A DNA stretch of 64,000 nucleotides, from assembly GCA_001820685.1 (NCBI GenBank), contig MHQP01000018.1:13881-77880 (forward strand), given 5' to 3'. Source of the DNA: Candidatus Sungbacteria bacterium RIFCSPLOWO2_01_FULL_47_32. Lineage in GTDB: Bacteria; Patescibacteriota; Minisyncoccia; Sungbacterales; GWA2-42-14. The notes beneath the pieces were generated by a model. The model ran no database searches. It was not told where the DNA came from and saw only the letters and a list, made by a program, of their open reading frames with translations. Shown here one piece after another: positions 1 to 64,000 of the stretch; position 1 is the stretch's first letter; the number at the start of each line of letters is the position of its first letter. The position numbers were made by a program, and so were the translations under genes.

Positions 1-2
1 TT

Positions 3-347
3 CTGAAATCCCATAATGTACTTGACGAGCTTGATGCTGCGTTCATTGAAGGAGCGATAGCTTCAAGCGAGCAGGAGCACATGCTTAAAGAAGTCCGGGA
101 AAAATCAAAAAAACTGGTTGCTGTGGGGTCGTGCGCTATTGTTGGGATGCCGGCAGGCCAAAGAAATACGTTTAACGAAGCACAGCAGGCGGAAATAGAT
201 TTTTTGGTAGCCCGTTTCGGCGCTCTTCCGAAGGTGCTTAAGGTATCGGATGTCGTAAAAGTTGACGCGGATGTGCCCGGATGTCCGATGGAGCCGGCAA
301 AATTTTTAGAAGTTGTGAGCACGGTGGTCAAGGAATTAAGAGGCTAA
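3..347 (+). CDS. NiFe hydrogenase small (delta) subunit, C-terminal part; the 5' end lies outside the window
   Basis: Open frame from position 3 with no stop. The translation ...IEGAIASSEQEHMLKEVREKSKKLVAVGSCAIVG...VDADVPGCPMEP matches the middle and C-terminal region of NiFe hydrogenase small subunits (GCP proximal-cluster motif). A short C-terminus without extra FeS ligands is typical of cytoplasmic group 3 enzymes. Confidence 0.7.
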   Translation: MKSHNVLDELDAAFIEGAIASSEQEHMLKEVREKSKKLVAVGSCAIVGMPAGQRNTFNEAQQAEIDFLVARFGALPKVLKVSDVVKVDADVPGCPMEPAKFLEVVSTVVKELRG

Positions 348-366
348 TAATTGTTATTGTATCATC

Positions 367-1671
367 ATGCATACCGTTGATTTAGACCTGAATATGGACC
401 GCCTTACCAAAGTTGAGGGTTCTGCCTCGCTTGAAGTAAAAATACGTAACGGCAAGGCGGAGAAGGTTCACTTTAAAATAACCGAATATAAAAGATTTTT
501 TACCCAGGCGATGCAAGGGAAGCCGCTTGTTGCGATTCCGCAGCTGCTTGCCCGCATCTGTGGCACGTGTTCGAACGCTCATCTCCTGGCAAGTATTGAG
601 GCGTGCGAAAGTGCTCTCGGGATAGAACCGACCGAGCAGACGAATATTCTTCGGACTCTTACAATGTACGGCTTGAATATCCGGGACCACGCTCTGCACC
701 TGTACCTTTTTTCAATGCCTGATATCGTCGGAAAAGACGCGTTTCTTGACTTTGACGAGAACAATGAATTCGAGCACCAGATGCTCCATGACGGGTTTCA
801 AATAAAAGCCGCGGGCAATTTTCTTGCGACTCTAGTTGCCGGACGCAGTGTTCACGCGGTTTATCCCGTTGTCGGCGGATTCATTCATTTTCCGGAAAAA
901 GCCGGGGTAGGAGAGGCGATTCAAAAACTTGAAGCGGCTCGCCCTGCCGTACTCCGCCTGATCAATGTTTTTAAAGATGCTCCCTTCCATTTTGACCGGA
1001 AAACAAATTTTATGGCGCTTGTTCCGATGGGGGGCATGTACGGGTTTATTCATGGATGCATCAACACCGGCAAGGGCGAATGCGTCCCAAAAGAGAATTT
1101 TGACGGCTTTTTGGAACGGGTCGTTGTTCCATATTCGCAGGCATCCGGCTACAAGCATAAAGAAGAATCCTATATGGTTGGAGCGCTCGCGCGCATGAAT
1201 TTGGCAAAAAATTTGCTACATCCCTTGACCAAAGAAGCGCTTGGCGCGACGCTTGACCTTTTTCCGTCAACGGATATTTTCCGAAATAACCTTGCGCAGG
1301 CGATAGAAATTCTTCACGCGCTTGACCGTTCCATTGAGTTATTGCGGGTGAACAATTTTGTTCCCGAGTCGGTAATTAAAAAGCCGCCGAGAGAGTCGGT
1401 CGGGGTTGGGGTAATCGAGGCTCCGAGGGGAACGCTCTATCATAAAATTTTTCTTGGAAGCGACGGGGTCGTCAAAAAAGGAGAAATCGTAGTGCCCACC
1501 GGGCAGAACCAAGTAAATATTGAGGAAGATATATATCATTTAGTCAACGAGCTCCTCCCCGATGCGCCGAAAGAAAAGATGCAATTCGAGATAGAAAAAC
1601 TTATCCGGGCATACGACCCATGCATGAGCTGTGCCACACATTTCCTCAAGGTTGACTGGAACGAAGCGTAG
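367..1671 (+). CDS. NiFe hydrogenase large (alpha) subunit
   Basis: N-terminal RICGTC (L1 motif) and C-terminal DPCMSCATH (L2 motif) are the Ni-binding cysteine pairs. 434 aa. Ends with a 9-aa extension after the His, consistent with processing by a maturation protease. Confidence 0.9.
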   Translation: MHTVDLDLNMDRLTKVEGSASLEVKIRNGKAEKVHFKITEYKRFFTQAMQGKPLVAIPQLLARICGTCSNAHLLASIEACESALGIEPTEQTNILRTLTMYGLNIRDHALHLYLFSMPDIVGKDAFLDFDENNEFEHQMLHDGFQIKAAGNFLATLVAGRSVHAVYPVVGGFIHFPEKAGVGEAIQKLEAARPAVLRLINVFKDAPFHFDRKTNFMALVPMGGMYGFIHGCINTGKGECVPKENFDGFLERVVVPYSQASGYKHKEESYMVGALARMNLAKNLLHPLTKEALGATLDLFPSTDIFRNNLAQAIEILHALDRSIELLRVNNFVPESVIKKPPRESVGVGVIEAPRGTLYHKIFLGSDGVVKKGEIVVPTGQNQVNIEEDIYHLVNELLPDAPKEKMQFEIEKLIRAYDPCMSCATHFLKVDWNEA

Positions 1672-2023
1672 CTGTCAAAAATTCCAGCACCGTGTCTTCA
1701 GGCATCTCCGGCGGGATGCCTATTATTTTTATTTTTTTAATCTTGCCGATTTTTTTAAGGTATTTCATGTTCGTGAGCGCGTCAAAGTCATGCATGGTTA
1801 GGCGGGGAGGCAAGGAAAACGACTCAATGTCAGAAAAAATTTTAGGCTCCTTAATATTTATTACGGTATCAATGACGGTAATATCCTCCGGTATGCTCCA
1901 GTCCTCGTTCGGGTCAATGACCTTAAACTCAATTTTCGGGAACTGTTTCGAAAGGCGGGGAAGGATTTTGAGTGGCACGGAATCCTGTAGAAGGTCGGGG
2001 TTGCCGAAAATAAGTATCGTCAT
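1646..2023 (-). CDS. hydrogenase maturation endopeptidase (HycI/HoxW-like)
   Basis: MTILIFGNPDLLQDSVPLKILPRL...VIDTVINIKEP...RLTMHDFDALTNMKYL...IKIIGIPPE aligns by eye to HycI-type proteases. The start is placed at the internal Met (2023) that gives the canonical N-terminus; the ORF could start at 2047. The 3' end overlaps the large-subunit 3' end by 26 nt, convergently. Confidence 0.65.
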   Translation of the reverse strand: MTILIFGNPDLLQDSVPLKILPRLSKQFPKIEFKVIDPNEDWSIPEDITVIDTVINIKEPKIFSDIESFSLPPRLTMHDFDALTNMKYLKKIGKIKKIKIIGIPPEMPEDTVLEFLTATLRSSQP

Positions 2024-2049
2024 GGGTTTTGCAGGCTCATCCAACATCT

Positions 2050-2841
2050 CTAAAGATTTTTTATGCAGTTGGCAAGCGCGATATGATGAAGCGTATACCG
2101 TTTTAGGGTTGCTGCCTGTTTTTTTGAGATTGCTTCGCAGGGAACTCCCCAATGAATCGTAATGATATCGCCGCTTTTTAGCTGTTCAATATCAGGCGGA
2201 GAAGAAATGTCCCGGTGAATTCTTCTGGTCTCTGGGTTTCCAAGCGCCAGTCTGCCGTTTTCATATATGAGCGGTTCGGTTTTGACCGCAAGGAACGGCC
2301 CGTCGGCGTTTAAAACCGTGCCCCAGCTTATGCGGCACGAATCCATACTCTCAAGAGTGTGGGGAATATCAAGATTCCCCGTTCGCTTCCAGATGCTTAA
2401 TACGTGGAACGAATGGTGCGGAAGCGCGCCTTTTTTTATTATGTCTTCAACCAGCTCAAATGACTGGCGCCCTACTTTCTTTTTTACATCAAGGTTATCC
2501 AGGAGATGCCGGTAAAGCCTTTTTTCTCCCGCATTCTTCAATAACTCATTTCCTATCCAATAGGCATCAACAACCCTGGGGTTGAACGGATCCCGTATGC
2601 TATTCGCGTCAGCAATAAGTTTGAGATACGGATAAAGAGTGCGAAAAGCCTGCAATAGTTTTTCGAGCCCCGGGTCCTCTGCGCCATTTTGCATGTACGC
2701 CAAAATTTCCCGATTCGCATCGGGACCGCAGTAGTGAAGGCGGTTCGGGCCAAAGGCATATTTGCTACAGCGAAGCAGACCGTCCGCTTCAGGCCGAGAA
2801 AACCAGCCCTTTTTTAATGAATTTGCTATAGTAGTATTCAA
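2050..2841 (-). CDS. hypothetical Cys-containing protein, co-oriented immediately upstream of the maturation protease; start uncertain
   Basis: 263-codon ORF with balanced composition (CSKYAFGPNRLHYCGPD, HWGVPCEAI). No family recognised. The ORF-track start at 2841 is a TTG and overlaps the EamA gene by 53 nt, so the real start may be further in. Confidence 0.5.
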   Translation of the reverse strand: MNTTIANSLKKGWFSRPEADGLLRCSKYAFGPNRLHYCGPDANREILAYMQNGAEDPGLEKLLQAFRTLYPYLKLIADANSIRDPFNPRVVDAYWIGNELLKNAGEKRLYRHLLDNLDVKKKVGRQSFELVEDIIKKGALPHHSFHVLSIWKRTGNLDIPHTLESMDSCRISWGTVLNADGPFLAVKTEPLIYENGRLALGNPETRRIHRDISSPPDIEQLKSGDIITIHWGVPCEAISKKQAATLKRYTLHHIALANCIKNL

Positions 2842-3718
2842 TTTGTTTTGTTATCAAAAGTATTCCTGCAAGCATCAGCAAAATAGACGGAACTACTTTT
2901 AATGGGAATGAGTGATTTACTATAACTCCGTCAAGAACGGCAGTAATAGGAAAGGCAAGCGCAAGGATTGAAGTTACTACCGTTGCCGGAGCTTTCTCGA
3001 GTGCCGAGTACCAGCTGAACACATATCCGAAAAGAACGATCCCGACGACAATCGCCAGCATTCCCTGATAAAGTGATGAGGGGATGATAGTTGATATTTC
3101 TCCCGTAGAGAGAAGCCAGACGACCAAAAAGAAAGAGCCAAAAAACATTCGCGCCCACGCGACGGTAAGCGCTGATACGCTACTAAGAATTTTTTTCGCG
3201 ATTATGCTTTCTATGGCCCAAAGAATTGTCGCTCCAAGCGCCATGGCCGCTCCTCTGCCGAAGGACCATGTTGCGGGGGCTCCGGAAATATAGATTGCAT
3301 AGAGCATTACAAAAAGTGCCAAAATTTGAACGATGCCAAGCCGCTCCTTAAGAAACGGATATGCTAAAATCGCGACCCAGATAAAAAGAGTCTTATGAAT
3401 AAAGGCGGCCTCGGTTGCGGATACCATAGTTAGCGATTTAAAAAATAAAAGAAACGAAACTGACCCGCCGATGCCCGCGATCACTAGGAGCTTGAACCAC
3501 TCTCCTCGTGAGAGACGGCGCAGTTCACAAACCCTCCCTAACAGCAGGAGAAGTGCCGTAAGAAAGACTGCCGCCGTTAGATTTTTTGCGGTTGTGTAGG
3601 CGGATGAATTTGCCCAAAGCCCGACCCCGAACTTATTGATAAATACGGAAAAACCGCTTATGAGCGCGGCAATAAATGCCAGTTTTATTCCGCTAAGGTA
3701 TGTTTTGTTTGCTATCAT
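2789..3718 (-). CDS. EamA/DMT-superfamily membrane transporter
   Basis: 309 aa, about 10 hydrophobic helices in two halves; typical EamA composition. Confidence 0.7.
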   Translation of the reverse strand: MIANKTYLSGIKLAFIAALISGFSVFINKFGVGLWANSSAYTTAKNLTAAVFLTALLLLLGRVCELRRLSRGEWFKLLVIAGIGGSVSFLLFFKSLTMVSATEAAFIHKTLFIWVAILAYPFLKERLGIVQILALFVMLYAIYISGAPATWSFGRGAAMALGATILWAIESIIAKKILSSVSALTVAWARMFFGSFFLVVWLLSTGEISTIIPSSLYQGMLAIVVGIVLFGYVFSWYSALEKAPATVVTSILALAFPITAVLDGVIVNHSFPLKVVPSILLMLAGILLITKQIEYYYSKFIKKGLVFSA

Positions 3719-3944
3719 GCTTTCCTGTTACGTAGTACGTTGCTATTGTATCACTTTACAGAAAATAACCCAATAGTATAGCGACGGCATTAAGGTGAGT
3801 TTTTTGCCGTCGGAAACCGATGGGCGTCTTGGTATTCCACATTTATATTATTTTTTGATATACTTATACATATGTAATACATCAGCTTTTAGACGCATGA
3901 TAAAACAAGGAGTAAAGAAAATATGTTATCGGTAACATAAAAAT

Positions 3945-4217
3945 ATGAAGAAAATGTTAATTATTGCGGCTGTCGTTATTGCTCTCGCGGCCACCGCAGG
4001 GTTTTTCTTAACAAGAAAACCCGCAGGCTTAACAGGGCAAAATAACGCCGGAACGCCGGGAGGAGTATCTACCGAAACAGCAGTCGAACCAGCATCCGGT
4101 TTGGGCGGGCAACTATATAGCGAAATCCAGCAGAATCCCGGAACGAAAATTCCCGATACCAATCCGATCAAGAACGACTTAAATCCGTATAATAACGGTT
4201 ACGTTAATCCATTCTAA
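3945..4217 (+). CDS. small membrane-anchored protein with NP-motif tail (partner of the Cys-repeat protein)
   Basis: N-terminal TM helix MKKMLIIAAVVIALAATAGFFL, low-complexity linker, C-terminal NPGTKIPDTNPIKNDLNPYNNGYVNPF. Ends 9 nt before the Cys-repeat gene. Confidence 0.5.
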   Translation: MKKMLIIAAVVIALAATAGFFLTRKPAGLTGQNNAGTPGGVSTETAVEPASGLGGQLYSEIQQNPGTKIPDTNPIKNDLNPYNNGYVNPF

Positions 4218-4225
4218 ATACAAAC

Positions 4226-6373
4226 ATGAAAAAACAACCTTTTTTAATTTTTGGATTACTTGCCGGAATGGGTTTCATGGGAAGTCTATTGTTTGCTCTT
4301 GTGTCGTTTGCGAGCCCAATTCCTATGGTTCAGGCGGAAGTAGAGCGAATTGCCGTGGGTTCGTCATGGACGACAACTGTGCAGCCGATGAGCGCGTTGA
4401 GACTGGTTGCGCGTATTACCGGAGACGTACCGGCCGGCGGGAACTATGCAATGGAAGTATACGTGAACGGCAAGCCCGTGATCTCATCTCTTTTGAATAA
4501 AGGCGCGAGTTTTACGTTTAAAGACGGCCGGACCTTTCCTTACCGGTCGGAGAACGGCTGGATGCTGTTTTACAGCCAGAATTTTTCCGTGAATAATACC
4601 GCAGCGAGCGGGGGGTATCAGGTACTCACTGATCCCGGACAGGCTTATTTATACGAATGGAACATATCATCTCTTGTCGGCGGCGCGTCGAGCATGAAAC
4701 TGGAAATTAAAAATAACGGCAAAACAGCCGGAAGGCAGATCCTCGTTCAGGTCTTGAGCAGATATCCGATCGCCGAATTGGGAAATTGCGGCGACGAAAA
4801 TGCTTGCAGGGATTATTGCGGAAAACAGGCAAATTATGCCGCATGCTCGGATTACGGCGCGAAAAATAACATAATTTCTCCGGAAGACGCAGAGAAGGCC
4901 AAGAAGTTCGCCGATGTTTTGAACGGAGCGGGTCCCGGCGGATGCAAAGACGAGGCTTCCTGCCGAAGTTATTGCGAGGGCGTTGCTCACTTGGAAGAAT
5001 GTATTTCTTTCGCTCAAAAACATAATTTTGCAAGCGGGGACCAGTTGGCTGAAGCGCAAAAAGTTTTGAGCGCGCTCAAAAAAGGCGCGACACTTCCGGG
5101 CGGCTGCACGGATAAAAATTCCTGTGAATCATATTGCAAGGACTCGGCCCATGTCGAAGAATGCCTTTCGTTCGCAAAAAAAGCCGGTTTTATCTCCGAC
5201 CAAGAGGCCGCTGAAGCGGAAAAGGTCCTGCCATTCATAAAAAGCGGGCAGACACCGGGTGGATGCACTACCAAAGCGGATTGCCAGAAATTCTGCGATG
5301 ATTCAAGCAACAACACGGAATGCGTCAATTTTGCCGAGAAGGCGGGATTCATGAGCAAGGAAGACGCAACTATGGCGAGGATTACCGGCGGAAAAGGCCC
5401 GGGCGGGTGCAAGTCAAAGGATTCCTGCGAAACATACTGCAACGCAAAAACGCACCAGCAAGAATGTTTTGACTTTGCCCAGAAATATAATCTAATTCCA
5501 CCCGATAAGCTGAAAGAGATGAGGGAGGGCATGGGCCGGCTTCGTTCCGGTTTGGACCAGATGCCGCAGGAAGCGATTTCGTGTCTTAAGGACAATCTTG
5601 GGCAGGATATTGTCACGAAAATTCAGGACGGGTCTTTTACTCCCGGACCGCAAACCGGGGATACCATCAAGGGCTGTTTCGATAAGGTCATGCCCCAACT
5701 TCAAGCCAAATTAAAGCAGGGATTGGATCAGGCGACACCGGCCGCATTGCAGTGCTTGCAAAACGGCCTCGGTGAAGACGGGCTTCAAAAAATTAAAAAT
5801 GGCGAAGCGCCAACCCCGGAAAACGGAGATGTTCTCAAAAAATGCTTCGGAGCAATGAAATCGGAAGGGATGAACAAGCTTAAGAACGGTTTAAGTAAGA
5901 TGCCACCGGAAGTGAGATCTTGCATAACTGAAAAACTCGGCGCGGACACAGTGCAAAAAATACAAAGCGGCGAGGATGTGAATATCGGCCCCGAAATCGG
6001 ATCGGCCATGCAGGAATGTGCGAAGGCAGGTGTTGCGGCGATGCAGCAGAAAATGGATGAAGGATTAAAAAGCGCCCCGCCGGAAATCAAAAGTTGCGTA
6101 GAATCAAAACTTGGCAGCATGAGCGCAAAGATGCAAAGCGGAGAACTAAGCGGCGAGGCGGACGTTCAGAAATTGATACAAGAATGCGTTTCTAACTTTA
6201 AGCCGGCAGGAGGCATGCCGCCGCCAGGAGCCGGCGGAGAAACCGAAGGTAACCCGCCCGCGGGATTTGCGCCAACTCCGGAGATTTGCTCTCAATTCCG
6301 GTCCGTTCCTTCGTGTTCCTATGTACCCGCCGGCACAGCCCAAGACATGTGCAAAAAGTGCAAAACGGAATAG
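4226..6373 (+). CDS. secreted modular cysteine-repeat protein of unknown family
   Basis: 715 aa. Signal/TM at the N-terminus, an ~185-aa N-terminal domain, then five ~50-aa 4-Cys modules (GPGGC-x5-C-x3-C-x8-C-x2-FA-x-K-x-NF) and four ~40-aa 2-Cys modules (P-x-E-x2-SC-x3-LG-x-D-x3-KIQ-x-G...C). Cys-rich C-terminus. Confidence 0.8.
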   Translation: MKKQPFLIFGLLAGMGFMGSLLFALVSFASPIPMVQAEVERIAVGSSWTTTVQPMSALRLVARITGDVPAGGNYAMEVYVNGKPVISSLLNKGASFTFKDGRTFPYRSENGWMLFYSQNFSVNNTAASGGYQVLTDPGQAYLYEWNISSLVGGASSMKLEIKNNGKTAGRQILVQVLSRYPIAELGNCGDENACRDYCGKQANYAACSDYGAKNNIISPEDAEKAKKFADVLNGAGPGGCKDEASCRSYCEGVAHLEECISFAQKHNFASGDQLAEAQKVLSALKKGATLPGGCTDKNSCESYCKDSAHVEECLSFAKKAGFISDQEAAEAEKVLPFIKSGQTPGGCTTKADCQKFCDDSSNNTECVNFAEKAGFMSKEDATMARITGGKGPGGCKSKDSCETYCNAKTHQQECFDFAQKYNLIPPDKLKEMREGMGRLRSGLDQMPQEAISCLKDNLGQDIVTKIQDGSFTPGPQTGDTIKGCFDKVMPQLQAKLKQGLDQATPAALQCLQNGLGEDGLQKIKNGEAPTPENGDVLKKCFGAMKSEGMNKLKNGLSKMPPEVRSCITEKLGADTVQKIQSGEDVNIGPEIGSAMQECAKAGVAAMQQKMDEGLKSAPPEIKSCVESKLGSMSAKMQSGELSGEADVQKLIQECVSNFKPAGGMPPPGAGGETEGNPPAGFAPTPEICSQFRSVPSCSYVPAGTAQDMCKKCKTE
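4787..5498 (+). repeat. five tandem 4-Cys protein modules (coding repeats) inside the 4226-6373 CDS
   Basis: aa 188-425: CGDENACRDYC...C; GGCKDEASCRSYCEGVAHLEECISFAQKHNF; GGCTDKNSCESYCKDSAHVEECLSFAKKAGF; GGCTTKADCQKFCDDSSNNTECVNFAEKAGF; GGCKSKDSCETYCNAKTHQQECFDFAQKYNL. Confidence 0.75.
5561..6188 (+). repeat. four tandem 2-Cys protein modules (coding repeats) inside the 4226-6373 CDS
   Basis: MPQEAISCLKDNLGQDIVTKIQDG...C; ATPAALQCLQNGLGEDGLQKIKNG...C; MPPEVRSCITEKLGADTVQKIQSG...C; APPEIKSCVESKLGSMSAKMQSG...C. Confidence 0.7.
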
Positions 6374-6411
6374 TTGAGGAATATTCTTCGCATGACACGT
6401 TCAGCGTATAA

Positions 6412-6444
6412 ACAAAACCCGGCAATCGTGCGCCGGGTTTTGAG
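6412..6444 (+). terminator. rho-independent terminator after the Cys-repeat gene
   Basis: cccggc-aatcgtgc-gccggg stem-loop (6418-6437) followed by TTTTGAG. Confidence 0.6.
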
Positions 6445-6447
6445 TTC

Positions 6448-6477
6448 TTGTCAAAGTAGCTGGGATTTGCCTATTTT
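6448..6477 (+). promoter_or_regulatory. candidate sigma70-type promoter of the hut operon
   Basis: TTGTCA (6448-6453), 18-nt spacer, TATTTT (6472-6477). By eye only. Confidence 0.3.
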
Positions 6478-6565
6478 CCCGCCATAATTCGCCGTGAAGA
6501 GGTTTCCCGGCGTGCTTTTTTTGCGAAAAAATGATATGGTTTTTGTGTATTCGCGTTTTACAATT

Positions 6566-8080
6566 ATGCATAACATTCCAATTCGAAATTTAACCATAGC
6601 TGATTTTATTGGCATGAGCGGACCAAAAACCCGCCTGTATCTTGAAAAGTCAGCTGGTTCAAAAATCAATCGCGTCGCCTCATCCCTTCAAAAGCTTATC
6701 GGCGCCGGTAAAATTATTTACGGCGTAAATACCGGGGTGGGGGACCTGTGCGATGTTACTCTTCAGGGAAAGGATTTGTACCGCCTTCAAGAAAATATTA
6801 TTTTAAGCCACGCGTGCGGTTCCTCTCCATATCTCGAAGAACGCGTAAGCCGCGGGGCTTTATTTTTGATTATTAACTCGCGCTCTAAGGGTTTTTCCGG
6901 AGTTACGGCGGAACTTATTCGAAAACTCGTTATTCTTTTTAATAACAATGTTTCCCCTCTGCTTCCCGTCAGGGGGTCTTTGGGAGCGAGCGGCGATCTT
7001 ATCCCAATGGCTCATTTAGGGCTTTTGCTTCTTGGACAAGGTAGCGCCATGATGAACGGCAAAATTGTTCCGACAAAAAAAATATTGCACCGTCTTCGCA
7101 TTTCCAATCACGTGTTACAGCCCAAGGAAGCCTTGAGCCTGATAAACGGAACCGATGTTACGACCGCGCAGGCCGCGTTTACCCTGGAAAAGGCTAAAAA
7201 ACTTTTATTTTTGTCAGCGCGTCTGACAGCAGTCATCTTTGAGGTTCTGGGCGCTTCAAAGAAAAGTCTTGACTCGGACTTGCATTCCCTGAAGCCGCAT
7301 GTGGGGCAAGTAGCCATTGCTCGGCTTCTCAGAAAGTTTCTTCATGGAAGCAGACGTTGCGATCGGCCGAATAAGAAAATTCAGGCTTCGTATGTAATTC
7401 GCTGCGCGCCGCAGATTGACGGAGCTATTTGGGAGCAAATTGAAAAAGCAAGGGACGTTGCGGAGGTTGAATTGAATTCCGTAACCGATAACCCGCTATT
7501 TTTCCCATCCGGAGCAGGAGTGAGAGTAGCCTCCGGAGGAAATTTTCATGCCCAGAATTTGGCTTTTTCGCTCGATTCCGCCGGAATCGCTCTTGCCGCA
7601 TTCGGAAAAGTTGTTGAGAGAAGAATTGAAAGATTGCTGAACTCCTCGCTATCCGGCTTGCCGCCGTTTCTTGCGCATGACTTCGGATTGAATTCCGGCC
7701 TCATGATTCCGCAGTATCTTGTTGCCGCGCTTGTTGCCGAAAATTTGGTTTTAGCTCATCCGGCAAGCATTCAATCTCTGCCGGTATCTGCCAACCAGGA
7801 AGATTTCGTATCCATGGCCATGACTGCTGCAACAAAAGCTGAAAAAATTCTTGAAAATTGTGAAAAAATATTGGCCGTGGAGATTTTAACAGCTATTCAG
7901 GCGATGGATATGGCGAAAGATGCCAATGGACGCGTTTTTTCCGACTTTAGTCCTGCAGCAAAAACTCTTCACCGGAAAACGAGGGCTATTGTTTCGGAAC
8001 TCAAAAACGACAGGTGGCTGAGCAAAGATATCGAAGTGTTAACGGAATCAATTCAAAACGGCTATTTTCATTATGACTAA
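6566..8080 (+). CDS. hutH: histidine ammonia-lyase
   Basis: GSLGASGDL MIO-forming Ala-Ser-Gly motif and GVNTGVG. Start chosen at the Met (6566) giving about 504 aa; the ORF extends to 6494. Confidence 0.9.
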   Translation: MHNIPIRNLTIADFIGMSGPKTRLYLEKSAGSKINRVASSLQKLIGAGKIIYGVNTGVGDLCDVTLQGKDLYRLQENIILSHACGSSPYLEERVSRGALFLIINSRSKGFSGVTAELIRKLVILFNNNVSPLLPVRGSLGASGDLIPMAHLGLLLLGQGSAMMNGKIVPTKKILHRLRISNHVLQPKEALSLINGTDVTTAQAAFTLEKAKKLLFLSARLTAVIFEVLGASKKSLDSDLHSLKPHVGQVAIARLLRKFLHGSRRCDRPNKKIQASYVIRCAPQIDGAIWEQIEKARDVAEVELNSVTDNPLFFPSGAGVRVASGGNFHAQNLAFSLDSAGIALAAFGKVVERRIERLLNSSLSGLPPFLAHDFGLNSGLMIPQYLVAALVAENLVLAHPASIQSLPVSANQEDFVSMAMTAATKAEKILENCEKILAVEILTAIQAMDMAKDANGRVFSDFSPAAKTLHRKTRAIVSELKNDRWLSKDIEVLTESIQNGYFHYD

Positions 8081-9041
8081 ATTATTGAAGAAATCCACCG
8101 CGGCCATTTATGAGAAGCAGTCTGATTTGGACGACCTGCGCCTTAAAAATATTGTTGCGAATTGGGATGGGAGAACAAAAATTGATATCGGAATAATCGG
8201 AATACCTTTTGATTATGGTGTGCAACTTTCAGGAGGACGGCCGGGGGCCGCACGAGCGCCTGACACCATCCGCAGCCAGCTTAAGCGATACGGGACGGCA
8301 TGCAATAGTGAAAAGAAGGCGGACCTGTCTAAATTAAAAATTGCCGACCTCGGAAATATGAAAGTTTTTTTCCGGGACAGTTTGCGGACCTATGCGGCTG
8401 TTATCGGCGTAATGGCAAAAGCTTATGATGGATTGGTTGACACGATTATCGCGCTTGGAGGAGGAAACGATATTACATATGCAACGGTTTCGGCACTCCA
8501 AAGGAGCAGAAAGCAAACTCTCGGAGGAATGAGTATTGATGCGCATTTTGACGTACGAAGTACGCGGGGCGGAAAGATCACAAGCGGAACCCCCTATCGC
8601 CGGCTGATTGAGGATAAGATTCTACCCGGAAATAATTTTTGGGAAGCAGGAATTCAGGGACAGGTCAATTCAGTTATTCATGAGCGCTGGCTTAAAAAGC
8701 AGGGTGCGAAAATAGTTTCTCTCTCCGAGATAAGAGAAAAAGGGGTTATTGCCGAATTTAAAAGCTTTGAAAAGGCAACTCGGCGCTGTAAGATGATTTT
8801 CGTCAGCATCGATATTGATTCTGTCGCTCAAGCATTCGCCCCGGGCTCAAGCGCCCCCAGCCCCGACGGCCTTTTTCCGGAAGACATTCTGCAGTTCGCG
8901 TATTTAGCCGGACTTAATCAAAAAGTAAAACTTTTTGAAGTTGTTGAAGTTAATCCGCGTTATGATGTTGATAATAGAACGAGCAGGCTGGCTACAAATA
9001 TTGTTATCCAATTTTTAACAGGCCGCTCACTAATAAAATAA
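8073..9041 (+). CDS. hutG: formimidoylglutamase (arginase/ureohydrolase family)
   Basis: Ureohydrolase motifs (SIDAHFD, SIDIDSV, GGGND-like). Sits between hutH and hutU; ATG overlaps the hutH stop. Confidence 0.75.
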
Positions 9042-9043
9042 CT

Positions 9044-10780
9044 ATGAATTCTTGTTCATGTGATATTAAAGAGGAATTGGAAAAATACGGGCGGCCGATG
9101 CACATGGCTGAACGACCCGCCTTTCCCATCAAAGCTAGCACGGGGCCCGAAAAAGAATGCAAAACCTGGGACACAGAGGCGGCACTGCGAATGCTCTATA
9201 ATAATCTCGACCCGGATGTGGCGCTGAAACCGGAAGAGCTTATTGTTTACGGAGGTGCCGGGCGCGCGGCGCGTAACTGGCATGAATTCAATAAGATAGT
9301 TTCAGCGCTCAAAGACCTTCGCGAAGACGAAACTCTATGCATTCAATCCGGAAAACCGGTTTATGTCGCTCCGACCCATAAAGACGCTCCGCGGGTAATT
9401 CTTGCTAATTCCAATATTGTGCCAAGGTGGGGTACACAGGAAATTTTCAATGAATACGACCGCTTGGGCCTTATGATGTACGGGCAGATGACCGCCGGTT
9501 CCTGGATTTACATCGGGACACAGGGAATTTTGCAGGGGACATACGAAACCTTTAGGGCGTGCGCTAAAACCAACTTTGGCCAGGATTCGCTGGCGGGAAA
9601 ATTTGTTTTGTCCGCCGGCATGGGATCAATGTCCGGAGCGCAGCCTTTGGCGGTAACCATGAATGAGGGGGTTTTACTTGATGTGGAAGTAAGAAAGGAG
9701 CAGATTGAAAAAAAAGTGCGCGAAGGATACTGCGATATGTTGTCGGAAAATTTGGACGAAGCGCTGCGGCTTGTAAAGGAAGCGGTTGATATGCGTATTC
9801 CTCGTTCCATCGGGCTTGTCGGGAACGCGGCGGAAGTTCATACGGAATTGTTACAGCGGGGGATAATTCCGGATATTGTAACCGACCAAACGCCTGCGCA
9901 TGACATTTTAAGCTATGTTCCGACCGGAGACCTTAACGAGCTTGACCTGTTACGAGTAAAGAACCCGAAGGAATATGAGCGAAGAGCCCGCGAATCAGTC
10001 GTTATGCATGTTTCGGCAATGCTTGAGATGCAAAAGCGGGGAGCGATTGTTTTTGATTACGGAAATAATCTTAGAATTCAGGCGGAGGAAGGGGGGCTTG
10101 TCGTAAAAAACGAACAAGGAGAATTTTTGTATCCCGGTTTTGTACCTGCCTATATCCGGCCTCTTTTTTGCGAAGGAAAAGGTCCGTTTCGCTGGGCATT
10201 TTTGTCCGGCAAGACGGAGGACCAGCGCCTTGTTGATGATCTGCTTTTAAAGACGTTCCCGGAAAACATCGGGCTGAAGAGGTGGGTCGAGAAAGTTCAG
10301 AAAAAAGTTCCGGTTATCGGATTGCCAACGCGAATTTGCTGGCTTGGATACGGAGAACGGGCAAAGTTCGGTTTAGCGTTAAACGACCTTATCAGCTCGG
10401 GCAGGGTTTCGGCTCCGGTTGTTATCGGACGCGACCACCTTGATTCCGGGTCGGTGGCTAGTCCGTATCGCGAAACCGAGGGAATGAAGGACGGGTCTGA
10501 CGCGATTGCTGACTGGCCCCTGCTTAATTTTGCGCTTAACACCGCCAACGGCGCTTCTTGGGTCTCTTTTCATCACGGCGGAGGCGTTGGGATAGGAAAT
10601 GCATTGCATGCAGGTATGGTGATTGTGGCGGACGGAACCAAAGAAAAAACTAAGCGTCTTGAGCGGGTTTTGACGGTTGACCCGGGAATAGGAGTTGCGC
10701 GCCACGCGGACAGCGGTGAAGAAAGAGCTATTGAAACCGCAAAAGAAAAAAATATTAAAATACCAGGCCTGACATGCTGA
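9044..10780 (+). CDS. hutU: urocanate hydratase
   Basis: 578 aa with [10 protein letters not shown] (NAD-binding) and typical urocanase length. The N-terminal 19 aa are uncertain (alternative Met at 9101). Confidence 0.9.
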
Positions 10781-12039
10781 TCATCAAAAACGCACATGAG
10801 CTTGTAACATGCCGCTCATTAGAAAGCGGTCCGAACGCCGGCAAAAATTTCAGCACCTGTTCCGTTATTAAAAATGGGGCTCTTGTTGTTGACGGAGAAA
10901 AAATTGTTGCCGTCGGAAAAACAGAAAATATTCTGGCACGGTTTAAGAAAAAATGGGCTAGCCGTATTTTTGACGCTTCTGGAAAAATTATTCTGCCGGG
11001 CTTTATTGACAGCCATACCCATTTGGTTTTTGCCGGCTCCAGAGCCGAGGAATATCGATTGAAGCTTAAAGGACAAAGCTACAAATCACTTCATAAAAAA
11101 AAAGGCGGAATTCATTTTACGGTGGGAGAAACCAGGAGGGCGAGCGAAGATGAACTTTTTTTTCAGGCGAAGGATACTCTTGAGCGAATGTTCCGTTTGG
11201 GAACGACTACTGTTGAGATAAAAAGCGGCTATGGCCTGACGCCGGAGGACGAGCTTAAAATTTTGCGGGTTATTAAGCGGTTGAAAAAGACGGCCAAACA
11301 AGATATTGTTGCCACATTTTTAGGAGCGCATACAGTGCCGTTAGAATATCAAAATAATCGTTCTGCCTATCTGAAATTAATTATTGAAAAAATGCTTCCG
11401 GTGGTGTGGGCGAAGGACCTGGCTGAATACTGCGATGTTTTTTGCGACCCGCTCGGTTTTACCGCCGGAGAGACAACGGCAATTTTTTCTGAAGCAAGAA
11501 GATTGGGATTTAAGTTGCGCATTCATGCCGAACAAACCGCTCATTTCGGCGGTGCTGCCGTAGCGGCGCGATATAAGGCGGCAAGTGCTGACCACTGCGA
11601 TTTTTTGAACGATTCCGATATCGGATACTTAAAAAAGAGCCGAATACCAGTCGTCCTTCTTCCCGGGGTGCTTTTGCATCTTATGGAGTGGAAAAAAATT
11701 CCGTATTTTCAGGAAACAGTAAAAAAAATAAAAAAAGCCGATGTGGCTTTAGCTTTGGCCACCGATTATAATCCTGGTAGTTCTCCTGTTATATCCATGA
11801 AGCTTGTCGCGGATCTTGCCTTGCGTTTTTTCCGCATGGATTATCAGGAATGCTTGAATGCGGTAACTATTAACGCCGCGTATGCCTTAAACCGCGCGTC
11901 AGAAGTGGGGAGCATTGAACCCGGCAAGCAGGCCGATATTCTTATAGTTGACGCTTTGAGCATGAAGGACTATTTTCACGGGCCCGGTGACGGCAAGATT
12001 GATTATGTAATAAAAAAGGGTTTGATGAATAAAATATAG
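10774..12039 (+). CDS. hutI: imidazolonepropionase
   Basis: Amidohydrolase with [16 protein letters not shown]; about 420 aa; overlaps the hutU stop by 7 nt. Confidence 0.9.
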
Positions 12040-12167
12040 AAGCCGCAAATTGCTTTCTTGGGCGGCACCAGTTAAGGACCAGATTTATTGGGAATTAGGC
12101 TAAAAATAACGAGAAATACTGTAGAAGGCGGGAACTCTCCAAGCCCTCCAGCAAGATTTTTTTGCTA

Positions 12168-12196
12168 TTGATTTTTAGGTTGGTTTATTGTATGAT
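12168..12196 (+). promoter_or_regulatory. strong sigma70-like promoter positioned for a leaderless transcript of the 12205 ORF
   Basis: TTGATT (12168-12173), 17-nt spacer, TATGAT (12191-12196). The predicted TSS is about 7 nt downstream, i.e. at or next to the ATG at 12205. Confidence 0.45.
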
Positions 12197-12204
12197 AGCA
12201 AGGC

Positions 12205-12438
12205 ATGAAAAAGAAAAACGAAGCATATGAACTGACCCTGATACGAACACCGCTTGCGGTATTTTTAGCGTCATATAATCAAACCATACCTTCGGGCTTT
12301 CCGCGCGCTTCTACCGCAATGTTGAGAAAATTTCAGGGCACGCATCCGACGCTTTTTAAGCACGGCGATGAGTGGTCTGTTGCCCAGCACCGGAAAAAGC
12401 TCATGGATTGGCTTTCAGGAGGAGGAAATGCCGTATAA
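12205..12438 (+). CDS. hypothetical 77-aa protein
   Basis: ATG-initiated ORF directly behind the promoter. No family recognised. Confidence 0.4.
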   Translation: MKKKNEAYELTLIRTPLAVFLASYNQTIPSGFPRASTAMLRKFQGTHPTLFKHGDEWSVAQHRKKLMDWLSGGGNAV

Positions 12439-12486
12439 CCTTTCATAGCAGAGACACGGCGTTCTATACGTTAGAGTATGTAGGCG

Positions 12487-12511
12487 TAGGCTTGGCCTAA
12501 GCCGTTTTTTA
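12487..12511 (+). terminator. weak terminator/attenuator-like hairpin immediately upstream of obg
   Basis: ggctt-ggcct-aagcc (12489-12503) followed by gTTTTTT. Confidence 0.4.
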
Positions 12512-12528
12512 TCTAAAGCAAATTTCAC

Positions 12529-13506
12529 ATGTTCATAGACGACATCACAATTAAAGTTCGGGCTGGAAGTGGCGGAAGAGGCGCTGTTGCGTTCAACAAA
12601 AACCTTCATCAATACGGCCCGGCAGGCGGATCAGGCGGTGAGGGCGGCGATGTTTATGTTGAAGGGGTATCAAACCTCGGTATTTTGAGTAAGTACCGTT
12701 TTAGCAAAGAATTTTATTCTGAAAACGGCCAGGACGGCAGAGGCCAGTTTTGCGATGGAATCAATGCGGAAGACTTAACGCTTTATGTCCCGGTAGGAAC
12801 GGTCATCCATAACCTTACAACGGGGAGCAGTTTTGACATCACATCGATCGGCGAGCGCGTGTTGCTCGCGCGCGGCGGAAGAGGAGGCAAGGGGAACTTC
12901 CTTTTTCGCTCCTCCACAAATACAGCGCCCCGGCAATTCAAGTTCGGAACAGAAGGCGAGGCGTATATATTCCGGTTTGAGTTGAAGCTTATTGCCGATG
13001 TCGGGTTTATAGGACTCCCGAACGTCGGTAAATCAAGCCTGCTGAATGAGCTGACGGCGGCTAAAAGCAAGGTCGCGAATTATTCCTTTACTACTCTTGA
13101 GCCAAATCTTGGAGTGTATTTTGAACTGATACTTGCCGATATCCCCGGTCTGATAGAGGGGGCTTCCGGCGGAAAAGGACTCGGTATCAAATTCTTGCGC
13201 CATATTGAACGCACCAACATTCTTTTTCACATTATTTCGGCGGAGTCCGTGGACCCATACGCGGATTACAGGGTCATCCGAAAAGAGCTTGGGGCATACA
13301 ACAAGACCCTGCTCAAGAAAAAAGAATACGTATTTTTTAGCAAGAGCGACATGATTGTGCCCGCTGAACTGAAAAAGAAAATTTCTTTACTGAAGAAGCG
13401 GAAGCTAACTGCCCGGGTCTTTTCCATTCACGATTTTGAAAGTATTGAGAAAGTTAAGAAAATTTTAAGAGCGCTGATAAAAAAGAAGTATAAAAAACTA
13501 AAATAG
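12529..13506 (+). CDS. obg: GTPase Obg (short form lacking the C-terminal domain)
   Basis: N-terminal Gly-rich Obg fold (RAGSGGRGAVAF...GGSGGEGGDVY), G-domain motifs GLPNVGKSS and DIPGLIEGA. Confidence 0.9.
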   Translation: MFIDDITIKVRAGSGGRGAVAFNKNLHQYGPAGGSGGEGGDVYVEGVSNLGILSKYRFSKEFYSENGQDGRGQFCDGINAEDLTLYVPVGTVIHNLTTGSSFDITSIGERVLLARGGRGGKGNFLFRSSTNTAPRQFKFGTEGEAYIFRFELKLIADVGFIGLPNVGKSSLLNELTAAKSKVANYSFTTLEPNLGVYFELILADIPGLIEGASGGKGLGIKFLRHIERTNILFHIISAESVDPYADYRVIRKELGAYNKTLLKKKEYVFFSKSDMIVPAELKKKISLLKKRKLTARVFSIHDFESIEKVKKILRALIKKKYKKLK

Positions 13507-13510
13507 GTTT

Positions 13511-13999
13511 ATGAAATGCAACACACTCTTTGCGCAATTTATTTTAGGCTTTTTAACGCTCGCCTTTGTCGCAACTCCGGTTTTTACTCTTCTTGCTCAA
13601 TCAGCGCCGTCCGATGGAACAGGTTCTTTGGGTACATCTGATTCCGCCACCACTGGTTTATCGTCTCCGGCGCACGTTGCCACCTCATCTGCCTCCACGC
13701 GAGCAGAGATGATTCAGACCCAACCTATGACCCTTTCACCTGAAGCACCCACATCAGAAGACGTAGTAAGACCACAACCTGTTTCACAAAAACCGGCAAC
13801 TCTAGCGTCGTCTTCAGCAGTCTCGGCCCCGGTTTTGACTCAAACCACACCCCCGAAGCCTCAAAATGCTCCGCCAGCAAGCCCAGAAACACCTGGAACG
13901 CCCGGCATGAGTGTTTGGACGCTGATAATGATCGGCTCGGCCGCGATTGCCGCTGGAACATATGCCGCACGGCGTATGCGTTCAGGCAAGAGATCTTAA
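13511..13999 (+). CDS. Ser/Thr/Pro-rich secreted protein with C-terminal TM anchor and basic tail
   Basis: N-terminal signal peptide, S/T/P-rich low-complexity region, C-terminal MIGSAAIAAGTYAARRMRSGKRS. Confidence 0.5.
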   Translation: MKCNTLFAQFILGFLTLAFVATPVFTLLAQSAPSDGTGSLGTSDSATTGLSSPAHVATSSASTRAEMIQTQPMTLSPEAPTSEDVVRPQPVSQKPATLASSSAVSAPVLTQTTPPKPQNAPPASPETPGTPGMSVWTLIMIGSAAIAAGTYAARRMRSGKRS

Positions 14000-14086
14000 A
14001 GTAACAACGACAGCAAACACGATGACAGCCAAAACTGCAAAAATATAAAGTCACTGATCGAGCAAAAGAAGCAGGATCTAGAGGAC

Positions 14087-14504
14087 ATGGTTCGCGGCTG
14101 GCCGAGGGAGAAATTAAAGGAAATAGCAAAGGATAAGATTTTAGGAGAGCATGAGCGAGCACGAGTGGAAAAATGGGAAGATACTAGAGAAAAATATAAC
14201 GCTCTTAAAAATACAATTGAACGCCTCCAGAAAGGTTTCAACCTTTGCATGCAGAATTTTGATTTACCCGGCAGGAAAACTATTTATATCATCCACGGGT
14301 GTCCGTCGAAGGCGGAAGAATCAATGAGGCCGGAAACGCGGACATGCGACAAACACTGGATGCTGTGGATCAAAGGAAAGCTTGAAAATATTCCATAAAG
14401 CTTTGGGGGGCGAAGTTATTGAATTGAACGGCAGTGGACACTATACGTTAGGCGATATGAAGACAGAAGAGTTCCCTGAACTACTTGATGCAATTAATTC
14501 ATAG
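14087..14504 (+). pseudogene. remnant of a YdeN/RBBP9-family alpha/beta hydrolase with an internal deletion
   Basis: The N-fragment TIYIIHGCPS...HWMLWIKGKLE matches the family N-terminus (IYIIHGY...HWFPWLKK). The stop at 14396 is followed immediately, in another frame (14400-14504), by ALGGEVIELNGSGHYTL...EFPELLDAINS, the family C-terminus (GGHF...). The ~130-aa core with the nucleophile elbow is missing. A G6 tract lies at 14405-14410. Confidence 0.55.
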
Positions 14505-14527
14505 TTTTTATTTTTAATGCGACATAT

Positions 14528-15979
14528 ATGTCTCGCGGAGAACTTATAGTCAGGTTCGAAAAGGTATCATTCGGATACCGCCATACAAACCCGCTTTTAA
14601 CAGAGGTTGATTTCACAATTCGCCGCGGAGCAAAACTTACGCTTATGGGGCAAAATGGTGCCGGAAAAAGCACTATTTTTCAGCTGGTCACGGGCGCTAT
14701 AAAACCGGATTCAGGGCTCATTCATATAGCGCCGGATCTTACAACTGCCGTTAGCAGGCAAGTTGTTTCGCGAGACCAGCGCGAATTCACGGTTCGTGAG
14801 TTTTTTGAAAAATGTTTCGAAAATAAAGTGTATGATATCGATCCTAAGATTAATGCCGTGCTGAAAGTTGTAAACCTTAAGGCGGAGCATGAAAGGAAGA
14901 TAAAATCTTTTTCCGGGGGACAGCAGGCGCGCCTTCTTCTGGCCTCCGCTCTTATCCAGGATCCGGACCTCCTGCTGCTTGACGAGCCGACAAACAATCT
15001 TGATAAGGCAGGTATCGCCCACCTTACCGACTTTCTTATTAACTATAAAAAATCATGCATTGTCATTTCGCATGACGCGGATTTTCTTAACGCGTTCACG
15101 GAAGGCGTTCTCTATTTGAGCGTTTATACGAAAAAAATAGAGCAGTATGCCGGCAACTACTTTAATGTCGTCGCCGATATTTCCGCCCGCATTGAAAAAG
15201 AGAACAGAAAAAATGCCATGCTTGCGAAAGAGATCCAGCAGAAAAAAGAACAGGCTAACAAGTTCGCCTTTAAGGGAGGGCAGATGCGGCTTGTGGCAAA
15301 ACGCATGCGGGATCTTGCGGCCGAACTTGAAGAAGAAAAAGTTGATATCAGAAAAGAGGACAAAACGATCAGACACTTTACTATTCCGTTTCAAGCGGAT
15401 CTCGTCGGGGTGATTTTGCGGATTACATCATATACGGCGGTCAGAAATCATAAAACAGTAACCAGAGAGGCCGATATTTCTTTGCACAAAAACAACCGAC
15501 TGCTTCTGATGGGGCCAAACGGTACTGGCAAGACAACGCTCCTTGAGTCAATCGCTCTTGGAACCTCAAAAGGCGCTGTCGTCACATCCGGAGTTCGCAT
15601 CGGCTACTATCGGCAGGACTTTTCAATGCTTAATTTTGAGGATACGGTGTATGACTCGCTTTCTTGCGTGATGGAAAAGCTTATCGAAGAAGACCTTCGC
15701 GCCGCAGCCGCAAATTTTTTGATAACAGGAGACCTTATCCGCACAAAGATAGGCAATCTTTCCGAGGGGCAAAAAGGTCTTGTCGCATTGGCGCGCCTTG
15801 TATTGCAAAAGCCGGGACTGCTTGTTTTGGATGAGCCGACCAATCACATGAATTTTCGCCATATTCCGGTCATCGCCGAGGCGCTTAATAAATATCAGGG
15901 CGCCCTGGTGCTCGTAAGCCACGTTCCGGAGTTTGTACAAAAGATACGGATTGACGAGGTTCTTGACTTAGAAAAATAA
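14528..15979 (+). CDS. ABC-F family ATPase (two tandem ABC domains, no TM domain)
   Basis: Walker A GQNGAGKST and GPNGTGKTT; signatures LSGGQQARL and LSEGQKGLV; Walker B LLLDEPTN and LVLDEPTN. Confidence 0.85.
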   Translation: MSRGELIVRFEKVSFGYRHTNPLLTEVDFTIRRGAKLTLMGQNGAGKSTIFQLVTGAIKPDSGLIHIAPDLTTAVSRQVVSRDQREFTVREFFEKCFENKVYDIDPKINAVLKVVNLKAEHERKIKSFSGGQQARLLLASALIQDPDLLLLDEPTNNLDKAGIAHLTDFLINYKKSCIVISHDADFLNAFTEGVLYLSVYTKKIEQYAGNYFNVVADISARIEKENRKNAMLAKEIQQKKEQANKFAFKGGQMRLVAKRMRDLAAELEEEKVDIRKEDKTIRHFTIPFQADLVGVILRITSYTAVRNHKTVTREADISLHKNNRLLLMGPNGTGKTTLLESIALGTSKGAVVTSGVRIGYYRQDFSMLNFEDTVYDSLSCVMEKLIEEDLRAAAANFLITGDLIRTKIGNLSEGQKGLVALARLVLQKPGLLVLDEPTNHMNFRHIPVIAEALNKYQGALVLVSHVPEFVQKIRIDEVLDLEK

Positions 15980-16122
15980 ACTGGTTTAATGTATTACAAT
16001 TTAAAACTCGTTTTACCAATAGGTCGAACAAATTTTCCTGTAATTAGCATTTTGGGGGCGATTGTGCTATGCTGGAAAACGGTCTATCGTTTCAGTTGTT
16101 AATTGTTAAATAAAATTTAACC

Positions 16123-16776
16123 ATGAATAATGAACAAGCACCGGCGAGTTCTGCCTCAGCACCTGAACCTCGCTCACGCATCACTACAATGCTGAAGAAA
16201 TTCAATAAAAAAGTCGCCATTTTCGTTACGGTTGTCGTTGTAATCGGCGCATTCGCATATATGTATAAAGGATATTTTGTTGCGGCAATGGTCAATGGCC
16301 AGCCCATAAGCCGGTTCGCCGTGATTCAGGAGCTTGAAAAGGAATCCGGCAAAAAAGTTCTTGATGCCATGATAACCCAAAAGCTCATTAACGGCGCTGC
16401 TCAAAAAAGTGGTGTGTCAGTAACACCCGACGAGGTTGACGCTCAGATAAAAACTATCGAGTCCAGTCTTCAGGCGCAAGGAGGAACGCTTGATGCGGCT
16501 CTGCAGGGCCAAGGCATGACGCGCGAAGACCTTACAAAGCAACTCACATTAAAACTCACGGTAGAAAAAGTTCTTGCGGACAAAATTCAGGTTTCTGACG
16601 ACGAAGTGGCAAAATATATTCTCGATAATAAGATTGAGGTTCCGAAAGGACAGGAGGCTATGGCACAAACCCAGCTTAAGGACCAGCTGAAAAACCAGAA
16701 ATTCAACCAGGCTGCGGGCGAATGGGTTGCTTCCTTAAAAACTCAGGCAAAAATTAGCAACTTTGTGAATTATTAA
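16123..16776 (+). CDS. membrane-anchored SurA-N-terminal-domain-like chaperone-type protein
   Basis: N-terminal TM helix then a helical domain resembling the SurA/PpiD N-terminal domain. Start could be the Met at 16189. Confidence 0.5.
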   Translation: MNNEQAPASSASAPEPRSRITTMLKKFNKKVAIFVTVVVVIGAFAYMYKGYFVAAMVNGQPISRFAVIQELEKESGKKVLDAMITQKLINGAAQKSGVSVTPDEVDAQIKTIESSLQAQGGTLDAALQGQGMTREDLTKQLTLKLTVEKVLADKIQVSDDEVAKYILDNKIEVPKGQEAMAQTQLKDQLKNQKFNQAAGEWVASLKTQAKISNFVNY

Positions 16777-16785
16777 ATCTCACTA

Positions 16786-16815
16786 TAAGAAAAATATCCC
16801 ACAACGGGGGATATT
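16786..16815 (+). terminator. rho-independent terminator
   Basis: atatccc-acaacgg-gggatat stem-loop followed by TTTTTTA. Confidence 0.5.
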
Positions 16816-16821
16816 TTTTAT

Positions 16822-17349
16822 ATGGCAAATTTGTGGAATAAAAATAAGCGAAGCTGTATAATGGAGCATATGGAGAAACACACAAACGCATCGGAAAACG
16901 GGCCCGTTCCGCCGTTTTTACCGCCATATTTTTACGGCTTTATGCTTGTTTTAGGAATCGTTCTTGATTTTTTATTGCCATTCCCGATTTTTTCGGTGAG
17001 ATGGGCGGGAGCGGTCCTCGGCCTGGCATTAGTGCTTTCCGGCATATTTATTGTGCGCCTGGCCATCAAGGAGTTTGAGGCAAACAAGGTCAGTCACCGT
17101 TTTAAAGCGGTGGGAAAACTTTTGACCAAAGGGCCGTATGCATACAGCAGAAATCCGATGTACGTAAGCTATACTCTTATCTATAGCGGGGCAGCGTTCG
17201 CAATAAACAGCAACTGGCCGCTTATTTTACTCATTCTCGTTTTGCTTGTGATAGACCTCGGAATTGTCCGGGACGAAGAAGAGTATCTCGAAAAAAAATT
17301 CGGCGAGGAATACAGTTTTTATAAGAAAAAAGTCCGGCGTTGGATCTAA
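16822..17349 (+). CDS. isoprenylcysteine carboxyl methyltransferase (ICMT)/phospholipid methyltransferase family membrane protein
   Basis: C-terminal SRNPMYVSY...EEEYLEKKFGEEY motif of the ICMT/PEMT family; multiple TM helices. Confidence 0.75.
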   Translation: MANLWNKNKRSCIMEHMEKHTNASENGPVPPFLPPYFYGFMLVLGIVLDFLLPFPIFSVRWAGAVLGLALVLSGIFIVRLAIKEFEANKVSHRFKAVGKLLTKGPYAYSRNPMYVSYTLIYSGAAFAINSNWPLILLILVLLVIDLGIVRDEEEYLEKKFGEEYSFYKKKVRRWI

Positions 17350-17426
17350 CTCGCCCAGAATCGGCTTATGTGGAATCTTTGTGAAAATTTCATGAAACGA
17401 ACGCACACAGCACTCGCATCTTCTTG

Positions 17427-17859
17427 TGGCGGCACGTTTTAACGGGTGTGAACTCTAAAAATACTATTATAATAGTCGGAATATCCGGAGTCTTTCTTGC
17501 GGGCGCTATTTTATTAGTTATTTTTTTCCCTCCACCGTCTAGCACGTAAAAAAATTTTGTCCCCGGACAATACCCGTAGTGTCTATTCAAATCCGATATA
17601 TGGACTTTCATTCCAGTATCCAAAAAAATATTTTCTTGAAGAAAAAGAGGTAGGTACTGCTATCCGAGCGTATCATGTTCTTACTCTGACGCTTGATAGC
17701 GTCGAAAATAAGCGGATACGAGAAGGGAAAATAGCGGGGTTCCTGCCTTTTTATACCATCGAGCCGGACTACGCCAGGCGGAAAGTATTGCGTTTAATAG
17801 CGGAGCATGGCTTTATTCGGTTGCAGTCGTTTATAACGACCCAAAAGATATCATTTTGA
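17427..17859 (+). pseudogene. TM-anchored small protein split by a frameshift in a T7 tract (or an assembly error)
   Basis: The frame from GTG 17427 encodes VAARFNGVNSKNTIIIVGISGVFLAGAILLVIFF, a TM anchor, and stops at 17524. Removing one T from the T7 tract (17513-17519) joins it to the 17557-17859 frame (SPDNTRSVYSNPIYGLSFQYP...). Confidence 0.3.
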
Positions 17860-18125
17860 CTGACTACTGGGACGTTATCGTCAAAACGCTATCACTTGAA
17901 AACTGACGCTACTCGGAAAGCTCATCCTGGTAAAGAGCCGAAAAAATGAGTAATTGAGCTTTTTGACAGTCTATATTTCCTAACTTCATAAAAAATTGAA
18001 ATTTTGGCTCTTTTACTGGGTTTTTAGTATCGGTAAAGAGTGGATTACTCTGTTGAAGTGTTCTCATGTTAGGTTTATCATAAGGAGAGAAGCGGGGATT
18101 TAGCGCTTACAAGTTATAAACACAT

Positions 18126-19328
18126 ATGGCAAAAAGGAAACCTTTTTTGAAGAATAATTTTAAGAAACCAGTGAAAGTAAAGCCGAAAAGAATGCCAAAG
18201 GCTAGTGCGATACGAGCGCAAAGGAAAAAGATAAAACAAAAGAAAATTTTTCAAAAAAAAAGATTCGCTGGAGTAAGAACGCCCCGCGACGTTATACTTA
18301 TTAAAAAAGATCATGACGGACGTCTCGTAAAGCCGGGTGAAAACCCGATCCTTTCTCCCCGGCGCGAACACGATTGGGAAGCTTATCAGACATTCAACCC
18401 CGCCGCTATATTTGAGGGGGGAAAAGTGCAATTGCTCTATCGTGCGTTGGGAAGCGACGGAGTATCCCGCCTAGGACACGCCGAAAGCACGGATGGTATC
18501 ACTATTGACTTTCGTTCGGACAAACCGGTTTTTATTTGTGGACGACGCCCCGAAAAAGATAGCGCGGTTTCCTATGAGGCAATGCAGTATATTTCCGGGG
18601 GAGGATGCGGAGGATGCGAAGACCCGCGCCTTACTGTGATAGGCGATACGGTATATATGGTATATGTATCATTTGACGGATGGAGTCCGCCGCGGATCGC
18701 ACTTACTTCAATTAAGCTTGACGATTTTCTTGCTAAACGCTGGAAGTGGGCAGGTTCAAAAATAATCTCTCCTCCAGACGTTATCGACAAAAGCGGATGT
18801 TTGTTTCCCGAGATTATCCGGGGGAAGTATGTTATCTTGCACAGGATATTTCCCAATATTCTCCTTGACTATGTTGACGATCTTGAATTCAAGCACGGAA
18901 CTCATCTGAAAGGAGAATATACTATTCCTGTTCGTAAAAATAAATGGGACAGCCGAAAAATCGGCGCCGGAGCACCTCCTCTCAAGACAAAATACGGCTG
19001 GCTTCTTATTTATTATGCCGTGGATAATAAAGACGCCTCTCAATATAAAATAGGAGCGATGCTCCTTGACCTCACGCATCCGGAACGCGTCATTGCCCGC
19101 TCGGATGCTCCAATACTGGAACCGGCCGAATGGTATGAGAACGCCGGACATAAGGCCGGTGTTGCGTACCCATGCGGAGCAGTCGTGATGAACGGAACGC
19201 TTTTTGTGTACTATGGCGGAGCCGATACGGTTGTCTGCGTCGGAACGGTAAACCTCGATACGTTCATCGAGGCTCTTATGAAAAGCAAAACTCCAAAACT
19301 CAAAAAACACAAGTCAAAAATGAAATGA
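18126..19328 (+). CDS. GH130-like glycosidase/phosphorylase with a ~60-aa polybasic N-terminal tail
   Basis: ENPILSP...FNPAAI...LLYRA...GCEDPRLT motifs of GH130/DUF377 five-bladed propeller enzymes. The N-terminus MAKRKPFLKNNFKKPVKVKPKRMPKASAIRAQRKKIKQKKIFQKKRF is about 40 percent Lys/Arg. Confidence 0.75.
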   Translation: MAKRKPFLKNNFKKPVKVKPKRMPKASAIRAQRKKIKQKKIFQKKRFAGVRTPRDVILIKKDHDGRLVKPGENPILSPRREHDWEAYQTFNPAAIFEGGKVQLLYRALGSDGVSRLGHAESTDGITIDFRSDKPVFICGRRPEKDSAVSYEAMQYISGGGCGGCEDPRLTVIGDTVYMVYVSFDGWSPPRIALTSIKLDDFLAKRWKWAGSKIISPPDVIDKSGCLFPEIIRGKYVILHRIFPNILLDYVDDLEFKHGTHLKGEYTIPVRKNKWDSRKIGAGAPPLKTKYGWLLIYYAVDNKDASQYKIGAMLLDLTHPERVIARSDAPILEPAEWYENAGHKAGVAYPCGAVVMNGTLFVYYGGADTVVCVGTVNLDTFIEALMKSKTPKLKKHKSKMK

Positions 19329-21238
19329 GCATAGCTCGCCGCTCCGATGAAAACCCGATATTGCTTCCCAACAAAGACCATCCGTGGGAAGCGGAGGCAG
19401 TTTTCAACTGCTGTCCGGTTCGAAAAGGCCACACCATCAATCTTTTATACCGTGCGGTTTCTTCTCTCCATTTTCATGCCGAGGCGGGAACGCAACTTCG
19501 CGTGTCGTCCATCGGGCTTGCCGAAAGCAAGGACGGCATACATTTCAAAAAACGAAGACAATTTATTTTACCGGAAGAAGATTGGGACCGCTACGGATGC
19601 GAAGACCCCCGCGTTACAAAGCTCGGGGATAAATATTATATTTTTTATACGGCGCTCTCTCGGTTCCCACTTTCTCCGGAAGGCATACGCGTAGGAGTTG
19701 CGATAACTAAAGATTTCAAAAAGATCGAAAAACATCCGGTAACGCCGTTTAATTCGAAGGCAATGGCGCTCTTTCCGGAACGCATTGGCGGAAAGTACTG
19801 GGCGATACTTACGGCAAATACCGATATGCCTCCGGCGCGCGTTGCGCTCGCCTCTTTCGAACGGGAAGAAGACATATGGTCGGCGATGCATTGGGCGGAT
19901 TGGTACGCCTCGCTTGATTCTCATGTCCTTCCGCTTCAGCGTTCTCACGAGGACCATATCGAGGTCGGCTCGCCCCCCGTCAAAACAAAGCACGGGTGGC
20001 TTGTCATTTATTCCTACATTCGGAATTATTTTTCTCCGAATAAGATATTCGGCATTGAGGCGGTTTTGCTCGACCTTCAAAATCCCATGCGTATCATCGG
20101 GCGAACGAGTGCCCCCATCATGGTACCGGAAGAAGAGTACGAGAGGTACGGGGAGATACCAAACATCGTTTTTCCGTCGGGGGTTCGCTTTGAAAAAGGT
20201 AGAGTTCATATTTACTATGGGGCCGCAGATTCAACATGCGCCGTCGCGTCGTTCAAACTGACCGAGCTTTTGCGTGCAATGTTTCCTCCAGAGCGCAAGG
20301 AGGCGCATTTTAAACGACCTCCGGAAAACCCTATATTGAAGCCTATTCCGGAACACGCCTGGGAGGCAAAAGCAGTTTTCAATCCGGCGGCGGTCGCGAT
20401 TGGTGGGAAAATACATATTGTCTATCGTGCGATGTCCGAAGACAACACGTCCGTTTTTGGACACGCCATGACCGTTGACGGCGTACACATCGCAGAACGC
20501 GACGTGGAACCGATATACCTTCCGCGCGAAGAATTCGAGCGCAAGCTTCAGCCGGGAAATTCCGGCTGTGAGGACCCGCGCCTCACAAAAATAGACAGAA
20601 AAATTTTTATGCTCTATACAGCTTTTGACGCAAAAAACCCTCCGCGGGTCGCTCTTACGTCCATTTCAGCCGACGATTTTGAGAAAAGGAAATGGAACTG
20701 GTCGCGTCCAATTCTCATATCTCCTCCCGGGTTAGATGACAAGGATGCATGCATTTTTCCGGTGAAGTTCAATCGAAAATATATTATATTCCACCGTATC
20801 GGACGAAGTGTCGACCTCGCGTTAGTTGATGACCTTGAGTTTAAAAAAGAACGGCCGTGGCTGGAGGAGCATAAGTGGCTCATGCCCCGAAGAGGTTCCT
20901 GGGACGGGGAGAAGGTCGGCATTGCGGCCCCTCCGGTCAAAACAAAGCACGGATGGGTGCTCTTATACCACGGCGTTTCGGATATCGACCACTGGTATCG
21001 TGTTGGGGCATTGTTGTTAGACAAGCGGAACCCGACAAAAATTCTTGCAAGAACCCTTCACCCGATATTTGAGCCCGAGATGCCGTACGAAAAAACGGGG
21101 CAAGTTGCTCATGTTGTTTTTCCGTGCGGGAACGTCGTGCGCAAAGAGAGCATATACATATACTACGGCGGAGGGGATTCGGTGGTGGGAGTCGCATCTA
21201 TTGAAATACGTGCTCTTATGAAAGCGCTTGGAAAGTAA
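19325..21238 (+). CDS. protein with two tandem GH130-like modules
   Basis: Start at the ATG overlapping the upstream TGA (ATGA). Module 1 carries ENPILLP...FNCCPV...LLYRAV...GCEDPRVT; module 2 (from about 20290) carries ENPILKP...FNPAAV...IVYRAM...GCEDPRLT. Confidence 0.75.
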   Translation: MSIARRSDENPILLPNKDHPWEAEAVFNCCPVRKGHTINLLYRAVSSLHFHAEAGTQLRVSSIGLAESKDGIHFKKRRQFILPEEDWDRYGCEDPRVTKLGDKYYIFYTALSRFPLSPEGIRVGVAITKDFKKIEKHPVTPFNSKAMALFPERIGGKYWAILTANTDMPPARVALASFEREEDIWSAMHWADWYASLDSHVLPLQRSHEDHIEVGSPPVKTKHGWLVIYSYIRNYFSPNKIFGIEAVLLDLQNPMRIIGRTSAPIMVPEEEYERYGEIPNIVFPSGVRFEKGRVHIYYGAADSTCAVASFKLTELLRAMFPPERKEAHFKRPPENPILKPIPEHAWEAKAVFNPAAVAIGGKIHIVYRAMSEDNTSVFGHAMTVDGVHIAERDVEPIYLPREEFERKLQPGNSGCEDPRLTKIDRKIFMLYTAFDAKNPPRVALTSISADDFEKRKWNWSRPILISPPGLDDKDACIFPVKFNRKYIIFHRIGRSVDLALVDDLEFKKERPWLEEHKWLMPRRGSWDGEKVGIAAPPVKTKHGWVLLYHGVSDIDHWYRVGALLLDKRNPTKILARTLHPIFEPEMPYEKTGQVAHVVFPCGNVVRKESIYIYYGGGDSVVGVASIEIRALMKALGK

Positions 21239-21578
21239 GACGGATCGAACCTCTACAAATACTCGGTCGCTTCCCTTAAATACTCTTGGACTAATTCCTA
21301 TGTATTACGCCGAAAAACACACGCGTTCAGTAGTAATCAATAACATTCCGCATCACGGTCATTATTTCTGACCTTGCTCTTATTTTTTCTATAACACATC
21401 GCTAGGACATCGCACTCGGGCTTATTGTCATAATCAATGTCACACGTGCTCTCTTGTATTATCTTCACGAGCACATCTTGAATCGGCTTGACTGGGGAAG
21501 AGAAGAGATTGGCGGTGAGGCATTGAAAGAAATCCTAGATTCCTCTATACTTCAGGAGTTACTCTAACGTTTACCCAC

Positions 21579-21869
21579 ATGGAACAAAAGCCTCGTTGTC
21601 AAAGCTGCGGAATACCGGTTGGCGAATTTATTCAAAAAGACGGGAGTAAGGCAGCAAACTTCGGAACCAACATGGATGGTTCGACGAACTCCGAATACTG
21701 TTCAACATGCTTCCAAAAAGGAACATATACAGACCCCGATGAAACGCTCGAAACCATGATGGAAAAGACGGAAATGAACATGATTGAAAATCTCCATTTT
21801 CCAACAGCGCGCGCTCACGACCTTGTTGAAGAAATCACACCAAAGCTCAAGCGGTGGAAGCGTCTATGA
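21579..21869 (+). CDS. zinc-ribbon domain protein
   Basis: CQSCGIP...CSTCFQKG resembles putative zinc-ribbon domain proteins of anaerobes; 96 aa. Confidence 0.5.
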   Translation: MEQKPRCQSCGIPVGEFIQKDGSKAANFGTNMDGSTNSEYCSTCFQKGTYTDPDETLETMMEKTEMNMIENLHFPTARAHDLVEEITPKLKRWKRL

Positions 21870-21896
21870 GTATTAAAATTCATACCCTCCTTCACA

Positions 21897-21925
21897 TAAA
21901 AAGGATCCCCGAAAGGGGATTTTTA
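21897..21925. terminator. bidirectional rho-independent terminator between convergent genes
   Basis: AAAA-ggatcccc-gaaa-ggggat-TTTT (21903-21920) with A/T runs on both sides. Confidence 0.6.
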
Positions 21926-22393
21926 TATTACAGTTCTCATGGCAAGAGATAGTATAACGCCATTGAGCAGAAGTCCTATCGCGACAGCCGTCCAACCGCT
22001 CCAGAGAAGTGTCGTGATCCAAGCAGCGACATTAAGGCCGTGAGAACCAAATCCCGCTCCGACAAGGCCTGCGATGAGCGAGTGCGATTTACTGATAGGG
22101 TAACCGTTCCGCGCGGCAATAAGTCCCCAGAGGATAAGCCCAATCATGGCGGCCGCAATGGTTTTGAGATTGATATGCGAAACATTAACGAACCCTTTGC
22201 TGATGGTTGCGGCAACCGCAGTGCCGCTGGTGGCACCCGCGACGTTCATGACGACTGCAATCATAATTGCGATACGCGGAGGAAGAACGGACGTTGAGAC
22301 AACCGTTGCGATCGCGTTCGGCGCATCTGTCCAGCCGTTGATAAATTCAGCCATTAGGACAAGGAAGAGGACGAAGAGAAGTCCTGCTTCCAT
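21923..22393 (-). pseudogene. inorganic phosphate transporter PiT family, N-terminal half only (likely gene remnant)
   Basis: EFINGWTDAPNAIATVVSTSVLPP matches the PiT N-terminal signature (F.NG.HD.ANAIAT), but the ORF is only 156 aa against ~330 for PiT proteins. It ends directly at the terminator. Confidence 0.45.
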
Positions 22394-22395
22394 GC

Positions 22396-22656
22396 CTATA
22401 GTTTCCGCGATATTGACTTGACGACGTCCGCCACATTTTCACAATGGTCGGTTGCTTCCTCAAGCTTCTCAATGATATCTTTCCACTTGAGAAACATCCG
22501 GTCATTCACCACAGGGTCGGTATCAAGCGCCTCAAGGGCTCTGCGTTTGACGGTGTTTGCTATATGATTGACAAAGTACCCGTGGAACTTAGCATCGTGG
22601 GAATTGCGGAACATGCCTTCGAGCATTCCCATCTCCAACGCCGAATTTCCGACCAT
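22396..22656 (-). pseudogene. PhoU-like DUF47 phosphate-transport regulator, C-terminal half only (likely gene remnant)
   Basis: 86 aa resembling the C-terminal half of ~205-aa DUF47/PhoU-like proteins (…WKDIIEKLEEATDHCENVADVVKSI). Only 25 nt separate it from the divergent glycosylase gene, so the N-terminal half is absent. Confidence 0.45.
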
Positions 22657-22681
22657 TTTATAATATACTAAAAATACAAAA

Positions 22682-23527
22682 ATGTCAATAAACTTTCCGG
22701 TTAAGCTCTTTCAGACAAAAATTTTCAAGTGGTATCGCGTACACGGCAGACACGAACTGCCGTGGAGAAAATCCCACAGCCCGTACCGCATCCTTGTTTC
22801 CGAAATAATGCTCCAGCAAACGCAGGTTTGCCGGGTCATTCCAAAGTATAAAAGTTTTCTCAAAAAATTTCCGACTATAAAAAAACTTGCCGAAGCCCCT
22901 CTGCTGGCGGTCCTGAAGGAATGGCGCGGTTTGGGATATAACAGAAGAGCGGTGTATCTGAAGCGCACAGCGGAAATAATTCTGCGTGAGCATAAAGGGA
23001 TTTTTCCAAAAGAAGCTGAGACCCTCCTAAAATTTCCCGGCATAGGACGCTACTCGGCCGGAGCAATTCGCGTATTCGCCTGGAACGAACCTGATGTTCT
23101 CATTGAAACGAACATCCGCAGAGTTTATATTCATTTTTTCTTCCGCAACCATGAAAAAATTTCTGATAGCAAACTCAAAAAAGTTATAGAGCGCACCACG
23201 CAGAGAGCGAATCCAAGAATTTGGTACTGGGCGCTCATGGACTACGGAGCTGCCGCTCTCAAAAGCGTTCCGAACCCAAACCGAAAGAGCAGGCACTACG
23301 CGAAGCAAAAACCGTTTAGCGGCTCCCGAAGGCAGGCGCGTTCAAAAGTCCTCGGATATATGATGAAAAAAGAAGGCGGAGCCCGCCTTCCTCTGATAAA
23401 GCGCATTTTAAATTCAGACCGAAAACTTCAGAAGTATTCCTTGCAAGCCCGTTCAATCCTTGAAGAGCTTGGGAGTGAAGGATTTCTTGTTTCTCGGAAA
23501 GGCCTTTGGCGCGTCTCTGAAAATTAA
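22682..23527 (+). CDS. HhH-GPD DNA glycosylase, MutY/Nth-like, without the 4Fe-4S cysteine loop
   Basis: WYRVHGRHELPWR...PYRILVSEIMLQQTQV...GLGYNRRA...FPGIGRYSAGAI are MutY N-terminal-domain motifs. No C-x6-C-x2-C-x5-C follows; instead a basic C-terminal region. Confidence 0.7.
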   Translation: MSINFPVKLFQTKIFKWYRVHGRHELPWRKSHSPYRILVSEIMLQQTQVCRVIPKYKSFLKKFPTIKKLAEAPLLAVLKEWRGLGYNRRAVYLKRTAEIILREHKGIFPKEAETLLKFPGIGRYSAGAIRVFAWNEPDVLIETNIRRVYIHFFFRNHEKISDSKLKKVIERTTQRANPRIWYWALMDYGAAALKSVPNPNRKSRHYAKQKPFSGSRRQARSKVLGYMMKKEGGARLPLIKRILNSDRKLQKYSLQARSILEELGSEGFLVSRKGLWRVSEN

Positions 23528-24858
23528 ACTGCCCGCGCTGCCTCCTCGAGCGTAGTGAGTCCTGCCAAAACTTTTTCACGCGCGTCCTGTTTTAGGGTTT
23601 TCATGCCAGCTCCTTCAATATATGCCTGCAACGCGGACATAGGACTCCGTTCAACAATAAGTGCGCGCAATTGGTTATCAAATTCAAAAAGTTCAAAAAT
23701 TCCTACACGTCCATAAAATCCCGTCTTACTGCATTTTGCGCAGCCTTCACCTTTCATAAACCGGTGTACAACGGTTGAGTCAATATCAAAATATTTCAAG
23801 TACTCCGGACTCGGCACATACGGAACTCTGCAATTCTGGCATATTTTACGGACAAGCCGCTGGGAAATGACGCCGTTGAGCGCGTACGCGATAAGGCTCC
23901 GGTCAATATTCATATCCATGAGGCGGGCAATGGTTCCGGCGACGGTATTGGCGTGAATTGTCGAAAATACAATGCGACCGGAAAGAGAGGAGCGTATGGC
24001 GTTCTCCGCGGTTTCGTGGTCGCGAATTTCTCCTATCATCATGCCGTCAGGGTCTTGCCGCAAAATCGAGCGGATGCCCGTCGCAAAGTCAAAGCCCTGC
24101 GTCGGGTTTACCTGTACCTGCCGTATATTCTCAATAGAAAGCTCAACAGGGTCTTCAAGCGTTATGATATTTCTCTCCTTGCTTTTGAGCTCAATAAGAA
24201 TAGAGTAGAGCGTCGTTGTTTTTCCGGACCCTGCGGGGCCGGTAACAAGAACCATTCCGTACGGGCGCGTGATTAGACGCTTCAGCGCTGAGTACTCCTT
24301 ATCGTCAAGTCCGAGATCTTTCAGTGAAATAAGCATTTCTTCGCGGTTCAAAAGCCGAAGAACCACAGCTTCTCCTTTGACGGTCGGAAAAATGGAAACG
24401 CGAATGTCAAACAGCCGTGCGTGCTGAGCGCCAGAGACTGTTTCAGCCTGCGCGCGAAGCTGTGGATTCGGTTTTTCTTCTTCAGCGCCTGGAATTCTTC
24501 CGAAAAGGCGTGAAAGGGGATCGGAACGCCCTTCCTTTCCGCGAAGTGTCTCCTCTTCGTGAGCGGCTTGAAGGTTCGGCTTGTACAGAAATTCAAAATG
24601 GCCGTCCTGGGGGCCAACATGCGTTGTTATATCAAGGTTGCTTAACGCCTTAATGCGGGTAGTGAGGGGTTCAAGGTCATAGAGCGGCCATAATCCCTTT
24701 TCCTGTAAAATACCGTCTATCCGAAACCGGATGGACATTTCTTTCACAAGGGGCTCGATGTGGATGTCGCTTGTTCGTTCCGTAATAGCCTGCGTCAGGA
24801 CAGTATCAAAGAACTCCTCGATTGTTATTTCGTTTTTCGGCGGTTCGGCTTGAGCCAT
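23524..24858 (-). CDS. type II secretion/type IV pilus assembly ATPase (GspE/PilB family)
   Basis: Walker A GPAGSGKTT, Asp/His boxes, and a C-terminal tetracysteine CQNC...C-x2-C zinc site. 444 aa. Confidence 0.85.
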   Translation of the reverse strand: MAQAEPPKNEITIEEFFDTVLTQAITERTSDIHIEPLVKEMSIRFRIDGILQEKGLWPLYDLEPLTTRIKALSNLDITTHVGPQDGHFEFLYKPNLQAAHEEETLRGKEGRSDPLSRLFGRIPGAEEEKPNPQLRAQAETVSGAQHARLFDIRVSIFPTVKGEAVVLRLLNREEMLISLKDLGLDDKEYSALKRLITRPYGMVLVTGPAGSGKTTTLYSILIELKSKERNIITLEDPVELSIENIRQVQVNPTQGFDFATGIRSILRQDPDGMMIGEIRDHETAENAIRSSLSGRIVFSTIHANTVAGTIARLMDMNIDRSLIAYALNGVISQRLVRKICQNCRVPYVPSPEYLKYFDIDSTVVHRFMKGEGCAKCSKTGFYGRVGIFELFEFDNQLRALIVERSPMSALQAYIEGAGMKTLKQDAREKVLAGLTTLEEAARAV

Positions 24859-25000
24859 ACGTTCGGCAGACCAGTGCCTCCGGAGCAGTCCGACAACACC
24901 GATGCAAAGTTACAAATATGCATATATCGTACCATTTTTGAAGGTAAACATTATCCACAGTTTGCGTTGTCATCCTTGCCAAAACACGCAAAATGGGGGT

Positions 25001-25333
25001 ATGGAACAGCAACAAATGCCGGCGCGCATGATTTACGCGCTTTTTGGAGCCACTATCCTTGTTTCGCTTATTAGCGGGTACGTATACGCGCTGACGGAGA
25101 AAAGTTCCGGATATGAAGACTGATACTCGGCAGGGGTGGAAGCGGAAAGAAACCAAGCGACGCGTGCAATCGCATGCGATGAAAAAAGACAAGCATCTCT
25201 GGACGCCAAAAAAGCCACTGACGCGGTAAACCCATTCGAGAGCACCCAAACGAATCCGCTCGGAGCGGGATACCAGAATCCCTTGATAAAGCGGCGGTTA
25301 ACCTGTTCAAGTAGTTCAGTGACGATGGGTTAA
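25001..25333 (+). pseudogene. decayed paralog of the small TM/NP-motif protein (in-frame TGA)
   Basis: MEQQQMPARMIYALFGATILVSLISGYVYALTEKSSGYED, then TGA at 25121-25123, then the same frame continues ...KKATDAVNPFESTQTNPLGAGYQNPLIKRR... This matches the TM plus NP-motif architecture of 3945-4217. Confidence 0.35.
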
Positions 25334-25446
25334 AATTGGTTTTTCTCTATTTACATATATCGACATATTTCGTAACAATTTTTATTTTTCGTTTTTTACA
25401 TTCGCTCTTGGACTCGCCGCTGTTTTAGGCGGTCTCGCATTCACGA

Positions 25447-25776
25447 ATGCCGCCCCCCTCACCTATTGCCATACCATTTCCGATCGCAGAACTTAGAAAT
25501 TGCGCCGACAAACAAAGTTGTTCGGCGTTTTGTGATGACCTTGTAAACTGTCAAGCCTGCTATGATTTTGCAAAAAGCCATAATCTTTTGAAAGAAGGCG
25601 AACGCGCTGCAGACCTTCCAAAAATCAGACCTGGAGGGTGCTCTTCGATTTCGACCTGCAAAGCGTATTGTGAAAACGCCGCGAATCGCGCCATTCCCAA
25701 AAGTTCGATTTCCGGAGAACAGCCCGGCATCTTCGGGCTTCTCCTGTGGCCGTTGATACAGGTTCTTCGGCAATAG
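25447..25776 (+). CDS. truncated paralog of the cysteine-repeat protein (two 4-Cys modules), probably frameshifted at its 5' end
   Basis: C-x5-C-x3-C...C-x2-C-YDFAKSHNL and GGC-x5-C-x3-C modules homologous to the 4226-6373 modules. A signal-peptide-like segment (FALGLAAVLGGLAFTNA, 25401-25451) lies in another frame, joined through a C6 tract at 25453-25458. Confidence 0.45.
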   Translation: MPPPSPIAIPFPIAELRNCADKQSCSAFCDDLVNCQACYDFAKSHNLLKEGERAADLPKIRPGGCSSISTCKAYCENAANRAIPKSSISGEQPGIFGLLLWPLIQVLRQ

Positions 25777-25828
25777 TTTTTTAAGTCATACAGTCGCCCT
25801 TGGCGGCTGTTTTTGTTATAATTCAAGC

Positions 25829-26770
25829 ATGCCATTTTTGTTTTCAAATTGGATACTCGTCGCCATTTTTGCTTATTTTCTGCATGCCGGAAACGTCATC
25901 ATGGACAAGATTCTCCTAAAAGAGCATCACATATCAAATCCCTTCAGTTATGCATTCTATGGAGGAATTTGGGGGGGGCTTGCCTGCATATTGATACCCT
26001 TTGCGTCCTTTTTTGTTCCGAGCGTTTCGGTTCTTCTGTTAGCGTTCTTATCCGGCGGAGCTTCCATAGCGGCCCTTATGTTCTTTTATAGCGCAATGAA
26101 AGAGGGGGAGCCATCTCGCATTTCGACACTGCTCGGAGGATTGAGCCCTGTCTTCGTCTTCTTTCTTTCTTTTCTGTTTTTCGGAACCTTTATAGAAGGT
26201 TTTGACCTTGTCGCATTCTTCATTCTTATTCTAGGTGGAGTTATCGTAACGTACGAACCGCATCAACATTCCGGACGCAGGCGTTCAACGCGGATAGCTC
26301 TTGTTGTACTTGCTGCGTTCTGCTTTGCTCTTACATATGTTTCGGCACGCGCTGTTTTTAATTCGACACCGTTCCTTACCGGATTCATTTGGACTCGTTT
26401 CGGGGCATGTGTGGCCTCGCTCTTACTTCTGCTCCATCCCTCGCTTCGCAAAAACATTTTTTCATGGTCTCCGCGTCGAAGTTCGCATACGTCGGGACTG
26501 TTCGTCACAAATAAACTTGCGGCCGCCGGAGGTTTTTTTCTTTTAAGCTACAGCATTTCCCTCATTCCTTTCGCGTCTCCGGAAAAAGTAAGCATCGTGA
26601 ACGCCATGCAGGGAATTGAATATGTGTTCGTTTTTCTTCTGGCCCTGTTTCTTTCAGTCTCGTATCCGGCGGTTATTTCAGAACATATTGACGCAAAAAC
26701 AATTCTTCTGAAAATTACAGCCGTGCTTTGTGTAGCCGGTGGTCTTATTTTACTTGCATTTGGTTCTTAA
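25829..26770 (+). CDS. EamA/DMT-superfamily membrane transporter
   Basis: 313 aa, ten predicted TM helices in two repeated halves. Confidence 0.7.
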   Translation: MPFLFSNWILVAIFAYFLHAGNVIMDKILLKEHHISNPFSYAFYGGIWGGLACILIPFASFFVPSVSVLLLAFLSGGASIAALMFFYSAMKEGEPSRISTLLGGLSPVFVFFLSFLFFGTFIEGFDLVAFFILILGGVIVTYEPHQHSGRRRSTRIALVVLAAFCFALTYVSARAVFNSTPFLTGFIWTRFGACVASLLLLLHPSLRKNIFSWSPRRSSHTSGLFVTNKLAAAGGFFLLSYSISLIPFASPEKVSIVNAMQGIEYVFVFLLALFLSVSYPAVISEHIDAKTILLKITAVLCVAGGLILLAFGS

Positions 26771-26779
26771 GCATCCCAC

Positions 26780-27778
26780 ATGAGAAAACATAAAAAAATT
26801 ATAGTAGTGGGTTGTGGCTTTGCATTTCTTGCCGTTTTTTTGTACGTGCTATCCCGCCCGTTTCCGAGTAATCAAAAAATAAATTACGGAATGACGTTCT
26901 CAAAAATATTTTCGGAGAAAATGAACGGCGATTGGAAAACTGCATATCTCGCACTGCTTGACGACCTTGGGGTGCGCAGATTGCGTCTTGCGGCGTACTG
27001 GCCGGAAATTGAAAAAACGGAAGGAACGTACGACTTTTCGGATACGGACTGGCAAGTGAGCGAGGCATCAAAGCGCAAAGTTGAAATTGTTCTTGCTGTC
27101 GGCGAAAAGCTTCCAAGATGGCCCGAATGCCACACTCCCGAGTGGGTGAACGCCTATCCTAGGGGCGAACGGCAGGAAAAACTTATCCGCCTTATTGAGG
27201 CGGTTATCAATCGGTATAAAAGCAATGCATCTATAAAAATGTGGCAAGTTGAGAACGAGCCGTTTCTTCCCTTTGGTGAGTGCCCCGGACTTGATAAAAC
27301 ATTTCTAGGCAGAGAAATTTCTCTTGTGAGGTCTTTGGACACAGGACGCACGATACTTCTCACGGACTCCGGAGAACTTGGAACATGGATACCCGCGGCG
27401 CGCAGGGGAGACGCGTTCGGAACCAGCATCTATTTCCAGGTAAATAACCGCTTTTTTGGACAAATGGCCTATCATTTGCCTTCAGGATTTTTCCGCGCGA
27501 AAAAGCGCGTGCTTGATTTTTTTGTTCCTGAAAAACGCGACATCGTCATAGAGTTCCAGATGGAGCCGTGGACTCATCTTCAAAACTACGAAACCGAAGT
27601 CGAAGAACAGATGAATGCGTTCTCCGCGATGTCTTTTGACGACCGAATTCTATTCCTGAAGAAGACCGGTTTCGATACCGCCTATCTCTGGGGAGGGGAA
27701 TGGTGGTATTGGCTTAAGACCGTAAAAAATATGCCGGAGTTTTGGGAGAAAGGAAAAAAACTATTTGCAGATGATTAG
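26780..27778 (+). CDS. membrane-anchored glycoside hydrolase, clan GH-A TIM-barrel (GH5/GH42-like)
   Basis: N-terminal TM anchor, then a WQVENEP motif (clan GH-A acid/base NEP) and Trp/Tyr-rich barrel strands. Confidence 0.55.
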   Translation: MRKHKKIIVVGCGFAFLAVFLYVLSRPFPSNQKINYGMTFSKIFSEKMNGDWKTAYLALLDDLGVRRLRLAAYWPEIEKTEGTYDFSDTDWQVSEASKRKVEIVLAVGEKLPRWPECHTPEWVNAYPRGERQEKLIRLIEAVINRYKSNASIKMWQVENEPFLPFGECPGLDKTFLGREISLVRSLDTGRTILLTDSGELGTWIPAARRGDAFGTSIYFQVNNRFFGQMAYHLPSGFFRAKKRVLDFFVPEKRDIVIEFQMEPWTHLQNYETEVEEQMNAFSAMSFDDRILFLKKTGFDTAYLWGGEWWYWLKTVKNMPEFWEKGKKLFADD

Positions 27779-27781
27779 CTT

Positions 27782-28954
27782 TTGAATATGCCGGCATTCG
27801 CAAAAAAATTTTTAATAGCTCTTACGCTTCTTTTTGTTGCGCTTGGAACCTGGTATGCCGCGGAATTGCGTCCGAAACTTTCGTCCGTGACCCCTCATCC
27901 GTCCCATTCCGCTCCGATCTCTCCCACTCCACCACCCTCTGCTCCTGTTGGCAGCCCAACCTCTAAACTCGTTTTACCGCCGGAAAAGAGGGAAGTACCC
28001 ATACTCGCAAAAAAACGAGAAGTAAGCACTTCGACTCCGCTCCGCGCTCTTCCCGCTCTGAAGTCGGAACCGACGGGAGTTTTAACCAAAGACGGAGATA
28101 TTCGTTTTACGAACGAAGAACGCGCCAAGGCGAAGATTGCTTTGCTTTCAGAGTCGGAAATTCTTGACGGTGCTGCCGAAGAAAAAGTTGAGGATATGTT
28201 CGCGCGCCAGTATTTTGAACACGTCTCGCCCGCTGGTGTCGGTATGGCAAACCTTGTCGAAAAGGACGGCTACGATTATATCGCCGTCGGGGAAAATCTC
28301 GCTCTTGGAAATTTTTCCGATGATCATGCCCTTGTTCAGGCGTGGATGAACTCTCCCGGGCATCGGGCGAATATTTTAAACCCTCGTTACCGCGATATCG
28401 GAGTTGCCGTGCGGCACGGTGTGTTTGAAGGAAGAGAAGTGTGGCTTGCGGTGCAAGCCTTCGGAAAAAACGCTTCAGCGTGCCCCACAGTCGATAAAAC
28501 GGCGTCTTCAAGCATTACCCTCAAGCAATCCGAGCTTTCCATGCTTCAGCCAAAGCTTTCCACACTAAAAGAGGGGATTACGGCGCTCGGGACGACCCAA
28601 AAGGGAATTGTGGCAGAGATAGAAACGCTTGCGGCCCAGGGGAACGACCTGGTCAGCCGCGGAAACGCCAAGATTGAGAAAGGGAATGAGGTGTATCAGA
28701 CGAGCGGCTCCAAAGAAAAAGCGAGTTCGTATTGGAATGACGGCGAAAACTTGCAACATGAAGGACAGAAAATATTTGACCAGGTAAAACAAAGACAAAG
28801 TGATCTCGAAACTCTTTCCTCAAACATTGAAAAACTTATTAAATCATATAATATGCTCATTAGTGAAGCGTCTCTGGCATATCAGGCGGTATCTGACATG
28901 ACAAAGCGTTACAACGCGTCAGTGCAGGCTTTTAACGCCTGCTTGGATTCCTAA
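27782..28954 (+). CDS. membrane-anchored CAP/SCP/PR1-like domain protein with C-terminal coiled coil
   Basis: YkwD-like CAP domain (ARQYFEHVSP...GENLA...HALVQAWMNSPGHRANILNPRYRDIGVAV). N-terminal TM helix; about 150-aa helical C-terminal region. Confidence 0.7.
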   Translation: MNMPAFAKKFLIALTLLFVALGTWYAAELRPKLSSVTPHPSHSAPISPTPPPSAPVGSPTSKLVLPPEKREVPILAKKREVSTSTPLRALPALKSEPTGVLTKDGDIRFTNEERAKAKIALLSESEILDGAAEEKVEDMFARQYFEHVSPAGVGMANLVEKDGYDYIAVGENLALGNFSDDHALVQAWMNSPGHRANILNPRYRDIGVAVRHGVFEGREVWLAVQAFGKNASACPTVDKTASSSITLKQSELSMLQPKLSTLKEGITALGTTQKGIVAEIETLAAQGNDLVSRGNAKIEKGNEVYQTSGSKEKASSYWNDGENLQHEGQKIFDQVKQRQSDLETLSSNIEKLIKSYNMLISEASLAYQAVSDMTKRYNASVQAFNACLDS

Positions 28955-28966
28955 ATATTAAACCAT

Positions 28967-29290
28967 ATGGAGGAAATATCTTTCGAAGAATTCAAAAGGG
29001 TTGAACTCCGGGTCGCGCGCATCCGCGAAGCGAGCCGCGTTGAGGGTTCGGAAAAGCTTTTGAAGCTTTCAGTTGAACTTGGCGCCGAAAAAAGACAGAT
29101 CATTGCCGGTATCGGCAAGGCATATTCTCCGGAGGAGATCATCGGGAAGGAAATAGTTGTCGTCGCAAACCTTGCGCCTCGTATGCTTATGGGCCATGAG
29201 TCTCAAGGAATGCTTCTCTGTGCGGATGCCGAGCTTCCTGTTTTGCTCGCGCCGTCCCGCGAGGTTTTGCCTGGAAGCAGTATTCTGTGA
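28967..29290 (+). CDS. tRNA-binding protein (CsaA/Trbp111, OB-fold EMAP-type domain)
   Basis: FKRVELRVARI...KLLKLSVELGAEKRQIIAGI...IVVVANLAPRMLMGHESQGMLL matches the tRNA-binding domain of MetRS C-terminus/CsaA. Confidence 0.7.
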   Translation: MEEISFEEFKRVELRVARIREASRVEGSEKLLKLSVELGAEKRQIIAGIGKAYSPEEIIGKEIVVVANLAPRMLMGHESQGMLLCADAELPVLLAPSREVLPGSSIL

Positions 29291-29297
29291 AAAATCC

Positions 29298-29573
29298 ATG
29301 GAAGCCCTTATTTCAATAAAAATTCCTGGCAGTATTTCCCGGATAGAGCTTGAAAAAAAACTGAAAAAAATTGCTCGCGCTGACACCACTTTGCTTGTCG
29401 AGGCGTGTGACGCTTACGGTCGCCGGATATTCATCGCTGGAGTCGGAAAACATATGGCAGAATTGCTGAAGGACCGTAAAACACTTTTCAGCCTTTCTCC
29501 GCCGTTACGTTGTTTCGATATCCGGGAGGTTATGCGTATGTATAAAAAATATGCGAAAAAAAAGCATCGATAA
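29298..29573 (+). CDS. hypothetical 92-aa protein, possible SIS-domain N-terminal fragment
   Basis: LLVEACDAYGRRIFIAGVGKHMAELLKDR resembles the start of sugar-isomerase (SIS) domains, but the protein is half the length; overlaps the NUDIX start by 23 nt. Confidence 0.3.
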   Translation: MEALISIKIPGSISRIELEKKLKKIARADTTLLVEACDAYGRRIFIAGVGKHMAELLKDRKTLFSLSPPLRCFDIREVMRMYKKYAKKKHR

Positions 29574-29991
29574 AAACGAGATAGTAGCACGGGTCGTTGT
29601 CATAAGAAACGGCAGAATTCTCTTGTGCCGCCATAAAGGAAAGTTATACTTTTTTTTGCCGGGAGGGGAGGTTGAATTCGGAGAGCTTGCTAAAACGGCG
29701 GCAATCCGCGAAATGCGCGAGGAAACTGAAGGCATTTTCCATCCAAAACGGGTAATTGGCGCTGCTGAAAATATCTACGGCACAAGAGGTAACCGCCGCC
29801 ATGAGGTGAACGTTATATATGAAGGAACGCTTACGGGCAGCGGCATGTCCGTAGAATCGCACATTGAGTTCGTATGGGTGCCGCTTTTAAAATTCAAGAC
29901 TGCTTCGTTCATGCCAAAAACAATTAAAAAAGCCCTTTTGGCATGGTTTAAAAATAAAAAACCTTTCTGGGAAGAAGAAAATAATCTTTGA
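29551..29991 (+). CDS. NUDIX hydrolase
   Basis: Nudix box GGEVEFGELAKTAAIREMREETEG. Confidence 0.8.
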   Translation: MRKKSIDKNEIVARVVVIRNGRILLCRHKGKLYFFLPGGEVEFGELAKTAAIREMREETEGIFHPKRVIGAAENIYGTRGNRRHEVNVIYEGTLTGSGMSVESHIEFVWVPLLKFKTASFMPKTIKKALLAWFKNKKPFWEEENNL

Positions 29992-29992
29992 T

Positions 29993-31063
29993 ATGCGTCG
30001 CACTATGAAGAAAAAAAATGTGCTCGTTCTCATGGGCGGTCCCTCGCCTGAACATGATGTTTCTCTCAATACCGGCCGCGAAATACTTAAAGCTCTTGAC
30101 CGTAAAAAATATGTGGCGCACCCCGTAACCGTCACGAAAGAAGGGATGTGGCTTCTTTCGAACGCTGCGCGCGTTCATAATCAGGGAGGGCATTCGCTTA
30201 AAAAAAGAACTGCATTAACACTTCAACCTGCTCATAATAAAAATTCTTTTCCGATAAAAAATATCGATGTTGCGTTCATTGCAATGCACGGACGCTTCGG
30301 CGAGGATGGCACCGTGCAGGCTCTTCTCGAGACATTCGGAATCCCTTACACGGGCTCCGGAGTTCTTGCAAGCGCTCTTGGGATGGATAAACCCCGCTCG
30401 CTTTTGATATTCCGGCAGGCCGGCCTTTCAGCTCCTGACTTTTGCGTGTTTTCCAAGGATGACTGGAAAAAAAGAAGATCGGCCGTGCTTTCAAAAATTT
30501 TGAGAAGCTTTCGGTTTCCATTTATCACAAAACCGGCCGATGCGGGTTCGAGTGTCGGAGTTGCTATTATAAAGAAAAAGAGCGAATTACGGCATGCCAT
30601 TTTGTCCGCTTTCCGCCACTCAAATACGATCATGGCGCAGGTATTCGTAAAAGGAAAGGAACTTACCTGCGGAGTTCTTGAAAATAGGAACGGAGAGCTT
30701 GAAGCGCTTATGCCAACCGAAATTATTCCGAGGGCTGGTGTTTTTTATGATTACTCTTCGAAATACGGCGATGGGGGAAGCACCCATCTTATCCCGCCGA
30801 AAAATATGTCTCCGTCCGTCATCGGCAGAATACAAGCGGCGGCATGCATTGCCCACCGGGCCCTCGGATGCAGAGGTTTTTCTCGTACCGATTTTATTCT
30901 TGCTTCCAACGGAACTCTTTTCGTGCTCGAGTTAAACACCATTCCTGGCATGACGCAAACAAGCCTCTTGCCCGAAGCGGCTAAAGCTGCCGGCATTTCA
31001 TTTACCGCACTTCTTGACCGAATCCTTGAGACTGCGGAAAAGAAAGGAAAACAAGGCGTTTAA
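29993..31063 (+). CDS. ddl: D-alanine--D-alanine ligase
   Basis: ATP-grasp Ddl layout: N-domain VLVLMGGPSPEHDVSLNTG and C-terminal LELNTIPGMT. Confidence 0.9.
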   Translation: MRRTMKKKNVLVLMGGPSPEHDVSLNTGREILKALDRKKYVAHPVTVTKEGMWLLSNAARVHNQGGHSLKKRTALTLQPAHNKNSFPIKNIDVAFIAMHGRFGEDGTVQALLETFGIPYTGSGVLASALGMDKPRSLLIFRQAGLSAPDFCVFSKDDWKKRRSAVLSKILRSFRFPFITKPADAGSSVGVAIIKKKSELRHAILSAFRHSNTIMAQVFVKGKELTCGVLENRNGELEALMPTEIIPRAGVFYDYSSKYGDGGSTHLIPPKNMSPSVIGRIQAAACIAHRALGCRGFSRTDFILASNGTLFVLELNTIPGMTQTSLLPEAAKAAGISFTALLDRILETAEKKGKQGV

Positions 31064-31180
31064 TCCATTTTTTAAAATTGCTTGGAAAGCCCATAATTTT
31101 GGCTTTTTTTTGTCTTTACATCTGGCTTTTGCAGTTTTTCCACATAGTATATCAGGCCCTGTTTCTGATATACTGTATGC

Positions 31181-32785
31181 ATGTTCGACTCTCGCATTAT
31201 AGCCCTTGGGGTCATATCATTCGTCATGCTGTGGTTTGCCGCCATGACGTACCAAAGAGATAGAAAGAACCTTGCGTTCGCTTTTCTTTTAAGTTCAATC
31301 GGCCTTTGGGCGCTTGTTATCGGCGGTCTTTTTCTTTCGAGCGAAGGATATTCAAGCGACTTTTTAGGGCGCTTGAGCTACGTTTTTGGGAGCTCAATCG
31401 CGGTGCTTTTTTGCCTTTTTGCGCTTCGCCACACAGGAAAGAAGCTCGACGTCGCAGGATATTTTATTCTTTTCTTTCCGTTAGCGCTCATCATCCTGCT
31501 TGACCTTTTCACAAATTTTTTCATACGAGATGTTTTTGTTGTTGGAGAGGCAAGGGGTTTCCTATATGGCGACCTTCGGTTCTTTCTTGATGCCCACTTT
31601 GTGCTTTATTTTGGGGCAGGTTTTTTCTTTTTCACCCGCTATATTCAAAAGGAAACCGAGCCCGCAAAAAAACAGCAGTACCTGTTTATTACCGCAGGGA
31701 CGATTGTTGGGGTGGCACTCTCTGCCGCGACGAATATCATTCTTCCGCTCTACGGCAGATTTGATCTTCTCTGGGCCGGTCCGGTCGGAGCCGGCGTATG
31801 GGCGTCAATTCTTGCGTATTCCGTTCTGCGTGATGACCTTGTAAATATCCGCGTCATCACAACCCAGATGTTCGTCAGCGTTTTCCTGCTTATTTACTTC
31901 ATCCATATTTTTGAGTTCCATACTTCCGAACAGCTTGCGCTCAACCTCTTCATTTTTGGCATTACCGCTGCTCTCGGCTTTTTCCTCATGCAAAGCGTGA
32001 TACACGAGGTCAGACAGCGTGAAGACCTTTTGGCGTTAAGCGCGAAGCTGCAGCACGCGAACGATGACCTCAAAAAACTCGACGAATCGAAGTCGGAATT
32101 TATCACAATCGCCTCCCATCAGATGCGGACACCCCTCTCAACAAGCAAGGGGTACATTTCCATCCTCATGGAGGGAACATTCGGAAAACTTTCCGCAGGG
32201 CAAATCGAGGCGCTTCATAAAATTTATGTTACGAATGAGCGTCTTATCAAGCTTATTGACGACCTTCTTTCGCTTTCACGCATTGAAGCCGGGAAAATAT
32301 TGTATGATTTCAAGAGGACCGATCTTGTTCAAGCCGTAAAGGAAGTTGTCGAAGAATCCGCCCCCATTACCGAAAAAAAACACCTTCGCATTATTGTAAC
32401 CATGCCGTCGTTTCCGGCCCCCTATGTGCTGGCGGATGTGGATAAAATACACCAAGTTATCCTGAATCTTCTTGACAACGCCCTCCGCTACACCGACCGA
32501 GGAGGCGCCGAGATACGATTTTATCAGACAAATATTGACGAAAAACCCTATTTGGGTATGATAGTTGAGGATAGCGGACGCGGCATCGACCCGGAAGATC
32601 TGGCTCATTTATTCACAAAATTTACCCGTTCCGAACGCACACGGAAGCTCTATACCGAGGGCTCCGGTCTCGGGCTGTATGTGGCAAAAAAGGTCATCGA
32701 AGACCATAATGGCAGGATTTATGCAACATCTGGCGGAGTCGGGAAAGGAAGCTCATTTTTTGTCGAGTTGCCCATCGTAGAATAA
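31181..32785 (+). CDS. sensor histidine kinase with multi-TM N-terminal sensor domain (no adjacent response regulator)
   Basis: About 7 TM helices, then HisKA (ITIASHQMRTPLSTSKGYI) and HATPase_c (GSGLGLYVAKKVIEDHNGRIYA). Confidence 0.85.
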   Translation: MFDSRIIALGVISFVMLWFAAMTYQRDRKNLAFAFLLSSIGLWALVIGGLFLSSEGYSSDFLGRLSYVFGSSIAVLFCLFALRHTGKKLDVAGYFILFFPLALIILLDLFTNFFIRDVFVVGEARGFLYGDLRFFLDAHFVLYFGAGFFFFTRYIQKETEPAKKQQYLFITAGTIVGVALSAATNIILPLYGRFDLLWAGPVGAGVWASILAYSVLRDDLVNIRVITTQMFVSVFLLIYFIHIFEFHTSEQLALNLFIFGITAALGFFLMQSVIHEVRQREDLLALSAKLQHANDDLKKLDESKSEFITIASHQMRTPLSTSKGYISILMEGTFGKLSAGQIEALHKIYVTNERLIKLIDDLLSLSRIEAGKILYDFKRTDLVQAVKEVVEESAPITEKKHLRIIVTMPSFPAPYVLADVDKIHQVILNLLDNALRYTDRGGAEIRFYQTNIDEKPYLGMIVEDSGRGIDPEDLAHLFTKFTRSERTRKLYTEGSGLGLYVAKKVIEDHNGRIYATSGGVGKGSSFFVELPIVE

Positions 32786-32861
32786 TTGCAGTGCAAATAA
32801 TGCGAATTACATGCGAACGCCGCGAGTGAAGTATTTGTAGCATTCGCGCTCATTCGTAGAT

Positions 32862-34259
32862 TTGCATTTTTTTATGGAACGAACTCTTATCAAAGATACG
32901 CCGCGCTCCGCAAGCAGCACTGTTCTCGTAAAAGGCTGGGTCCATGCGCGGCGCGATCACGGAAAAATAATCTTCATCGACCTTCGAGACCGAACCGGTT
33001 TTTTGCAAATTGTTTTTATTCCAAAAAATAAGGACGTCTATGATATCGCAACTACTCTCCGGTCGGAATGGGTAATAGAAATATCAGGAACAGTCGGGAT
33101 GCGACCGAAGGGCATGGAAAATCCTGAACTTGAAACAGGGACCGTTGAAATGCTTGCCGAAAACATCACGGTTCTCAACGAGGCAAAAACGCCGCCGTTT
33201 GCCCTTGATACCTCGGGGCTGGAAATAGGGGAGGAGCATCGGCTTACGTACCGGTATCTTGACTTGAGGCGGGCGCGCATGCAGAAAAACCTTAGGCTTC
33301 GCCATAAAGTTGTTCTTTTTTTTCGAAACTATCTTTCACACCTCGGTTTTGTCGAGGTTGAAACTCCCATTCTTACGAAAGGAACGCCCGAAGGCGCGAG
33401 AGAATTTCTCGTACCATCTCGGCTTCACCCAAAAAATTTTTATGTTCTCCCGCAATCCCCGCAGCAGTTCAAACAGCTTCTCATGGTCGCTGGGCTTGAA
33501 CGCTATTTTCAGATCGCACGCGCGTTCCGTGATGAAGACCAGCGGGGCGACCGCCAGCCGGAATTTACCCAGCTTGATATTGAGATGAGTTTTATAACAC
33601 AGGAAGACATTCTCAAGCTCGGGGAGGAACTCATGACAGAAATGGTAAAAGCAATTTGTCCCGATAAGACCATAACTGAAGTGCCGTGGCCTCGTCTTAC
33701 ATATAAAGAGACTCTTGAAAAATACGGAACGGATAAGCCAGACCTGCGCAAAAACAGGAACAACCCGAATGAACTCGCGTTCGCCTGGGTAGTGGACTTT
33801 CCGATGTTTGAAAAACTCGAAGACGGCTCTATCGGCGCGATGCACCATCCGTTTACTACACCCAATCCGGACGACATTAAGTTTCTTGATTCGGACCCGG
33901 AGAAAGCGCGGGCATGGGCATACGATATCGTTTTGAACGGATATGAAATTTCTTCGGGAAGCATCCGGATCCATACGCGGGACCTTCAAAAGCGCATCTT
34001 CCAAATCCTCGGTCTCAAAGACGCTGAAATTCAGGAGAAATTCGGCCATATGCTTGAAGCATTTGAATACGGTGCGCCTCCGCATGGCGGTTTTGCGCCC
34101 GGACTCGACCGCATTGTTATGATACTTGCAGGCGAGCCGAACATCCGGGAAGTCATGGCATTTCCAAAAACAGGGGATGCGCGCGACCTTATGATGGGCG
34201 CCCCTTCGCCGGTTGATGCGAAAAGCCTCAAAGAAGCTCATATTAGACTTGGTGAATAA
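32862..34259 (+). CDS. aspS: aspartyl-tRNA synthetase, archaeal/eukaryotic-type (class IIb)
   Basis: OB-fold anticodon-binding domain then class II motifs (FREFLVPSRL, GLDRIVMIL); about 460 aa with no GAD insertion. Start may be the Met at 32874. Confidence 0.9.
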   Translation: MHFFMERTLIKDTPRSASSTVLVKGWVHARRDHGKIIFIDLRDRTGFLQIVFIPKNKDVYDIATTLRSEWVIEISGTVGMRPKGMENPELETGTVEMLAENITVLNEAKTPPFALDTSGLEIGEEHRLTYRYLDLRRARMQKNLRLRHKVVLFFRNYLSHLGFVEVETPILTKGTPEGAREFLVPSRLHPKNFYVLPQSPQQFKQLLMVAGLERYFQIARAFRDEDQRGDRQPEFTQLDIEMSFITQEDILKLGEELMTEMVKAICPDKTITEVPWPRLTYKETLEKYGTDKPDLRKNRNNPNELAFAWVVDFPMFEKLEDGSIGAMHHPFTTPNPDDIKFLDSDPEKARAWAYDIVLNGYEISSGSIRIHTRDLQKRIFQILGLKDAEIQEKFGHMLEAFEYGAPPHGGFAPGLDRIVMILAGEPNIREVMAFPKTGDARDLMMGAPSPVDAKSLKEAHIRLGE

Positions 34260-34262
34260 TAT

Positions 34263-34964
34263 ATGGCGTTCACGGTGAAGCAGGAACAATTCGAGGGTCC
34301 GCTTGATATTTTGCTCGAGTTTATCGAGAAGGAGAAGCTTTCCATAAATCAGATATCGCTTGCTTCTGTCGCAGATGAGTACGTCCGATTCGTAAAAACA
34401 CTTACCGCTATCGACCGCGAAGAACTTGCCGAGTTCCTTGTTGTTGCGGCCCAGCTCGTTTTGATAAAGTCTCGTTCGCTCCTTCCTAACACAGCCCTTT
34501 CGGAAGAAGAGGAGGTTTCCATTGAAGAGCTCGAACGAAGGCTTGCGGAACATAAGCGCCTAAAAGAGCTTTCTCAAAGTCTGCAGGGCCTTGCCGGAGC
34601 AAACAGGCACATGTATACGCGCGAATTTTACAGCGGTTTCGAATCGGTATTCTATCCGCCTAAAAAAGTTACTGCCGGCCTTTTGAAGAAGGTATTTAAC
34701 GAGATACTGCAGGCTATTCCAAAAATAGAGAAACTTGCGGAAGAAAAAATTAAGAAGATTATAACGCTGGAAGAAAAGATAGGCGACCTCAAAAGAATCC
34801 TCGAGAATAAAGTTGAACGGATATTTTCCGATATTGTATCGAAAAGTTCCGACAAAATCGAGATCATTGTAAGTTTTCTTGCGATACTCGAACTTGCGCG
34901 CCAGCAGATTGTGTCACTTGATCAGGAAACTCTTTTTGGGGATATTAAAATTAAAAAAGATTAG
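34263..34964 (+). CDS. scpA: segregation and condensation protein A
   Basis: FEGPLDILLEFIEKEKLSINQISLASVADEY N-terminus typical of ScpA. Confidence 0.85.
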   Translation: MAFTVKQEQFEGPLDILLEFIEKEKLSINQISLASVADEYVRFVKTLTAIDREELAEFLVVAAQLVLIKSRSLLPNTALSEEEEVSIEELERRLAEHKRLKELSQSLQGLAGANRHMYTREFYSGFESVFYPPKKVTAGLLKKVFNEILQAIPKIEKLAEEKIKKIITLEEKIGDLKRILENKVERIFSDIVSKSSDKIEIIVSFLAILELARQQIVSLDQETLFGDIKIKKD

Positions 34965-34978
34965 AGACCGCGCCGGCC

Positions 34979-35728
34979 ATGCCAAATTTGAAAAGTAAAA
35001 TCGAATCAATCCTTTTTGTTTCCGGAGAAGCACTTGCTCCGAAAAAAATTGCGCGCGTTCTCGGCGAGTCAACAGAGGCCGTCCTCGAAGCTCTGAAAGA
35101 ATTGAAAAAGGACTACGAAGGGCGCGGATTTGTTATGCTCGAGAACGGCAACGAGTGGCAGATAGGCACGGCACCAGAAAATTCCGCCGTCGTTGAAGAG
35201 CTTGTGAAATCAGAATTTACGGAAGACCTTACCCGCGCGACACTCGAAACCCTCACTATTATCGCCTATAAGGGTCCGGCCACCCGCGCCCAAGTAGAAT
35301 TTGTTCGAGGTGTAAATTCTTCATTTACAATCCGCAATCTCATGGTGCGCGGCCTTATTGAACGCATTGATAACCCAAAGGACTCCAGGTCGTATCTTTA
35401 CCGGACAAGTTTTGATTTTCTGAAATTTCTCGGTCTTTCATCCGTTAAAGACCTGCCTTCCTATGATGAATTCCGGATACGTGCCGACGAGGTTCTGGCA
35501 GAAACGGTTCCGGAAATAGCCGCAACATTGACAGCGGAAGAGTTACCGGCTTCCCGGGCAAAAGCGCCGACACCCCATGAAACTGCTTTGGCGGCTGATG
35601 ATGAATTTTTGCCGGACGATGGAAATGATGATGACCTTGACGAAGAGGACGACGAAAATGCGGAGGAAGATGCCGGCGGCGATGAGAATGAGAGCAACAA
35701 GAGAGAAGAAGACGACGACGCCGCATAA
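34979..35728 (+). CDS. scpB: segregation and condensation protein B with poly-acidic C-terminal tail
   Basis: KIESILFVSGEAL...winged-helix ScpB core, plus an about 45-aa Asp/Glu-rich tail (DDEFLPDDGNDDDLDEEDDENAEEDAGGDENE...). Confidence 0.85.
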   Translation: MPNLKSKIESILFVSGEALAPKKIARVLGESTEAVLEALKELKKDYEGRGFVMLENGNEWQIGTAPENSAVVEELVKSEFTEDLTRATLETLTIIAYKGPATRAQVEFVRGVNSSFTIRNLMVRGLIERIDNPKDSRSYLYRTSFDFLKFLGLSSVKDLPSYDEFRIRADEVLAETVPEIAATLTAEELPASRAKAPTPHETALAADDEFLPDDGNDDDLDEEDDENAEEDAGGDENESNKREEDDDAA

Positions 35729-35748
35729 TAAGCGTTTGTAAATACGTA

Positions 35749-36705
35749 ATGTACACCGGCGAAATATTTCAAAAGCATGTTTTAACGCTTTCAGCCCTTA
35801 TTGGAGCCGCTCTTTTTGCTTCTCTTTTTGCGGCACGCTTGCCCTCAACCAACGAAACGGCGAACGCGAATGAGGCTCTTTCCGAAGAAGAAATCCTTCA
35901 AAAACCAGACGCTCCGGTTCCTCCCACGCTTTCCGCGTTTGCCATATTTATTATGCGCGAAAAAACAGGGCAGGTGTTCTTTTCAAAAAACGAGACAAAT
36001 CCGCTTCCTATCGCAAGCATTACGAAGCTCATGACCGCAAGCCTGGCTCTTGAATATTTAGACCTGTTTGACCGGGTCCTTCTCACGGCAGATGCAAGAA
36101 AAAATTATGATACAGGAGAAAAACTAAGCAAGGTTCCGGCCGGGGAAACATTTAAAATGGAAGACGCTCTGAAGCTTGCTGTTATAAGTTCGGATAACGA
36201 CATTGCGCGAGCCCTCGCTGAAGCTGCAGTTGCTAAAGCACGCCCCGAACTTTTTTCATCGCCATTTGCGGAACGAATGCGGATGTTCACAGAACTTATG
36301 AACCGGAAACGCGAAGAAATCGGCATGGCCGACTCGCATTTTGACAACCCGACCGGTATCGACTCTTCCGAAAATTATTCAACAGCACGCGACCTTGGCC
36401 GCCTTGCATCATTTATTTACCGCACCCATCCGCGCATATGGGACGTCTCCCGCATTGCAAAAACCGATGTGTTTTCTGTCGGCGGTAATCGGTATGAGGC
36501 GATCACGACAAATCCTTTGCTTGAAGAATTTCCCGACATCGTCGGAACAAAGACCGGCTCAACCGATGGAGCAAAAGAGTCTCTCGTGCTTGTGTATAAT
36601 GTTAAAACAGGAGAGCCGATTGTTATAGTCGTCCTTCGATCTGATAACCGCCTAAGGGATGCGCGGACACTCATCGACTGGCTTCAGAACGCGTATAAAT
36701 TTTAA
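35749..36705 (+). CDS. D-alanyl-D-alanine carboxypeptidase (S11, PBP5/DacA-like)
   Basis: SxxK (SITKLM), SxN (SSDND) and KTG (KTGST) active-site motifs; signal peptide. Confidence 0.8.
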   Translation: MYTGEIFQKHVLTLSALIGAALFASLFAARLPSTNETANANEALSEEEILQKPDAPVPPTLSAFAIFIMREKTGQVFFSKNETNPLPIASITKLMTASLALEYLDLFDRVLLTADARKNYDTGEKLSKVPAGETFKMEDALKLAVISSDNDIARALAEAAVAKARPELFSSPFAERMRMFTELMNRKREEIGMADSHFDNPTGIDSSENYSTARDLGRLASFIYRTHPRIWDVSRIAKTDVFSVGGNRYEAITTNPLLEEFPDIVGTKTGSTDGAKESLVLVYNVKTGEPIVIVVLRSDNRLRDARTLIDWLQNAYKF

Positions 36706-36759
36706 TTCTTCAAAATCGTAAAGCAGACAAACTCTGCTTGTATTTTTTAAAGCAATCAC

Positions 36760-37836
36760 ATGCCTCTTCAATCGGCAGAGCTCACGGCAAATGTAATAAA
36801 AGTATTCGGGCTTGCCGCCTTAAGCTTTGTTGTTGCGTTTTTCCTGACGCCGTTCCTTACGCATTTCATGTATACGTATAAGCTCTGGCGGAAAGACGTA
36901 CGCCAAACTTCTCCTGACGGAACAAAAACTCCGCTTTTCGCGGCTCTTCATAAGGACCGCGAGGTACGCGTTCCGCGTTTCGGCGGCGTTCTCGTTTGGC
37001 TCACAACGCTTATCCTTGCGCTTTCTTTTTGGTTCCTTGCAAAAATAACCGGGAACGCCGTGTTCGGCAAAATAAATTTTCTTTCACGAGAGCAGACATG
37101 GCTTCCGTTGTTTGTCCTGCTTGCTTCTTCACTTCTCGGCCTTGCAGATGATTTTTTACAGGTATTCCGGAGAGGCACGTATGTTGCCGGAGGGCTAAAA
37201 TTCAAACAAAGACTTTTTATTGTTTTTCTTATCGCACTTGTCGGAGCGTTGTGGTTTTACTTTAAGCTCGACTGGCGTACGATTTATGTTCCGGGATACG
37301 GGGACCTTTATATCGACGGCTGGTACATTCCTCTTTTTATCGCAACGATGATACTTCTTTTTTCATCCGGAATTGTCGATGGCATTGATGGGCTTTCCGG
37401 AGGGGTCTTCGCGTCCATCTTTGGAGCGTATGCCGGAATCGCTTTTTTTCTCGGTCAGATAAATATTGCGGCATTTGCCGCGGTCATTCTCGGTTCTCTT
37501 CTTGCGTTTTTATGGTTTAATATTCCTCCTGCGCGGTTTTATATGGGGGAGTCGGGGATACTCGGACTTACGACCTCTCTTACCGTCATTGCATTCCTTA
37601 CGGATTCGGCGGTTGTTCTTCCGATCATCGCGTTTGTGCTTATGGTTGAAGTCATTTCCGACGTTTTGCAATTCGCATCAAAGAGATTCCGTGGTAAAAA
37701 GATATTTCTCATTGCTCCTATCCATCATCATTTTGAAGCAAAAGGGTGGCCGCCTTATAAAGTTACGATGAGGTTTTGGATAGTCAGCTTTGTGTCGGCA
37801 ATCATTGGAATGGTTATTGCCCTGATAGGGCGTTAG
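36760..37836 (+). CDS. mraY: phospho-N-acetylmuramoyl-pentapeptide transferase
   Basis: Polytopic GT4-like transferase with LADDFLQV (DDxxK) and DGIDGLSGG motifs; dcw context. Confidence 0.85.
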   Translation: MPLQSAELTANVIKVFGLAALSFVVAFFLTPFLTHFMYTYKLWRKDVRQTSPDGTKTPLFAALHKDREVRVPRFGGVLVWLTTLILALSFWFLAKITGNAVFGKINFLSREQTWLPLFVLLASSLLGLADDFLQVFRRGTYVAGGLKFKQRLFIVFLIALVGALWFYFKLDWRTIYVPGYGDLYIDGWYIPLFIATMILLFSSGIVDGIDGLSGGVFASIFGAYAGIAFFLGQINIAAFAAVILGSLLAFLWFNIPPARFYMGESGILGLTTSLTVIAFLTDSAVVLPIIAFVLMVEVISDVLQFASKRFRGKKIFLIAPIHHHFEAKGWPPYKVTMRFWIVSFVSAIIGMVIALIGR

Positions 37837-38378
37837 CATTGGAGTAGGACTGCTGTTAATAGGATTTATAAAGGTTTAGTAACCCCCAAGAGGGCATCTC
37901 AAATATACAAAGAGTTGTGGGCACAAGACCACCTTTTGTCCTCGAAAGCGATATTTATTTTTAGCTTACTTATACACAGTCTTCTTTCGCGATATGGGTT
38001 CGCATGCCATATAATAATAAAGTATGCAAGTAGAAACTTTAGACCGTTTTTAAAAGTTTGACTTGCCGGGGAGTCTAGCTCTAATTTGATAATCTGAAAA
38101 TCAAACCGGCACTAAAAAGTGACTACTCAAAAAACTTCGGTTGTTATTTTTTTATCTCCTCATTTCAAAGAGGGGGCTCGGTATTAGCCGTAAAGTTTTT
38201 TGGCGTTTTGGTTAAAAATTTTATTGCCGGATACCCTCTCATTGACCAAAGAAGAACTTCAGCAGTTTTCAATATGAGTGAATTTTCACCCTCTTAACGT
38301 CAAAACAACGCTCAATACTTTTAAAATTAAAATTTTCACGACAGCGTTTCTGGGCGCCGCAAGTTTGTTTAAGGCAAA

Positions 38379-41300
38379 ATGATGAAAAAAGTTCCAAAGT
38401 TTTTAAAGAAAGCTTCAAAATCTATTCTTATATTTATGCTCGCGGCGGGCTGGGGTTTTTTTGGCTGGCCGCAATTTTCAGGTTTTCCGCAAAAAATTCA
38501 CGAGGCTAAAGCCAGCCCGGGAGCGCGCGCCAAAACCGTAGAGATTCTTGCCGGGCAGTATGCCGGAGACGGCCTGGGCGGCCAGAATTCAAATACCAAT
38601 CAGTCATTCGCCGAATCAAACTTCAATCTCGCGGAATCAAGCGTTTCGGTAAAAAACGCTTTCGTGGTTGTTGAAATGCAGTTAAACGGCGCGGCGGACC
38701 GTGGCAATGCAACCGGTCACCTCCTCTCCTTTGACGCCTGCGCCAACCCCTGCACTGCCGACCCTTGGGCTGGCTCTGGCAGAGTGGAAGACAATCAGGG
38801 TTCAACCATACTGCAGTATCAGGATATAACCGGCGCCATGTATGTTCGGCTATTGATTGATGTGACCAAAGAAACCCAGCTTGCGGCATATACAGGTAGT
38901 GATAGCACCATGGATTTTATGGTTGGCTATCGGGTTAATAACGGCGCTACCGCCGCCACGATTGATTCTGCCAAAGCCAAGCTCTTTATCACCTACACCT
39001 ATGACGACACTTCAGCAAGCATCACGAATACTGTTATATATCCTTTAGAATCAACCGCTTCGGGCGATCAAGGGACAAGGCGCGCGTCCCAAGCAAGCGC
39101 CTGCACCAAAGGCACCAACTGTCCGACCTTTACCTACAACATGGACACCGCGGAATTTTCGGAAAAAATTTCCCAGTGGTTTGAGGTCGGCGGGTTCAAT
39201 GACCTAAACAGCGGCACCGATGTTACCCGCAATATCAATATCGAGGGCACGGACGTGGATTCTTCCACTTTCTATCATGAAGCGGCGCAGGCTTCTGGTC
39301 AGGGCAACTGGTCGCAGGCCTGGTGGTCAGGCGTTTCCGGCTTTGCTGAAAACACGGCCCAAACTCTGGAGCACTACTTTGCCGCCGGCACCCAGTATCT
39401 TATCGGTGGCGAGGTTTTTGAGACATATACCGCTTCTTCAAGCGCGGCAACCAAAACCCGGACAATTTCTTTTCCCATCGGTGTTATTACCAATGACATC
39501 CTCTCTACCGGAGTGGACTATTCCGCCACCACCACGGTTTATTTTGCCGAATCTGGAGTTTCTATCAAAAAGGCCTGGTTGAGAATTTTGGAAACGGGTG
39601 ACGACGCAACCGGCGCCCACACATTTTCCGTCAAAACCGAAGTTGGCGCGAACGCCCAATCCGCCGCCTCGGTCTATAATCAGGACACGCCCGCTGTCAT
39701 GATTATTATGACAAACCCAATTATTCATGTCATTCCTTCTTCCGATTACACGGAATTAGCGGCGGCAACCGCGTCTTCGGGCAAAGATGTTGGAGTGGCA
39801 GTGCAGTCAAACAGTGCGGAAATTGACGGCGTTTCCGCCGAGCTCATGATTACTTACACCTATACCGGAGAGGCAAACGGATATTTAACTTCTTTGGCTT
39901 CATTCGCGGGCCAGACCGCGACTGCCGGAGTTAGCCAGAGCGAAACATTGTCCAATATGGCGACCTCCACCCTGCCGGAAACTACCGGCGCTAAAACCAT
40001 GCGAGCCGCGGCTTTGAGAGCAAGTTACGCGGCATCAGAGTCAACCGCGGCCATGCTCCAAAGCGATAGTTTTACGGTTGATACTAATTTGTCCACCGGC
40101 TCTCCCACCTGTTCCAATGCGTACGAGAGCGCCACTGACCTTGCCGATGCGTATATGGAGTTTTATAAGCTTGTAACCAGCGCGATGAATACCACTGACG
40201 GACAGGAATACAGCGTGTGTTACACCAACGACGGCGCGGGGGACGCCCAAACCGGCGCCAAAATGAACGGCTGGCTAATTTACACTTATCAATGGGACGC
40301 GCCACCAAATATTTTTGTCTCTAGTGCAACACCAACGCTTGATGTTCGTGTTCCGCCTAGCAGTGCTACTACGACTGTTCCTGCAATAAAAATACTGGCG
40401 ACCGCCGCAAGCCAGATTACAACGTCAGGTATTCGGATAAATATAGACCCGAATTTCCCCCTTCTGTGGGATGGGGCGTGTTCGGGAAGCACTACCCCGG
40501 CGTTCTCTGGAAGTGCTGCCGGTAAAATTACCGCGGCAAATTCAGGATTTATCTGTTCGAGCGGTTCTGCGCGAACCTTCTATATAGATGTAGACACCAC
40601 ATTCGATTCCGGAGATGATATCATTATTACGAGCGGGGTGTCATGGGGCGCTACTTCAACGGCATTTGCCGCTTCAACGACACTATCGCTTTCTATAGAC
40701 GGCGGGGTAACCAGAGCAAAAACCGCGACATCGTCAATCGCAGTAAAAGGTATCTTGGCGGTTTCAGACCATTCCGCGGGACAAATTACCGACCAATTCG
40801 CCGACATGCTTGAAACCGAAACATCAACATCATCCGAACTTTTCAGATTCAAACTTGCGCCAAATGGCGAATCCGCCTCTACAACGCTAAAGCTGACATA
40901 TACAACTTCCGGCATTGACGACGGGGATATTGCTTCAGGCGATATCTACGTTGATACTGACGCCAACGGCAGAGTAAACGGAGCGGAAGCAACAGCCGGA
41001 TTTAACTGTAGTCCGCCTTCAGGCGGGACAATCACGTGCAACGGCACAACGACCGTAAGTGCCGCGACAAATTATATCTATAAAGCGACAGTCTCAAACC
41101 TTGCAACCGGAGATTCTATAACATTTGACACAATTTCAACTTCCAACGTGGTTGGTATCGGAGCAACAAGCAAAACATATACTTCGCGTCTCACCACAAC
41201 GGCAAGCATGAATTCGGCAACGCATCAGAAATCTAAAATTATTGCTTTTTCATCAGATTATTCTCAAAACTTTCTCTTAGACGGATCTCTTGCCGCTATG

Positions 41301-41819
41301 GCCCCTATCACCATACGCGTGTATGCAAACCAAAAGGCGACAACATCTACCGGATTTCGCATAAAAATTCCGACAACTCTTGATTTTACATGGGATATAA
41401 CTGATCAATCAGCCTCCACCGGAGGAAACGCGGCAAATAAAGTTGATGCGGTCGTCGTGTTCCCGGATACAAAGACTCTCTACATTACCATTAACACCGA
41501 TTTTATCGCGGGAGACGAAGTTCAGATCGGAGGTCTTTCATTTAAAAATTTTAGCAGCATATCAGGTCCGGATTCCTTACAGCTTTACACCGGAGGCGCG
41601 GATGACGCAGGTGTTGACGCAATAGACAATAAAATCAAGCAAGTCGTAGGCGTTATGGGAACCGGAGCCGCCACTGCGACTGACGCGGCACCCTTTGCAA
41701 TTCCTCTCGGCGGAGGGCTTCAAAATTCAGGGGTTGGAACTCCTGTTGAGCCTCCGCCATTTGAACAGCCACAGGGGGGCGGCACCGACCAGGGAGGCGG
41801 AACGACTCCGTCCGAGTAG
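38379..41819 (+). CDS. giant secreted/cell-surface protein (1146 aa), Thr/Ser/Ala/Gly-rich
   Basis: N-terminal signal/TM and a beta-rich low-complexity composition. No catalytic motifs recognised. Preceded by a 540-bp AT-rich non-coding leader. Confidence 0.7.
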   Translation: MMKKVPKFLKKASKSILIFMLAAGWGFFGWPQFSGFPQKIHEAKASPGARAKTVEILAGQYAGDGLGGQNSNTNQSFAESNFNLAESSVSVKNAFVVVEMQLNGAADRGNATGHLLSFDACANPCTADPWAGSGRVEDNQGSTILQYQDITGAMYVRLLIDVTKETQLAAYTGSDSTMDFMVGYRVNNGATAATIDSAKAKLFITYTYDDTSASITNTVIYPLESTASGDQGTRRASQASACTKGTNCPTFTYNMDTAEFSEKISQWFEVGGFNDLNSGTDVTRNINIEGTDVDSSTFYHEAAQASGQGNWSQAWWSGVSGFAENTAQTLEHYFAAGTQYLIGGEVFETYTASSSAATKTRTISFPIGVITNDILSTGVDYSATTTVYFAESGVSIKKAWLRILETGDDATGAHTFSVKTEVGANAQSAASVYNQDTPAVMIIMTNPIIHVIPSSDYTELAAATASSGKDVGVAVQSNSAEIDGVSAELMITYTYTGEANGYLTSLASFAGQTATAGVSQSETLSNMATSTLPETTGAKTMRAAALRASYAASESTAAMLQSDSFTVDTNLSTGSPTCSNAYESATDLADAYMEFYKLVTSAMNTTDGQEYSVCYTNDGAGDAQTGAKMNGWLIYTYQWDAPPNIFVSSATPTLDVRVPPSSATTTVPAIKILATAASQITTSGIRINIDPNFPLLWDGACSGSTTPAFSGSAAGKITAANSGFICSSGSARTFYIDVDTTFDSGDDIIITSGVSWGATSTAFAASTTLSLSIDGGVTRAKTATSSIAVKGILAVSDHSAGQITDQFADMLETETSTSSELFRFKLAPNGESASTTLKLTYTTSGIDDGDIASGDIYVDTDANGRVNGAEATAGFNCSPPSGGTITCNGTTTVSAATNYIYKATVSNLATGDSITFDTISTSNVVGIGATSKTYTSRLTTTASMNSATHQKSKIIAFSSDYSQNFLLDGSLAAMAPITIRVYANQKATTSTGFRIKIPTTLDFTWDITDQSASTGGNAANKVDAVVVFPDTKTLYITINTDFIAGDEVQIGGLSFKNFSSISGPDSLQLYTGGADDAGVDAIDNKIKQVVGVMGTGAATATDAAPFAIPLGGGLQNSGVGTPVEPPPFEQPQGGGTDQGGGTTPSE

Positions 41820-41849
41820 CTTCGGCTTATTTCGGCGGAGCACGCAAAG

Positions 41850-41872
41850 AAACACCCGATGGTGTTTTTTTG
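41850..41872 (+). terminator. rho-independent terminator after the surface-protein gene
   Basis: acacc-cgat-ggtgt followed by T7. Confidence 0.6.
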
Positions 41873-41943
41873 TTCTTTGTTGATAAAAATACTTCATTTT
41901 TGAACGGGGATACAGTATACTAATATGTGTAGCGCATCACCCT

Positions 41944-43518
41944 ATGTACGATATCCTCATTAAAAACGGCCTTGTTATTGACGGAACAAACTCGCTTCCA
42001 TCAGTCAAGGATATTGCCATAAACCAAGACTCTATTGCGGAGATTGCTGAAAACATACCCGTGGGCAAGGCCCTCGTCGTGATTGACGCGGTAAATAAAT
42101 TCGTGGCACCAGGCTTTATTGATGTTACGTCCCACTCCGACACAACATGGTCAATTTTTGACTATCCGGGACAGGAGAGCATGCTTACCCAAGGAGTTAC
42201 AACAATAGTTGGGGGAAATTGCGGTTCTTCCCTTGCTCCGCTCGGCAACAACGAAGCGATAAAGTCAATTCAAAAGTGGACTGACCTTTCAAAAATAAAC
42301 ACGAACTGGTCAAGCGTTTCGGAATTCCTTCACGAACTTTCAAGCCGCCAGCTCGGAGTTAATTTTGGAACGCTTCTCGGGCATGGAACTATGCGCCGGG
42401 GCATTATCGGAGACGCGATCAGGCCCTTGAACATCGAGGAAATAGAAAAAATAAAATATCTTACCGACCAGGGAATGAAAGACGGAGCTTTCGGAGTGTC
42501 AACTGGCCTTGGCAATTCTCACGAACAGGCGGCGTCAGCCGACGAAGTTATGAACTTTGTCCGCCTTCTTAAAGCATACGGCGGAATTTATAAACCCCAC
42601 CTGCGGTCAGAGGGACGGGAGGGATTGCTTGCCGCCATAAATGAAGTGGTCCGCATCGGACGCGAAACCGAAGTCCCTGTTTGTATTTCTCACCTGAAGG
42701 CAATTGGGAGAAGTGAGTGGAGTTATATCGGAAAAACCCTTGAGATGCTGAAGAATGCCGAGGAGGATGGTGTCACGATACGCTTTGACATATTCCCATA
42801 CCTTCGAACGGGTTCCCACCTCTACCAGCTTCTCCCACGATGGTCGCGAGAAGGCGGATTTGCGAAAATATTCGAGCGAATAAAAAGTATCGAGACACGG
42901 GAGAAAGTGATTTCCGATCTCAAGCGCTATACGCTTCACTATGATCGCATTATTGTAGCGTCGGCAAAAAATCCCGCGTTTGCAGGTAAAACAATCCTCC
43001 AGATAGCAATTTCGACGAACTTGCGACCGGAGGAGGCCTTAGTTGAACTCCTCCTTATCAACGAAGGAAGAATTTCGATATTCAATAAAAATATCTCCGC
43101 AAAAAACCTTCTCCGGCTTATACTTTCGCCAAACTCAATGATAGCAACCGATGGAGCGGGGTATTCTCTTGAGAACCGGAAAACCGGCAACCTTGTCCAC
43201 CCGCGCTCTTTCGGGACTTTTGTCCACTTTTTGCATCACTTTGTGCGGCAAGAGGGGAGACTTACGTGGGAACAAGCCATAACAAAAATATCTTCATTGC
43301 CGGCAACAACGCTTGGAATCAAGAACCGCGGGTTTCTCAAAAAGAAATTTTTTGCCGATGTGGTCGTATTCGACCCGATGAAGCTTGCCGACACATCAAC
43401 CTTCCGGAGCCCCTATTCATATTCAACCGGAATTGACTGGGTTGTCGTCAACGGCAAAATTGCTGTATCAAACGGTGAGATAACTTCATCCCGGGCCGGG
43501 AGGGTCCTGAAAAAATAA
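41944..43518 (+). CDS. N-acyl-D-amino-acid deacylase (D-aminoacylase) family amidohydrolase
   Basis: MYDILIKNGLVIDG...PGFIDVTSHSD...GGNCGSS follows the D-aminoacylase family layout. The HxH of the second metal site is degenerate (TSHS); the Cys of the tight site is conserved. Confidence 0.7.
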   Translation: MYDILIKNGLVIDGTNSLPSVKDIAINQDSIAEIAENIPVGKALVVIDAVNKFVAPGFIDVTSHSDTTWSIFDYPGQESMLTQGVTTIVGGNCGSSLAPLGNNEAIKSIQKWTDLSKINTNWSSVSEFLHELSSRQLGVNFGTLLGHGTMRRGIIGDAIRPLNIEEIEKIKYLTDQGMKDGAFGVSTGLGNSHEQAASADEVMNFVRLLKAYGGIYKPHLRSEGREGLLAAINEVVRIGRETEVPVCISHLKAIGRSEWSYIGKTLEMLKNAEEDGVTIRFDIFPYLRTGSHLYQLLPRWSREGGFAKIFERIKSIETREKVISDLKRYTLHYDRIIVASAKNPAFAGKTILQIAISTNLRPEEALVELLLINEGRISIFNKNISAKNLLRLILSPNSMIATDGAGYSLENRKTGNLVHPRSFGTFVHFLHHFVRQEGRLTWEQAITKISSLPATTLGIKNRGFLKKKFFADVVVFDPMKLADTSTFRSPYSYSTGIDWVVVNGKIAVSNGEITSSRAGRVLKK

Positions 43519-43566
43519 TTATATGAGCACAAGAGATCCGCCGGGTTCTCTTTTGTTTTCTGGAAC

Positions 43567-44952
43567 ATGCGGTCTTTTTTGCGATTCAAGAAGAAGGCGG
43601 TGCTCATCATGGGCATTGGTCTGAATGAGGGCGGAGCAGGCGTCGTACGCTTTTTTTTGCGCCGTGGAGCAGAGGTTACCGCAACAGACCTCAAGCCGGC
43701 ATCTCTCCTCAAACCCACTCTTCGGGCTATCAACACATATGCAAAAAAATTGGGAATTCCGAAACATTCTCTTCGTTTTGTCTTAGGGGGGCACACGAAA
43801 GCAGACTTTAGAAAGGCGGACCTCATCATAAAGGGGCCTGGAGTGCCGGACAGCTCTCCGTATCTTGCTATTGCGCGAAAACGCGATATTCCGATAGCGA
43901 CCGATATGGAAATTTTTTTTGCGGAGTGTCAGGCTCCCATCATCGGCGTTACGGGAAGCAAGGGGAAATCAACAACCGCTTCTCTCATCGCGCATATTCT
44001 TAAAAAAGCGGGAAAAAAAGTTGTTCTTGCCGGCAATATCGGCGCGTCCTGCCTTGACACGCTCGACTTGATAACGCCGGAAACACGTGTCGTACTCGAG
44101 CTTTCAAGCTGGCAGCTTGAAGGACTTCAAAATTCAAAAAAAAGCCCCCACATTGCTGTTATTACGAATGTTCTCAAGGAGCATCTTAACCGATATAGTA
44201 ACTTTACTGCATACGCAAAAGCAAAATCGCTCGTCTGCGCATTTCAAAAAGAAGATGATTATTGCATCATTAATAAGAAAGCAGATCCCCTTAGGCCATT
44301 CTTAAAAAAAATTAAATCGCGCATACTGTTTTTTCCGGATTCAAAAAAAAGAAATATTCCAAAAGTAAGGAACTCCGCTTTGGAGGGTGAACACAATCTT
44401 GAAAATATCTGGGCGACAGTACTTGCATGCCGCCGTGCGGGGATTCCGGATCGGGTTATCAAAATTGGGCTGAACTCCTACCGCGGGCTTCCCGGACGAC
44501 AGGAACGCGTCGCCATAGTCAGGGGGGTGGCGTATTATAACGATACGACAGCAACGATGCCGGACGCCGCAATTGCAGCACTCAAGACACTCCAGCCGAA
44601 GCCGCCCGCGTCTATCATCCTTATTGCCGGAGGAACGGATAAAAAACTTGATTTCAAGACTCTTTCGCGCGAAATAGTTTCTACGGTTCGCGTTTTGATA
44701 TTTCTGCCGGGAAATGCGACTGACGCAATGAAAATGGAGTTGCGAAAAATAGTGATGACCCGTAAAAAAATCAGCGTATTCGACGCGAGAACCATAGGAG
44801 AGGCTGTTCGAATTGCTTGCCACTCTGCAACAAAAGGGGATAGGGTTCTCCTTTCACCTGGAGCAGCGAGCTTCGGCCTTTTTCAAAACGAATTTGACAG
44901 AGGAAAACAGTTTGTAAACAGTGTTCGCACCCTGTACGCACGGGCTAAGTAA
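43567..44952 (+). CDS. murD: UDP-N-acetylmuramoylalanine--D-glutamate ligase
   Basis: GVTGSKGKSTT P-loop and Mur ligase domain order; between mraY and ftsW. Confidence 0.85.
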   Translation: MRSFLRFKKKAVLIMGIGLNEGGAGVVRFFLRRGAEVTATDLKPASLLKPTLRAINTYAKKLGIPKHSLRFVLGGHTKADFRKADLIIKGPGVPDSSPYLAIARKRDIPIATDMEIFFAECQAPIIGVTGSKGKSTTASLIAHILKKAGKKVVLAGNIGASCLDTLDLITPETRVVLELSSWQLEGLQNSKKSPHIAVITNVLKEHLNRYSNFTAYAKAKSLVCAFQKEDDYCIINKKADPLRPFLKKIKSRILFFPDSKKRNIPKVRNSALEGEHNLENIWATVLACRRAGIPDRVIKIGLNSYRGLPGRQERVAIVRGVAYYNDTTATMPDAAIAALKTLQPKPPASIILIAGGTDKKLDFKTLSREIVSTVRVLIFLPGNATDAMKMELRKIVMTRKKISVFDARTIGEAVRIACHSATKGDRVLLSPGAASFGLFQNEFDRGKQFVNSVRTLYARAK

Positions 44953-45017
44953 AATAAATAAGATTTATTTTTAAAGTTTCAAACAGCAAATAATTTTGAG
45001 TATTTCATTTTTAACTT

Positions 45018-46112
45018 TTGCGTATGTCTCGAGTTGATCAGCCGCTGCTTTTCATTGCTGCCACTCTTGTATTGCTTGGCGTGTTTGTCTTGTCTTCCGC
45101 TTCGGTTGTAATATCCCAAAGAGCTTATGGAACACCATATCTATTTACGCTTCGGCAGATTACCTATGCACTCGTTTTCGGTTCTCTCACAGTTTTTTTG
45201 TTCCAGGCAATATCGTACCGGTTCTGGAGAAAGGTGGCGCTTCCGCTTCTTCTTGCGGCACTCTTTTTATCGTTTCTTGTTTTTCTGCCAAAGATCGGTA
45301 TTGAGCACGGAGGCGCGCGGCGCTGGATAAACCTTTTCTTCATAACCATCCAGCCCGCCGAAATATTAAAATTCGCGTTTATCGTATACCTCTCAACCTG
45401 GCTTGACTCGCGCAGAAGCCACCCAAAGACCGTAAGAGGAGCTCTTGTTCCGTTCATTGTAATGATGGGTGTTCTCTCTGTTTTTCTTATTCAGCAGCCC
45501 GACATAGGCACGCTTGGCATTATTCTCGGCACAAGCATTCTTTTATATTTTTTGGGAGGGGGGAAAATGACCCAGGTCTTGGCGCTCGTCGGCATCGGGC
45601 TTATCGTACTCTGTTTTCTTGTTCTGGCGGCACCGTATCGTCTTGAACGCTTTAAAATATTTCTTGACCCGAATCTTGACCCGAGCGGCTCGGGGTACCA
45701 AATGAAACAATCCCTCATCGCCATTGGATCGGGCGGTTTTTGGGGCAAGGGTTTCGGAAAGGGAATACAAAAATATAACTACCTCCCGGAGCCGATCGGT
45801 GACTCGGTATTCGCTATCTTCGGTGAAGAAATGGGCTTCGTAGGAGCAGCTGTTCTTTTGGGTCTTTTTTTGCTCTTTTTGCGGCGCGGTATCTATATTG
45901 CAGAACATGCTCCTGACTTTTTTGGTACATTGCTCGCGTTTGGCTTTACCATCGGGATATTAGTCCAGGCAGTTGTGAATATCGGGGCAATATCCGGCAT
46001 TCTCCCGCTTACCGGCGTTCCGTTGCCCTTCATTAGTTATGGCGGAACATCCCTTATTACAAATCTTGCCGGGATCGGGATCCTTTTGAATATTTCAAAA
46101 CACATGTCATAA
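45018..46112 (+). CDS. ftsW: peptidoglycan glycosyltransferase FtsW (SEDS family)
   Basis: 10-TM SEDS protein (…GIAISGILPLTGVPLPFISYGGTSL…). Confidence 0.85.
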   Translation: MRMSRVDQPLLFIAATLVLLGVFVLSSASVVISQRAYGTPYLFTLRQITYALVFGSLTVFLFQAISYRFWRKVALPLLLAALFLSFLVFLPKIGIEHGGARRWINLFFITIQPAEILKFAFIVYLSTWLDSRRSHPKTVRGALVPFIVMMGVLSVFLIQQPDIGTLGIILGTSILLYFLGGGKMTQVLALVGIGLIVLCFLVLAAPYRLERFKIFLDPNLDPSGSGYQMKQSLIAIGSGGFWGKGFGKGIQKYNYLPEPIGDSVFAIFGEEMGFVGAAVLLGLFLLFLRRGIYIAEHAPDFFGTLLAFGFTIGILVQAVVNIGAISGILPLTGVPLPFISYGGTSLITNLAGIGILLNISKHMS

Positions 46113-46144
46113 TCTAAGTATTATCCGATAATCTGCTTTTTGTT

Positions 46145-47263
46145 ATGAGGGTACTTTTTACGGGAGGCGGAACGGGAGGCCACATGTTTCCCCTTATCGC
46201 TGTTGCCCGCGAACTTAAGCGGGTTGCCGAGGAAGAACGCATTCTTGATGTACAGTTTTTTTACATGGGCCCGCTTACGGTAGGGGATGAAGACCTTAAA
46301 AAAGAAGATATTTTGTATTACCCGATACTCGCAGGAAAAATGCGGCGCTACTTTTCCATTATGAACTTTATTGATATTTTTAAGACCGGAATCGGCATTA
46401 TCCAGTCGGCTTGGCATTTGTTTATTCTGGTCCCGGACATCATATTCTCCAAAGGAGGATACGGCAGTTTTCCGGTTCTTTTAATCGCGCGTATCTACAG
46501 GATACCCGTCGTCATTCACGAATCCGATTCGGTTCCCGGACGCGTCAATACGTGGGCAGGCAAATTCGCCCGGAGAATAGCCATCGCGTTCCAGAGCGCT
46601 GCAAAGTATTTTCCGGCGGATCGAACCGCGTTACTTGGAAATCCGGTGCGTACCCGCATTCTTGGAGGAAGAGCGGATGCCTCAAAAGAAGCGCTTTCAA
46701 TATTGTCTGGCGACCCAGTCATTTTTGTAACAGGAGGCTCGCAAGGAGCGGAAAAGATAAACCAAACCATAACCGGCATTCTGCCCGATCTATTGAAGAA
46801 GTATGAGGTTATCCATCAGGTCGGCAAAGCAAATCTTGAAGCGGTGAAGTTTGAAACAACAACACTCCTCGAACACTCCGAGAAGCTGAAATATCACTTA
46901 TTCGGATTTCTTGACGAAACAAAACTCCGTGAGGCGTATGCCGCCTCTGACCTCGTTATTGCACGCGGAGGAGCTTCTGCTATTTTTGAGGTCGCGGCTC
47001 TCGCCAAACCTTCTATCATCATTCCGCTGAAAAACTCCGCGCAAGACCACCAGCGCGAAAATGCCTACGAATACGGCCGAGCCGGCGCATGCGTTGTTAT
47101 TGAAGAGGCAAATCTTTCTCCCCACCTTCTGTATTCGGAGGTTGAACGCATCTTCGGAGACGCCGAGCTTCGTAAAAAAATGAACGAGGCCGCGCGCAAT
47201 TTTGCACGGATGGACGCCTCCGAACTAATCGCGCGCGAGATTTTGAAACTCGGACTTCACTAG
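46145..47263 (+). CDS. murG: UDP-N-acetylglucosamine--N-acetylmuramyl-(pentapeptide) pyrophosphoryl-undecaprenol GlcNAc transferase
   Basis: GT28: FTGGGTGGHMFP N-terminus and C-terminal GGASAIFE. Confidence 0.9.
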   Translation: MRVLFTGGGTGGHMFPLIAVARELKRVAEEERILDVQFFYMGPLTVGDEDLKKEDILYYPILAGKMRRYFSIMNFIDIFKTGIGIIQSAWHLFILVPDIIFSKGGYGSFPVLLIARIYRIPVVIHESDSVPGRVNTWAGKFARRIAIAFQSAAKYFPADRTALLGNPVRTRILGGRADASKEALSILSGDPVIFVTGGSQGAEKINQTITGILPDLLKKYEVIHQVGKANLEAVKFETTTLLEHSEKLKYHLFGFLDETKLREAYAASDLVIARGGASAIFEVAALAKPSIIIPLKNSAQDHQRENAYEYGRAGACVVIEEANLSPHLLYSEVERIFGDAELRKKMNEAARNFARMDASELIAREILKLGLH

Positions 47264-47265
47264 TT

Positions 47266-48822
47266 ATGAAATCATCAGCAAAACCAGTCAGGGTCAGGAT
47301 TGCCCCAAGCCCAACCGGCAATCTTCACGTCGGTACCGCTCGTGCCGCCTTGTTTAATTATTTATTTGCAAAACACAACGATGGAACGTTTGTAGTCCGT
47401 ATTGAGGACACGGACACAGGACGCTCGACAAAAGAGTTTGAGAAAAATATTTTGGATGGTTTGCACTGGCTCGGGATCGATTGGGACGAAGGGCCGGAGC
47501 TTCAAGGAACCAGGTATCTTGGCAACCATGGACCGTACCGACAAACCGGACGCAGAGAAATATATAAAAAATATCTTGTACAATTATTGAACGAGGGGAA
47601 AGTTTTTGCCTGTTTTTGCGAAAAAAATAAAGAGGAAAGGAAGGAGAGCTCACCGAGGCATGCCGCCGATCTGCATAGTTGCCCCGACCGAGATCACGCG
47701 TACACGCTCGCAGGCTCAAGACCGTTCGTTATACGGTATAAAAATAGTGAATTTTTGGAATATTACGCTCGAAAGCAGGAGACCATTAAACACCCTGCGG
47801 AGTTAGGAGTGGCGGTAGATAGAGCAATCTACCAGGGCGCACTGATACAGTTTAACGACATTGTTAGGGATAAATTGGAATATCCTCAAGGACACCTGAT
47901 GGACTTTATTATTGCGAAAAGTCTTCATGAACCGCTTTACAACTTCGCCGTCGTTGTTGATGACCATGAAATGAAGATAACGCACGTTATCCGGGGTGAA
48001 GACCACATTCCAAACACTCCGAAGCAAATACTTCTTATCGAGGCGCTTGGCTTTTCACGCCCTGAATACGCTCATCTGCCGCTGATCCTCGGCCCAGACC
48101 GCTCAAAGCTCTCAAAACGCCATGGAGCGACGTCGGTTGATGAATATCAGGGACAAGGCTATTTGCCGGAAGCTTTGTTTAACTTCACAGCCCTTCTTGG
48201 GTGGAATCCAGGGGGAGAACAGGAAATTTTCCCAAAGTCGGAGCTGATAAAGCTTTTTTCACTTGAAAAAGTCCAGAAAGGCGGAGCTATTTTTGACACA
48301 AAAAAACTTGACTGGATGAACGGAGAGTACATTCGAAAGAAATCCATTGACGAGCTCGCGAGCCTTTGCATACCGTTTCTTGAACACGCGGGCACCGCCA
48401 ACCCGGGAGAACATGTGCGGAATCCAGAATGTCTTAAGAAAATAATGGCACTTGAACAGCCTCGCCTGAAGAAACTTTCTGAAATAGGGGAGAGGACTGA
48501 TTATTTTTTTAAGGAACCAGAATACGACCGCGAGCTTTTAAAATGGAAAACGATGTCTGAAGAGGAAATGGCCGGAACATTTGATACTCTCATTCACATT
48601 TTGTCTGATGTGACACTCCCACAATCAAAAGAAAAACTGGAAGAGCGGTTTCTTTTAGAAATCGGGACGGGAGATAAGGGACGGATCCTCTGGCCGCTCC
48701 GAGTCGCCCTTTCGGGGGAAAAATTCTCCCCTGGACCATTCGAAATACTTGAGATTCTCGGCCGGGAACAGGCACTCCGGCGCGTGAACAGGGCAAGAGA
48801 AATATATATGCAAAAGGTTTAA
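47266..48822 (+). CDS. gltX: glutamyl-tRNA synthetase
   Basis: HIGH-type motif PSPTGNLHVGTAR and KMSKS-type KLSKR; 518 aa. Confidence 0.9.
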   Translation: MKSSAKPVRVRIAPSPTGNLHVGTARAALFNYLFAKHNDGTFVVRIEDTDTGRSTKEFEKNILDGLHWLGIDWDEGPELQGTRYLGNHGPYRQTGRREIYKKYLVQLLNEGKVFACFCEKNKEERKESSPRHAADLHSCPDRDHAYTLAGSRPFVIRYKNSEFLEYYARKQETIKHPAELGVAVDRAIYQGALIQFNDIVRDKLEYPQGHLMDFIIAKSLHEPLYNFAVVVDDHEMKITHVIRGEDHIPNTPKQILLIEALGFSRPEYAHLPLILGPDRSKLSKRHGATSVDEYQGQGYLPEALFNFTALLGWNPGGEQEIFPKSELIKLFSLEKVQKGGAIFDTKKLDWMNGEYIRKKSIDELASLCIPFLEHAGTANPGEHVRNPECLKKIMALEQPRLKKLSEIGERTDYFFKEPEYDRELLKWKTMSEEEMAGTFDTLIHILSDVTLPQSKEKLEERFLLEIGTGDKGRILWPLRVALSGEKFSPGPFEILEILGREQALRRVNRAREIYMQKV

Positions 48823-48841
48823 AAATCGTTATACTGGATGC

Positions 48842-50095
48842 ATGAACCCCGGCGTATATCGTATAATCATCCGTTTTGCCGCGGTATTTCTTGCGGTATG
48901 TATTTTTAGCCAACCCGGCAGTGGGCGTGCTCTTACGGTTGAAGAGCTTCAAAAGCAAATAGACCAGAAGAACGCCAACATTAAAAAACTTGAAGCCGAC
49001 GAAGCAGCCTACCGCTCGACAATCACGGCAAGCCAAAAAACAGCAAAGACCCTCAAAAACCAGATTGGACAAATAGATGCGAACATCAAGGGATTTGATT
49101 CAAAAATAAGGATAACGAACGTCAAAATCGAAAAAGCAAACCTTGAAATAGAGGCTTTAGAACAGGGGATAGCCGATAAGGAGGCGAAAATTGCAAGACA
49201 AAAAGAAGGTATGGCGGAAGTATTGCGCCAGCTTTCGAAAAAAGACCATGAAACAATGCTTGCCGTACTGATAAAAAATGACTCATTTTCGAAGTTCCTT
49301 GGCTCGATAAACGATTTCGTTCTCGTGCAAAAGCGCTTTGATAGCTACCTTTCTCAGCTAAAACAGATCAGAACCGACCTTGGAAATCAGAAAGATGCCG
49401 CAGAGTCGAAAAAGGCGGAGTTACATCAGCTTTCCGATACTCTGGCAGACCAAAAATCTCTTCAGCAGTCCCAGCGCACCGCGCGAAATCAGCTTCTTTC
49501 CCAGACAAAGAATAAGGAACTTTCCTATCAAAACCTCCTCAAACTGAACCAGGCACAACAGGACCAGTTTCAAAAAGAACTTGAGGCGCTTGAGGAAAAA
49601 TTGCGGGTTTTGGTCGACCCGGCGTCCCTTCCTTCGGCACGCAAGGGATTTTTTTTGTGGCCCGCAGAGGGGAGGCTATCGCAAGGATACGGCCGCACGG
49701 CGTTTGCTATACGCTCTGACTTTTATAGTTTCCACAATGGCATCGATATTGCGAACGCGTACGGAACGCCGATCCTGGCACCGTATGACGGGCGTGTTGT
49801 GCACACCGGCGATAACGATAAGTACTGCCCGCACGGCGCGTATGGAAAGTTTATTTTAATCGACCACGGAAATAACCTTACAACTCTTTACGGGCATCTT
49901 TCGCTGACCAAAGTCTCGGAAGGAGGTATAGTCAAACAAGGCCAACTTATCGGATACATGGGGATATCCGGTCTTGCAACCGGATCCCATCTGCATTTTA
50001 CGGTTTATGATTCGAGAACTCTTGAATTCAAGCAGAGTCGTGTTTGCGGCCCCATGCCGTATGGCGGTTCTGTAAATCCGCTTGATTATCTGTAA
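48842..50095 (+). CDS. M23 family metallopeptidase with N-terminal coiled coil (EnvC-like)
   Basis: Signal peptide, about 230-aa coiled coil, then a LytM/M23 domain (HNGIDIANAYGTPILAP...GHLSL...GSHLHF). Confidence 0.8.
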   Translation: MNPGVYRIIIRFAAVFLAVCIFSQPGSGRALTVEELQKQIDQKNANIKKLEADEAAYRSTITASQKTAKTLKNQIGQIDANIKGFDSKIRITNVKIEKANLEIEALEQGIADKEAKIARQKEGMAEVLRQLSKKDHETMLAVLIKNDSFSKFLGSINDFVLVQKRFDSYLSQLKQIRTDLGNQKDAAESKKAELHQLSDTLADQKSLQQSQRTARNQLLSQTKNKELSYQNLLKLNQAQQDQFQKELEALEEKLRVLVDPASLPSARKGFFLWPAEGRLSQGYGRTAFAIRSDFYSFHNGIDIANAYGTPILAPYDGRVVHTGDNDKYCPHGAYGKFILIDHGNNLTTLYGHLSLTKVSEGGIVKQGQLIGYMGISGLATGSHLHFTVYDSRTLEFKQSRVCGPMPYGGSVNPLDYL

Positions 50096-50109
50096 AAAAA
50101 CAGCAACAT

Positions 50110-50541
50110 ATGACTGAAAAGGCAATAATCATATTTCCAGCACTTCTAGTCCTCATTTTTTCGTCCCTAACGGCGGAGGCGCGTTTTACGGGCGTAAACA
50201 ACCAAACGAACACTTCAACCTCTTCCGGGTTAACAATGGCCGCCTCAAGTACTGCCGGAAGCGCTACAGCAACACCTCAAGCTACCTCAAGCACCAGCCT
50301 TGACCCAAACACCTTGTTTAAGAACATCCGAAACGCCTTATCAATCGAACTGCCCGGCTTGCATCTTAACCTTATTTCCGGTCCAATTTCCGATTTTTTT
50401 AAGCAGAAGACAATCCTCGCCGGGGATGCGTTACGAAAGAGCGTGTACGCGAATATTTCCGATATTTTACACCGTATCAACGAAGCAGTGAAAAAATGGA
50501 TAGACCAGTTTCGTCGCGATTTCGGGACATTGCGGAGTTGA
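50110..50541 (+). CDS. hypothetical secreted protein
   Basis: Signal peptide MTEKAIIIFPALLVLIFSSLTAEA; a Ser/Thr-rich segment. Confidence 0.45.
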   Translation: MTEKAIIIFPALLVLIFSSLTAEARFTGVNNQTNTSTSSGLTMAASSTAGSATATPQATSSTSLDPNTLFKNIRNALSIELPGLHLNLISGPISDFFKQKTILAGDALRKSVYANISDILHRINEAVKKWIDQFRRDFGTLRS

Positions 50542-50653
50542 GGAAACACCCTGCACTATGCGTCGTAAAAGGTATATTGTGCGACTGTATAGAACAAAAG
50601 AAATAGGCCTAAAAAGGCCTTCCCCCGCAGTGTTTATACCACAAGGATTTAAT

Positions 50654-50935
50654 TTAGATGTATTCTCTATTCCGAGGCGACACAATAAGCGTTCCAAGGC
50701 CGGATAAAAGAATGCTTGAAGCGAAATAGCGACAGCGTTTTTTGAGATCAGCGCCGCGAGTTATCCGAAAGCTGTGTCCGGCTTGTTCTGCCGCTTTCCT
50801 GAAAGCCGCCATGAAACTGTTCGGGCTTGCGTGCGGCTTCTGGCACGCCTTTTGCATTCGCATTACTATCTCAAGCGGAGTTCCGGAGTATGTCTCTCCA
50901 GGAAAGCCGTTCAGGGACTTGATCCGTATCTTCAT
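50654..50935 (-). CDS. possible small protein (93 aa) in the GC-rich spacer; very uncertain
   Basis: Antisense ORF with protein-like composition (MKIRIKSLNGFPGETYSGTPLEIVMRMQKACQKPHASP...). Lies in a region that is otherwise non-coding on the + strand. Confidence 0.2.
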   Translation of the reverse strand: MKIRIKSLNGFPGETYSGTPLEIVMRMQKACQKPHASPNSFMAAFRKAAEQAGHSFRITRGADLKKRCRYFASSILLSGLGTLIVSPRNREYI

Positions 50936-51007
50936 CTGCTCATGCCCCGCACCAATTTTTTAAATGCGCTTTATACTAGCCTTTCTTCAGAAATATTGCA
51001 AACCGCC

Positions 51008-52207
51008 ATGAGAACATCTTATTCCGCATTGCAGACATACACGCAGTGCCCTCAAAAATATAAGTTCCAGGAGATAGACAGGATACCTGCAAAAAAATCA
51101 AAGGAAGCTGTTTTTGGAACCTATGTGCATAGCGCCCTGAACTTTATGTTCAAGCAGACTCCCCTTTTCCCGACAGTAGAGGAGACTTGCGGTCATTTCC
51201 GAATAAATTTTCCCGCGTCTCCGAATGATGTATTCGAAACCGAAGCGATACGCAAAGCCTATTTCGACGAAGGGGTCCGTATTCTAAAAAGTTTTTATAA
51301 AAAAAATCCGCCTTGGAATTTTTCCGTTCTTGGCCTTGAAACACGCTTTGAAGTAATTCTTGAGGATGAAAAGAACAGCGCAACACATATTCTTGCAGGG
51401 AAGATTGACCGCATCGACAAGCTTTCCGACGGAACGTATGAGATTATAGATTACAAAACAGCAAAGCGCCTCCCCTCCCAGGAGGCGGTTGACTCCGACC
51501 TTCAATTATCGCTCTATGCCCTTGGTGTTCAAAAAAAATGGCCGCACATGAGTTCAGAGAATCTGAAAGTTTCGCTTTACTTCCTAAAGCACCAGGAAAA
51601 GCTCTCGTCCCTGCGAACCCCGGACTCGGGGCAACGTGTTCTCCGGAACGCACTTGAAACTATCTCTGAAATATCGACGCGCACCGCTGGGAATAAGCAG
51701 TTCGAGCCGATGCCATCGGCTCTTTGCGATTATTGTCCATATAAACCGCTATGCCCGGCATGGAAACATCTATACCGGAAACGAGCAACGAATCCTACGG
51801 ACTCCGCTCCCCTTCCAATCGATGACATTACAAAAGAATACCTTGCTTTAAAAAAGGAGGACCAAAAGAATGGAAAACGCATGGACGAACTTCAAGCGAA
51901 AATAAAAGAATATATGGAACGTGAAGGCGTTACGCGCGTGTTTGGGGACGAGGGATATATCTCTCGCTCTGTTCAGACGCGCCACTCCTATCGTTTCGAC
52001 AAAATACGGGAAATACTTGAGCCAATCGGTAAATGGAAAGACATATTGGATGCCGATGAAAAAAAGCTCAGGTCTTTGATGAAGGAACTGCCGGAAGAAA
52101 CACGGCAAAAACTTATTCTTTACGGCATCGAGACAAGAGAGTTCATTGCTTTGAAGGTTTCTTTGAAGAAAATAAAAAGTCCGGAAGAAGTTTCTCCGGC
52201 ACAATAA
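51008..52207 (+). CDS. PD-(D/E)XK nuclease, Cas4/RecB-like, with C-terminal Fe-S cysteine cluster
   Basis: N-terminal SYSALQTYTQCPQKYKF (first cluster Cys); core IDRID...EIIDYKT (D...E.K); QLSLYAL; C-terminal CDYCPYKPLCPAW. Start chosen at the Met giving the canonical N-terminus; the ORF extends to 50774. Confidence 0.7.
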   Translation: MRTSYSALQTYTQCPQKYKFQEIDRIPAKKSKEAVFGTYVHSALNFMFKQTPLFPTVEETCGHFRINFPASPNDVFETEAIRKAYFDEGVRILKSFYKKNPPWNFSVLGLETRFEVILEDEKNSATHILAGKIDRIDKLSDGTYEIIDYKTAKRLPSQEAVDSDLQLSLYALGVQKKWPHMSSENLKVSLYFLKHQEKLSSLRTPDSGQRVLRNALETISEISTRTAGNKQFEPMPSALCDYCPYKPLCPAWKHLYRKRATNPTDSAPLPIDDITKEYLALKKEDQKNGKRMDELQAKIKEYMEREGVTRVFGDEGYISRSVQTRHSYRFDKIREILEPIGKWKDILDADEKKLRSLMKELPEETRQKLILYGIETREFIALKVSLKKIKSPEEVSPAQ

Positions 52208-52228
52208 TACACCCTAAAATTTCTGCCC

Positions 52229-52633
52229 CTAAAGGCCGGCGCAGTTGCCGGCAGGCTTATATCCCTTCGCTTCGGCTTCTTCTTTAGTTTGGAACCATAT
52301 TTTATTTCCCTCTTTCATTTTTTGAGCTCCTGGACACCACGGAAAATGGTATGCGGTTCCATTTTTTGACGCAACATACATTCCGTGCAGGTCTTTTTGG
52401 CGCGTAGTACTCGCTAATCCGGACTCTTTGCCACCTACCCGCGCACCCAGAGAAAGGTTCGCTGTGTGTTCACTTTGACGAATCGTTATCGCATGCGACT
52501 TCGGCCATACTGCCGAAAGGCGGCCAAGTCCGAAACTTGCGAGGGCCACGAGAAAGACTATCAATCCCAAAAGAAGATCTTTCCCGGACTCTTTGAGGTA
52601 CCCCTTGATTTTTTCATAAAATAGGTATAGCAT
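52229..52633 (-). CDS. membrane-anchored Ada-type Zn-binding domain protein
   Basis: N-terminal TM helix; C-terminal YHFPWCPGAQKMKEGNKIWFQTKEEAEAKGYKPAGNC resembles the Ada N-terminal metal-binding domain (CxxC...C). Confidence 0.55.
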   Translation of the reverse strand: MLYLFYEKIKGYLKESGKDLLLGLIVFLVALASFGLGRLSAVWPKSHAITIRQSEHTANLSLGARVGGKESGLASTTRQKDLHGMYVASKNGTAYHFPWCPGAQKMKEGNKIWFQTKEEAEAKGYKPAGNCAGL

Positions 52634-52739
52634 ATATAAAACTAAGAAAATCGTAATGAGTGGATGTTTTTCGGGTTTTTGGCCGGTCCTCCCCCGCGGG
52701 AAGACATAATACCGAAGCAGTCGGCTCTTATATACTTCT

Positions 52740-53021
52740 ATGGCGCATACAAAAGCAGGCGGAACAACTAAACTGGGAAGAGATTCACAGCCTAAATATC
52801 TCGGAGTTAAGAGATACAGCGGTGAGGCCGTAAAGCCGGGTGAAATTTTGGTACGCCAGCGCGGAACAAAGATACTCCCCGGAAAGAATGTCCGTACCGG
52901 AAGCGATTATACATTATATGCGGTAAGAACCGGATTTGTAAAGTTTCAAAATGTGCGCAAAACGCGCTTTGACGGAACAAAGCGCTATGCAAAACTGGTA
53001 AGCGTTGTAGAAAAACGCTAA
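52740..53021 (+). CDS. rpmA: 50S ribosomal protein L27 with about 10-aa C-terminal extension
   Basis: [29 protein letters not shown]...[17 protein letters not shown] matches L27. Confidence 0.9.
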
Positions 53022-53086
53022 CCCCGCTCGTTGAAAAACCGAAAAAACCGCCTACCCCCAAACATGCCCCCCGAACGGAGAAAGCC

Positions 53087-53662
53087 ATGACCGCTCTTGA
53101 AACACCCGGAGAGACATCCCCAACGCTTCTTCCGGAGCCTTTCACGCGTGACCCAAAAGGACATCCCGTGTTTACCCACGAATTCTGCGGCGGAGATATC
53201 CTCCAGGATGAGGAGAAAGGAGTTCCTGGATACCGCAGGTGCGCAAAATGCCGAAAGAAATTTCCAGCGAATCTCGAGCACACAGAACCCGATGTTATGG
53301 GGAAAGTATGCGGCGGACGCTTCCGCTTTCTTGATGCCAATGACGAAACCGGACACTCCCGTCCGCTATCTAGGCGGACATTTGATCGAACATGCTCAGC
53401 ATGCGGTAAAAAGGAGCACCACTCAACGACGCACATGATTGTTGTCTTCAAAAAAGGCATTTTCGAGGAAACAGCGAAGCATTTTATTCGCGCGAGAACC
53501 TTTACCTTATCTGAGATCAAGCACGACACTCACGACCCAGCAATTGTGGCAATGGTTGTTAGCATACCACGCTCATCTGCGCCGTTACCTCTCTGTTCGT
53601 ATGTTGACAGACTCGAGGAAGAGCACGAGGTCCTTATGGCCTCTCCAATTCTCTCAAAATGA
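53087..53662 (+). CDS. hypothetical protein with two CxxC...CxxC zinc-ribbon-like units
   Basis: Good Shine-Dalgarno (GGAGAAAGCC-ATG). FCGGDI...CAKCRKKF and VCGGRF...CSACGKKEHH look like an internal duplication. The locus is GC-richer than its flanks. Confidence 0.45.
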   Translation: MTALETPGETSPTLLPEPFTRDPKGHPVFTHEFCGGDILQDEEKGVPGYRRCAKCRKKFPANLEHTEPDVMGKVCGGRFRFLDANDETGHSRPLSRRTFDRTCSACGKKEHHSTTHMIVVFKKGIFEETAKHFIRARTFTLSEIKHDTHDPAIVAMVVSIPRSSAPLPLCSYVDRLEEEHEVLMASPILSK

Positions 53663-53688
53663 AAACCGCCTTCCGGCGATTTTTTATT
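53662..53688. terminator. bidirectional terminator between the zinc-ribbon ORF and convergent pyrG
   Basis: AAAA-ccgcc-ttcc-ggcga-TTTTTT (4/5 bp stem). Confidence 0.5.
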
Positions 53689-53766
53689 ACTTGTCCTCAA
53701 TTCCCCCTTCCCACTCACGCAAAGCATAGCCGACATAAACGTCAAAACATTCTTAGCTCACAAAAT

Positions 53767-55392
53767 TTATTTTCTCTTCTTTGCGGCTGCACGGATAAAT
53801 TCGCGGAAAAGCGGATGCGGATTCAGAGGACGCGATTTGAATTCGGGATGAAACTGGGTACCGACAAAAAACGGATGGTTTTTGAGTTCAACAATTTCGA
53901 CGAGATTTCGCTCCGGGTTCACGCCTGATACGATAAGCCCTCTTGCTTCAAGAGTTTCTCGAAAATCGTTATTGACCTCATAGCGGTGGCGATGGCGCTC
54001 GGAAACAAGTTTTGTCTTATACGCGCGGTATGCGTGCGTCCCTTTTTTTACTTCACACGTATACGCCCCGAGCCGCATCGAACCGCCCAGATGCTTTTCG
54101 CTGATGTTAATGAGCTGTTCAGGAAGCGTATCTACGACGGGGTATTTTGTCTTTGGCGCGACTTCTGTTGTATTTGCTCCGGGCATACGGGCAATGTGGC
54201 GGGCAAATTCAACAACCGCAAGCTGAAGGCCGTAGCAAAGGCCTAAAAAGGGTACTTTATTCTTGCGCACATACTCAATTGCTTTTATCTTACCTTCAAC
54301 CCCGCGCGCTCCAAACCCGCCGGGAACGACAATCCCATCAAATTCTTTGAGCTCTTTTAGTGACTTCGGGTCTTTTTCGTATTTTTCCGCATTCAGCCAC
54401 ACAAGCTCCGGCTTTCCTCCTCCCGCCCAGATTGCATGCTTCAGAGCTTCAATAACTGAAATGTAGGAATCGGCAAGGGTAAAGCTCCCGGTACCGAAAT
54501 ATTTTCCGATTATCCCGATGGTGACGACTCGATTTGCGCGGCGTATTTTTCTGACAAGCCGTTCCCAGTCCTTATTATTTTTCTTACGGGACCTCAGCTC
54601 GAATTTCGAGAGCAGCCGGTCACCAAGCCTTTCCTTTTCAAAATTTACCGGAACCTCATAAATTGTCGTTATATCGGGGGCTGAAATAACATCTTCGGGT
54701 GAAACGTTGCAAAAAATAGAAATTTTTCTTTTTCGCGGTTCATCCAGCGGCATAACAGAGCGCGCAATAATAATGTCAGGCTGAATTCCGGCATAATTCA
54801 TGGAGCGCACCGCGTATTGAGTCGGCTTTGTTTTCATCTCGCCGATCATTTTTGGAACCGGTAAATATGACACGAGAACGAACAGGACATCCTTCGGGTG
54901 TGTAAGGCGCATGATGCGACCTGCTTCAAGAAAAAGAGCATTTTGATACTCCCCCACAGTTCCGCCAATCTCGATAAGAACGAGCTCGGCTTTCGCCTTT
55001 TTTCCCGCCCGTTCAAGCCTCCGGATAACCTCTTCAGGAATATGGGGAATGGTTTCGACGCATCGCCCGCCGTATTCAAGATTCCGCTCCCGCTGAATAA
55101 CCGTCTGGTAGATAAGCCCGGTCGTCATATAGTTGTCGCGCGGAAGATTCTCATCCAAAAAACGTTCATAGTTCCCGACGTCCTGGTCGCACTCAACGCC
55201 GTCTTCCGTTACAAAAACTTCCCCATGCTCAATGGGGTTCATCGTTCCGGCGTCCACGTTGATATAGGGGTCAATTTTGACCGCTGTTACGCGGAATCCC
55301 CGGCTTTTTAAAATACGACCGATCGAAGAAGTTGAAACGCCCTTTCCTATCCCCGACATGACGCCGCCGCAGACGAATATGTATTTTGTCAT
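53767..55392 (-). CDS. pyrG: CTP synthase
   Basis: N-terminal MTKYIFVCGGVMSGIGKG and C-terminal glutamine amidotransferase domain (GLCYGLQ). Start at the Met giving the canonical N-terminus. Confidence 0.9.
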   Translation of the reverse strand: MTKYIFVCGGVMSGIGKGVSTSSIGRILKSRGFRVTAVKIDPYINVDAGTMNPIEHGEVFVTEDGVECDQDVGNYERFLDENLPRDNYMTTGLIYQTVIQRERNLEYGGRCVETIPHIPEEVIRRLERAGKKAKAELVLIEIGGTVGEYQNALFLEAGRIMRLTHPKDVLFVLVSYLPVPKMIGEMKTKPTQYAVRSMNYAGIQPDIIIARSVMPLDEPRKRKISIFCNVSPEDVISAPDITTIYEVPVNFEKERLGDRLLSKFELRSRKKNNKDWERLVRKIRRANRVVTIGIIGKYFGTGSFTLADSYISVIEALKHAIWAGGGKPELVWLNAEKYEKDPKSLKELKEFDGIVVPGGFGARGVEGKIKAIEYVRKNKVPFLGLCYGLQLAVVEFARHIARMPGANTTEVAPKTKYPVVDTLPEQLINISEKHLGGSMRLGAYTCEVKKGTHAYRAYKTKLVSERHRHRYEVNNDFRETLEARGLIVSGVNPERNLVEIVELKNHPFFVGTQFHPEFKSRPLNPHPLFREFIRAAAKKRK

Positions 55393-55396
55393 TGTG

Positions 55397-55867
55397 CTAA
55401 GATTTTGACTTTTTCCCTTTAGATTCTTCTTTTTCAACAAGGACTTTCACCGAAGTTTCAATGCCGAACGGGAGCTTGAGCGTAACATTCCATCCGCCTG
55501 TCTTTTTTATCGGTTCTTCGAGCGCTATCCACTCCTTCTCAATATGGAACTTTTCCCGCTTCAGAGCATCGGCAATATCCTTTGACGAAGCTGAACCGAA
55601 CGCTTGCCCTTCCTCTCCAATCTTCAGTCTGATCGTTACTTGGTGCCCGATGAGGCGTGTCGCAAGAGCCTGAACTTCCTCCATTTTCTTTTTTTTGCTC
55701 GCTTCTTCCCGTGCAGTGGCGTTCCCGATCATCTTCACCACCCCGTCCGTTGCCGGAAATGCAAGATCCTTAGGAAAAAGAAAATTGCGGGCGAATCCCT
55801 CCGCGACTTCTTTCACATCGCCTTTTTTTCCAAGTGAAGCAACCTTTTCTTTTAATATGACTTTCAT
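55397..55867 (-). CDS. rplI: 50S ribosomal protein L9
   Basis: MKVILKEKVASLGKKGDVKEVAEGFARNFLFP is the L9 N-domain. Confidence 0.85.
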   Translation of the reverse strand: MKVILKEKVASLGKKGDVKEVAEGFARNFLFPKDLAFPATDGVVKMIGNATAREEASKKKKMEEVQALATRLIGHQVTIRLKIGEEGQAFGSASSKDIADALKREKFHIEKEWIALEEPIKKTGGWNVTLKLPFGIETSVKVLVEKEESKGKKSKS

Positions 55868-55892
55868 ACGTCTAACGAATAGTTAAAGAAAA

Positions 55893-56162
55893 TTATCGGA
55901 TTTCAAACCCGGTGAATTCTCCTGTTGCAGTATCTTTGCGCGATTCAACGCGATCAACGCGCGACCATTCTGTACCCTTTTTACACCATTCCTCGAGTTT
56001 CTGCAATGCTTCGCCGTTTCCTTCGGCAGTGATGACAACAGAGCCATCTGCGTCGTTTCTTACAAATCCCGTGATACCGAGGCTTTTAGCAACCGTCCGT
56101 GCACTCTCCCTGAAAAAGACTCCCTGCACCAGGCCGATGACGCGAAAGAACATGCGCTCCAT
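55893..56162 (-). CDS. acyP: acylphosphatase
   Basis: VIGLVQGVFFRESARTVAKSLGITGFVRNDADGSV matches the acylphosphatase signatures. Confidence 0.8.
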   Translation of the reverse strand: MERMFFRVIGLVQGVFFRESARTVAKSLGITGFVRNDADGSVVITAEGNGEALQKLEEWCKKGTEWSRVDRVESRKDTATGEFTGFEIR

Positions 56163-56163
56163 A

Positions 56164-57387
56164 TTATTTTACGCTTTTTAGGACTTCAACCGCTTTATCC
56201 AGCTGGGGATCGCGCGTATTGTCCACATCTTCCTGCTTTATTTCAACCGCAATATCGGGCTCAAGACCAAGCTCGTTTATAGAATGTCCGTTTGGAGTCA
56301 TCCACTTGGCGATAGTAACTTTCAGCGATGCGTTGCCCAAAAGCTGTTCAAGCTCCTGAACCGAGCCTTTGCCGAAGGATTTTTGGCCGATAAGCTTGAT
56401 ATCCCGCTTATCCCGGAGAGCTCCCGCGAGAATCTCGGATGCGGAAGCAGAACCTTGGTTTATAAGTACGACAACGGGTGTCCGCTCAAGAACGCGATAT
56501 CCCACAGAGCGGTATAAAAGCTCCTCCCCGCTTGAAAAGTGCTCCCGCGCCACAACATCGCCTTCCGGCAGAAACCACGACGCCATGTCAACCGCTGCCT
56601 GCAAATATCCACCGGGGTTATTTCTGACATCCAGAATAAGTTTTGTGGAGCCGGAATTCTGAAATTCAATAAGCGCTTTTCTGAATTCCCTTGGCGAATT
56701 TTCGTTAAAATTATAAAGATGGATGTAAAAAATGCCGGCTTCAAGTTTTTTTGTGTCCGTGACAGGTATCTGAATGGTGCCCCGGATGACCTTTATTTCC
56801 TTAGCTGTTTCGGCTTTTTCGTGAACTATCGTTAAAAGAACCGGCGTTCCTTTTTCTCCGCGGATGTATGAAACCGCTTCGTCAAGCGTTAAATCAAGTG
56901 TTGAGGTGCTGTTGATCTTGAGAATTTTATCTCCAGCAAGAATTCCTGCGTGTTCCGAAGGAGAATCTTTTAAGGGCGATATGACGGTAAGAATGCCCTT
57001 TCTCATTCCAATTTCGGCGCCTATGCCGCCGAACTCGCCATGTATATCGTCATTGAATCGTTTTGCCTCCTCGGGCGGAAAAAAAACCGTATATGGGTCT
57101 CCGAGCGATTTGACCATGCCGTCTACCGCCCCAAAAACAAGTTTTTCGGGGTCTATTTTCTGCTTATCGACGAATTTATCCTCAAGGCGTGACCACACAT
57201 CCCAAAAAATGGAGAAATCGGCCGCATGCTGTAAGGGAACCGACGGGTTTTTTCCGGAAACGTTGATGACGTAATCGGGAGACGGCGTTCTTTGCTCGCC
57301 CAAAAAAACGCCGCTCATAAATGAAACGGCTATAATGGCGCATGCGGCGAGAATAATGCCTATTTTTTTGATAATTGTTTTTTGCAC
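56164..57387 (-). CDS. ctpA: carboxyl-terminal processing protease (S41) with PDZ domain
   Basis: PDZ domain then the S41 catalytic region (…GSASASEILAGAL…K…); signal anchor. Confidence 0.85.
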   Translation of the reverse strand: MQKTIIKKIGIILAACAIIAVSFMSGVFLGEQRTPSPDYVINVSGKNPSVPLQHAADFSIFWDVWSRLEDKFVDKQKIDPEKLVFGAVDGMVKSLGDPYTVFFPPEEAKRFNDDIHGEFGGIGAEIGMRKGILTVISPLKDSPSEHAGILAGDKILKINSTSTLDLTLDEAVSYIRGEKGTPVLLTIVHEKAETAKEIKVIRGTIQIPVTDTKKLEAGIFYIHLYNFNENSPREFRKALIEFQNSGSTKLILDVRNNPGGYLQAAVDMASWFLPEGDVVAREHFSSGEELLYRSVGYRVLERTPVVVLINQGSASASEILAGALRDKRDIKLIGQKSFGKGSVQELEQLLGNASLKVTIAKWMTPNGHSINELGLEPDIAVEIKQEDVDNTRDPQLDKAVEVLKSVK

Positions 57388-57420
57388 AAAAATTTTAGTT
57401 TCGGTATGTTAATTATATCA

Positions 57421-58779
57421 TTATACCAGCTTCCCTGTAAGTTTCCAGATATCCCCTGCTCCCATCATAATAACGATATCGTGCATTCCGACGTAACGCG
57501 CAAGAAATTCAGGTATTTGGGAAGAATAGGATATGTAGTAAACATTGTTTTTGAGTCTGGCATCCACAGCAGCCGCAAGCCGAAACGATGATGCATTCAC
57601 TCTACGGGAACGCGGTTTTTCCCGGCCGGGAACTTCGTACGGATCAAGCAATACTAATTCATTAGCGCAGTCAAACGCGGGTACGAACCGTTCGAAGAGG
57701 CGCGAAAGGCGGTCTTGCTGATGGGGCTGGAAAACGCACCAGATCCTATGCTTCGGATACCGTTCGCGCGCGGCCTCAAGCGTTGCTTTGATCTCGGTGG
57801 GGTGATGGGCATAGTCGTCGAAAATCTTTGCGCCATTCAAAGTTCCTTTATATTCAAACCTTCGCCAAACGCCCCCATATTCAGAAAGTGCTTTGAGTAT
57901 TTTTTCGTTTGGAATTTTCAGCGTCTGCCCGACGCAGTATGCAGCCAGTGCGTTTGAAACATTATGAATACCTGGAACCTGGAGCCTGTACTTGATATCT
58001 TCAACGGCAGAATTTCTGAGAGAATACCAGCGGAAGCGCCCAGAGAACCGTTTAAGTTTTGAAAGCAAAAGCCCGAGTTTGAGAACGTCCTGATTATCAT
58101 TATTTAAAACAAAGACCGCTCCGGGTTTTGAACCTGTTAAAAATTTTTTGAATGCGGAGACGATCCGCGCTTTTGTTTTGTAAAAATCAAGATGCTCTTC
58201 GTCAATATTGGTAAGAACCGCAATGTCGGGATGATAATTCAGAAATGAGCCGGCATATTCATCAGCTTCAACAATGAGGTATTTCGAGTTCCCCTTTCTA
58301 AAATTCGTATCCTTCTTTCCGTCCGCTCCTGAACTATCCTTAAGCCGGGTCCCGATAATAACGGTCGGATCAAGCCCCCCCTCAATAAGAACTTTTGCCA
58401 CCATCGCAGTGGTTGTGCTTTTTCCGTGGGCTCCAGCGACGGCTATAGTGAAGTAGTTCTTTGTAAGCTCGCCAAGCGCTTCCGCGTATGTGCGAATAAC
58501 ATACTTCCGTTTTCTTCCCTCTTTCAGCTCGAGATTGTCCTTGCGAAGAGCAGCGGTATGCACGATAAAACCGCTACCGCGTGGAATATGCGAGGCTTTA
58601 TGCGGTCCGCAAAATATTTTTACGCCCAGGCCTTCAAGCTCTTCCGTTATGGGCGAGGAAACGATGTCCGAACCGGACACCATAAAACCTTCCGACAGAT
58701 AATAGCGCGCAAGACTGCTCATGCCTATGCCTCCGATGCCGATGAGATAAACGCGTTTGTTGTTTTGAGTTTTTACCAT
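57421..58779 (-). CDS. murC: UDP-N-acetylmuramate--L-alanine ligase
   Basis: VYLIGIGGIGMSSLARYY N-terminus, GAHGKSTTTAM P-loop and Mur ligase domains. Confidence 0.9.
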   Translation of the reverse strand: MVKTQNNKRVYLIGIGGIGMSSLARYYLSEGFMVSGSDIVSSPITEELEGLGVKIFCGPHKASHIPRGSGFIVHTAALRKDNLELKEGRKRKYVIRTYAEALGELTKNYFTIAVAGAHGKSTTTAMVAKVLIEGGLDPTVIIGTRLKDSSGADGKKDTNFRKGNSKYLIVEADEYAGSFLNYHPDIAVLTNIDEEHLDFYKTKARIVSAFKKFLTGSKPGAVFVLNNDNQDVLKLGLLLSKLKRFSGRFRWYSLRNSAVEDIKYRLQVPGIHNVSNALAAYCVGQTLKIPNEKILKALSEYGGVWRRFEYKGTLNGAKIFDDYAHHPTEIKATLEAARERYPKHRIWCVFQPHQQDRLSRLFERFVPAFDCANELVLLDPYEVPGREKPRSRRVNASSFRLAAAVDARLKNNVYYISYSSQIPEFLARYVGMHDIVIMMGAGDIWKLTGKLV

Positions 58780-58958
58780 TTGTTTTCGAGACTAAACGTT
58801 ATTCTATTATAGCAGATTTTTCAAAATTGGAGAATACGGCGCATTTTGCTTCCCCGTGAGGCTTGCCTGGTCGTAGAAAGCACGTAAAACTTGACTTTTT
58901 AATATAAATTGCCTATAGTAACAGTATTGGGACGGCCCTTTGCAAACGGAATACGGAT

Positions 58959-59900
58959 ATGGTGCGAGCTATCCTGAAATTCTTTTTTTGCTGGATCTGG
59001 CCGAAAGTTCCCTGGCATACCGCAATTATGAAACACGTTGCGGAAAAACATTTTATTGCGGGAAAAACCATTCAGGATGCGATTCGGAGCGGCCGTGAAC
59101 TAAATAAAGAAGGATTTTTTTGTTATTTCAACCATATTGGTGACCGATGCGAATCTCCAGAAGAGCGAGATCGCGCGCGCAGTTCATATAATGAGCTAAT
59201 TGAGGCTATTAATGAGCATGGGCTAAAAGCAGGGATCTCTACGAAAGCAAGCGCTTTAGGCATGCTAAACCCTAACCTTCATTCCGGAAAGACTCGGGAG
59301 GGGCTTGCCAAACTCGTTAGCAAAGCCCGTGACTATGGCATTCCGTTCTGGCTAGATGGTGAAGAGCTTATCTACCACAAAAAAACCACAGAGGTTGCAT
59401 TTTTTGCCCGCATGGTTTGCCCAAAAACAGGTTCGGTCATTCAGGCCTATACGAAAAATATCGGCAGTATTGTCTTGGAACTTTATCGGACAAAATCTGC
59501 GTTTCCGGGCGTTACTACGGGCTTTCGCATCTGCAAGGGTGCTTACACGGAACCAAAAGAGCTTGCATATTCCGATATCAATGACATACGCGACCGCTTT
59601 GAATTCTGGGTACGAAAAGTCGTTGAAACCAAGCACTACGCTCAGGTTGCAACGCACGACGAAGAAATTATCCGGCGGGTCATCGCCCTTGAGCAAGCGG
59701 GAAAGATCCGGCGAGATCAGTTTGAATTCGCACTGCTTCTTGGCGTCAATATGCCGCTTGCGAAAAAACTGCTTTCGCGCGGATACCGTGTCATCATTTA
59801 TGTGCCGTTTGGCAAAGATGTAGAAGGGTTTTGCGTCCGGCGCATCATTGAGCGCCCCCGCTATATTATTCTCCCTCTCAAAGCGATCTTTTGCAAATAG
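58959..59900 (+). CDS. proline dehydrogenase (PRODH) family protein, monofunctional
   Basis: HFIAGKTIQDAI...LDHIGD...KASALG...FEFALLLGV...GYRVIIYVPFG follows PRODH family beta8-alpha8 motifs. Start could be the Met at 59028. Confidence 0.7.
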   Translation: MVRAILKFFFCWIWPKVPWHTAIMKHVAEKHFIAGKTIQDAIRSGRELNKEGFFCYFNHIGDRCESPEERDRARSSYNELIEAINEHGLKAGISTKASALGMLNPNLHSGKTREGLAKLVSKARDYGIPFWLDGEELIYHKKTTEVAFFARMVCPKTGSVIQAYTKNIGSIVLELYRTKSAFPGVTTGFRICKGAYTEPKELAYSDINDIRDRFEFWVRKVVETKHYAQVATHDEEIIRRVIALEQAGKIRRDQFEFALLLGVNMPLAKKLLSRGYRVIIYVPFGKDVEGFCVRRIIERPRYIILPLKAIFCK

Positions 59901-59903
59901 CAT

Positions 59904-59930
59904 AAGCCTCCGAGCGAGGCTTTTATATTT
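59904..59930 (+). terminator. rho-independent terminator after PRODH
   Basis: aagcctc-cgagc-gaggctt followed by TTATATTT. Confidence 0.55.
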
Positions 59931-59987
59931 GCAAAAAAACGAAAACTGTGTATGCTGTTTTTATAGTTCTTTTTTCAGGAGAATTTT

Positions 59988-60647
59988 TTGAACACTGCAC
60001 TTGTGTGGGGTGTATTCTCCGTTATTTTTATCGACCTTATTCTTGCCGCCGACAACGCTCTTCTCATAGCATCTGCGGTCCGGGACCTTAGTTCGAAAAC
60101 CCAAAGACAGGCCCGCTGGCTCGGAACTATCGGGGCGGTCATTGCCCGGCTTTTCTTTCTTGGAGCGTTATTTTTTGTTCTTCGCTGGCCCGTCTTAAGC
60201 ATTATTCTTCATATTATCGGAGGACTCTGGGTTATCTGGGCCGCAATAAAGCTTCTGCCGTCGCATGGCAAAACAGAGAGGGGGCACAAAACGCCAAAAG
60301 AAAAACTTTGGCATGCCACATGGTTCATTATCAGCGCTGACATCGCAATGAGCTTTGATAATGTAATAGCCGTATATGCGGTAAGCGGTGGAAATATCCT
60401 GCTTATCGTCCTGGGGATTCTTGTTTCGGTGCCCATGGTCATATTTGCATCTTCCCGTATCTCAAGCCTCATGACGCGCTTTCCAACCGTTGTTATCTTT
60501 GGGTCGGTTTATCTCGGCTGGGTTGGAGGACGCATGATTACGGAGTCCCATGTTCTCGAAATTCTTCCTCCGATCCTTCTGCCGATTCTCGGGGCCTCGC
60601 TGGTTTTTACAGTATGGGCGGTTGGGAAATATTTCAGAAAACAGTGA
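59988..60647 (+). CDS. TerC/Alx family integral membrane protein
   Basis: LILAADNALLIA and FDNVIAVYAV twin motifs of the TerC family; 7 TM helices. Confidence 0.8.
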   Translation: MNTALVWGVFSVIFIDLILAADNALLIASAVRDLSSKTQRQARWLGTIGAVIARLFFLGALFFVLRWPVLSIILHIIGGLWVIWAAIKLLPSHGKTERGHKTPKEKLWHATWFIISADIAMSFDNVIAVYAVSGGNILLIVLGILVSVPMVIFASSRISSLMTRFPTVVIFGSVYLGWVGGRMITESHVLEILPPILLPILGASLVFTVWAVGKYFRKQ

Positions 60648-60757
60648 GATATCCGCCTGTAAACGGCGGATTTTGCTTTTTGTGACTCTTTATATGGCAG
60701 AATCGCAGTTGCTCGCTTAAATCTTGAAAAAAACCTGATTTTTGCTATACTTCGGAT

Positions 60758-61108
60758 ATGGAGATCGATAAAAAAAGGATATTCAGAAAAGATCCGCACC
60801 TCCATTCTCGAGAGCACGTACTTGCCGATGATCTTTCGCGGATGCTTGATGAACCGAAAAAATTCGCCCGATATCTCGGCATCGCATACCTCTATGATGA
60901 AACCGACCTGCGTTCGCTTGCAAAACGCATACTTGAAAAAATAGATCTTCCGGCTGAGGCGCGCGGCAGATATTTTTTTGCCTGCCTGAAGGGTCTTGCG
61001 TTGACACGGCAAAAAAGGCCTTCAAAAGGTACTCCGCGCGTTTCGCTTCAAAAAACTAAAAAACAACATGGTCGTACAACACCTTCCCATAGTAAAAGAG
61101 CCAAATAA
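60758..61108 (+). CDS. hypothetical protein with basic C-terminal tail
   Basis: 116-aa ORF; overlaps the def start by 41 nt. No family recognised. Confidence 0.4.
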   Translation: MEIDKKRIFRKDPHLHSREHVLADDLSRMLDEPKKFARYLGIAYLYDETDLRSLAKRILEKIDLPAEARGRYFFACLKGLALTRQKRPSKGTPRVSLQKTKKQHGRTTPSHSKRAK

Positions 61109-61625
61109 AGTTCTCAGGAAAATAGCGGGAGAACTTTCTCCAGCCGATATCAGAACCCCGCGGATACAAAAACTGCTCGCGGAAATGAAAGCAACGCTTG
61201 CGGAGACCCCTGACGGCGTCGGACTCGCCGCTCCGCAGGTCGGGGAATCGTTGCGTATTTTTTTAGTTTCGGAAGAGTCAGAACATATCGGAGGTGAAAA
61301 TTATGAAAGGGATGCCGCCTCCCACAAAGCATTGGCAGAGGAAGAAAAGAAAAAATGGAAGCATTTTGTTTATATCAATCCTGTCATAAAAAAAATATCA
61401 AAAAATAAAGTAGCATATCCGGAAGGATGCCTTTCCGTTCCGGGAACATTCGGGGTTGTCAGTCGTCCGGAAAAAATAACCGTTGAGGCATATAATGAGT
61501 CTGGAAAAAAATTCACCCGAGGTGCTTCGCGATTTTTTGCGAGAGTTCTTCAGCACGAGATCGACCACCTCGCAGGAGTTCTCTTTATCGATAAAGCAAA
61601 AAAGCTCATCGCACACAAGCAGTAA
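61068..61625 (+). CDS. def: peptide deformylase
   Basis: GVGLAAPQVG, EGCLSVPG and QHEIDHL motifs; carries a short insert (…EEEKKKWKHF…). Confidence 0.9.
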   Translation: MVVQHLPIVKEPNKVLRKIAGELSPADIRTPRIQKLLAEMKATLAETPDGVGLAAPQVGESLRIFLVSEESEHIGGENYERDAASHKALAEEEKKKWKHFVYINPVIKKISKNKVAYPEGCLSVPGTFGVVSRPEKITVEAYNESGKKFTRGASRFFARVLQHEIDHLAGVLFIDKAKKLIAHKQ

Positions 61626-61673
61626 CCAAAAAAGGACCATGTCCTGACGGTTATCGTGGCGGATGTATCTTCA

Positions 61674-62639
61674 ATGGCAAGAAAATATTCTACAACAATC
61701 GTTTTTTGGGGAACACCGGATTTTGCGGTTTCCATCCTTGAGAAATTGCAGGAAAAATTTTCCGTTCTTGGGGTCATTACAAACCCTGACGAACCCAGAG
61801 ACCGAAACGCGGTGCTTACTTCCCCGCCGACATGCCGGGCGGCAAACCGCTTAGGCATTCCGGTCTATCAGCCGGAAAAGATTATTGAGGAAAACTGGAG
61901 CGATCTCAATATTCCCGCAGCAGATTTTTTTGTTGTTGCGGCGTATGGAAAGATAATACCGAAATGGACGCTGAACTTACCGACAAAAGGTGCTATAAAT
62001 GTTCACCCGTCGCTTCTTCCGAAATGGCGCGGAGCTTCTCCTATCCAGCATGCTATTTTAAACGGAGACGTGGAAACCGGTGCAACGATTATCTTGATGG
62101 ACGAAAAAATGGATCACGGTCCGATTCTTGCCCAAAGAAGCGTTAAAATTCCGGATACTATTGCCTATCCCGAGCTTTCAAGGATCCTTTCGGAAGTTTC
62201 GGGAGAATTGCTTGTCGAAACCATTCCCAAGTTGGTAAGCGGAACAATTTTGCCAAAGCCGCAGGACGACTCTCATGCGACATTCTGCAGGGCATTTAAA
62301 AGGGAAGATGGAAAAATTGACTGGAGCCGCTCGGCGTCTGAAATAGAGCGCGCGATACGCGCATTTACTCCATGGCCGGGAACATTCACGCTTTGGAAAC
62401 GCGGAGACTCTCGCGATATCCGCCTTAAAATCTTGCAGGGACACATAACGGAAGAACTCCCTGGCATTTCTTCCAACGCACTGCCCGGCCGTGTTATAGT
62501 GGATACGGAGCATCTCTATGTCGTAGCATCTCCCGGCTTTCTTGAGATTACCCTTCTCCAGCCTGAAGGAAAAACGCCGATGCAAGCTTCTGCGTTCCTT
62601 AAGGGATACGACGATATTAACAACGCATTACTTCACTAA
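61674..62639 (+). CDS. fmt: methionyl-tRNA formyltransferase
   Basis: IVFWGTPDFAV N-terminus, HPSLLPKWRG folate site and the C-terminal domain; downstream of def. Confidence 0.9.
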   Translation: MARKYSTTIVFWGTPDFAVSILEKLQEKFSVLGVITNPDEPRDRNAVLTSPPTCRAANRLGIPVYQPEKIIEENWSDLNIPAADFFVVAAYGKIIPKWTLNLPTKGAINVHPSLLPKWRGASPIQHAILNGDVETGATIILMDEKMDHGPILAQRSVKIPDTIAYPELSRILSEVSGELLVETIPKLVSGTILPKPQDDSHATFCRAFKREDGKIDWSRSASEIERAIRAFTPWPGTFTLWKRGDSRDIRLKILQGHITEELPGISSNALPGRVIVDTEHLYVVASPGFLEITLLQPEGKTPMQASAFLKGYDDINNALLH

Positions 62640-62642
62640 TAC

Positions 62643-63608
62643 ATGGACAGCGCGGCATTTTTTGTTCTTATAATCGGTGTCGTGATAGTGGCTATTATGT
62701 TTTCCGGAGGACCATCTGATCTTTCTTTTTTGGGTGGCCCTTCAGGTCCTGGGCCATACGCCACGGGACCCGGTTCGAATACCGAAATTCGAAATCCGCA
62801 GCCGGTTGCGGAGCAAAAATCTTCCGGAGGCTTTTTCGGAACTCTTGGAAGTTTCGCCCAGCCCCCTCCCTCGCCTTCACCTTCAAGTGCCGCCACGGCA
62901 ATGCCTGTCGCAAAAACCCCTGGGCATTCTCCATATGAGGGCATCATCCGCATCTCGTATGTCGAGCGTTCTTCCGACAGCCCACAGGACGAATATGTCG
63001 CGCTCATGAACGGCGGGTGGTTTTCATCCTTAAACTTTTCCGTCGACATAACCGGTTGGACAATTGAGAGCATCAAACACGATAGGCGGACTATTGGGCG
63101 GGCATATGATATCCCCTATATCGACGCCGATACCCGCACTATTGTGCTCCCTCCAGGAGGAACGGTGTACGCTGTAACCGGCACGGGAAACATAGGATTT
63201 GGATTTCGCGAGAACGGATGCACCGGATATTTCAACCAATTCAGCCGCTTTACCCCGGGCCTTTCCGGTTCCTGCATTGACCGTCAATCATACGAACGGA
63301 TCCGTTCGCAATTCCTGGATGCAGGCCTTCCGGGCGCATGCATCGACTATGTAGCCTCGCTCCCCTCTTGCACGGTTCCGCAAATAAATTTTGAAAACGG
63401 AGGAAAAATAGGGCAAAATTGCATTGACTATATTTCAAAAAATATAAGTTACAACGGATGCGTTAAAAATTACCGTGAGGATAAAAATTTTTACAGAAAC
63501 ACGTGGAGAGTCTATTTCGGGCTCACGCAAAAGCTTTTCGACAAATCGCATGACCGCATTATCTTGAGGGACCAAAACGGGCTTTTTGTGGAGCAGTTTG
63601 AATACTGA
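62643..63608 (+). CDS. membrane-anchored lamin-tail-domain (LTD) protein with Cys-rich C-terminal region
   Basis: N-terminal TM helix, Pro/Gly-rich linker, then the LTD signature (EYVALMNGGW...DITGWTIES...TIVLPPGGTVYAVTG), then an about 130-aa region with 8 Cys. Confidence 0.6.
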   Translation: MDSAAFFVLIIGVVIVAIMFSGGPSDLSFLGGPSGPGPYATGPGSNTEIRNPQPVAEQKSSGGFFGTLGSFAQPPPSPSPSSAATAMPVAKTPGHSPYEGIIRISYVERSSDSPQDEYVALMNGGWFSSLNFSVDITGWTIESIKHDRRTIGRAYDIPYIDADTRTIVLPPGGTVYAVTGTGNIGFGFRENGCTGYFNQFSRFTPGLSGSCIDRQSYERIRSQFLDAGLPGACIDYVASLPSCTVPQINFENGGKIGQNCIDYISKNISYNGCVKNYREDKNFYRNTWRVYFGLTQKLFDKSHDRIILRDQNGLFVEQFEY

Positions 63609-63630
63609 CAAGAAACCCGGCCTTATCAAT

Positions 63631-63664
63631 AAAAAAAGACGGCAAAAGCCGTCATTTTATTTTA
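63631..63664 (+). terminator. rho-independent terminator
   Basis: AAAAAAA-gacggc-aaaa-gccgtc-ATTTTATTTT. Confidence 0.65.
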
Positions 63665-63819
63665 CTCAATTTTTTTTAGAAATTATTTTCTTAGTTTTTC
63701 GGCATAGCTGCTCACGCTTGTCCCCTTATCTTTGCGACCATCCCTAGTGGCCATTTGGGCGGTTTTTGTGCTTCGCTACGCCATACCCGCATAGCGCATT
63801 TACGCGGGCACGATTATTT

Positions 63820-64000
63820 CTATTTTGCAAGAGGAAGCGAAAAACTAAATGTCGAGCCTTTGTCCACTTCCGAGGCTACCCAAACCCGGCCGTTCATTTT
63901 CTCGATTATTTGCTTGATGATGAACAGCCCCAAGCCGGTTCCCGTAATTTTCTTTGTCCGCTCGTCGGGGACTCGATAGAATTTTTCAAAAAGTTTTTCC
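63820..64000 (-). CDS. sensor histidine kinase, C-terminal HATPase_c fragment (gene continues beyond the window)
   Basis: The reverse-strand translation ...EKLFEKFYRVPDERTKKITGTGLGLFIIKQIIEKMNGRVWVASEVDKGSTFSFSLPLAK-stop carries the G2 box GTGLGL. Confidence 0.7.
   Translation of the reverse strand, partial: EKLFEKFYRVPDERTKKITGTGLGLFIIKQIIEKMNGRVWVASEVDKGSTFSFSLPLAK

Follow-up and report, generated by a model that had tools for sequence, protein, structure and literature searches.

The assembly of all [NiFe] hydrogenases is currently attributed to six Hyp proteins and a protease. At one end of the 64,000-nucleotide stretch of Candidatus Sungbacteria DNA analyzed here (the window), a [NiFe] hydrogenase is encoded beside a putative maturation protease and a protein of 263 aa, which raises the question of what part this additional protein plays in the making of the enzyme. 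The answer bears on an issue left by Jaffe et al. 2020 (PMC7304191), namely whether "unknown genes" support the reduced hyd2 hydrogenases of the CPR.

The hydrogenase is encoded on the plus strand. Its small-subunit gene starts before the window, so that only the 3′ part is included (positions 1–347; Pfam Oxidored_q6, E 5e-18), and is followed by the gene for a [NiFe]-hydrogenase large subunit of 434 aa (367–1671, plus strand; Pfam NiFeSe_Hases, E 2.5e-28). Both CxxC metal-binding motifs can be read in the large subunit, the N-terminal ARICGTCSNAH (RICGTC) and the C-terminal YDPCMSCATH (DPCMSC), and it shares 54–75% identity with the large subunits of 143 related loci. The small subunit is of the truncated type, with the proximal-cluster domain only, and ends ∼20 aa past the last proximal-cluster Cys (GCP); full-length homologues measure 162–165 aa, and a mean of 164 aa is given for the hyd2 small subunit (Jaffe et al. 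2020, PMC7304191). The best NCBIfam models for the large subunit are the alpha subunits of group 3b sulfhydrogenases, ShyA (240 bits) and HydA (216 bits), with both scores far under the respective cut-offs of 700 and 880 bits. Because these are the closest models and the small subunit is short, we assign the enzyme to the published CPR-specific, 3b-related hyd2 clade (Jaffe et al. 2020, PMC7304191); the first-pass annotation, made from the sequence alone, had called a group 3 enzyme, and this is borne out. In other genomes, genes for a 2-oxoacid:ferredoxin oxidoreductase and an ADP-forming acetyl-CoA synthetase adjoin the hydrogenase cluster; no gene for either of these, nor for a ferredoxin, NifU, or a Pyr_redox_2 protein, was found in the window. 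The idea that the hydrogenase is the main redox valve of the organism, also put forward at first pass, is hinted at only by these neighbors (oxidoreductase and acetyl-CoA synthetase) in other genomes.

Convergent with the large-subunit gene is the gene of the protease on the minus strand. Its longest open reading frame (1646–2152, 168 aa) is too long, and another ATG is found at 2047; because the homologues, with the N-terminus MxIxVFGN, have only ∼124 aa, the sequence points to the ATG at 2023, 26 nt past the stop codon of the 263-aa gene, as the most likely start, which gives a short protein of 125 aa (1646–2023, minus strand). The top Foldseek match of its AlphaFold model (pLDDT 84.6) in the PDB is HybD (1cfz; E 2.6e-6, TM 0.70), and HycI (2i8l, 2e85) is among the further top matches. 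Residues D14, D52, and H78, invariant in 34 family members, align to E16/D62/H93 of HybD and D16/D62/H90 of HycI; the metal-binding triad we take to be Glu/Asp16, Asp62, and His93 in HybD numbering. Pfam HycI (PF01750) is matched individually by 24 of the 34 relatives (E ≤ 0.01; best 5.3e-6). The copy in the window does not match PF01750 and has only a weak NCBIfam match (NiFeSe_H2_mat, E 0.006), the family profile retrieved neither HybD nor HycI from the PDB sequences, and hhalign with one HybD sequence as the target gave no significant result. As these profile and hhalign searches failed, it is the fold, the triad, and the relatives' Pfam matches that identify the product as a predicted maturation endopeptidase of the HycI/HybD type. 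The HycI-like protease of the first-pass annotation is therefore upheld for the family, with the qualification that the window's own copy fails against the HycI profile.

The presumed substrate of this protease is found directly opposite. The large subunit ends in a tail of nine residues, FLKVDWNEA (1642–1668, plus strand, followed by the stop codon at 1669–1671, both read directly from the sequence), which the maturation protease would be expected to remove, after the His of DPCMSCATH; the tails of related large subunits comprise 9–16 aa and begin with FLK or FLT. The protease gene has its stop codon at 1646–1648 on the minus strand, and the two convergent genes therefore overlap at their 3′ ends by 26 nt (1646–1671), wholly inside the tail-coding end of the large-subunit gene, with the final codons of the protease antisense to the tail that it presumably cuts off. 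This overlap is not a local accident: Among 122 pairs of large-subunit and protease genes on opposite strands in related loci, 55 show it, most frequently with 26 nt (16 loci), then with 20, 32, and 14 nt, and in one relative frame throughout. The positions of the open reading frames and the length of the overlap were all confirmed as originally read.

Directly upstream of the protease gene lies that of the 263-aa protein (2050–2841, minus strand, TTG start), which includes CSKYAFGPNRLHYCGPD and HWGVPCEAI. It had been described as having no recognizable family, which is wrong: Its residues 19–258 match Pfam PF19927 (DUF6390) with an E value of 6.4e-58 and 196.5 bits, the cut-off being 25. Relatives number 1131 close and 1312 representative ones (clusters at 50% identity); the family is common in the Patescibacteria, with one occurrence in an assembly labeled Micrarchaeota. 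A homologue search with a short DUF6390 paralogue gave nine matches, none of them annotated, and our literature search returned no mention of DUF6390 or PF19927.

The C-terminal part of DUF6390 (residues 166–263; 2053–2346, minus strand) is modeled as an OB-fold beta barrel followed by a C-terminal helix, as in HypC/HupF. The relation to HypC is detectable only by profile–profile comparison with a diverse profile: One built from 110 diverse representatives aligned to four HypC sequences with an E value of 1.3e-5, a score that none of 200 shuffles reached and that was higher than those of other OB folds. This alignment pairs Cys169 (codon 2335–2337) with Cys2 of HypC, and His230 (codon 2152–2154), in the motif xHWG, with His51 in VHVG; Cys169 and His230 are each kept in 109 of the 110 representatives. 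In HypC, C2 is the essential N-terminal residue (PMC12134894), and H51 of the Escherichia coli protein is conserved and functionally important (PMC9002611). A Pfam scan of the window's protein gave no match to HupF_HypC (PF01455) at E ≤ 0.1, the DUF6390 profile retrieved no HypC from the PDB sequences at E ≤ 10 (chance matches only), and hhalign of a low-diversity profile against the single E. coli HypC returned a probability of 12%. Sequence comparison and model together indicate that DUF6390 includes a copy of the HypC iron-chaperone domain that had not been reported before, and because of this domain we consider it very probable that the protein is a new factor in hydrogenase maturation. 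It should be noted that the defining cysteine of HypC is N-terminal, whereas its counterpart in DUF6390 is internal (residue 169 of 263), and the chemistry may therefore differ. No HypC-like protein with an N-terminal extension was described in the literature searched, and the identity of "fam002" of Jaffe et al., some members of which are HypC-like, is not given in their supplements.

This extension is a helical region (residues ∼20–165; 2347–2784, minus strand), delimited from alignments and the model, with conserved residues of its own: Cys38 in YCGP, and His143 and His146 in PHHSFH, present in 108, 109, and 99 of the 110 representatives, respectively. The model is helical over residues 57–150 and of low confidence over residues 1–45, which include Cys38, and among the matches listed none in the PDB fell outside the C-terminal barrel. 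The two motifs recall CGxHxH and PxHVS of HypD; a relationship with HypD was rejected because the region is predicted to be all-helical and gave no match.

The operon was only partly described at first pass: The protease and 263-aa genes stand, and a third gene was missed. This gene opens the operon and overlaps the start of DUF6390 with its final 53 nt; it encodes a permease of 309 aa of the EamA family (drug/metabolite transporter superfamily; 2789–3718, minus strand; Pfam EamA, two domains, E 2e-28). In 46 of 71 loci, and likewise in each of the four distant loci inspected, DUF6390 is directly preceded by EamA, and a fused EamA+DUF6390 open reading frame is known (P0087). The three genes, EamA–DUF6390–protease, adjoin a hyd2 hydrogenase in ∼90% of well-flanked loci. 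Counted from DUF6390, this hydrogenase is found in 32 of the 34 loci that have 8 kb or more to either side, and the protease in 71 of the 75 with at least 600 nt downstream; in 64 of these 75 it lies no more than 1.6 kb away on the DUF6390 strand, with a gap of at most 150 nt in 50. With the hydrogenase as the starting point, DUF6390 occurs in 37 and the protease in 44 of 47 loci. No hydrogenase was found within 10 kb at two well-flanked DUF6390 loci (L060 and L076). The first-pass annotation had proposed the 263-aa protein as a candidate maturation factor and suggested its co-occurrence with hydrogenase or protease genes as a check; the co-occurrence is what we observe, and with the HypC-like domain it strengthens that proposal. 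The linkage persists at 30–38% identity, in many CPR lineages and with several types of hydrogenase. In distant relatives, the module adjoins [NiFe] hydrogenases of other kinds, accompanied by hypA and hypC: One locus (L086) has, on one strand and tightly packed, Hdr-like genes, MvhD, the small and large subunits, hycI, hypA, hypC, EamA, and DUF6390, and three more (L085, L087, and L161) resemble it.

To place DUF6390 relative to the known machinery, the surroundings of the loci were searched for hyp genes. Neither HypA–F and HycI of E. coli nor HypA and HypC of L086 and L087 gave a tblastn match in the window and 82 loci (1.28 Mb), and the canonical HypC N-terminus MC[LIV]x[IVL]P is likewise not found in the 1.28 Mb around CPR DUF6390 loci. 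Within 10 kb of CPR DUF6390 loci, none of hypA–F was detected (∼117 loci for hypA and hypB). A canonical HypC is encoded beside DUF6390 in three distant loci (L086, L087, and L161), and in those organisms DUF6390 can therefore not simply be equated with HypC. One CPR hyd2 locus (L107/L168) has canonical hypCDEF, beside the protease gene; neither DUF6390 nor EamA is found in its 16.8 kb. Discussion of hyp genes in the CPR was not found in our literature search.

Given what the fold, the conserved residues, the linkage of the genes, and the identity of the protease show, we consider it probable that the EamA–DUF6390–protease operon is a maturation module for the adjacent hyd2 hydrogenase, with DUF6390 acting as a two-domain metallochaperone. 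In the most likely mechanism, Cys169 and His230, together with Cys38, His143, and His146, would hold a metal center; the HypC-like domain would dock on the large-subunit precursor and hand this center over; and the protease encoded directly downstream would then cleave behind the His of DPCMSCATH and so free the large subunit of its 9-aa tail. As to the cargo, our analysis tentatively favors an iron moiety, as in HypC/HypCD, over nickel; that it is nickel passed on from the permease seems doubtful.

Hydrogenase clusters often include a nickel permease, for example, HoxN or HupE, and it is possible, if on balance unlikely, that EamA imports nickel or a nickel complex and that DUF6390 is a cytoplasmic nickel chaperone that receives this cargo from the permease and loads the large subunit with it in place of HypA/HypB. 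The overlapping and occasionally fused permease and DUF6390 genes, the His-rich PHHSFH with the conserved Cys, and the lack of hypA and hypB within 10 kb of the ∼117 CPR loci would suit such a route. However, HypC as the closest relative of the DUF6390 domain handles iron rather than nickel, hypA is present in the same operon at L086, and the literature search returned no EamA-family nickel importer, no link of EamA with hydrogenase, and no EamA precedent in hydrogenase maturation; we know of no nickel importer in this family.

That DUF6390 is the organism's HypC orthologue with an added domain, and works together with canonical HypD, HypE, and HypF from other parts of the genome, is rather improbable. 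The HypC-like domain with its Cys and His kept, the missing canonical HypC in the 1.28 Mb around CPR loci, and the CPR genome that uses HypCDEF with its hyd2 enzyme are in line with this explanation, but the internal position of the Cys, the loci encoding HypC and DUF6390 side by side, and the finding that the sole hyd2 locus with HypCDEF is also the one with neither DUF6390 nor EamA in 16.8 kb argue against it. More speculatively, and with lower probability still, EamA and DUF6390 might constitute a minimal alternative maturation route in most hyd2 Patescibacteria and some DPANN-labeled assemblies, in place of the HypCD scaffold and possibly also of HypE/F or HypA/B, with the N-terminal domain supplying the Cys/His ligands that come from HypD in the HypCD complex; as a sub-variant, cleavage just before Cys169 would expose an N-terminal cysteine as in HypC. 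Such a route is hinted at because no hypA–F occur within 10 kb of CPR DUF6390 loci and because both EamA and DUF6390 are missing from the vicinity of hypCDEF at the only hyd2 locus that carries these genes. Finally, we regard it as very improbable that DUF6390 is a mere partner of the EamA transporter, brought close to hydrogenases by gene packing in small genomes: EamA–DUF6390 is indeed the tightest pair and L060 and L076 have no hydrogenase nearby, but the linkage to hydrogenase and protease is kept over many CPR lineages and the Micrarchaeota-labeled assembly, extends to a hydrogenase of another type, Mvh/Hdr, that has hypA and hypC beside it, and is accompanied by a HypC-like domain with HypC's functional residues.

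What the analysis brings out is a widespread family of larger proteins into which a HypC-like chaperone domain is built, functional Cys and His included, and which is coupled genetically to a membrane permease and a miniaturized HycI protease. If the operon is a maturation module as we propose, DUF6390 gains a testable function, as a candidate seventh player, or a substitute, in the assembly of the [NiFe] cofactor, and use of its internal Cys would challenge ideas of why HypC needs a free N-terminus.

Each component has a known counterpart. The canonical group 3b sulfhydrogenase (Pyrococcus furiosus HydABDG) is a heterotetramer in which a small subunit of ∼250 aa with three clusters is joined by beta (Fe–S) and gamma (FAD/NAD(P)) subunits; the window's enzyme resembles it in the large subunit, closest to ShyA/HydA, whereas its hyd2-type relatives lack the beta and gamma subunits and the medial/distal cluster domain and instead have a Pyr_redox_2 protein and a single-cluster ferredoxin encoded ahead of the small subunit, the start of the window's own operon lying outside the window. 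With hyd2 (Jaffe et al. 2020) it shares the small subunit cut to ∼164 aa and, in its relatives, the PF07992 flavoprotein encoded upstream. The protease is like HycI/HybD/HoxW (PF01750) in its modeled fold, its three conserved metal ligands, and the C-terminal tail that follows DPCxxCxxH in the neighboring large subunit; it differs in its length (∼125 aa vs. 156–164 aa, with loops lost), in falling below Pfam detection, and in a gene that is convergent with, and overlaps the 3′ end of, that of its substrate. The permease can be likened to the nickel permeases HoxN/NiCoT and HupE/UreJ, which we compare from general knowledge, by the position of its gene amid hydrogenase maturation genes alone, as it belongs to the EamA family of the drug/metabolite transporter superfamily. 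DUF6390, lastly, is like HypC/HybG/HupF (PF01455) in the near-invariant Cys and His aligned with C2 and H51 and in the location of its gene in hydrogenase and maturation clusters. Unlike these proteins of 70–90 aa, it comprises 240–260 aa, is not matched by the PF01455 model, has its Cys169 internal and hence without a free N-terminal amine, carries an insertion of ∼17 residues in the predicted barrel and an extra helical N-terminal domain with its own conserved Cys and His, and is paired with a membrane permease.

At the 5' end of the window the plus strand carries the 3' part of a hydrogenase small-subunit gene (ending at 347; Pfam Oxidored_q6, E 5e-18) and the gene for a 434-aa large subunit (367-1671; NiFeSe_Hases, E 2.5e-28), which has the motif ARICGTC near its N-terminus and ends with DPCMSCATH and a 9-aa tail, FLKVDWNEA. 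The minus strand carries a protease-like ORF (stop codon at 1646-1648, start at ATG 2023 as indicated by its homologues) and, upstream of it, the gene for a 263-aa protein (2050-2841). These ORFs were found where the first-pass annotation had placed them; its gene list was incomplete, as it did not mention the EamA-family permease (309 aa; 2789-3718, minus strand) encoded upstream of the 263-aa ORF. The last 53 nt of the EamA gene overlap the TTG at 2841, the only canonical start available to the 263-aa ORF.

With its stop codon at 1646-1648 on the minus strand, the protease gene converges with the large-subunit gene and shares 26 nt with it (1646-1671), inside the tail codons (1642-1668) and the stop codon, confirming the overlap recorded at first pass. 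The two genes are on opposite strands in 122 of 160 related loci and their 3' ends overlap in 55 of these 122; an overlap of 26 nt is the most common (16 loci), and 20, 32, and 14 nt come next. Because the lengths differ by multiples of 6, the relative frame is kept, and the conserved overlap thus means that the large-subunit tail, predicted to be removable, is encoded antisense to the last codons of the protease itself.

Further along the plus strand, the window contains a complete histidine-utilisation operon (6494-12039), a catabolic pathway in a type of genome generally described as metabolically minimal: a histidine ammonia lyase (aromatic amino acid lyase; 6494-8080), an arginase-family formiminoglutamase-like gene (8073-9041), urocanase (9044-10780), and an imidazolonepropionase-like amidohydrolase (10774-12039). 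A 715-aa protein (4226-6373, plus strand) has no Pfam match; it combines a hydrophobic segment at the N-terminus with roughly six Cys-rich repeats (GPGGC..xxxCxxYCxxxxHxxEC). A 1146-aa ORF (38379-41819, plus strand) has no Pfam family at E <= 1e-5.

The 263-aa protein, previously described as having no recognisable family, belongs to DUF6390, with a Pfam PF19927 match spanning residues 19-258 (E 6.4e-58); the earlier statement was therefore wrong, though the family is one without known function. No paper mentioning DUF6390 was found in a literature search. The family is sizeable and strongly conserved: we found 1131 close relatives, about 60% identical, in many lineages of the Patescibacteria (CPR), and an exhaustive HMMER search gave 1312 representative clusters at an E-value limit of 1e-3, of which 874 remain at 1e-10, with one member among the matches labelled Micrarchaeota. 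Two longer ORFs also carry the domain: P0087 (424 aa) is a single ORF call with an EamA domain and DUF6390, and P0250 (563 aa) matches DUF6390 at residues 321-563, after a 320-aa N-terminal part; they may represent genuine fusions or result from gene calls that ran through overlapping frames.

The C-terminal part of DUF6390 contains C169-RISWGxV and, 60 residues on, GDIxxIH230WG, resembling the HypC pattern MCxGxPGxV ... GxxVLVHxG. In the AlphaFold model (pLDDT 71), a low-confidence region (1-45) and a helical domain (57-150) precede a well-predicted beta barrel (172-238) and a C-terminal helix (240-259). Simple sequence searches failed to link DUF6390 to HypC; when a profile built from 110 diverse C-domains of the family was aligned by hhalign with four HypC/HybG sequences, the probability was 81% (E 1.3e-5), and Cys169 paired with HypC Cys2 and His230 with His51. 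The relationship is supported by the lower scores of the controls: shuffling the columns of the HypC alignment gives scores of 9.6 +/- 2.1 (maximum 19.5; 0/200 reach the observed 30.5), and the OB folds CspA, IF1, and S17 score 13-19. Of the 110 representatives, 109 have Cys169 and 109 have His230, and in the N-domain Cys38 is found in 108, His143 in 109, and His146 in 99. In HypC, C2 is an essential iron ligand and H51 a conserved, functionally important neighbour (PMC12134894, PMC9002611).

To assess linkage, one set of loci was centred on DUF6390 (80 species-representative genomes, all Patescibacteria-type assemblies) and another on the hydrogenase (80 metagenome loci, found from the large subunit). 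Of the 75 DUF6390 loci that extend 600 nt or more downstream, 71 carry the protease; in 64 it is encoded no more than 1.6 kb away in the same orientation (median gap 29 nt). EamA is the gene immediately upstream of DUF6390 in 46/71. The first-pass annotation had called for a co-occurrence check, and the large subunit of hyd2, the CPR hydrogenase clade discussed below, is found in 32 of the 34 DUF6390 loci flanked by at least 8 kb on each side. Seen from the hydrogenase, loci with at least 2.5 kb downstream encode the protease in 44 and DUF6390 in 37 of 47 cases, and among 16 well-flanked loci the protease is found in 14 and DUF6390 in 12, with a shorter DUF6390-like protein instead in two more. 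The linkage persists at 27-38% identity: at three such loci (L085, L087, L161) EamA-DUF6390 is accompanied by the short protease and by hydrogenase subunits of 157-162 aa (small) and 425 aa (large), with a canonical 73-aa HypC adjoining at L087 and a HypC match at L161. At a further locus (L086), Hdr-like genes, MvhD, a small subunit of 332 aa, and a large subunit of 495 aa are tightly packed on one strand, and the same-strand run continues with hycI, hypA, hypC, EamA, and DUF6390. EamA-DUF6390 therefore travels with more than one [NiFe] hydrogenase type and with recognised maturation genes. Together with the HypC-like domain, this linkage supports, with the corrections given here, the original interpretation of the DUF6390 gene as a candidate hydrogenase maturation or accessory factor.

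The shorter protein, a Cys/His protein of about 145 aa, is encoded within the operon beside DUF6390 or the protease in 10/80 DUF6390-centred and 14/80 hydrogenase-centred loci (e.g., L032:9464-9904(+), L067:11152-11601(-), L078:11271-11705(-), L131:11370-11810, and L134:10358-10750, among others); the first 22 kb of the window contain no copy. It has no Pfam family, aligns with DUF6390 over its whole length (hhalign probability 77%, E 2e-5), with DUF6390 residues ~97-165 absent, and retains the internal G-x-C-x-V cysteine and V-x-x-H histidine; it looks like a short DUF6390 paralogue.

The protease had been called HycI-like at first pass, with failure to match HycI/HoxW profiles named as the refuting result; the window copy has no Pfam HycI match and only a weak NCBIfam match (E 0.006), which read strictly would refute the call. 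Evidence from the family overturns this verdict: the homologues are about 124 aa long, PF01750 is matched by 24 of 34 relatives scanned singly (best E 5.3e-6), and the invariant D14, D52, and H78 line up with the metal-binding residues of HybD (E16, D62, H93) and of HycI. The AlphaFold model (pLDDT 84.6) has its best PDB matches in HybD (1cfz, E 2.6e-6, TM 0.70) and HycI (2i8l, 2e85). The protein is a miniaturised HycI/HybD-type endopeptidase, a divergent member of an already known family.

The data themselves establish what the domain and the protease are, which residues are conserved, how the operon is built, and how the genes are linked. Beyond this, we infer that DUF6390 would use Cys169 and His230, together with Cys38, His143, and His146, to bind a metal centre, and that its HypC-like domain would dock on the large-subunit precursor and deliver this centre, after which the co-encoded protease would cut the large subunit after His425. 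By analogy with HypC/HypCD, we tentatively favour an iron moiety as the cargo, in which case the N-domain ligands may take the role of HypD's Cys41 and histidines. Nickel handed on by the EamA permease is the alternative and a somewhat less likely cargo; this route would account for a transporter translationally coupled to DUF6390. That EamA-DUF6390 serves transport only, unrelated to the hydrogenase, is very improbable.

No hypA-F homologues were found in the 64-kb window and 82 DUF6390-centred loci (1.28 Mb in total). A single locus of the 160 has hypDEF nearby (L107:981-9956, the same as L168; JBBTUF010000018.1, Patescibacteria GCA_038063855.1): canonical hypC-hypD-hypE and hypF lie directly beside the hyd2 genes (ferredoxin, Pyr_redox_2, small and large subunits, short protease), which shows that the standard machinery is able to mature hyd2 in a CPR bacterium. 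Neither EamA nor DUF6390 occurs within the 16.8 kb seen there. The module of EamA, DUF6390, and the protease is relevant to hydrogenase maturation and CPR biology, and would be more so if it proves to replace Hyp proteins.

The hydrogenase itself has already been described. Jaffe et al. (2020, PMC7304191) defined hyd2 as a CPR-specific, 3b-related clade of "function uncertain", in which the small subunit is truncated (164 aa on average), beta and gamma subunits are lacking, and a PF07992 protein is encoded nearby. The window hydrogenase belongs to this clade: its small subunit ends about 20 residues past the last proximal-cluster Cys (full-length homologues, 162-165 aa), and operons in related genomes comprise, in order, a single-4Fe-4S ferredoxin, a 410-aa Pyr_redox_2 flavoprotein, and the small and large subunits; beta and gamma subunits of the sulfhydrogenase are absent. 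The close relatives of the window proteins are all from Patescibacteria assemblies. In other genomes the genes flanking hyd2 include 2-oxoacid:ferredoxin oxidoreductase at 21 loci, ADP-forming acetyl-CoA synthetase at 13, and at 26 a single-cluster ferredoxin, a NifU-like protein, or both, which fits hydrogen release during fermentation; examples are L012:10940-15477, L014:12972-19239, and L031:14415-19001. None of these flanking genes is present in the window. The assignment to group 3 made at first pass holds insofar as the top curated models of the large subunit are group 3b sulfhydrogenase alpha subunits (ShyA, 240 bits; HydA, 216 bits), scores far under the cut-offs of 700 and 880 bits, respectively; the enzyme is 3b-related but departs from the subunit definition of group 3b.

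Jaffe et al. also noted an unnamed "fam002", some members of which are HypC-like, near CPR hydrogenases (PMC7304191); this may or may not be the DUF6390 family. What is new is that DUF6390 can be assigned as a fusion containing a HypC domain whose cysteine is internal; the protein is coupled to an EamA permease and shows a consistent link to [NiFe] hydrogenases. The N-terminal position of the cysteine is a defining feature of HypC, whereas the cysteine of DUF6390 is internal; for this reason we term the domain HypC-like and refrain from classing DUF6390 as a HypC.

What the first reader, a model, noticed from the sequence alone, without database searches (positions are those of the whole stretch)
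3945..6373. Two-gene cassette (small TM protein with NP-motif tail plus Cys-repeat protein) that recurs as a decayed copy at 25001-25776
Locus 1 is a 90-aa protein (TM helix, low-complexity linker, C-terminal NPxTKIPDTNPIKNDLNPYNNGYVNPF) sitting 9 nt upstream of the Cys-repeat gene. Locus 2 has the same architecture in the same order and orientation. A 40-aa TM ORF (MEQQQMPARMIYALFGATILVSLISGYVYALTEKSSGYED) ends in TGA at 25121-25123. The same frame then continues into an NP-motif tail (AVNPFESTQTNPLGAGYQNPLIKRR). About 110 nt further on is a 109-aa Cys-repeat paralog with two 4-Cys modules. Its probable signal peptide (FALGLAAVLGGLAFTNA, 25401-25451) lies in a different frame and is joined through a C6 homopolymer at 25453-25458. 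TGA recoding is unlikely because TGA terminates ordinary genes here. Copy 2 therefore looks like a pseudogenised duplicate, or it contains two assembly errors.
Basis: partly seen in the sequence, partly recalled or inferred. Interest (0 to 1): 0.6.

Follow-up and report, generated by a model that had tools for sequence, protein, structure and literature searches.

The report
Conserved two-gene cassette plus dead copy
A small membrane protein and a secreted cysteine-rich repeat protein form an unannotated gene pair found throughout Parcubacteria (CPR bacteria); this groundwater genome has one intact pair and one real, broken-down second pair, which is ordinary gene decay.

Summary
At 3945-6373 a 90-aa single-helix protein with a C-terminal Asn-Pro tail sits 8 nt upstream of a 715-aa signal-peptide protein with 32 cysteines. 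At 25001-25776 the same two parts recur in the same order, broken.

The pair is a family-wide operon. In 80 Patescibacteria genome loci, 80 of 83 Cys-repeat gene segments have such a small gene directly upstream. The other three are cut by a contig end or belong to a split gene. The median gap is 4 nt, and small-protein and large-protein subtypes co-vary. Neither protein matches Pfam, NCBIfam or any PDB sequence.

Locus 2 is a true pseudogene remnant, not an assembly error: ten assemblies are 100% identical across it. TGA ends 5 of 47 large ORFs, so it is a stop codon here.

The lesions are:
- a nonsense TGA in the small gene, a lost motif and a 15-codon tail extension;
- no start codon for the signal peptide;
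- a frameshift at the C6 tract;
- loss of about 85% of the large gene.

Locus 2 is not a recent copy of locus 1. It belongs to a different paralog lineage, with intact counterparts at the same position (upstream of EamA and a glycosidase-like gene) in two other genomes.

Function is inferred only. The likeliest reading is a membrane tether plus a disulfide-rich surface protein.

The parts
3836..3864 (+). Promoter-like site upstream of cassette 1 (weak consensus match only)
   Evidence: TCCACA-17-TATACT with a TG extension. This is a pattern match, not evidence of function.
3945..4217 (+). Cassette 1 small gene, 90 aa. It has an N-terminal hydrophobic helix, a low-complexity linker, and a conserved tail GLGGQLYSEIQQNPGTKIPDTNPIKNDLNPYNNGYVNPF at the C-terminus.
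   Evidence: The family HMM gives E = 6e-23. An 83-aa homologue (P0002) is 65-67% identical. 62 cluster representatives of 80-110 aa match at E <= 1e-3.
4226..6373 (+). Cassette 1 large gene, 715 aa, 32 Cys. Its parts are:
- signal peptide, aa 1 to about 38;
- beta-sandwich, aa 40-176 (nt 4343-4753);
- five 4-Cys helical modules C-x5-C-x3-C-x8-C, aa 180-443 (nt 4763-5554);
- four 2-Cys helical repeats, aa 447-656 (nt 5564-6193);
- Pro/Gly-rich linker;
- C-terminal 4-Cys element, aa 685-715.
6413..6442 (+). Terminator-like hairpin after cassette 1
   Evidence: 11-bp stem with 7 GC pairs. This is a pattern match only.
25001..25123 (+). Cassette 2 small-gene remnant, 5' part: a 40-codon ORF with the hydrophobic helix, ended by an in-frame TGA at 25121-25123
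   Evidence: It is identical in ten assemblies. Gene callers annotate a 40-aa product.
25124..25333 (+). Cassette 2 small-gene remnant, 3' part, in the same frame. The NP tail AVNPFESTQTNPLGAGYQNPL lies at 25223-25285. Fifteen extra codons follow before TAA at 25331-25333, and the LGGxIYE motif is missing.
   Evidence: The family HMM gives E = 8e-5 for this segment alone. BLASTP against the L095 small protein gives E = 2e-5.
25401..25451 (+). Cassette 2 large-gene remnant: signal-peptide-like FALGLAAVLGGLAFTNA, in a frame that has no ATG, GTG or TTG between the preceding stop (25320-25322) and this stretch
   Evidence: The junction FTNAAP...PIAELxNC matches intact homologues such as L026 and L029 (FAFTNAAPANITYPISELGN).
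25453..25458 (+). C6 tract at which the signal-peptide frame and the Cys-module frame are out of register. Removing one C restores ...TNAAPSPIAIPFPIAELRNC...
   Evidence: The reconstructed protein aligns collinearly with L095 residues 33-113 (48% identity, E = 1e-21). The tract has the same length in ten assemblies.
25447..25776 (+). 109-aa ORF holding the first Cys module and about three quarters of the second. Homology to the family ends near 25686, and the rest runs on to the next stop.
   Evidence: Only family-profile positions 40-119 of 595 are matched. A search of 5.8 billion proteins found only this sequence itself.
25790..25810 (+). Terminator-like hairpin plus a T-run just after the remnant and before the EamA gene (25829-26770)
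   Evidence: 9-bp stem with 6 GC pairs, followed by TTTTTGTT. This is a pattern match only.

Best explanation
**What the cassette is.** Locus 1 is an intact member of a two-gene operon conserved across Parcubacteria/Paceibacteria (Patescibacteria, CPR). Neither gene belongs to an annotated family.

- Gene 1 encodes an 80-110-aa single-pass membrane protein. Its only conserved part is the C-terminal tail, ...LGGxIYE...NP..kvP(D/E)xNP(F/L)....NP...aYxNPF.
- Gene 2 is translationally coupled to gene 1. It encodes a Sec-secreted, mostly alpha-helical protein built from tandem 4-Cys and 2-Cys modules. These are presumably disulfide-bonded.
- In the window's copy, gene 2 begins with a carbohydrate-binding-module-like beta-sandwich.

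**Most likely mechanism (inferred, not shown).** The small protein sits N-in/C-out. Its Asn-Pro tail is a short linear docking peptide that holds the large protein at the cell surface. The large protein has no membrane anchor of its own. It would act as a stalk-like binding protein for glycans or a host surface.

**What locus 2 is (shown).** It is the dead remnant of a second, paralogous cassette of the short form, in which the signal peptide leads directly into the Cys modules. That cassette ancestrally sat upstream of the EamA and glycosidase-like gene pair. It has been inactivated by a nonsense TGA, motif loss, a tail extension, start-codon loss, a 1-nt frameshift at C6, and deletion of about 85% of the large gene. 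These lesions are real features of the genome.
For: **Operon conservation**
- In 80 Patescibacteria genome loci, 80 of 83 large-family segments have a small family member directly upstream on the same strand.
- The three exceptions are cut by a contig start (L040, L046) or are the second piece of a split gene (L019). No small gene occurs alone.
- The intergenic gap has a median of 4 nt, and many pairs overlap.
- Subtypes co-vary. Fifteen NPLR-ending small proteins pair with large proteins of about 960 aa and 6-10 modules. Fifty-one NPF-ending ones pair with proteins of about 630 aa and mostly 5 modules.

**Family size and annotation**
- The large protein has more than 1000 homologues.
- The small family has 62 cluster representatives, all 80-110 aa with the tail at the C-terminus.
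- Neither has a Pfam, NCBIfam or PDB sequence match.

**Structure of the large protein**
- The sequence shows a signal peptide and an even count of 32 Cys.
- The AlphaFold2 model has pLDDT 84.4, with a beta-sandwich followed by helical modules.

**Pseudogene status of locus 2**
- The lesions are read directly from the sequence.
- Only profile positions 40-119 of 595 remain.
- Ten independent assemblies are identical.
- TGA is a normal stop here.
- No protein of this shape exists elsewhere among 5.8 billion proteins.

**Separate paralog lineage at an ancestral position**
- The fragment is 44-48% identical to proteins in other genomes but 34% identical to locus 1.
- L095 carries an intact small gene (91 aa, also starting MEQ) and an intact 602-aa gene. 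These are followed by GH1, then EamA (34% identity, E = 2e-54) and a glycosidase-like gene (43%, E = 2e-91).
- L047 has an intact cassette followed by EamA (37%) and the glycosidase-like gene (47%).
Against: **The tether mechanism is not tested.**
- No complex could be modelled.
- No natural fusion of the two proteins was found among 120 homologues.
- The number of NP motifs correlates only weakly with the number of Cys modules (Spearman rho = 0.26, p = 0.04).

**Topology and fold are unsettled.**
- Both flanks of the small protein's helix carry about two basic residues. The positive-inside rule therefore does not fix the orientation, and the tail could be cytoplasmic.
- The helical Cys modules match no solved fold. 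Foldseek against PDB gave nothing at E <= 1e-3.
- The CBM-like domain is absent from the short subfamily, so it cannot be the core function.

**Caveats on locus 2.**
- The syntenic comparators are distant (34-47% identity in the flanking genes). No close relative could be examined.
- The 40-aa ORF keeps a GGGGG Shine-Dalgarno-like run and a promoter-like site, so it may still be expressed.
Confidence: 0.8

Rival explanations
1. Locus 2 is intact in the organism, and the TGA and the C6 frameshift are sequencing or assembly errors.
For: Homopolymers are classic error sites. A single-base change at each site would restore longer reading frames.
Against: Ten assemblies from different samples, centres and assemblers are 100% identical over all 971 nt. 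Repairing both sites would still leave three defects: no start codon for the signal peptide, a tail extension, and a large gene truncated at profile position 119 of 595.
Confidence: 0.02
2. Locus 2 is expressed through recoding. This could be TGA read-through, selenocysteine insertion or an alternative genetic code, together with programmed frameshifting or phase variation at the C6 tract.
For: The frame stays open for 69 codons after the TGA and still carries a recognisable NP tail. Some CPR lineages (Gracilibacteria, Absconditabacteria) read TGA as Gly; this is established knowledge.
Against: - TGA ends 5 of 47 large ORFs at sensible gene boundaries.
- No stable hairpin follows the TGA (z = -0.95), and the window holds no tRNA-Sec.
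- C6 is short for a contingency tract and shows no length variation in ten assemblies.
- The downstream product would still lack a start codon and 85% of the protein.
Confidence: 0.03
3. The remnants have taken on new roles as independent small genes: a 40-aa membrane micro-protein and a 109-aa protein.
For: - Gene callers annotate both ORFs.
- A Shine-Dalgarno-like GGGGG and a promoter-like site precede ATG 25001, and a terminator-like hairpin follows 25776.
- The sequence is fixed in the population.
Against: - The 109-aa ORF starts inside the former signal peptide. Its Cys modules would therefore stay in the cytoplasm, and its last 30 residues are non-homologous run-on.
- Nothing with this shape exists elsewhere in 5.8 billion proteins.
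- Population identity also fits a recent neutral loss.
Confidence: 0.1
4. On cassette function: the small protein is not a tether. It is a secreted or processed peptide, such as a signal, a RiPP-like precursor or a chaperone-like assembly factor. The large protein would be its receptor, carrier or client.
For: - Only the C-terminal roughly 40 residues are conserved, as in Phr-type signalling peptides, where the C-terminus is the active part (established knowledge).
- Topology is unresolved.
- An M50-type protease gene lies downstream in 14 of 80 loci.
Against: - No modifying enzyme, exporter or peptidase is consistently linked. The M50 gene lies 40-2100 nt away within one clade, next to rpsL and RecG, which looks like plain synteny.
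- The helix usually ends in an aromatic belt followed by Lys, with no Ala-x-Ala cleavage site.
- Strict 1:1 coupling with overlapping or 4-nt junctions suggests stoichiometric partners.
Confidence: 0.15

Closest known systems
Anchor-plus-passenger surface systems of monoderm bacteria, for example scaffoldin or anchoring proteins that hold secreted partners through short docking modules (cohesin-dockerin)
   Same: In both, a secreted modular repeat protein without its own anchor is encoded next to a membrane- or wall-bound partner. Both have repeated modules and a carbohydrate-binding-module-like domain.
   Different: There is no sequence or fold relationship. The proposed dock here is a roughly 40-residue Asn-Pro peptide on an 80-110-aa single-helix protein. 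The interaction itself is only inferred.
CHCH-type twin Cx9C helical hairpins; the nearest PDB sequence hit was NDUFB7, E = 0.45
   Same: Both are small alpha-helical units with four cysteines, which presumably form two disulfides that pin the helices together.
   Different: The spacing here is C-x5-C-x3-C-x8-C rather than twin Cx9C. The modules are tandemly repeated 4-10 times in a bacterial Sec-secreted protein. The match is not significant.
Pfam PF25052 AtDEF-like (defensin-like family)
   Same: A few homologues (P0018, P0096, P0099) touch this model at about its cut-off, 25-28 bits.
   Different: The window protein does not match even at E <= 1. The matches cover about 30 residues of cysteine pattern only. 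The model here is helical, not a cysteine-stabilised alpha-beta defensin fold.
Carbohydrate-binding modules CBM36, CBM35 and CBM6, and the BcsB carbohydrate-binding domain
   Different: Sequence identity is only 7-12% and no ligand residues were checked. The domain is absent from the short subfamily to which locus 2 belonged.
Ordinary bacterial pseudogenes (nonsense, frameshift and deletion remnants)
   Same: Locus 2 shows the classic combination of lesions. It has no intact equivalent of its own shape anywhere.
   Different: Nothing unusual, except that it lies in a small, streamlined CPR genome.

Membership tests
Patescibacterial Cys-repeat secreted protein family (unnamed; homologues P0003-P0122) | Significant match to the family profile over most of its length | tested here: met
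   Locus 1 matches at E = 4.5e-249 over profile positions 28-590 of 595. Locus 2 matches only positions 40-119 (E = 2e-20), so it is a fragment and not a full member.
Patescibacterial Cys-repeat secreted protein family | N-terminal signal peptide followed by at least four tandem C-x5-C-x3-C-x8-C modules with invariant cysteines | tested here: met
   Locus 1 has five modules, and all module cysteines fall in invariant or nearly invariant columns. Locus 2 does not meet this feature. Its signal peptide is out of frame and lacks a start codon, and it has one full module plus a 3-Cys partial one.
Small NP-tail membrane protein family (unnamed; 77 members from loci L013-L092, plus P0002 and P0124-P0185) | One N-terminal hydrophobic helix and the LGGxIYE...NP...NP...YxNPF tail ending 0-3 residues before the C-terminus, all in one 70-115-aa ORF | tested here: met
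   The locus-1 90-aa protein matches at E = 6e-23, full length. Locus 2 does not meet this feature. Its helix and tail are separated by TGA, the LGGxIYE motif is absent, and 15 residues follow the tail.
Two-gene cassette (small gene directly upstream of the Cys-repeat gene) | Same strand, small gene first, with a gap of a few nucleotides or an overlap | tested here: met
   Locus 1 has an 8-nt gap. Across the family, 80 of 83 segments are paired and the median gap is 4 nt. Locus 2 keeps the order and orientation, but its gap is about 70-110 nt depending on where the lost start codon lay.
Pfam PF25052 AtDEF-like | Score above the gathering threshold (25 bits) | tested here: not met
   The window proteins give no hit at E <= 1. 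Only some homologues score 25-28 bits.
CHCH (twin Cx9C) domain | Two Cx9C motifs in a helix-turn-helix | tested here: not met
   The spacing is C-x5-C-x3-C-x8-C. The PDB profile search gave E = 0.45 to NDUFB7.
Alternative genetic code 25 (TGA = Gly) or genome-wide TGA recoding | TGA is not used as a terminator, and conserved genes contain in-frame TGA codons | tested here: not met
   TGA terminates 5 of 47 large ORFs. All Pfam-annotated genes read through cleanly with code 11.
Selenoprotein gene | SECIS hairpin just 3' of the UGA, plus tRNA-Sec and SelA/SelB in the genome | tested here: not met
   No significant hairpin follows the UGA (z = -0.95), and the window holds no tRNA. The rest of the genome was not available.
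Phase-variable contingency locus | The homopolymer tract varies in length between cells or populations and switches an otherwise intact ORF on and off | tested here: not met
   The C6 tract is identical in ten assemblies. The in-register version would still lack a start codon and most of the gene. Read-level variation could not be tested.
Carbohydrate-binding module (CBM6/35/36-like fold) | Beta-jelly-roll fold with a ligand or Ca2+ site | tested here: inconclusive

The most novel reading that the evidence does not exclude
The cassette may be a previously undescribed cell-surface apparatus found across Parcubacteria. A tiny membrane protein would use an Asn-Pro peptide to dock a disulfide-rich helical stalk. 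That stalk is sometimes tipped by a carbohydrate-binding-like domain. Such an apparatus could mediate attachment of these ultra-small, probably episymbiotic cells to hosts or polymers. Paralogous cassettes would then be gained and lost, as at locus 2, when targets change.
Probability: 0.3. Interest if true: 0.7.

Novelty: new variant of a known kind. Interest (0 to 1): 0.42.

Why it matters
Parcubacteria are abundant, uncultivated and largely unannotated, and how they contact hosts or substrates is an open question. A strictly coupled gene pair with more than 1000 members and no Pfam or NCBIfam model is a concrete, testable candidate for a lineage-specific surface structure. Defining both families would also improve annotation of thousands of hypothetical proteins. 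The dead copy matters less. It shows ongoing paralog loss in a streamlined genome. It also shows that the short ORFs annotated at 25001-25123 and 25447-25776 in public records are pseudogene fragments.

Tried and rejected
**Searches that found little or nothing**
- Word-indexed homologue searches found only one relative of the 90-aa protein. For the reconstructed locus-2 Cys fragment they found only the sequence itself. Small-protein relatives had to be recovered from genome loci instead.
- The metagenome scan with the EamA gene next to locus 2 returned two distant loci without any cassette. Close relatives could therefore not be checked for an intact locus 2.
- Pfam and NCBIfam gave nothing for either protein. 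The PF25052 flag on some homologues is a marginal cysteine-pattern match.
- The PDB sequence profile search and Foldseek against PDB gave nothing significant. The afdb50 library was unavailable.

**Ideas tested and dropped**
- Gene-neighbourhood clustering found no consistently linked third gene. M50 protease, RecG and rpsL reflect the synteny of one clade.
- A natural small-large fusion, which could have served as a stand-in for a complex model, was not found.
- The positive-inside analysis of the small protein was uninformative.
- NP-motif number against Cys-module number correlates only weakly.
- Selenocysteine or read-through was rejected. Phase variation was rejected.
- No DsbA- or VKOR-type gene turned up among the 40 window ORFs scanned.

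**Not attempted**

**Literature**
- Two searches found no description of either family. The CPR protein-family survey 10.1101/335083 mentions CAP-domain and MdbA/VKOR families but not this one.
Full report
**1. Observation**

- Locus 1 has a 90-aa ORF at 3945-4217 and a 715-aa ORF at 4226-6373, both on the + strand. They are separated by 8 nt, not 9.
- Locus 2 starts at ATG 25001. This opens a 40-codon ORF with a 22-residue hydrophobic stretch, closed by TGA at 25121-25123.
- The same frame runs on to TAA at 25331-25333 and contains AVNPFESTQTNPLGAGYQNPL at 25223-25285.
- A 109-aa ORF lies at 25447-25776. The signal-peptide-like FALGLAAVLGGLAFTNA lies at 25401-25451 in another frame. The two meet at a C6 tract at 25453-25458.

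**2. Is the resemblance real?**

For the large proteins it clearly is.
- BLASTP of the frame-corrected locus-2 fragment against the 715-aa protein gives E = 6e-15.
- A profile built from 99 homologues hits the six-frame window at only two places. These are locus 1 (E = 4.5e-249) and 25429-25773 (E = 2e-20).

For the small proteins the pairwise match is weak (E = 0.018).
- A profile built from 77 small proteins of other genomes still finds the locus-2 tail segment at E = 8e-5. It finds the read-through product at E = 9e-7.
- It finds nothing else in the window.

**3. The cassette is a family-wide operon**

The window comes from a Rifle-aquifer groundwater Parcubacteria population. Identical contigs occur in JGI, ENA, Logan and NCBI GCA_001003045.1.
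- The 715-aa protein has more than 1000 homologues. All are named hypothetical, and they come from Paceibacteria-type lineages: Azam-, Lloyd-, Lipton-, Nomura-, Jorgensen-, Kaiser-, Sung-, Niyogi-, Nealson- and Wildermuthbacteria.
- In 80 genome loci, 80 of 83 large-family segments have a small-family gene directly upstream on the same strand. The three exceptions are truncated by a contig start or are the second half of a split gene. No small gene occurs without the large gene.
- The gap has a median of 4 nt, and many pairs overlap.
- Tandem cassettes (L038, L077) and two cassettes per genome (L014 and L074; P0018 and P0122) also occur.
- Subtypes co-vary. Small proteins ending in NPLR pair with large proteins of about 960 aa and 6-10 modules. 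Those ending in NPF pair with proteins of about 630 aa and mostly 5 modules.
- A two-sequence profile of the small protein finds 62 cluster representatives among 1.8 billion. All are 80-110 aa with the tail at the very C-terminus.
- Neither protein matches Pfam or NCBIfam.

**4. Anatomy of the large protein**
- The sequence has a signal peptide, five C-x5-C-x3-C-x8-C modules, four 2-Cys repeats, a Pro/Gly-rich linker and a C-terminal 4-Cys element. It has 32 Cys in all.
- The AlphaFold2 model has mean pLDDT 84.4. It gives a beta-sandwich at aa 40-176 and helices thereafter.
- Foldseek against PDB finds nothing at E <= 1e-3.
- The helical Cys modules have no solved counterpart. The PDB sequence search gave only E > 0.1.

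**5. What locus 2 is**

*Not an error.* Ten assemblies from different samples and assemblers are 100% identical over 24859-25829.

*Not recoding.*
- TGA terminates 5 of 47 large ORFs.
- No hairpin follows the TGA, and the window contains no tRNA.

*The lesions:*
- the TGA after codon 40 of the small gene;
- loss of the LGGxIYE motif, and 15 extra codons after the tail, which ends the protein in every intact member;
- no ATG, GTG or TTG in the signal-peptide frame;
- a 1-nt frame offset at C6. Its repair gives ...FTNAAPSPIAIPFPIAELRNC..., matching intact homologues such as L026 and L095 (48% identity, E = 1e-21);
- loss of everything beyond profile position 119 of 595, with homology ending near 25686.

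No protein of this truncated shape exists elsewhere in a 5.8-billion-protein collection.

**6. Origin of locus 2**

It is not a copy of locus 1.
- Its Cys fragment is 44-48% identical to proteins of other genomes but only 34% identical to locus 1. It aligns right after their signal peptides. It therefore belongs to the short form that lacks the beta-sandwich.
- L095 carries an intact 91-aa small gene (also starting MEQ) and a 602-aa large gene. These are followed by GH1, then EamA (34% identity to window 25829-26770, E = 2e-54) and a glycosidase-like gene (43% identity to window 26780-27778, E = 2e-91).
- L047 has an intact cassette directly followed by the same EamA and glycosidase-like pair (37% and 47% identity).
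- The window therefore keeps the ancestral position of a second cassette that has decayed.

**7. Mechanism**

Shown: strict coupling of the two genes, secretion signals, an even cysteine count, and subtype co-variation.

Inferred: the small protein is a signal-anchored tether, and its Asn-Pro tail docks the anchor-less large protein at the surface.

Caveats:
- Topology is not settled by flanking charges.
- No fusion protein was found, and no complex model could be made.
- No third gene is consistently linked.

Confidence is about 0.85 that locus 2 is a pseudogene remnant of a paralogous cassette. Confidence in the tether mechanism is about 0.35.

**8. Verdict**

The decayed copy is ordinary gene loss. 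The more interesting point is that the cassette is a large, strictly coupled, completely unannotated Parcubacteria gene pair. Two literature searches found no description of it.

Noticed in passing
window 21923-22393 (-) and 22396-22656 (-): A 156-aa ORF matches only positions 1-139 of the 350-position PHO4 phosphate-transporter profile. The 86-aa ORF upstream of it has no Pfam hit. This may be a second truncated or decayed gene in the same window.
   Followed up: partly
window 18126-19328 and 19172-21238 (+): Two GH130 (mannoside phosphorylase family) ORFs overlap by 157 nt. The first ends in TGA. The cause could be a mis-chosen start codon, a frameshift or a real overlap.
   Followed up: no
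window 2789-3718 (-) and 25829-26770 (+): An EamA-family transporter gene flanks both cassettes. The EamA and glycosidase-like pair also follows intact cassettes in L095 and L047. It is not a general neighbour across the 80 loci.
   Followed up: partly
window 367-1671 and 6494-12039 (+): A NiFe-hydrogenase large-subunit gene lies upstream of cassette 1. A complete histidine-utilisation cluster lies directly downstream: HutH, an arginase-family enzyme, urocanase and imidazolonepropionase.
   Followed up: no
L100 (NCBI GCA_001003045.1, LCNG01000017.1) 1-530: In this assembly the PilB-like ATPase gene next to locus 2 is called as two pieces (270 aa and 147 aa). In the window it is one 444-aa ORF. 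The locus-2 DNA of this assembly is identical to the window.
   Followed up: no
window 38379-41819 (+): A 1146-aa ORF has no Pfam match at E <= 1e-3. It sits just before a peptidoglycan-synthesis cluster: MurD at 43567, FtsW at 45018 and MurG at 46145.
   Followed up: no
L033, L034, L039, L042, L043, L055, L057, L058, L064, L070, L072, L076, L078, L085: In 14 of 80 loci an M50-family (site-2-protease-like) gene lies 40-2100 nt downstream of the cassette, often followed by rpsL. RecG lies upstream in 10 loci. This looks like the synteny of one clade rather than a functional link.
   Followed up: partly
window 3923-3940 (+): A strong AAGGAG at 3909-3914 precedes a 5-codon mini-ORF (ATG TTA TCG GTA ACA TAA) that ends 4 nt before the small gene's ATG at 3945. 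The small gene itself has no obvious Shine-Dalgarno sequence.
   Followed up: no

Follow-up and report, generated by a model that had tools for sequence, protein, structure and literature searches.

Conserved two-gene, three-module GH130 cassette with a polybasic enzyme tail in bacteria of the candidate phyla radiation

A pair of adjacent genes in a groundwater bacterium of the candidate phyla radiation (CPR) encodes three GH130 modules in two proteins. This arrangement recurs widely as a conserved cassette, with gene B following gene A at 74 loci, 61 of which are nonredundant. The modules fall into three distinct clades and are not interchangeable paralogs. We hold with moderate confidence that the cassette is a self-contained unit of cytoplasmic GH130 enzymes in which M1 (gene A) and M3 (the second half of gene B) are of the phosphorylase type, M2 (the first half of gene B) is hydrolase-like, and a polybasic tail on the gene A protein acts as a tether. 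Judging from their active-site residues, the likeliest substrates are beta-1,2-linked mannosides, and we place the enzymes in the cytoplasm because a hydrophobic N-terminal stretch is absent. The data show the family, the fold, the residue patterns, the synteny, and the predicted disorder and the conservation of the tail, and from these we infer the substrate, the reaction of each module, and the role of the tail.

The gene pair lies within a 64,000-nucleotide stretch of contig MHQP01000018.1 (Candidatus Sungbacteria bacterium RIFCSPLOWO2_01_FULL_47_32), referred to here as the window. Gene A (ORF1; 18126-19328, + strand) encodes 400 aa, with a polybasic tail of ~67 residues preceding a single GH130 module, and gene B (ORF2; 19325-21238) encodes two modules (Table 1). 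The junction (positions 19320-19330) reads atg aaA TGA gc, such that the TGA of ORF1 (19326-19328) overlaps the ATG of ORF2 (19325-19327), and tight junctions are the rule in relatives, with gaps of about -160 to +34 nt. A longer ORF (19172-21238) holds the ATG at 19325 in frame; in alignments, orthologous gene B proteins begin at the equivalent of 19325, which is therefore the correct start. The short basic C terminus of gene A has a KKPKLK-like consensus in orthologs. The consensus scan found 8 promoter-like sites in the region, compared with 5.4 expected by chance, and such sites are accordingly weak evidence. Scans of the window for tRNAs and Rfam families gave no match. No exact copy of ORF1 was on record in a database lookup, and a copy with 99% identity derives from a groundwater metagenome. 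A preliminary description of this DNA had linked the cassette to an organism with few other catabolic routes, a suggestion weakened by the presence of a full histidine utilization (hut) operon ~6 kb upstream.

Table 1. Features of the GH130 cassette and its upstream region (window positions)
Feature	Position	Strand	Evidence
Promoter-like site TTGAAG-17-TATCAT, within the 266-nt gap upstream of ORF1	18053..18081	+	Consensus scan
Polybasic, predicted disordered N-terminal tail, gene A aa 1-67	18126..18326	+	Composition, AlphaFold2, start codons, orthologs
Module M1, GH130 beta-propeller, gene A aa 68-390	18327..19295	+	Pfam, PDB matches, AlphaFold2, Foldseek, residues
Short basic, predicted disordered C terminus of gene A (KSKTPKLKKHKSKMK) and stop codon	19296..19328	+	Translation; pLDDT <50 for residues 392-400
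ATGA start/stop overlap coupling gene A and gene B	19325..19328	+	Sequence read
Module M2, GH130 with remodeled phosphate site, gene B aa 1-322	19325..20290	+	Residue tables, alignments, AlphaFold2
Module M3, canonical GH130 phosphorylase signature, gene B aa 326-637, and stop codon	20300..21238	+	Residues, AlphaFold2

The Pfam profile Glyco_hydro_130 (PF04041; curated cutoff, 26 bits) matches ORF1 over one stretch (2.3e-46, 158.7 bits) and ORF2 over two (1.6e-103, 346.5 bits), and the translation contains the ENPIL, FNPAAI, LLYRA, and GCEDPRLT motifs. AlphaFold2 models ORF1 with a propeller of pLDDT >90, for which the top 35 Foldseek matches in the PDB are all GH130 enzymes (TM-score on target of 0.83 to 0.86). 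Reassignment to GH43 was rejected, since that family appears in the Foldseek results only at about 1e-9 and its Pfam profile reaches only 0.0023, below the cutoff; the GH32 profile is likewise below its cutoff. The ORF2 model (pLDDT 92.3) comprises two all-beta domains, and a fixed M2/M3 pseudo-dimer is not established by this model because its pTM is 0.57. The earlier reading of three GH130 modules in two ORFs joined by an ATGA overlap is thus confirmed, and the mutual identity of 31 to 43% among M1, M2, and M3 confirms that they are diverged paralogs.

The residues that position and cleave the sugar are retained throughout the cassette. The proton-donor Asp (D104 in UhgbMP; here D166 in M1, D94 in M2, and D417 in M3), the -1 subsite Asn and Asp (D304), and the Glu103/Lys150 pair are present in all three modules, and the NREDK signature is found in each of them and in at least 92% of relatives. 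Glu103 and Lys150 contribute to the +1 subsite and are associated with beta-1,2 linkages (Li et al. 2020, PMC7660257; Cuskin et al. 2015, PMC4599007). The best solved relatives of each module are Teth514_1788 and Teth514_1789, and the PDB sequence matches of M1 are 9fj8 and 7fip. ORF1 scores 222 bits and ORF2 439 bits (summed over its two modules) against NCBIfam NF052550, a model for beta-1,2-mannobiose phosphorylase with a cutoff of 450; both scores fall below this equivalog cutoff, so the two proteins are relatives rather than equivalogs and the substrate is an extrapolation.

The modules differ at the phosphate site, where an Arg168 and His231 pair has served as the criterion for phosphorylases (Li et al. 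2020, PMC7660257). M3 (N353, R368, E416/D417, K473, H490/R491, H549, R559, and D618; pLDDT about 92) has both residues and a full phosphorylase site, and M3-type domains carry R168, H231, and Arg or Lys at the third basic position. We expect M3 to be a canonical reversible beta-1,2-mannoside phosphorylase, catalyzing the reaction mannoside + Pi <-> shorter mannoside + alpha-mannose-1-phosphate. M1 (N91, E165/D166, K222, H239/R240, Tyr297, and D367) keeps the phosphate-binding Arg and has Tyr297 in place of the His, a combination present in 63/63 M1-type domains; the same Tyr-for-His variant makes up about 10% of one group of predicted phosphorylases (Li et al. 2020, PMC7660257). A clade-specific SGGG insert precedes the catalytic Glu-Asp of M1, which is probably a second phosphorylase-type module with an altered phosphate site and an extra loop beside the catalytic pair. 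By analogy with the Teth514_1788/Teth514_1789 pair, M1 and M3 probably prefer different chain lengths or acceptors. In a Saccharibacteria-like subclade of gene A, Arg168 is replaced by Ser or Gly, so that not every gene A protein is phosphorylase-like.

M2 retains N28, R43, E93/D94, K145, and D302 and has lost the phosphate site: T163/A164 replace Arg168, S230 replaces His231, and a Gly replaces the third basic residue. Two carboxylates, E213 and E245, have been gained, and a helical insert occupies residues 181-200. With residue numbering calibrated to the Bacteroides mannosidase BT3780, one of the gained Glu residues of M2 falls at the column of the candidate base Glu268, and M2 has Ala or Val, rather than Glu, at the second candidate position (Glu227). 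This pattern is general. All of 138 M2-type domains keep D104, and Thr, Ser, Ala, or Gly stands in place of R168; 83% have Ser for H231, 94% have Gly, Thr, Ser, or Ala for the third basic residue, 89% have Phe for Y241, and 84% have Glu for G244. In an alignment of 20 gene B orthologs, E213, E245, D94, K145, and D302 are invariant. The loss of three basic phosphate ligands together with the gain of conserved Glu residues suggests that M2 is probably a hydrolase rather than a phosphorylase, and with its proton donor and sugar-binding residues in place it most likely cleaves without phosphate, through hydrolysis or with water or a sugar as the acceptor. A neighbor-joining tree placed M2 beside BT3780 and 4ONZ with a bootstrap value of only 29.5%; shared ancestry with the Bacteroides hydrolases is unsupported at this value, and the hydrolase assignment therefore derives from the chemistry of the site and not from descent. 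The phosphorolysis by three paralogs suggested in the preliminary description is thus too simple a picture: M3 has both the Arg and the His, M1 has the Arg but not the His, and M2 has neither of these residues nor any other basic phosphate ligand.

The tail of gene A is specific to this protein and atypical for a glycosidase. Residues 1-70 include 19 Lys, 8 Arg, 3 Asp, and no Glu, giving the tail a net charge of about +24, and its richest 40-aa stretch has 45% Lys plus Arg and no acidic residue, the top value in the window (binomial probability of 3e-7 per 40-aa stretch, or ~0.006 corrected for all stretches in the window), compared with a fraction of 12.3% over the 49 window proteins. AlphaFold2 predicts residues 1-62 to be disordered (pLDDT 38 to 50, no secondary structure), and the coding sequence includes an A9 homopolymer run at 18253-18261. 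Tails of similar character occur in 38 distinct orthologs (29% Lys, 10% Arg, 2% Asp plus Glu, 3% aromatics, and a median net charge of +18), with lengths reaching 125 aa; their pairwise identity is no higher than that of shuffled controls, indicating that composition is conserved and sequence is not. We identified the tail in 12/61 gene A proteins and a comparable stretch in 2/455 flanking ORFs; the latter count, together with 1/49 proteins in the window, led us to reject polybasic tails as a general trait of the lineage. The tail-bearing lineage is monophyletic (99% bootstrap) and branches from within lineages that carry a dead GH130 module, and tails also occur in a second, separate subclade. 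In most relatives the position of the tail is taken by this dead module and not by a membrane anchor, while in a few it is a transmembrane helix, followed in one cassette by a basic juxtamembrane stretch. MAGs labeled Saccharibacteria (L012 and L013) carry a tailed version of the cassette. Both points on which the preliminary description could have fallen, placement of the modules in GH43 and absence of the tail from orthologs, came out in its favor.

We prefer to view the tail as a disordered polycation, selected for charge rather than sequence, that would tether the gene A enzyme electrostatically to a polyanionic surface, most likely the membrane; the inner membrane face is the favored target because in an orthologous cassette the place of the tail is occupied by a transmembrane helix and a basic stretch. 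The tail could instead bind nucleic acid (the nucleoid, RNA, or the ribosome) and sequester or concentrate the gene A protein on that polymer, a possibility with perhaps a minority share of our credence: the tail is rich in Lys with Ser, Thr, Ala, and Pro, has hardly any aromatics, and is unperiodic, much like H1-like or ribosomal-protein-type tails; one tail-less relative has a C-terminal DUF5679 zinc ribbon; and the only other strongly basic terminus in the window is the C terminus of Obg (Pfam "50S ribosome-binding GTPase"). Yet DUF5679 has no assigned function, a Pfam scan of residues 1-72 found no known nucleic-acid-binding domain or motif (only a spurious match, E = 0.029), the transmembrane helix is the one element seen to substitute directly for the tail in an orthologous cassette, and why a mannoside enzyme should reside on nucleic acid is not obvious. 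The histone-like, nucleic-acid- or membrane-type character attributed to the tail at the outset therefore survives as a matter of composition, with the positional substitute pointing to the membrane. Tail sequences contain nothing that specifically favors membrane over nucleic acid, and amphipathic-helix periodicity (hydrophobic moment at 100 and 170 degrees, 11- and 18-residue stretches, 200 shuffles) was not above shuffled controls (mean z about 0), which does not discriminate between the hypotheses. It is somewhat less probable that the tail has no binding function and is a low-complexity vestige or spacer that persisted once the N-terminal dead module had been lost, either tolerated or of slight benefit to solubility or, via A-rich codons, to translation initiation. 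The nesting of the tailed subclade among dead-module lineages, the absence of sequence conservation, and the short basic stretches with which dead modules often open are consistent with such an origin, but a charge composition held across both tailed subclades, the near absence of acidic residues, lengths well beyond any need for initiation effects, and the rarity of comparable stretches in neighboring proteins argue against it. Finally, a start called too far upstream would make the tail an annotation artifact. A database protein with 99% identity is indeed called from a later GTG (385 aa), but even this call keeps 55 tail residues; the ORF starts two codons after an in-frame stop, and the interval between M22 and the domain has no in-frame ATG, GTG, or TTG, so that at least ~49 tail residues are translated. 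Considering also the tailed orthologs, we reject this explanation, and the earlier view of the tail as real and unusual for a glycosidase is upheld.

Two alternatives concern the enzymes themselves. In one, the cassette would build and turn over an intracellular beta-1,2-mannan reserve, as with Leishmania mannogen, with M2 as a strict sugar-nucleotide-dependent mannosyltransferase (synthase) and M1 and M3 as phosphorylases that mobilize the polymer. All characterized beta-1,2 GH130 phosphorylases also weakly transfer mannose from GDP-Man (PMC12814180), the transferase-only enzymes of GT108 have lost the pocket Arg (PMC10913872), and the cassette enzymes are cytoplasmic in an autonomous cassette with no conserved adjoining transporter. 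We nevertheless regard this model as improbable: binding of the GDP-Man diphosphate in Uhgb_MS requires the basic residues K184, R202, and R242, and M2 lacks all three basic positions and has added two conserved carboxylates, from which repulsion of a nucleotide diphosphate would be expected; the residue at the Arg position of GT108 transferases is His and not Thr or Ser; and our literature search found no report of beta-1,2-mannan in CPR organisms. Less plausible still is that M2 is a noncatalytic pseudoenzyme that only supplies M3 with an oligomer interface or glycan-binding site. GH130 enzymes do function as oligomers, gene A of most relatives has, at the corresponding place, a GH130 module that is clearly dead, and the model of gene B does not fix the inter-module geometry (pTM 0.57), but unlike the dead module M2 keeps its proton-donor Asp in 138/138 sequences and retains the -1 and +1 subsite Asn, Arg, Glu, Lys, and Asp, while acidic residues have become fixed where phosphate was once bound, a pattern that indicates an active site under selection. 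A hydrolase-like M2 beside phosphorylase-type M1 and M3 is thus the division of labor that we favor. As a speculative extension that we consider unlikely as a whole, many CPR bacteria (Patescibacteria) may use the cassette to cycle a cytoplasmic pool of beta-1,2-mannan or mannoside, which would serve as a mannogen-like reserve or as a glycoconjugate close to the membrane. M1 and M3, through reversible phosphorolysis and weak transfer from nucleotide sugars, could build the pool as well as mobilize it without ATP cost, M2 would have been converted independently from phosphorylase to hydrolase and would trim or prime chains, and the tail (or the transmembrane helix or dead module of relatives) would position the gene A enzyme where the polymer is made.

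The surroundings of the cassette vary. A single-protein search of genome contigs recovered only 6 loci, and an alignment-based metagenome scan was far more productive. Clustering of 474 flanking ORFs from 60 loci revealed no conserved partner family, the best being a generic ABC ATPase at 9/60 loci, and no transporter is conserved beside the cassette. Mannose-pathway genes adjoin it in only three relatives: a cupin gene of the mannose-6-phosphate isomerase (PMI) type in L001 and L095 and a phosphomannomutase (PMM) gene after P0059; the window has no such gene beyond the cassette.

GH130 phosphorylases have been described as >99% single-module (PMC7660257), CPR genome papers treat GH130 as generic "beta-mannoside" enzymes (PMC7143001), and in our search of the literature on GH130 in CPR, tandem GH130, and polybasic tails in Patescibacteria the cassette was nowhere described. 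A fixed set of three modules, effectively four in most relatives, with a constant division of labor across a very large radiation of reduced genomes, points to a probable dependence of CPR cells on one particular beta-mannoside, the source of which could be a host, the environment, or a self-made reserve. The cassette may also provide a second, possibly independent, natural case of a phosphorylase site rebuilt to a hydrolase-like one, which would be useful for enzyme engineering, and the alternation of tail, transmembrane helix, and dead domain at one enzyme position is a natural experiment on the roles of such appendages.

Basic disordered tails are known in general, for example, the MARCKS-type basic clusters that associate with membranes and the H1-like tails that associate with nucleic acid. 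The gene A tail resembles these in its high Lys/Arg content, scarce Asp and Glu, predicted disorder, and conservation of composition rather than sequence, but it has no lipidation site, few aromatics, no amphipathic periodicity, and no recognizable domain; we found no report in the literature of such a tail on a GH130 enzyme. As for the enzymes, Teth514_1788 and Teth514_1789 of Thermoanaerobacter sp. X-514, a 1,2-beta-oligomannan phosphorylase and a beta-1,2-mannobiose phosphorylase (PDB 9FJ8 and 7FIP), share with the cassette the catalytic Asp, the Glu/Lys pair for beta-1,2 linkages, the -1 subsite residues, and a cytoplasmic location. They too are encoded by adjacent paralogous genes, in GH130_6, and have different chain-length preferences (PMC4264767). 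Identity to them is only about 36 to 37%, however, and they are single-module, tail-less proteins within a GDP-mannose/ABC-transporter cluster, whereas the cassette has fused modules, one of which lacks the phosphate site, a Tyr for His in M1, and no linked transporter or GDP-Man genes.

M2 can be compared with the GH130_3 beta-1,2-mannosidases of Bacteroides, BT3780 and BACOVA_03624 (PDB 5A7V and 3QC2), which likewise lack Arg168, His231, and the third basic residue; beyond the Glu at the Glu268 column, M2 keeps the equivalents of Asp142, Lys199, Arg89, Asn74, and Asp363. It differs from BT3780 at the Glu227 position, in its different second Glu (E245), in having no signal peptide, in being fused to a phosphorylase module, and in being closer in sequence to GH130_6, and since common ancestry is unsupported by the bootstrap value given above, the resemblance may be convergent. 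A more distant comparison is with the GT108 proteins MTP1-7 of Leishmania, mannosyltransferase/phosphorylases of mannogen metabolism. These have only 13 to 15% identity to the cassette enzymes, belong to another CAZy family, and are encoded by separate, unfused genes with no polybasic tail, and their pocket change is Arg to His rather than the Arg/His to Thr/Ser plus Glu of M2. Even so, they share the five-bladed propeller (Foldseek E value of about 1e-8), occur as tandem paralogs, act in cytosolic beta-1,2-mannan metabolism, and show the same association of changes in the phosphate pocket with a change in reaction type.

The region holds only two long coding frames, ORF1 and one that ends at 21238, and at 19325-19328 the stop of ORF1 shares an ATGA with an ATG that is in frame with the second ORF. 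Since ortholog proteins of this second gene begin at the equivalent methionine, we placed its start at that ATG (gene B; ORF1 is hereafter gene A). Pfam searches identified one Glyco_hydro_130 domain in ORF1 (2.3e-46; module M1) and two in ORF2 (1.6e-103; modules M2 and M3, in that order), and the GH43 and GH32 profiles were both below threshold on the two proteins. The best NCBIfam model for both is beta-1,2-mannobiose phosphorylase, with scores under the equivalog cutoff, and the beta-1,2-mannoside phosphorylases of Thermoanaerobacter, Teth514_1788 and Teth514_1789, are the nearest solved proteins to all three modules. The AlphaFold2 model of ORF1 contains a confident propeller, and the best 35 Foldseek matches of the model in the PDB are all GH130; GH43 enzymes and the GT108 enzymes of Leishmania rank after these, at approximately 1e-8 to 1e-9. 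The profiles, the nearest solved relatives, and the structural matches bear out the preliminary description of three GH130 modules in a row, and the alternative placement in GH43 fails on both the Pfam and the Foldseek comparisons. The modules are 31 to 43% identical to each other, and every feature examined places them in GH130; they are related to the GH130_6 beta-1,2-mannoside phosphorylases without being their equivalogs. The AlphaFold2 model of gene B has a pLDDT of 92.3 and a pTM of 0.57, a value at which the model does not fix the orientation of the two modules relative to each other.

Coordinates of the GH130 cassette and of other features in the window
Feature	Position	Strand	Details
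NiFe-hydrogenase-like ORF	367-1671	+	Nickel-dependent hydrogenase large-subunit match (PF00374, 2.5e-28, two stretches)
Large ORF	4226-6373	+	715 aa; no Pfam match at 1e-5
Complete histidine-utilization (hut) operon	6494-12039	+	Genes named in the text
Obg GTPase	12529-13506	+	C-terminal 40 residues 38% K+R
ORF1 (gene A)	18126-19328	+	400 aa
Nine-A run (caaaaaaaaag)	18253-18261	+	Inside the tail-coding region of gene A
ORF2 (gene B)	19325-21238	+	637 aa; start fixed by ortholog starts
PiT/PHO4 phosphate-transporter ORF	21923-22393	-	156 aa; apparently truncated (profile positions 1-139 of 350 only)
ORF preceding the PiT ORF	22396-22656	-	86 aa; no Pfam match
Large ORF	38379-41819	+	1146 aa; no Pfam match at 1e-5

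A protein search recovered >5,800 relatives at E<=1e-20, the named ones belonging to the Patescibacteria/CPR (e.g., Gribaldobacteria and Levybacteria), and a 99% identical contig is of groundwater metagenome origin. We collected loci by looking up exact proteins and by scanning genomes and, with an alignment, metagenomes; in 74 of them (61 nonredundant), the gene directly after an M1-type gene A is a two-module gene B. The order holds in essentially all loci with sufficient downstream DNA, and, one locus excepted, the gaps between the genes lie between about -160 and +34 nt. Clustering of 474 flanking ORFs recovered no conserved neighbor family; the two genes thus behave as a unit of their own. 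The N terminus of gene A is a polybasic tail in 12 of the 61 nonredundant loci and an extra domain of 170 to 300 aa in 46; this domain is a degenerate GH130 module (PF04041, 2e-13) without catalytic residues. The extension is absent in 2 loci, both from MAGs labeled Dehalococcoidales, and in 1 locus gene A is cut off by the contig edge and is unclassifiable. In one of these two, L010, gene A (7269-8528, +) carries a C-terminal DUF5679 zinc ribbon (9.3e-17). In a few database orthologs, the N terminus consists of a transmembrane helix and then a basic stretch, and a gene A variant with such an anchor lies within a gene A-gene B cassette (P0071; L095, 719-4214). A PMI-type (mannose-6-phosphate isomerase-like) cupin gene of 114 to 116 aa adjoins the cassette in L095 and L001 (7595-7945), and at the locus of P0059 a two-module GH130 gene, whose product has a transmembrane anchor, overlaps at its end with a eukaryotic-type phosphomannomutase (PMM) gene. 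Stand-alone, Glu-bearing M2-type GH130 genes without the phosphate site also occur just upstream of gene A (L006, 6820-7875; also L007 and L023), and CPR have many other stand-alone M2-type proteins of ∼320 aa.

In a neighbor-joining tree (200 bootstraps), support was 98% for the gene A modules, 99.5% for M2, 95.5% for gene A together with M3, 99% for the tail-bearing subclade, and 99.5% for a Saccharibacteria-like subclade of gene A. The grouping of M2 with Bacteroides hydrolases received only 29.5%, a value that does not decide whether the putative conversion of M2 to a hydrolase shares an origin with theirs. We compared the active sites of 289 near-complete domains using the criteria for diagnostic residues that Li et al. 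2020 (PMC7660257) and Cuskin et al. 2015 (PMC4599007) set out, with BT3780 numbering calibrated on PDB 5A7V. Common to all three clades are the proton donor Asp, the -1 subsite Asn and Asp, Arg59, and the Glu103/Lys150 pair, which is associated with beta-1,2 linkages (PMC7660257, PMC4599007); the clades diverge in the phosphate pocket. M3-type domains have the canonical phosphorylase site of Arg168, His231, and a third basic residue. M1-type domains have Arg168, Tyr for His231 (63/63 in this subclade; sister subclades have Gln or His), a Lys as the third basic residue, and an invariant SGGG-containing insert directly ahead of the catalytic Glu-Asp. In M2-type domains (n = 138), Arg168 is replaced by Thr, Ser, Ala, or Gly, His231 by Ser (83%), the third basic residue by Gly, Thr, Ser, or Ala (94%), the adjoining Tyr by Phe (89%), and Gly by Glu (84%), and phmmer and MAFFT alignments agree on a Glu in the BT3780 Glu268 column. 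Residues E213, E245, D94, K145, and D302 (gene B numbering) are invariant across 20 gene B orthologs. The Saccharibacteria-like gene A subclade (L008, L009, L011, L012, and L013, which include MAGs labeled Saccharibacteria) keeps His231 and has Ser or Gly at Arg168, a pattern suggesting that its gene A may not be a phosphorylase.

The Glu/Lys pair and the nearest characterized relatives suggest that the substrates are beta-1,2-mannosides. M3, and probably M1, would act as reversible phosphorylases giving alpha-mannose-1-phosphate, consistent with the cupin gene beside two cassettes and the PMM gene that follows a related two-module gene. For M2, strict conservation of the sugar-binding and proton-donor residues, combined with an anion pocket turned acidic, points to a catalytic but nonphosphorolytic module, most likely an inverting hydrolase. 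Both enzymes are predicted to be cytoplasmic because a hydrophobic N-terminal segment is absent from both proteins, and a comment in the literature on the GH130 proteins of CPR agrees with this location (PMC7143001).

The unusual N terminus remarked on in the preliminary description is real, as indicated by its composition, the lack of a start codon close to the domain, and the tails of orthologs. Residues 1 to 70 include 19 K, 8 R, 3 D, and 0 E, and the richest 40-residue stretch (45% K+R, zero acidic) is the most extreme among 49 proteins of the window (mean K+R, 12.3%), with a chance of occurrence of ∼0.006 when corrected for all stretches in the window. The reading frame of ORF1 opens two codons past a stop, and no in-frame ATG, GTG, or TTG is present between M22 and the GH130 domain. 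Residues 1 to 62 have a pLDDT of 38 to 50 and lack secondary structure in the AlphaFold2 model, and a Pfam scan found no domain in the tail. Across 38 distinct tails gathered from homologs, the median length is 47.5 aa (range, 26 to 125), the composition is 29% K, 10% R, 2.3% D+E, and 3% aromatics, and the median net charge is +18; pairwise identity is no higher than that against shuffled tails (0.41 versus 0.37), and thus composition is conserved but sequence is not. Comparable polybasic stretches occur in 2 of 455 neighboring proteins of related loci, so the tail belongs to gene A and not to the proteome of the lineage in general. Apart from this tail, only the Obg GTPase has a polybasic terminus among the proteins of the window. 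The nine-A run is a potential slippage site, at which a frameshift would abolish the GH130 domain.

We propose that the tail may act as an electrostatic tether, and we rank the inner membrane surface first as its target because a transmembrane helix with a basic linker holds the same position in an orthologous cassette. This preference is weak: the tails show no amphipathic periodicity and few aromatics, one relative carries a zinc ribbon rather than a tail, and most relatives have the dead GH130 propeller in its place. Binding of nucleic acid by the tail is a live alternative, as is a tail without specific function.

The surroundings of the cassette weaken the earlier suggestion that this organism has few other catabolic routes. 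The hut operon, a catabolic route that stands out in a CPR-like genome, encodes an aromatic amino acid (histidine) ammonia-lyase, an arginase-family formiminoglutamase-like protein, urocanase, and imidazolonepropionase, and the window also contains the hydrogenase-like ORF and cell wall and division genes. Immediately downstream of the cassette are the PiT ORF and the 86-aa ORF, which we take to resemble the C-terminal part of a DUF47/PhoU-like protein; the two may be pseudogene remnants, right after a cassette of putatively phosphate-using enzymes. The hut, hydrogenase-like, cell wall and division, and PiT genes have no bearing on the cassette itself. Elsewhere in the window, the hydrophobic N termini of the 1146-aa and 715-aa ORFs suggest export.

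Our literature searches found no account of the cassette, the fusion, the M2 site, or the tail; CPR genome papers touch on GH130 only in passing (PMC7143001), and >99% of predicted GH130 phosphorylases are single-module proteins (Li et al., PMC7660257). These findings should be of some interest to specialists in carbohydrate enzymes and in CPR and are readily testable. The Bacteroides beta-1,2-mannosidases have the same three losses and the same Glu268 gain as M2, but M2 differs from them in having Ala or Val at the Glu227 position. M2 most likely resembles a GH130_3 mannosidase in its predicted mode of action yet is not assignable to GH130_3.
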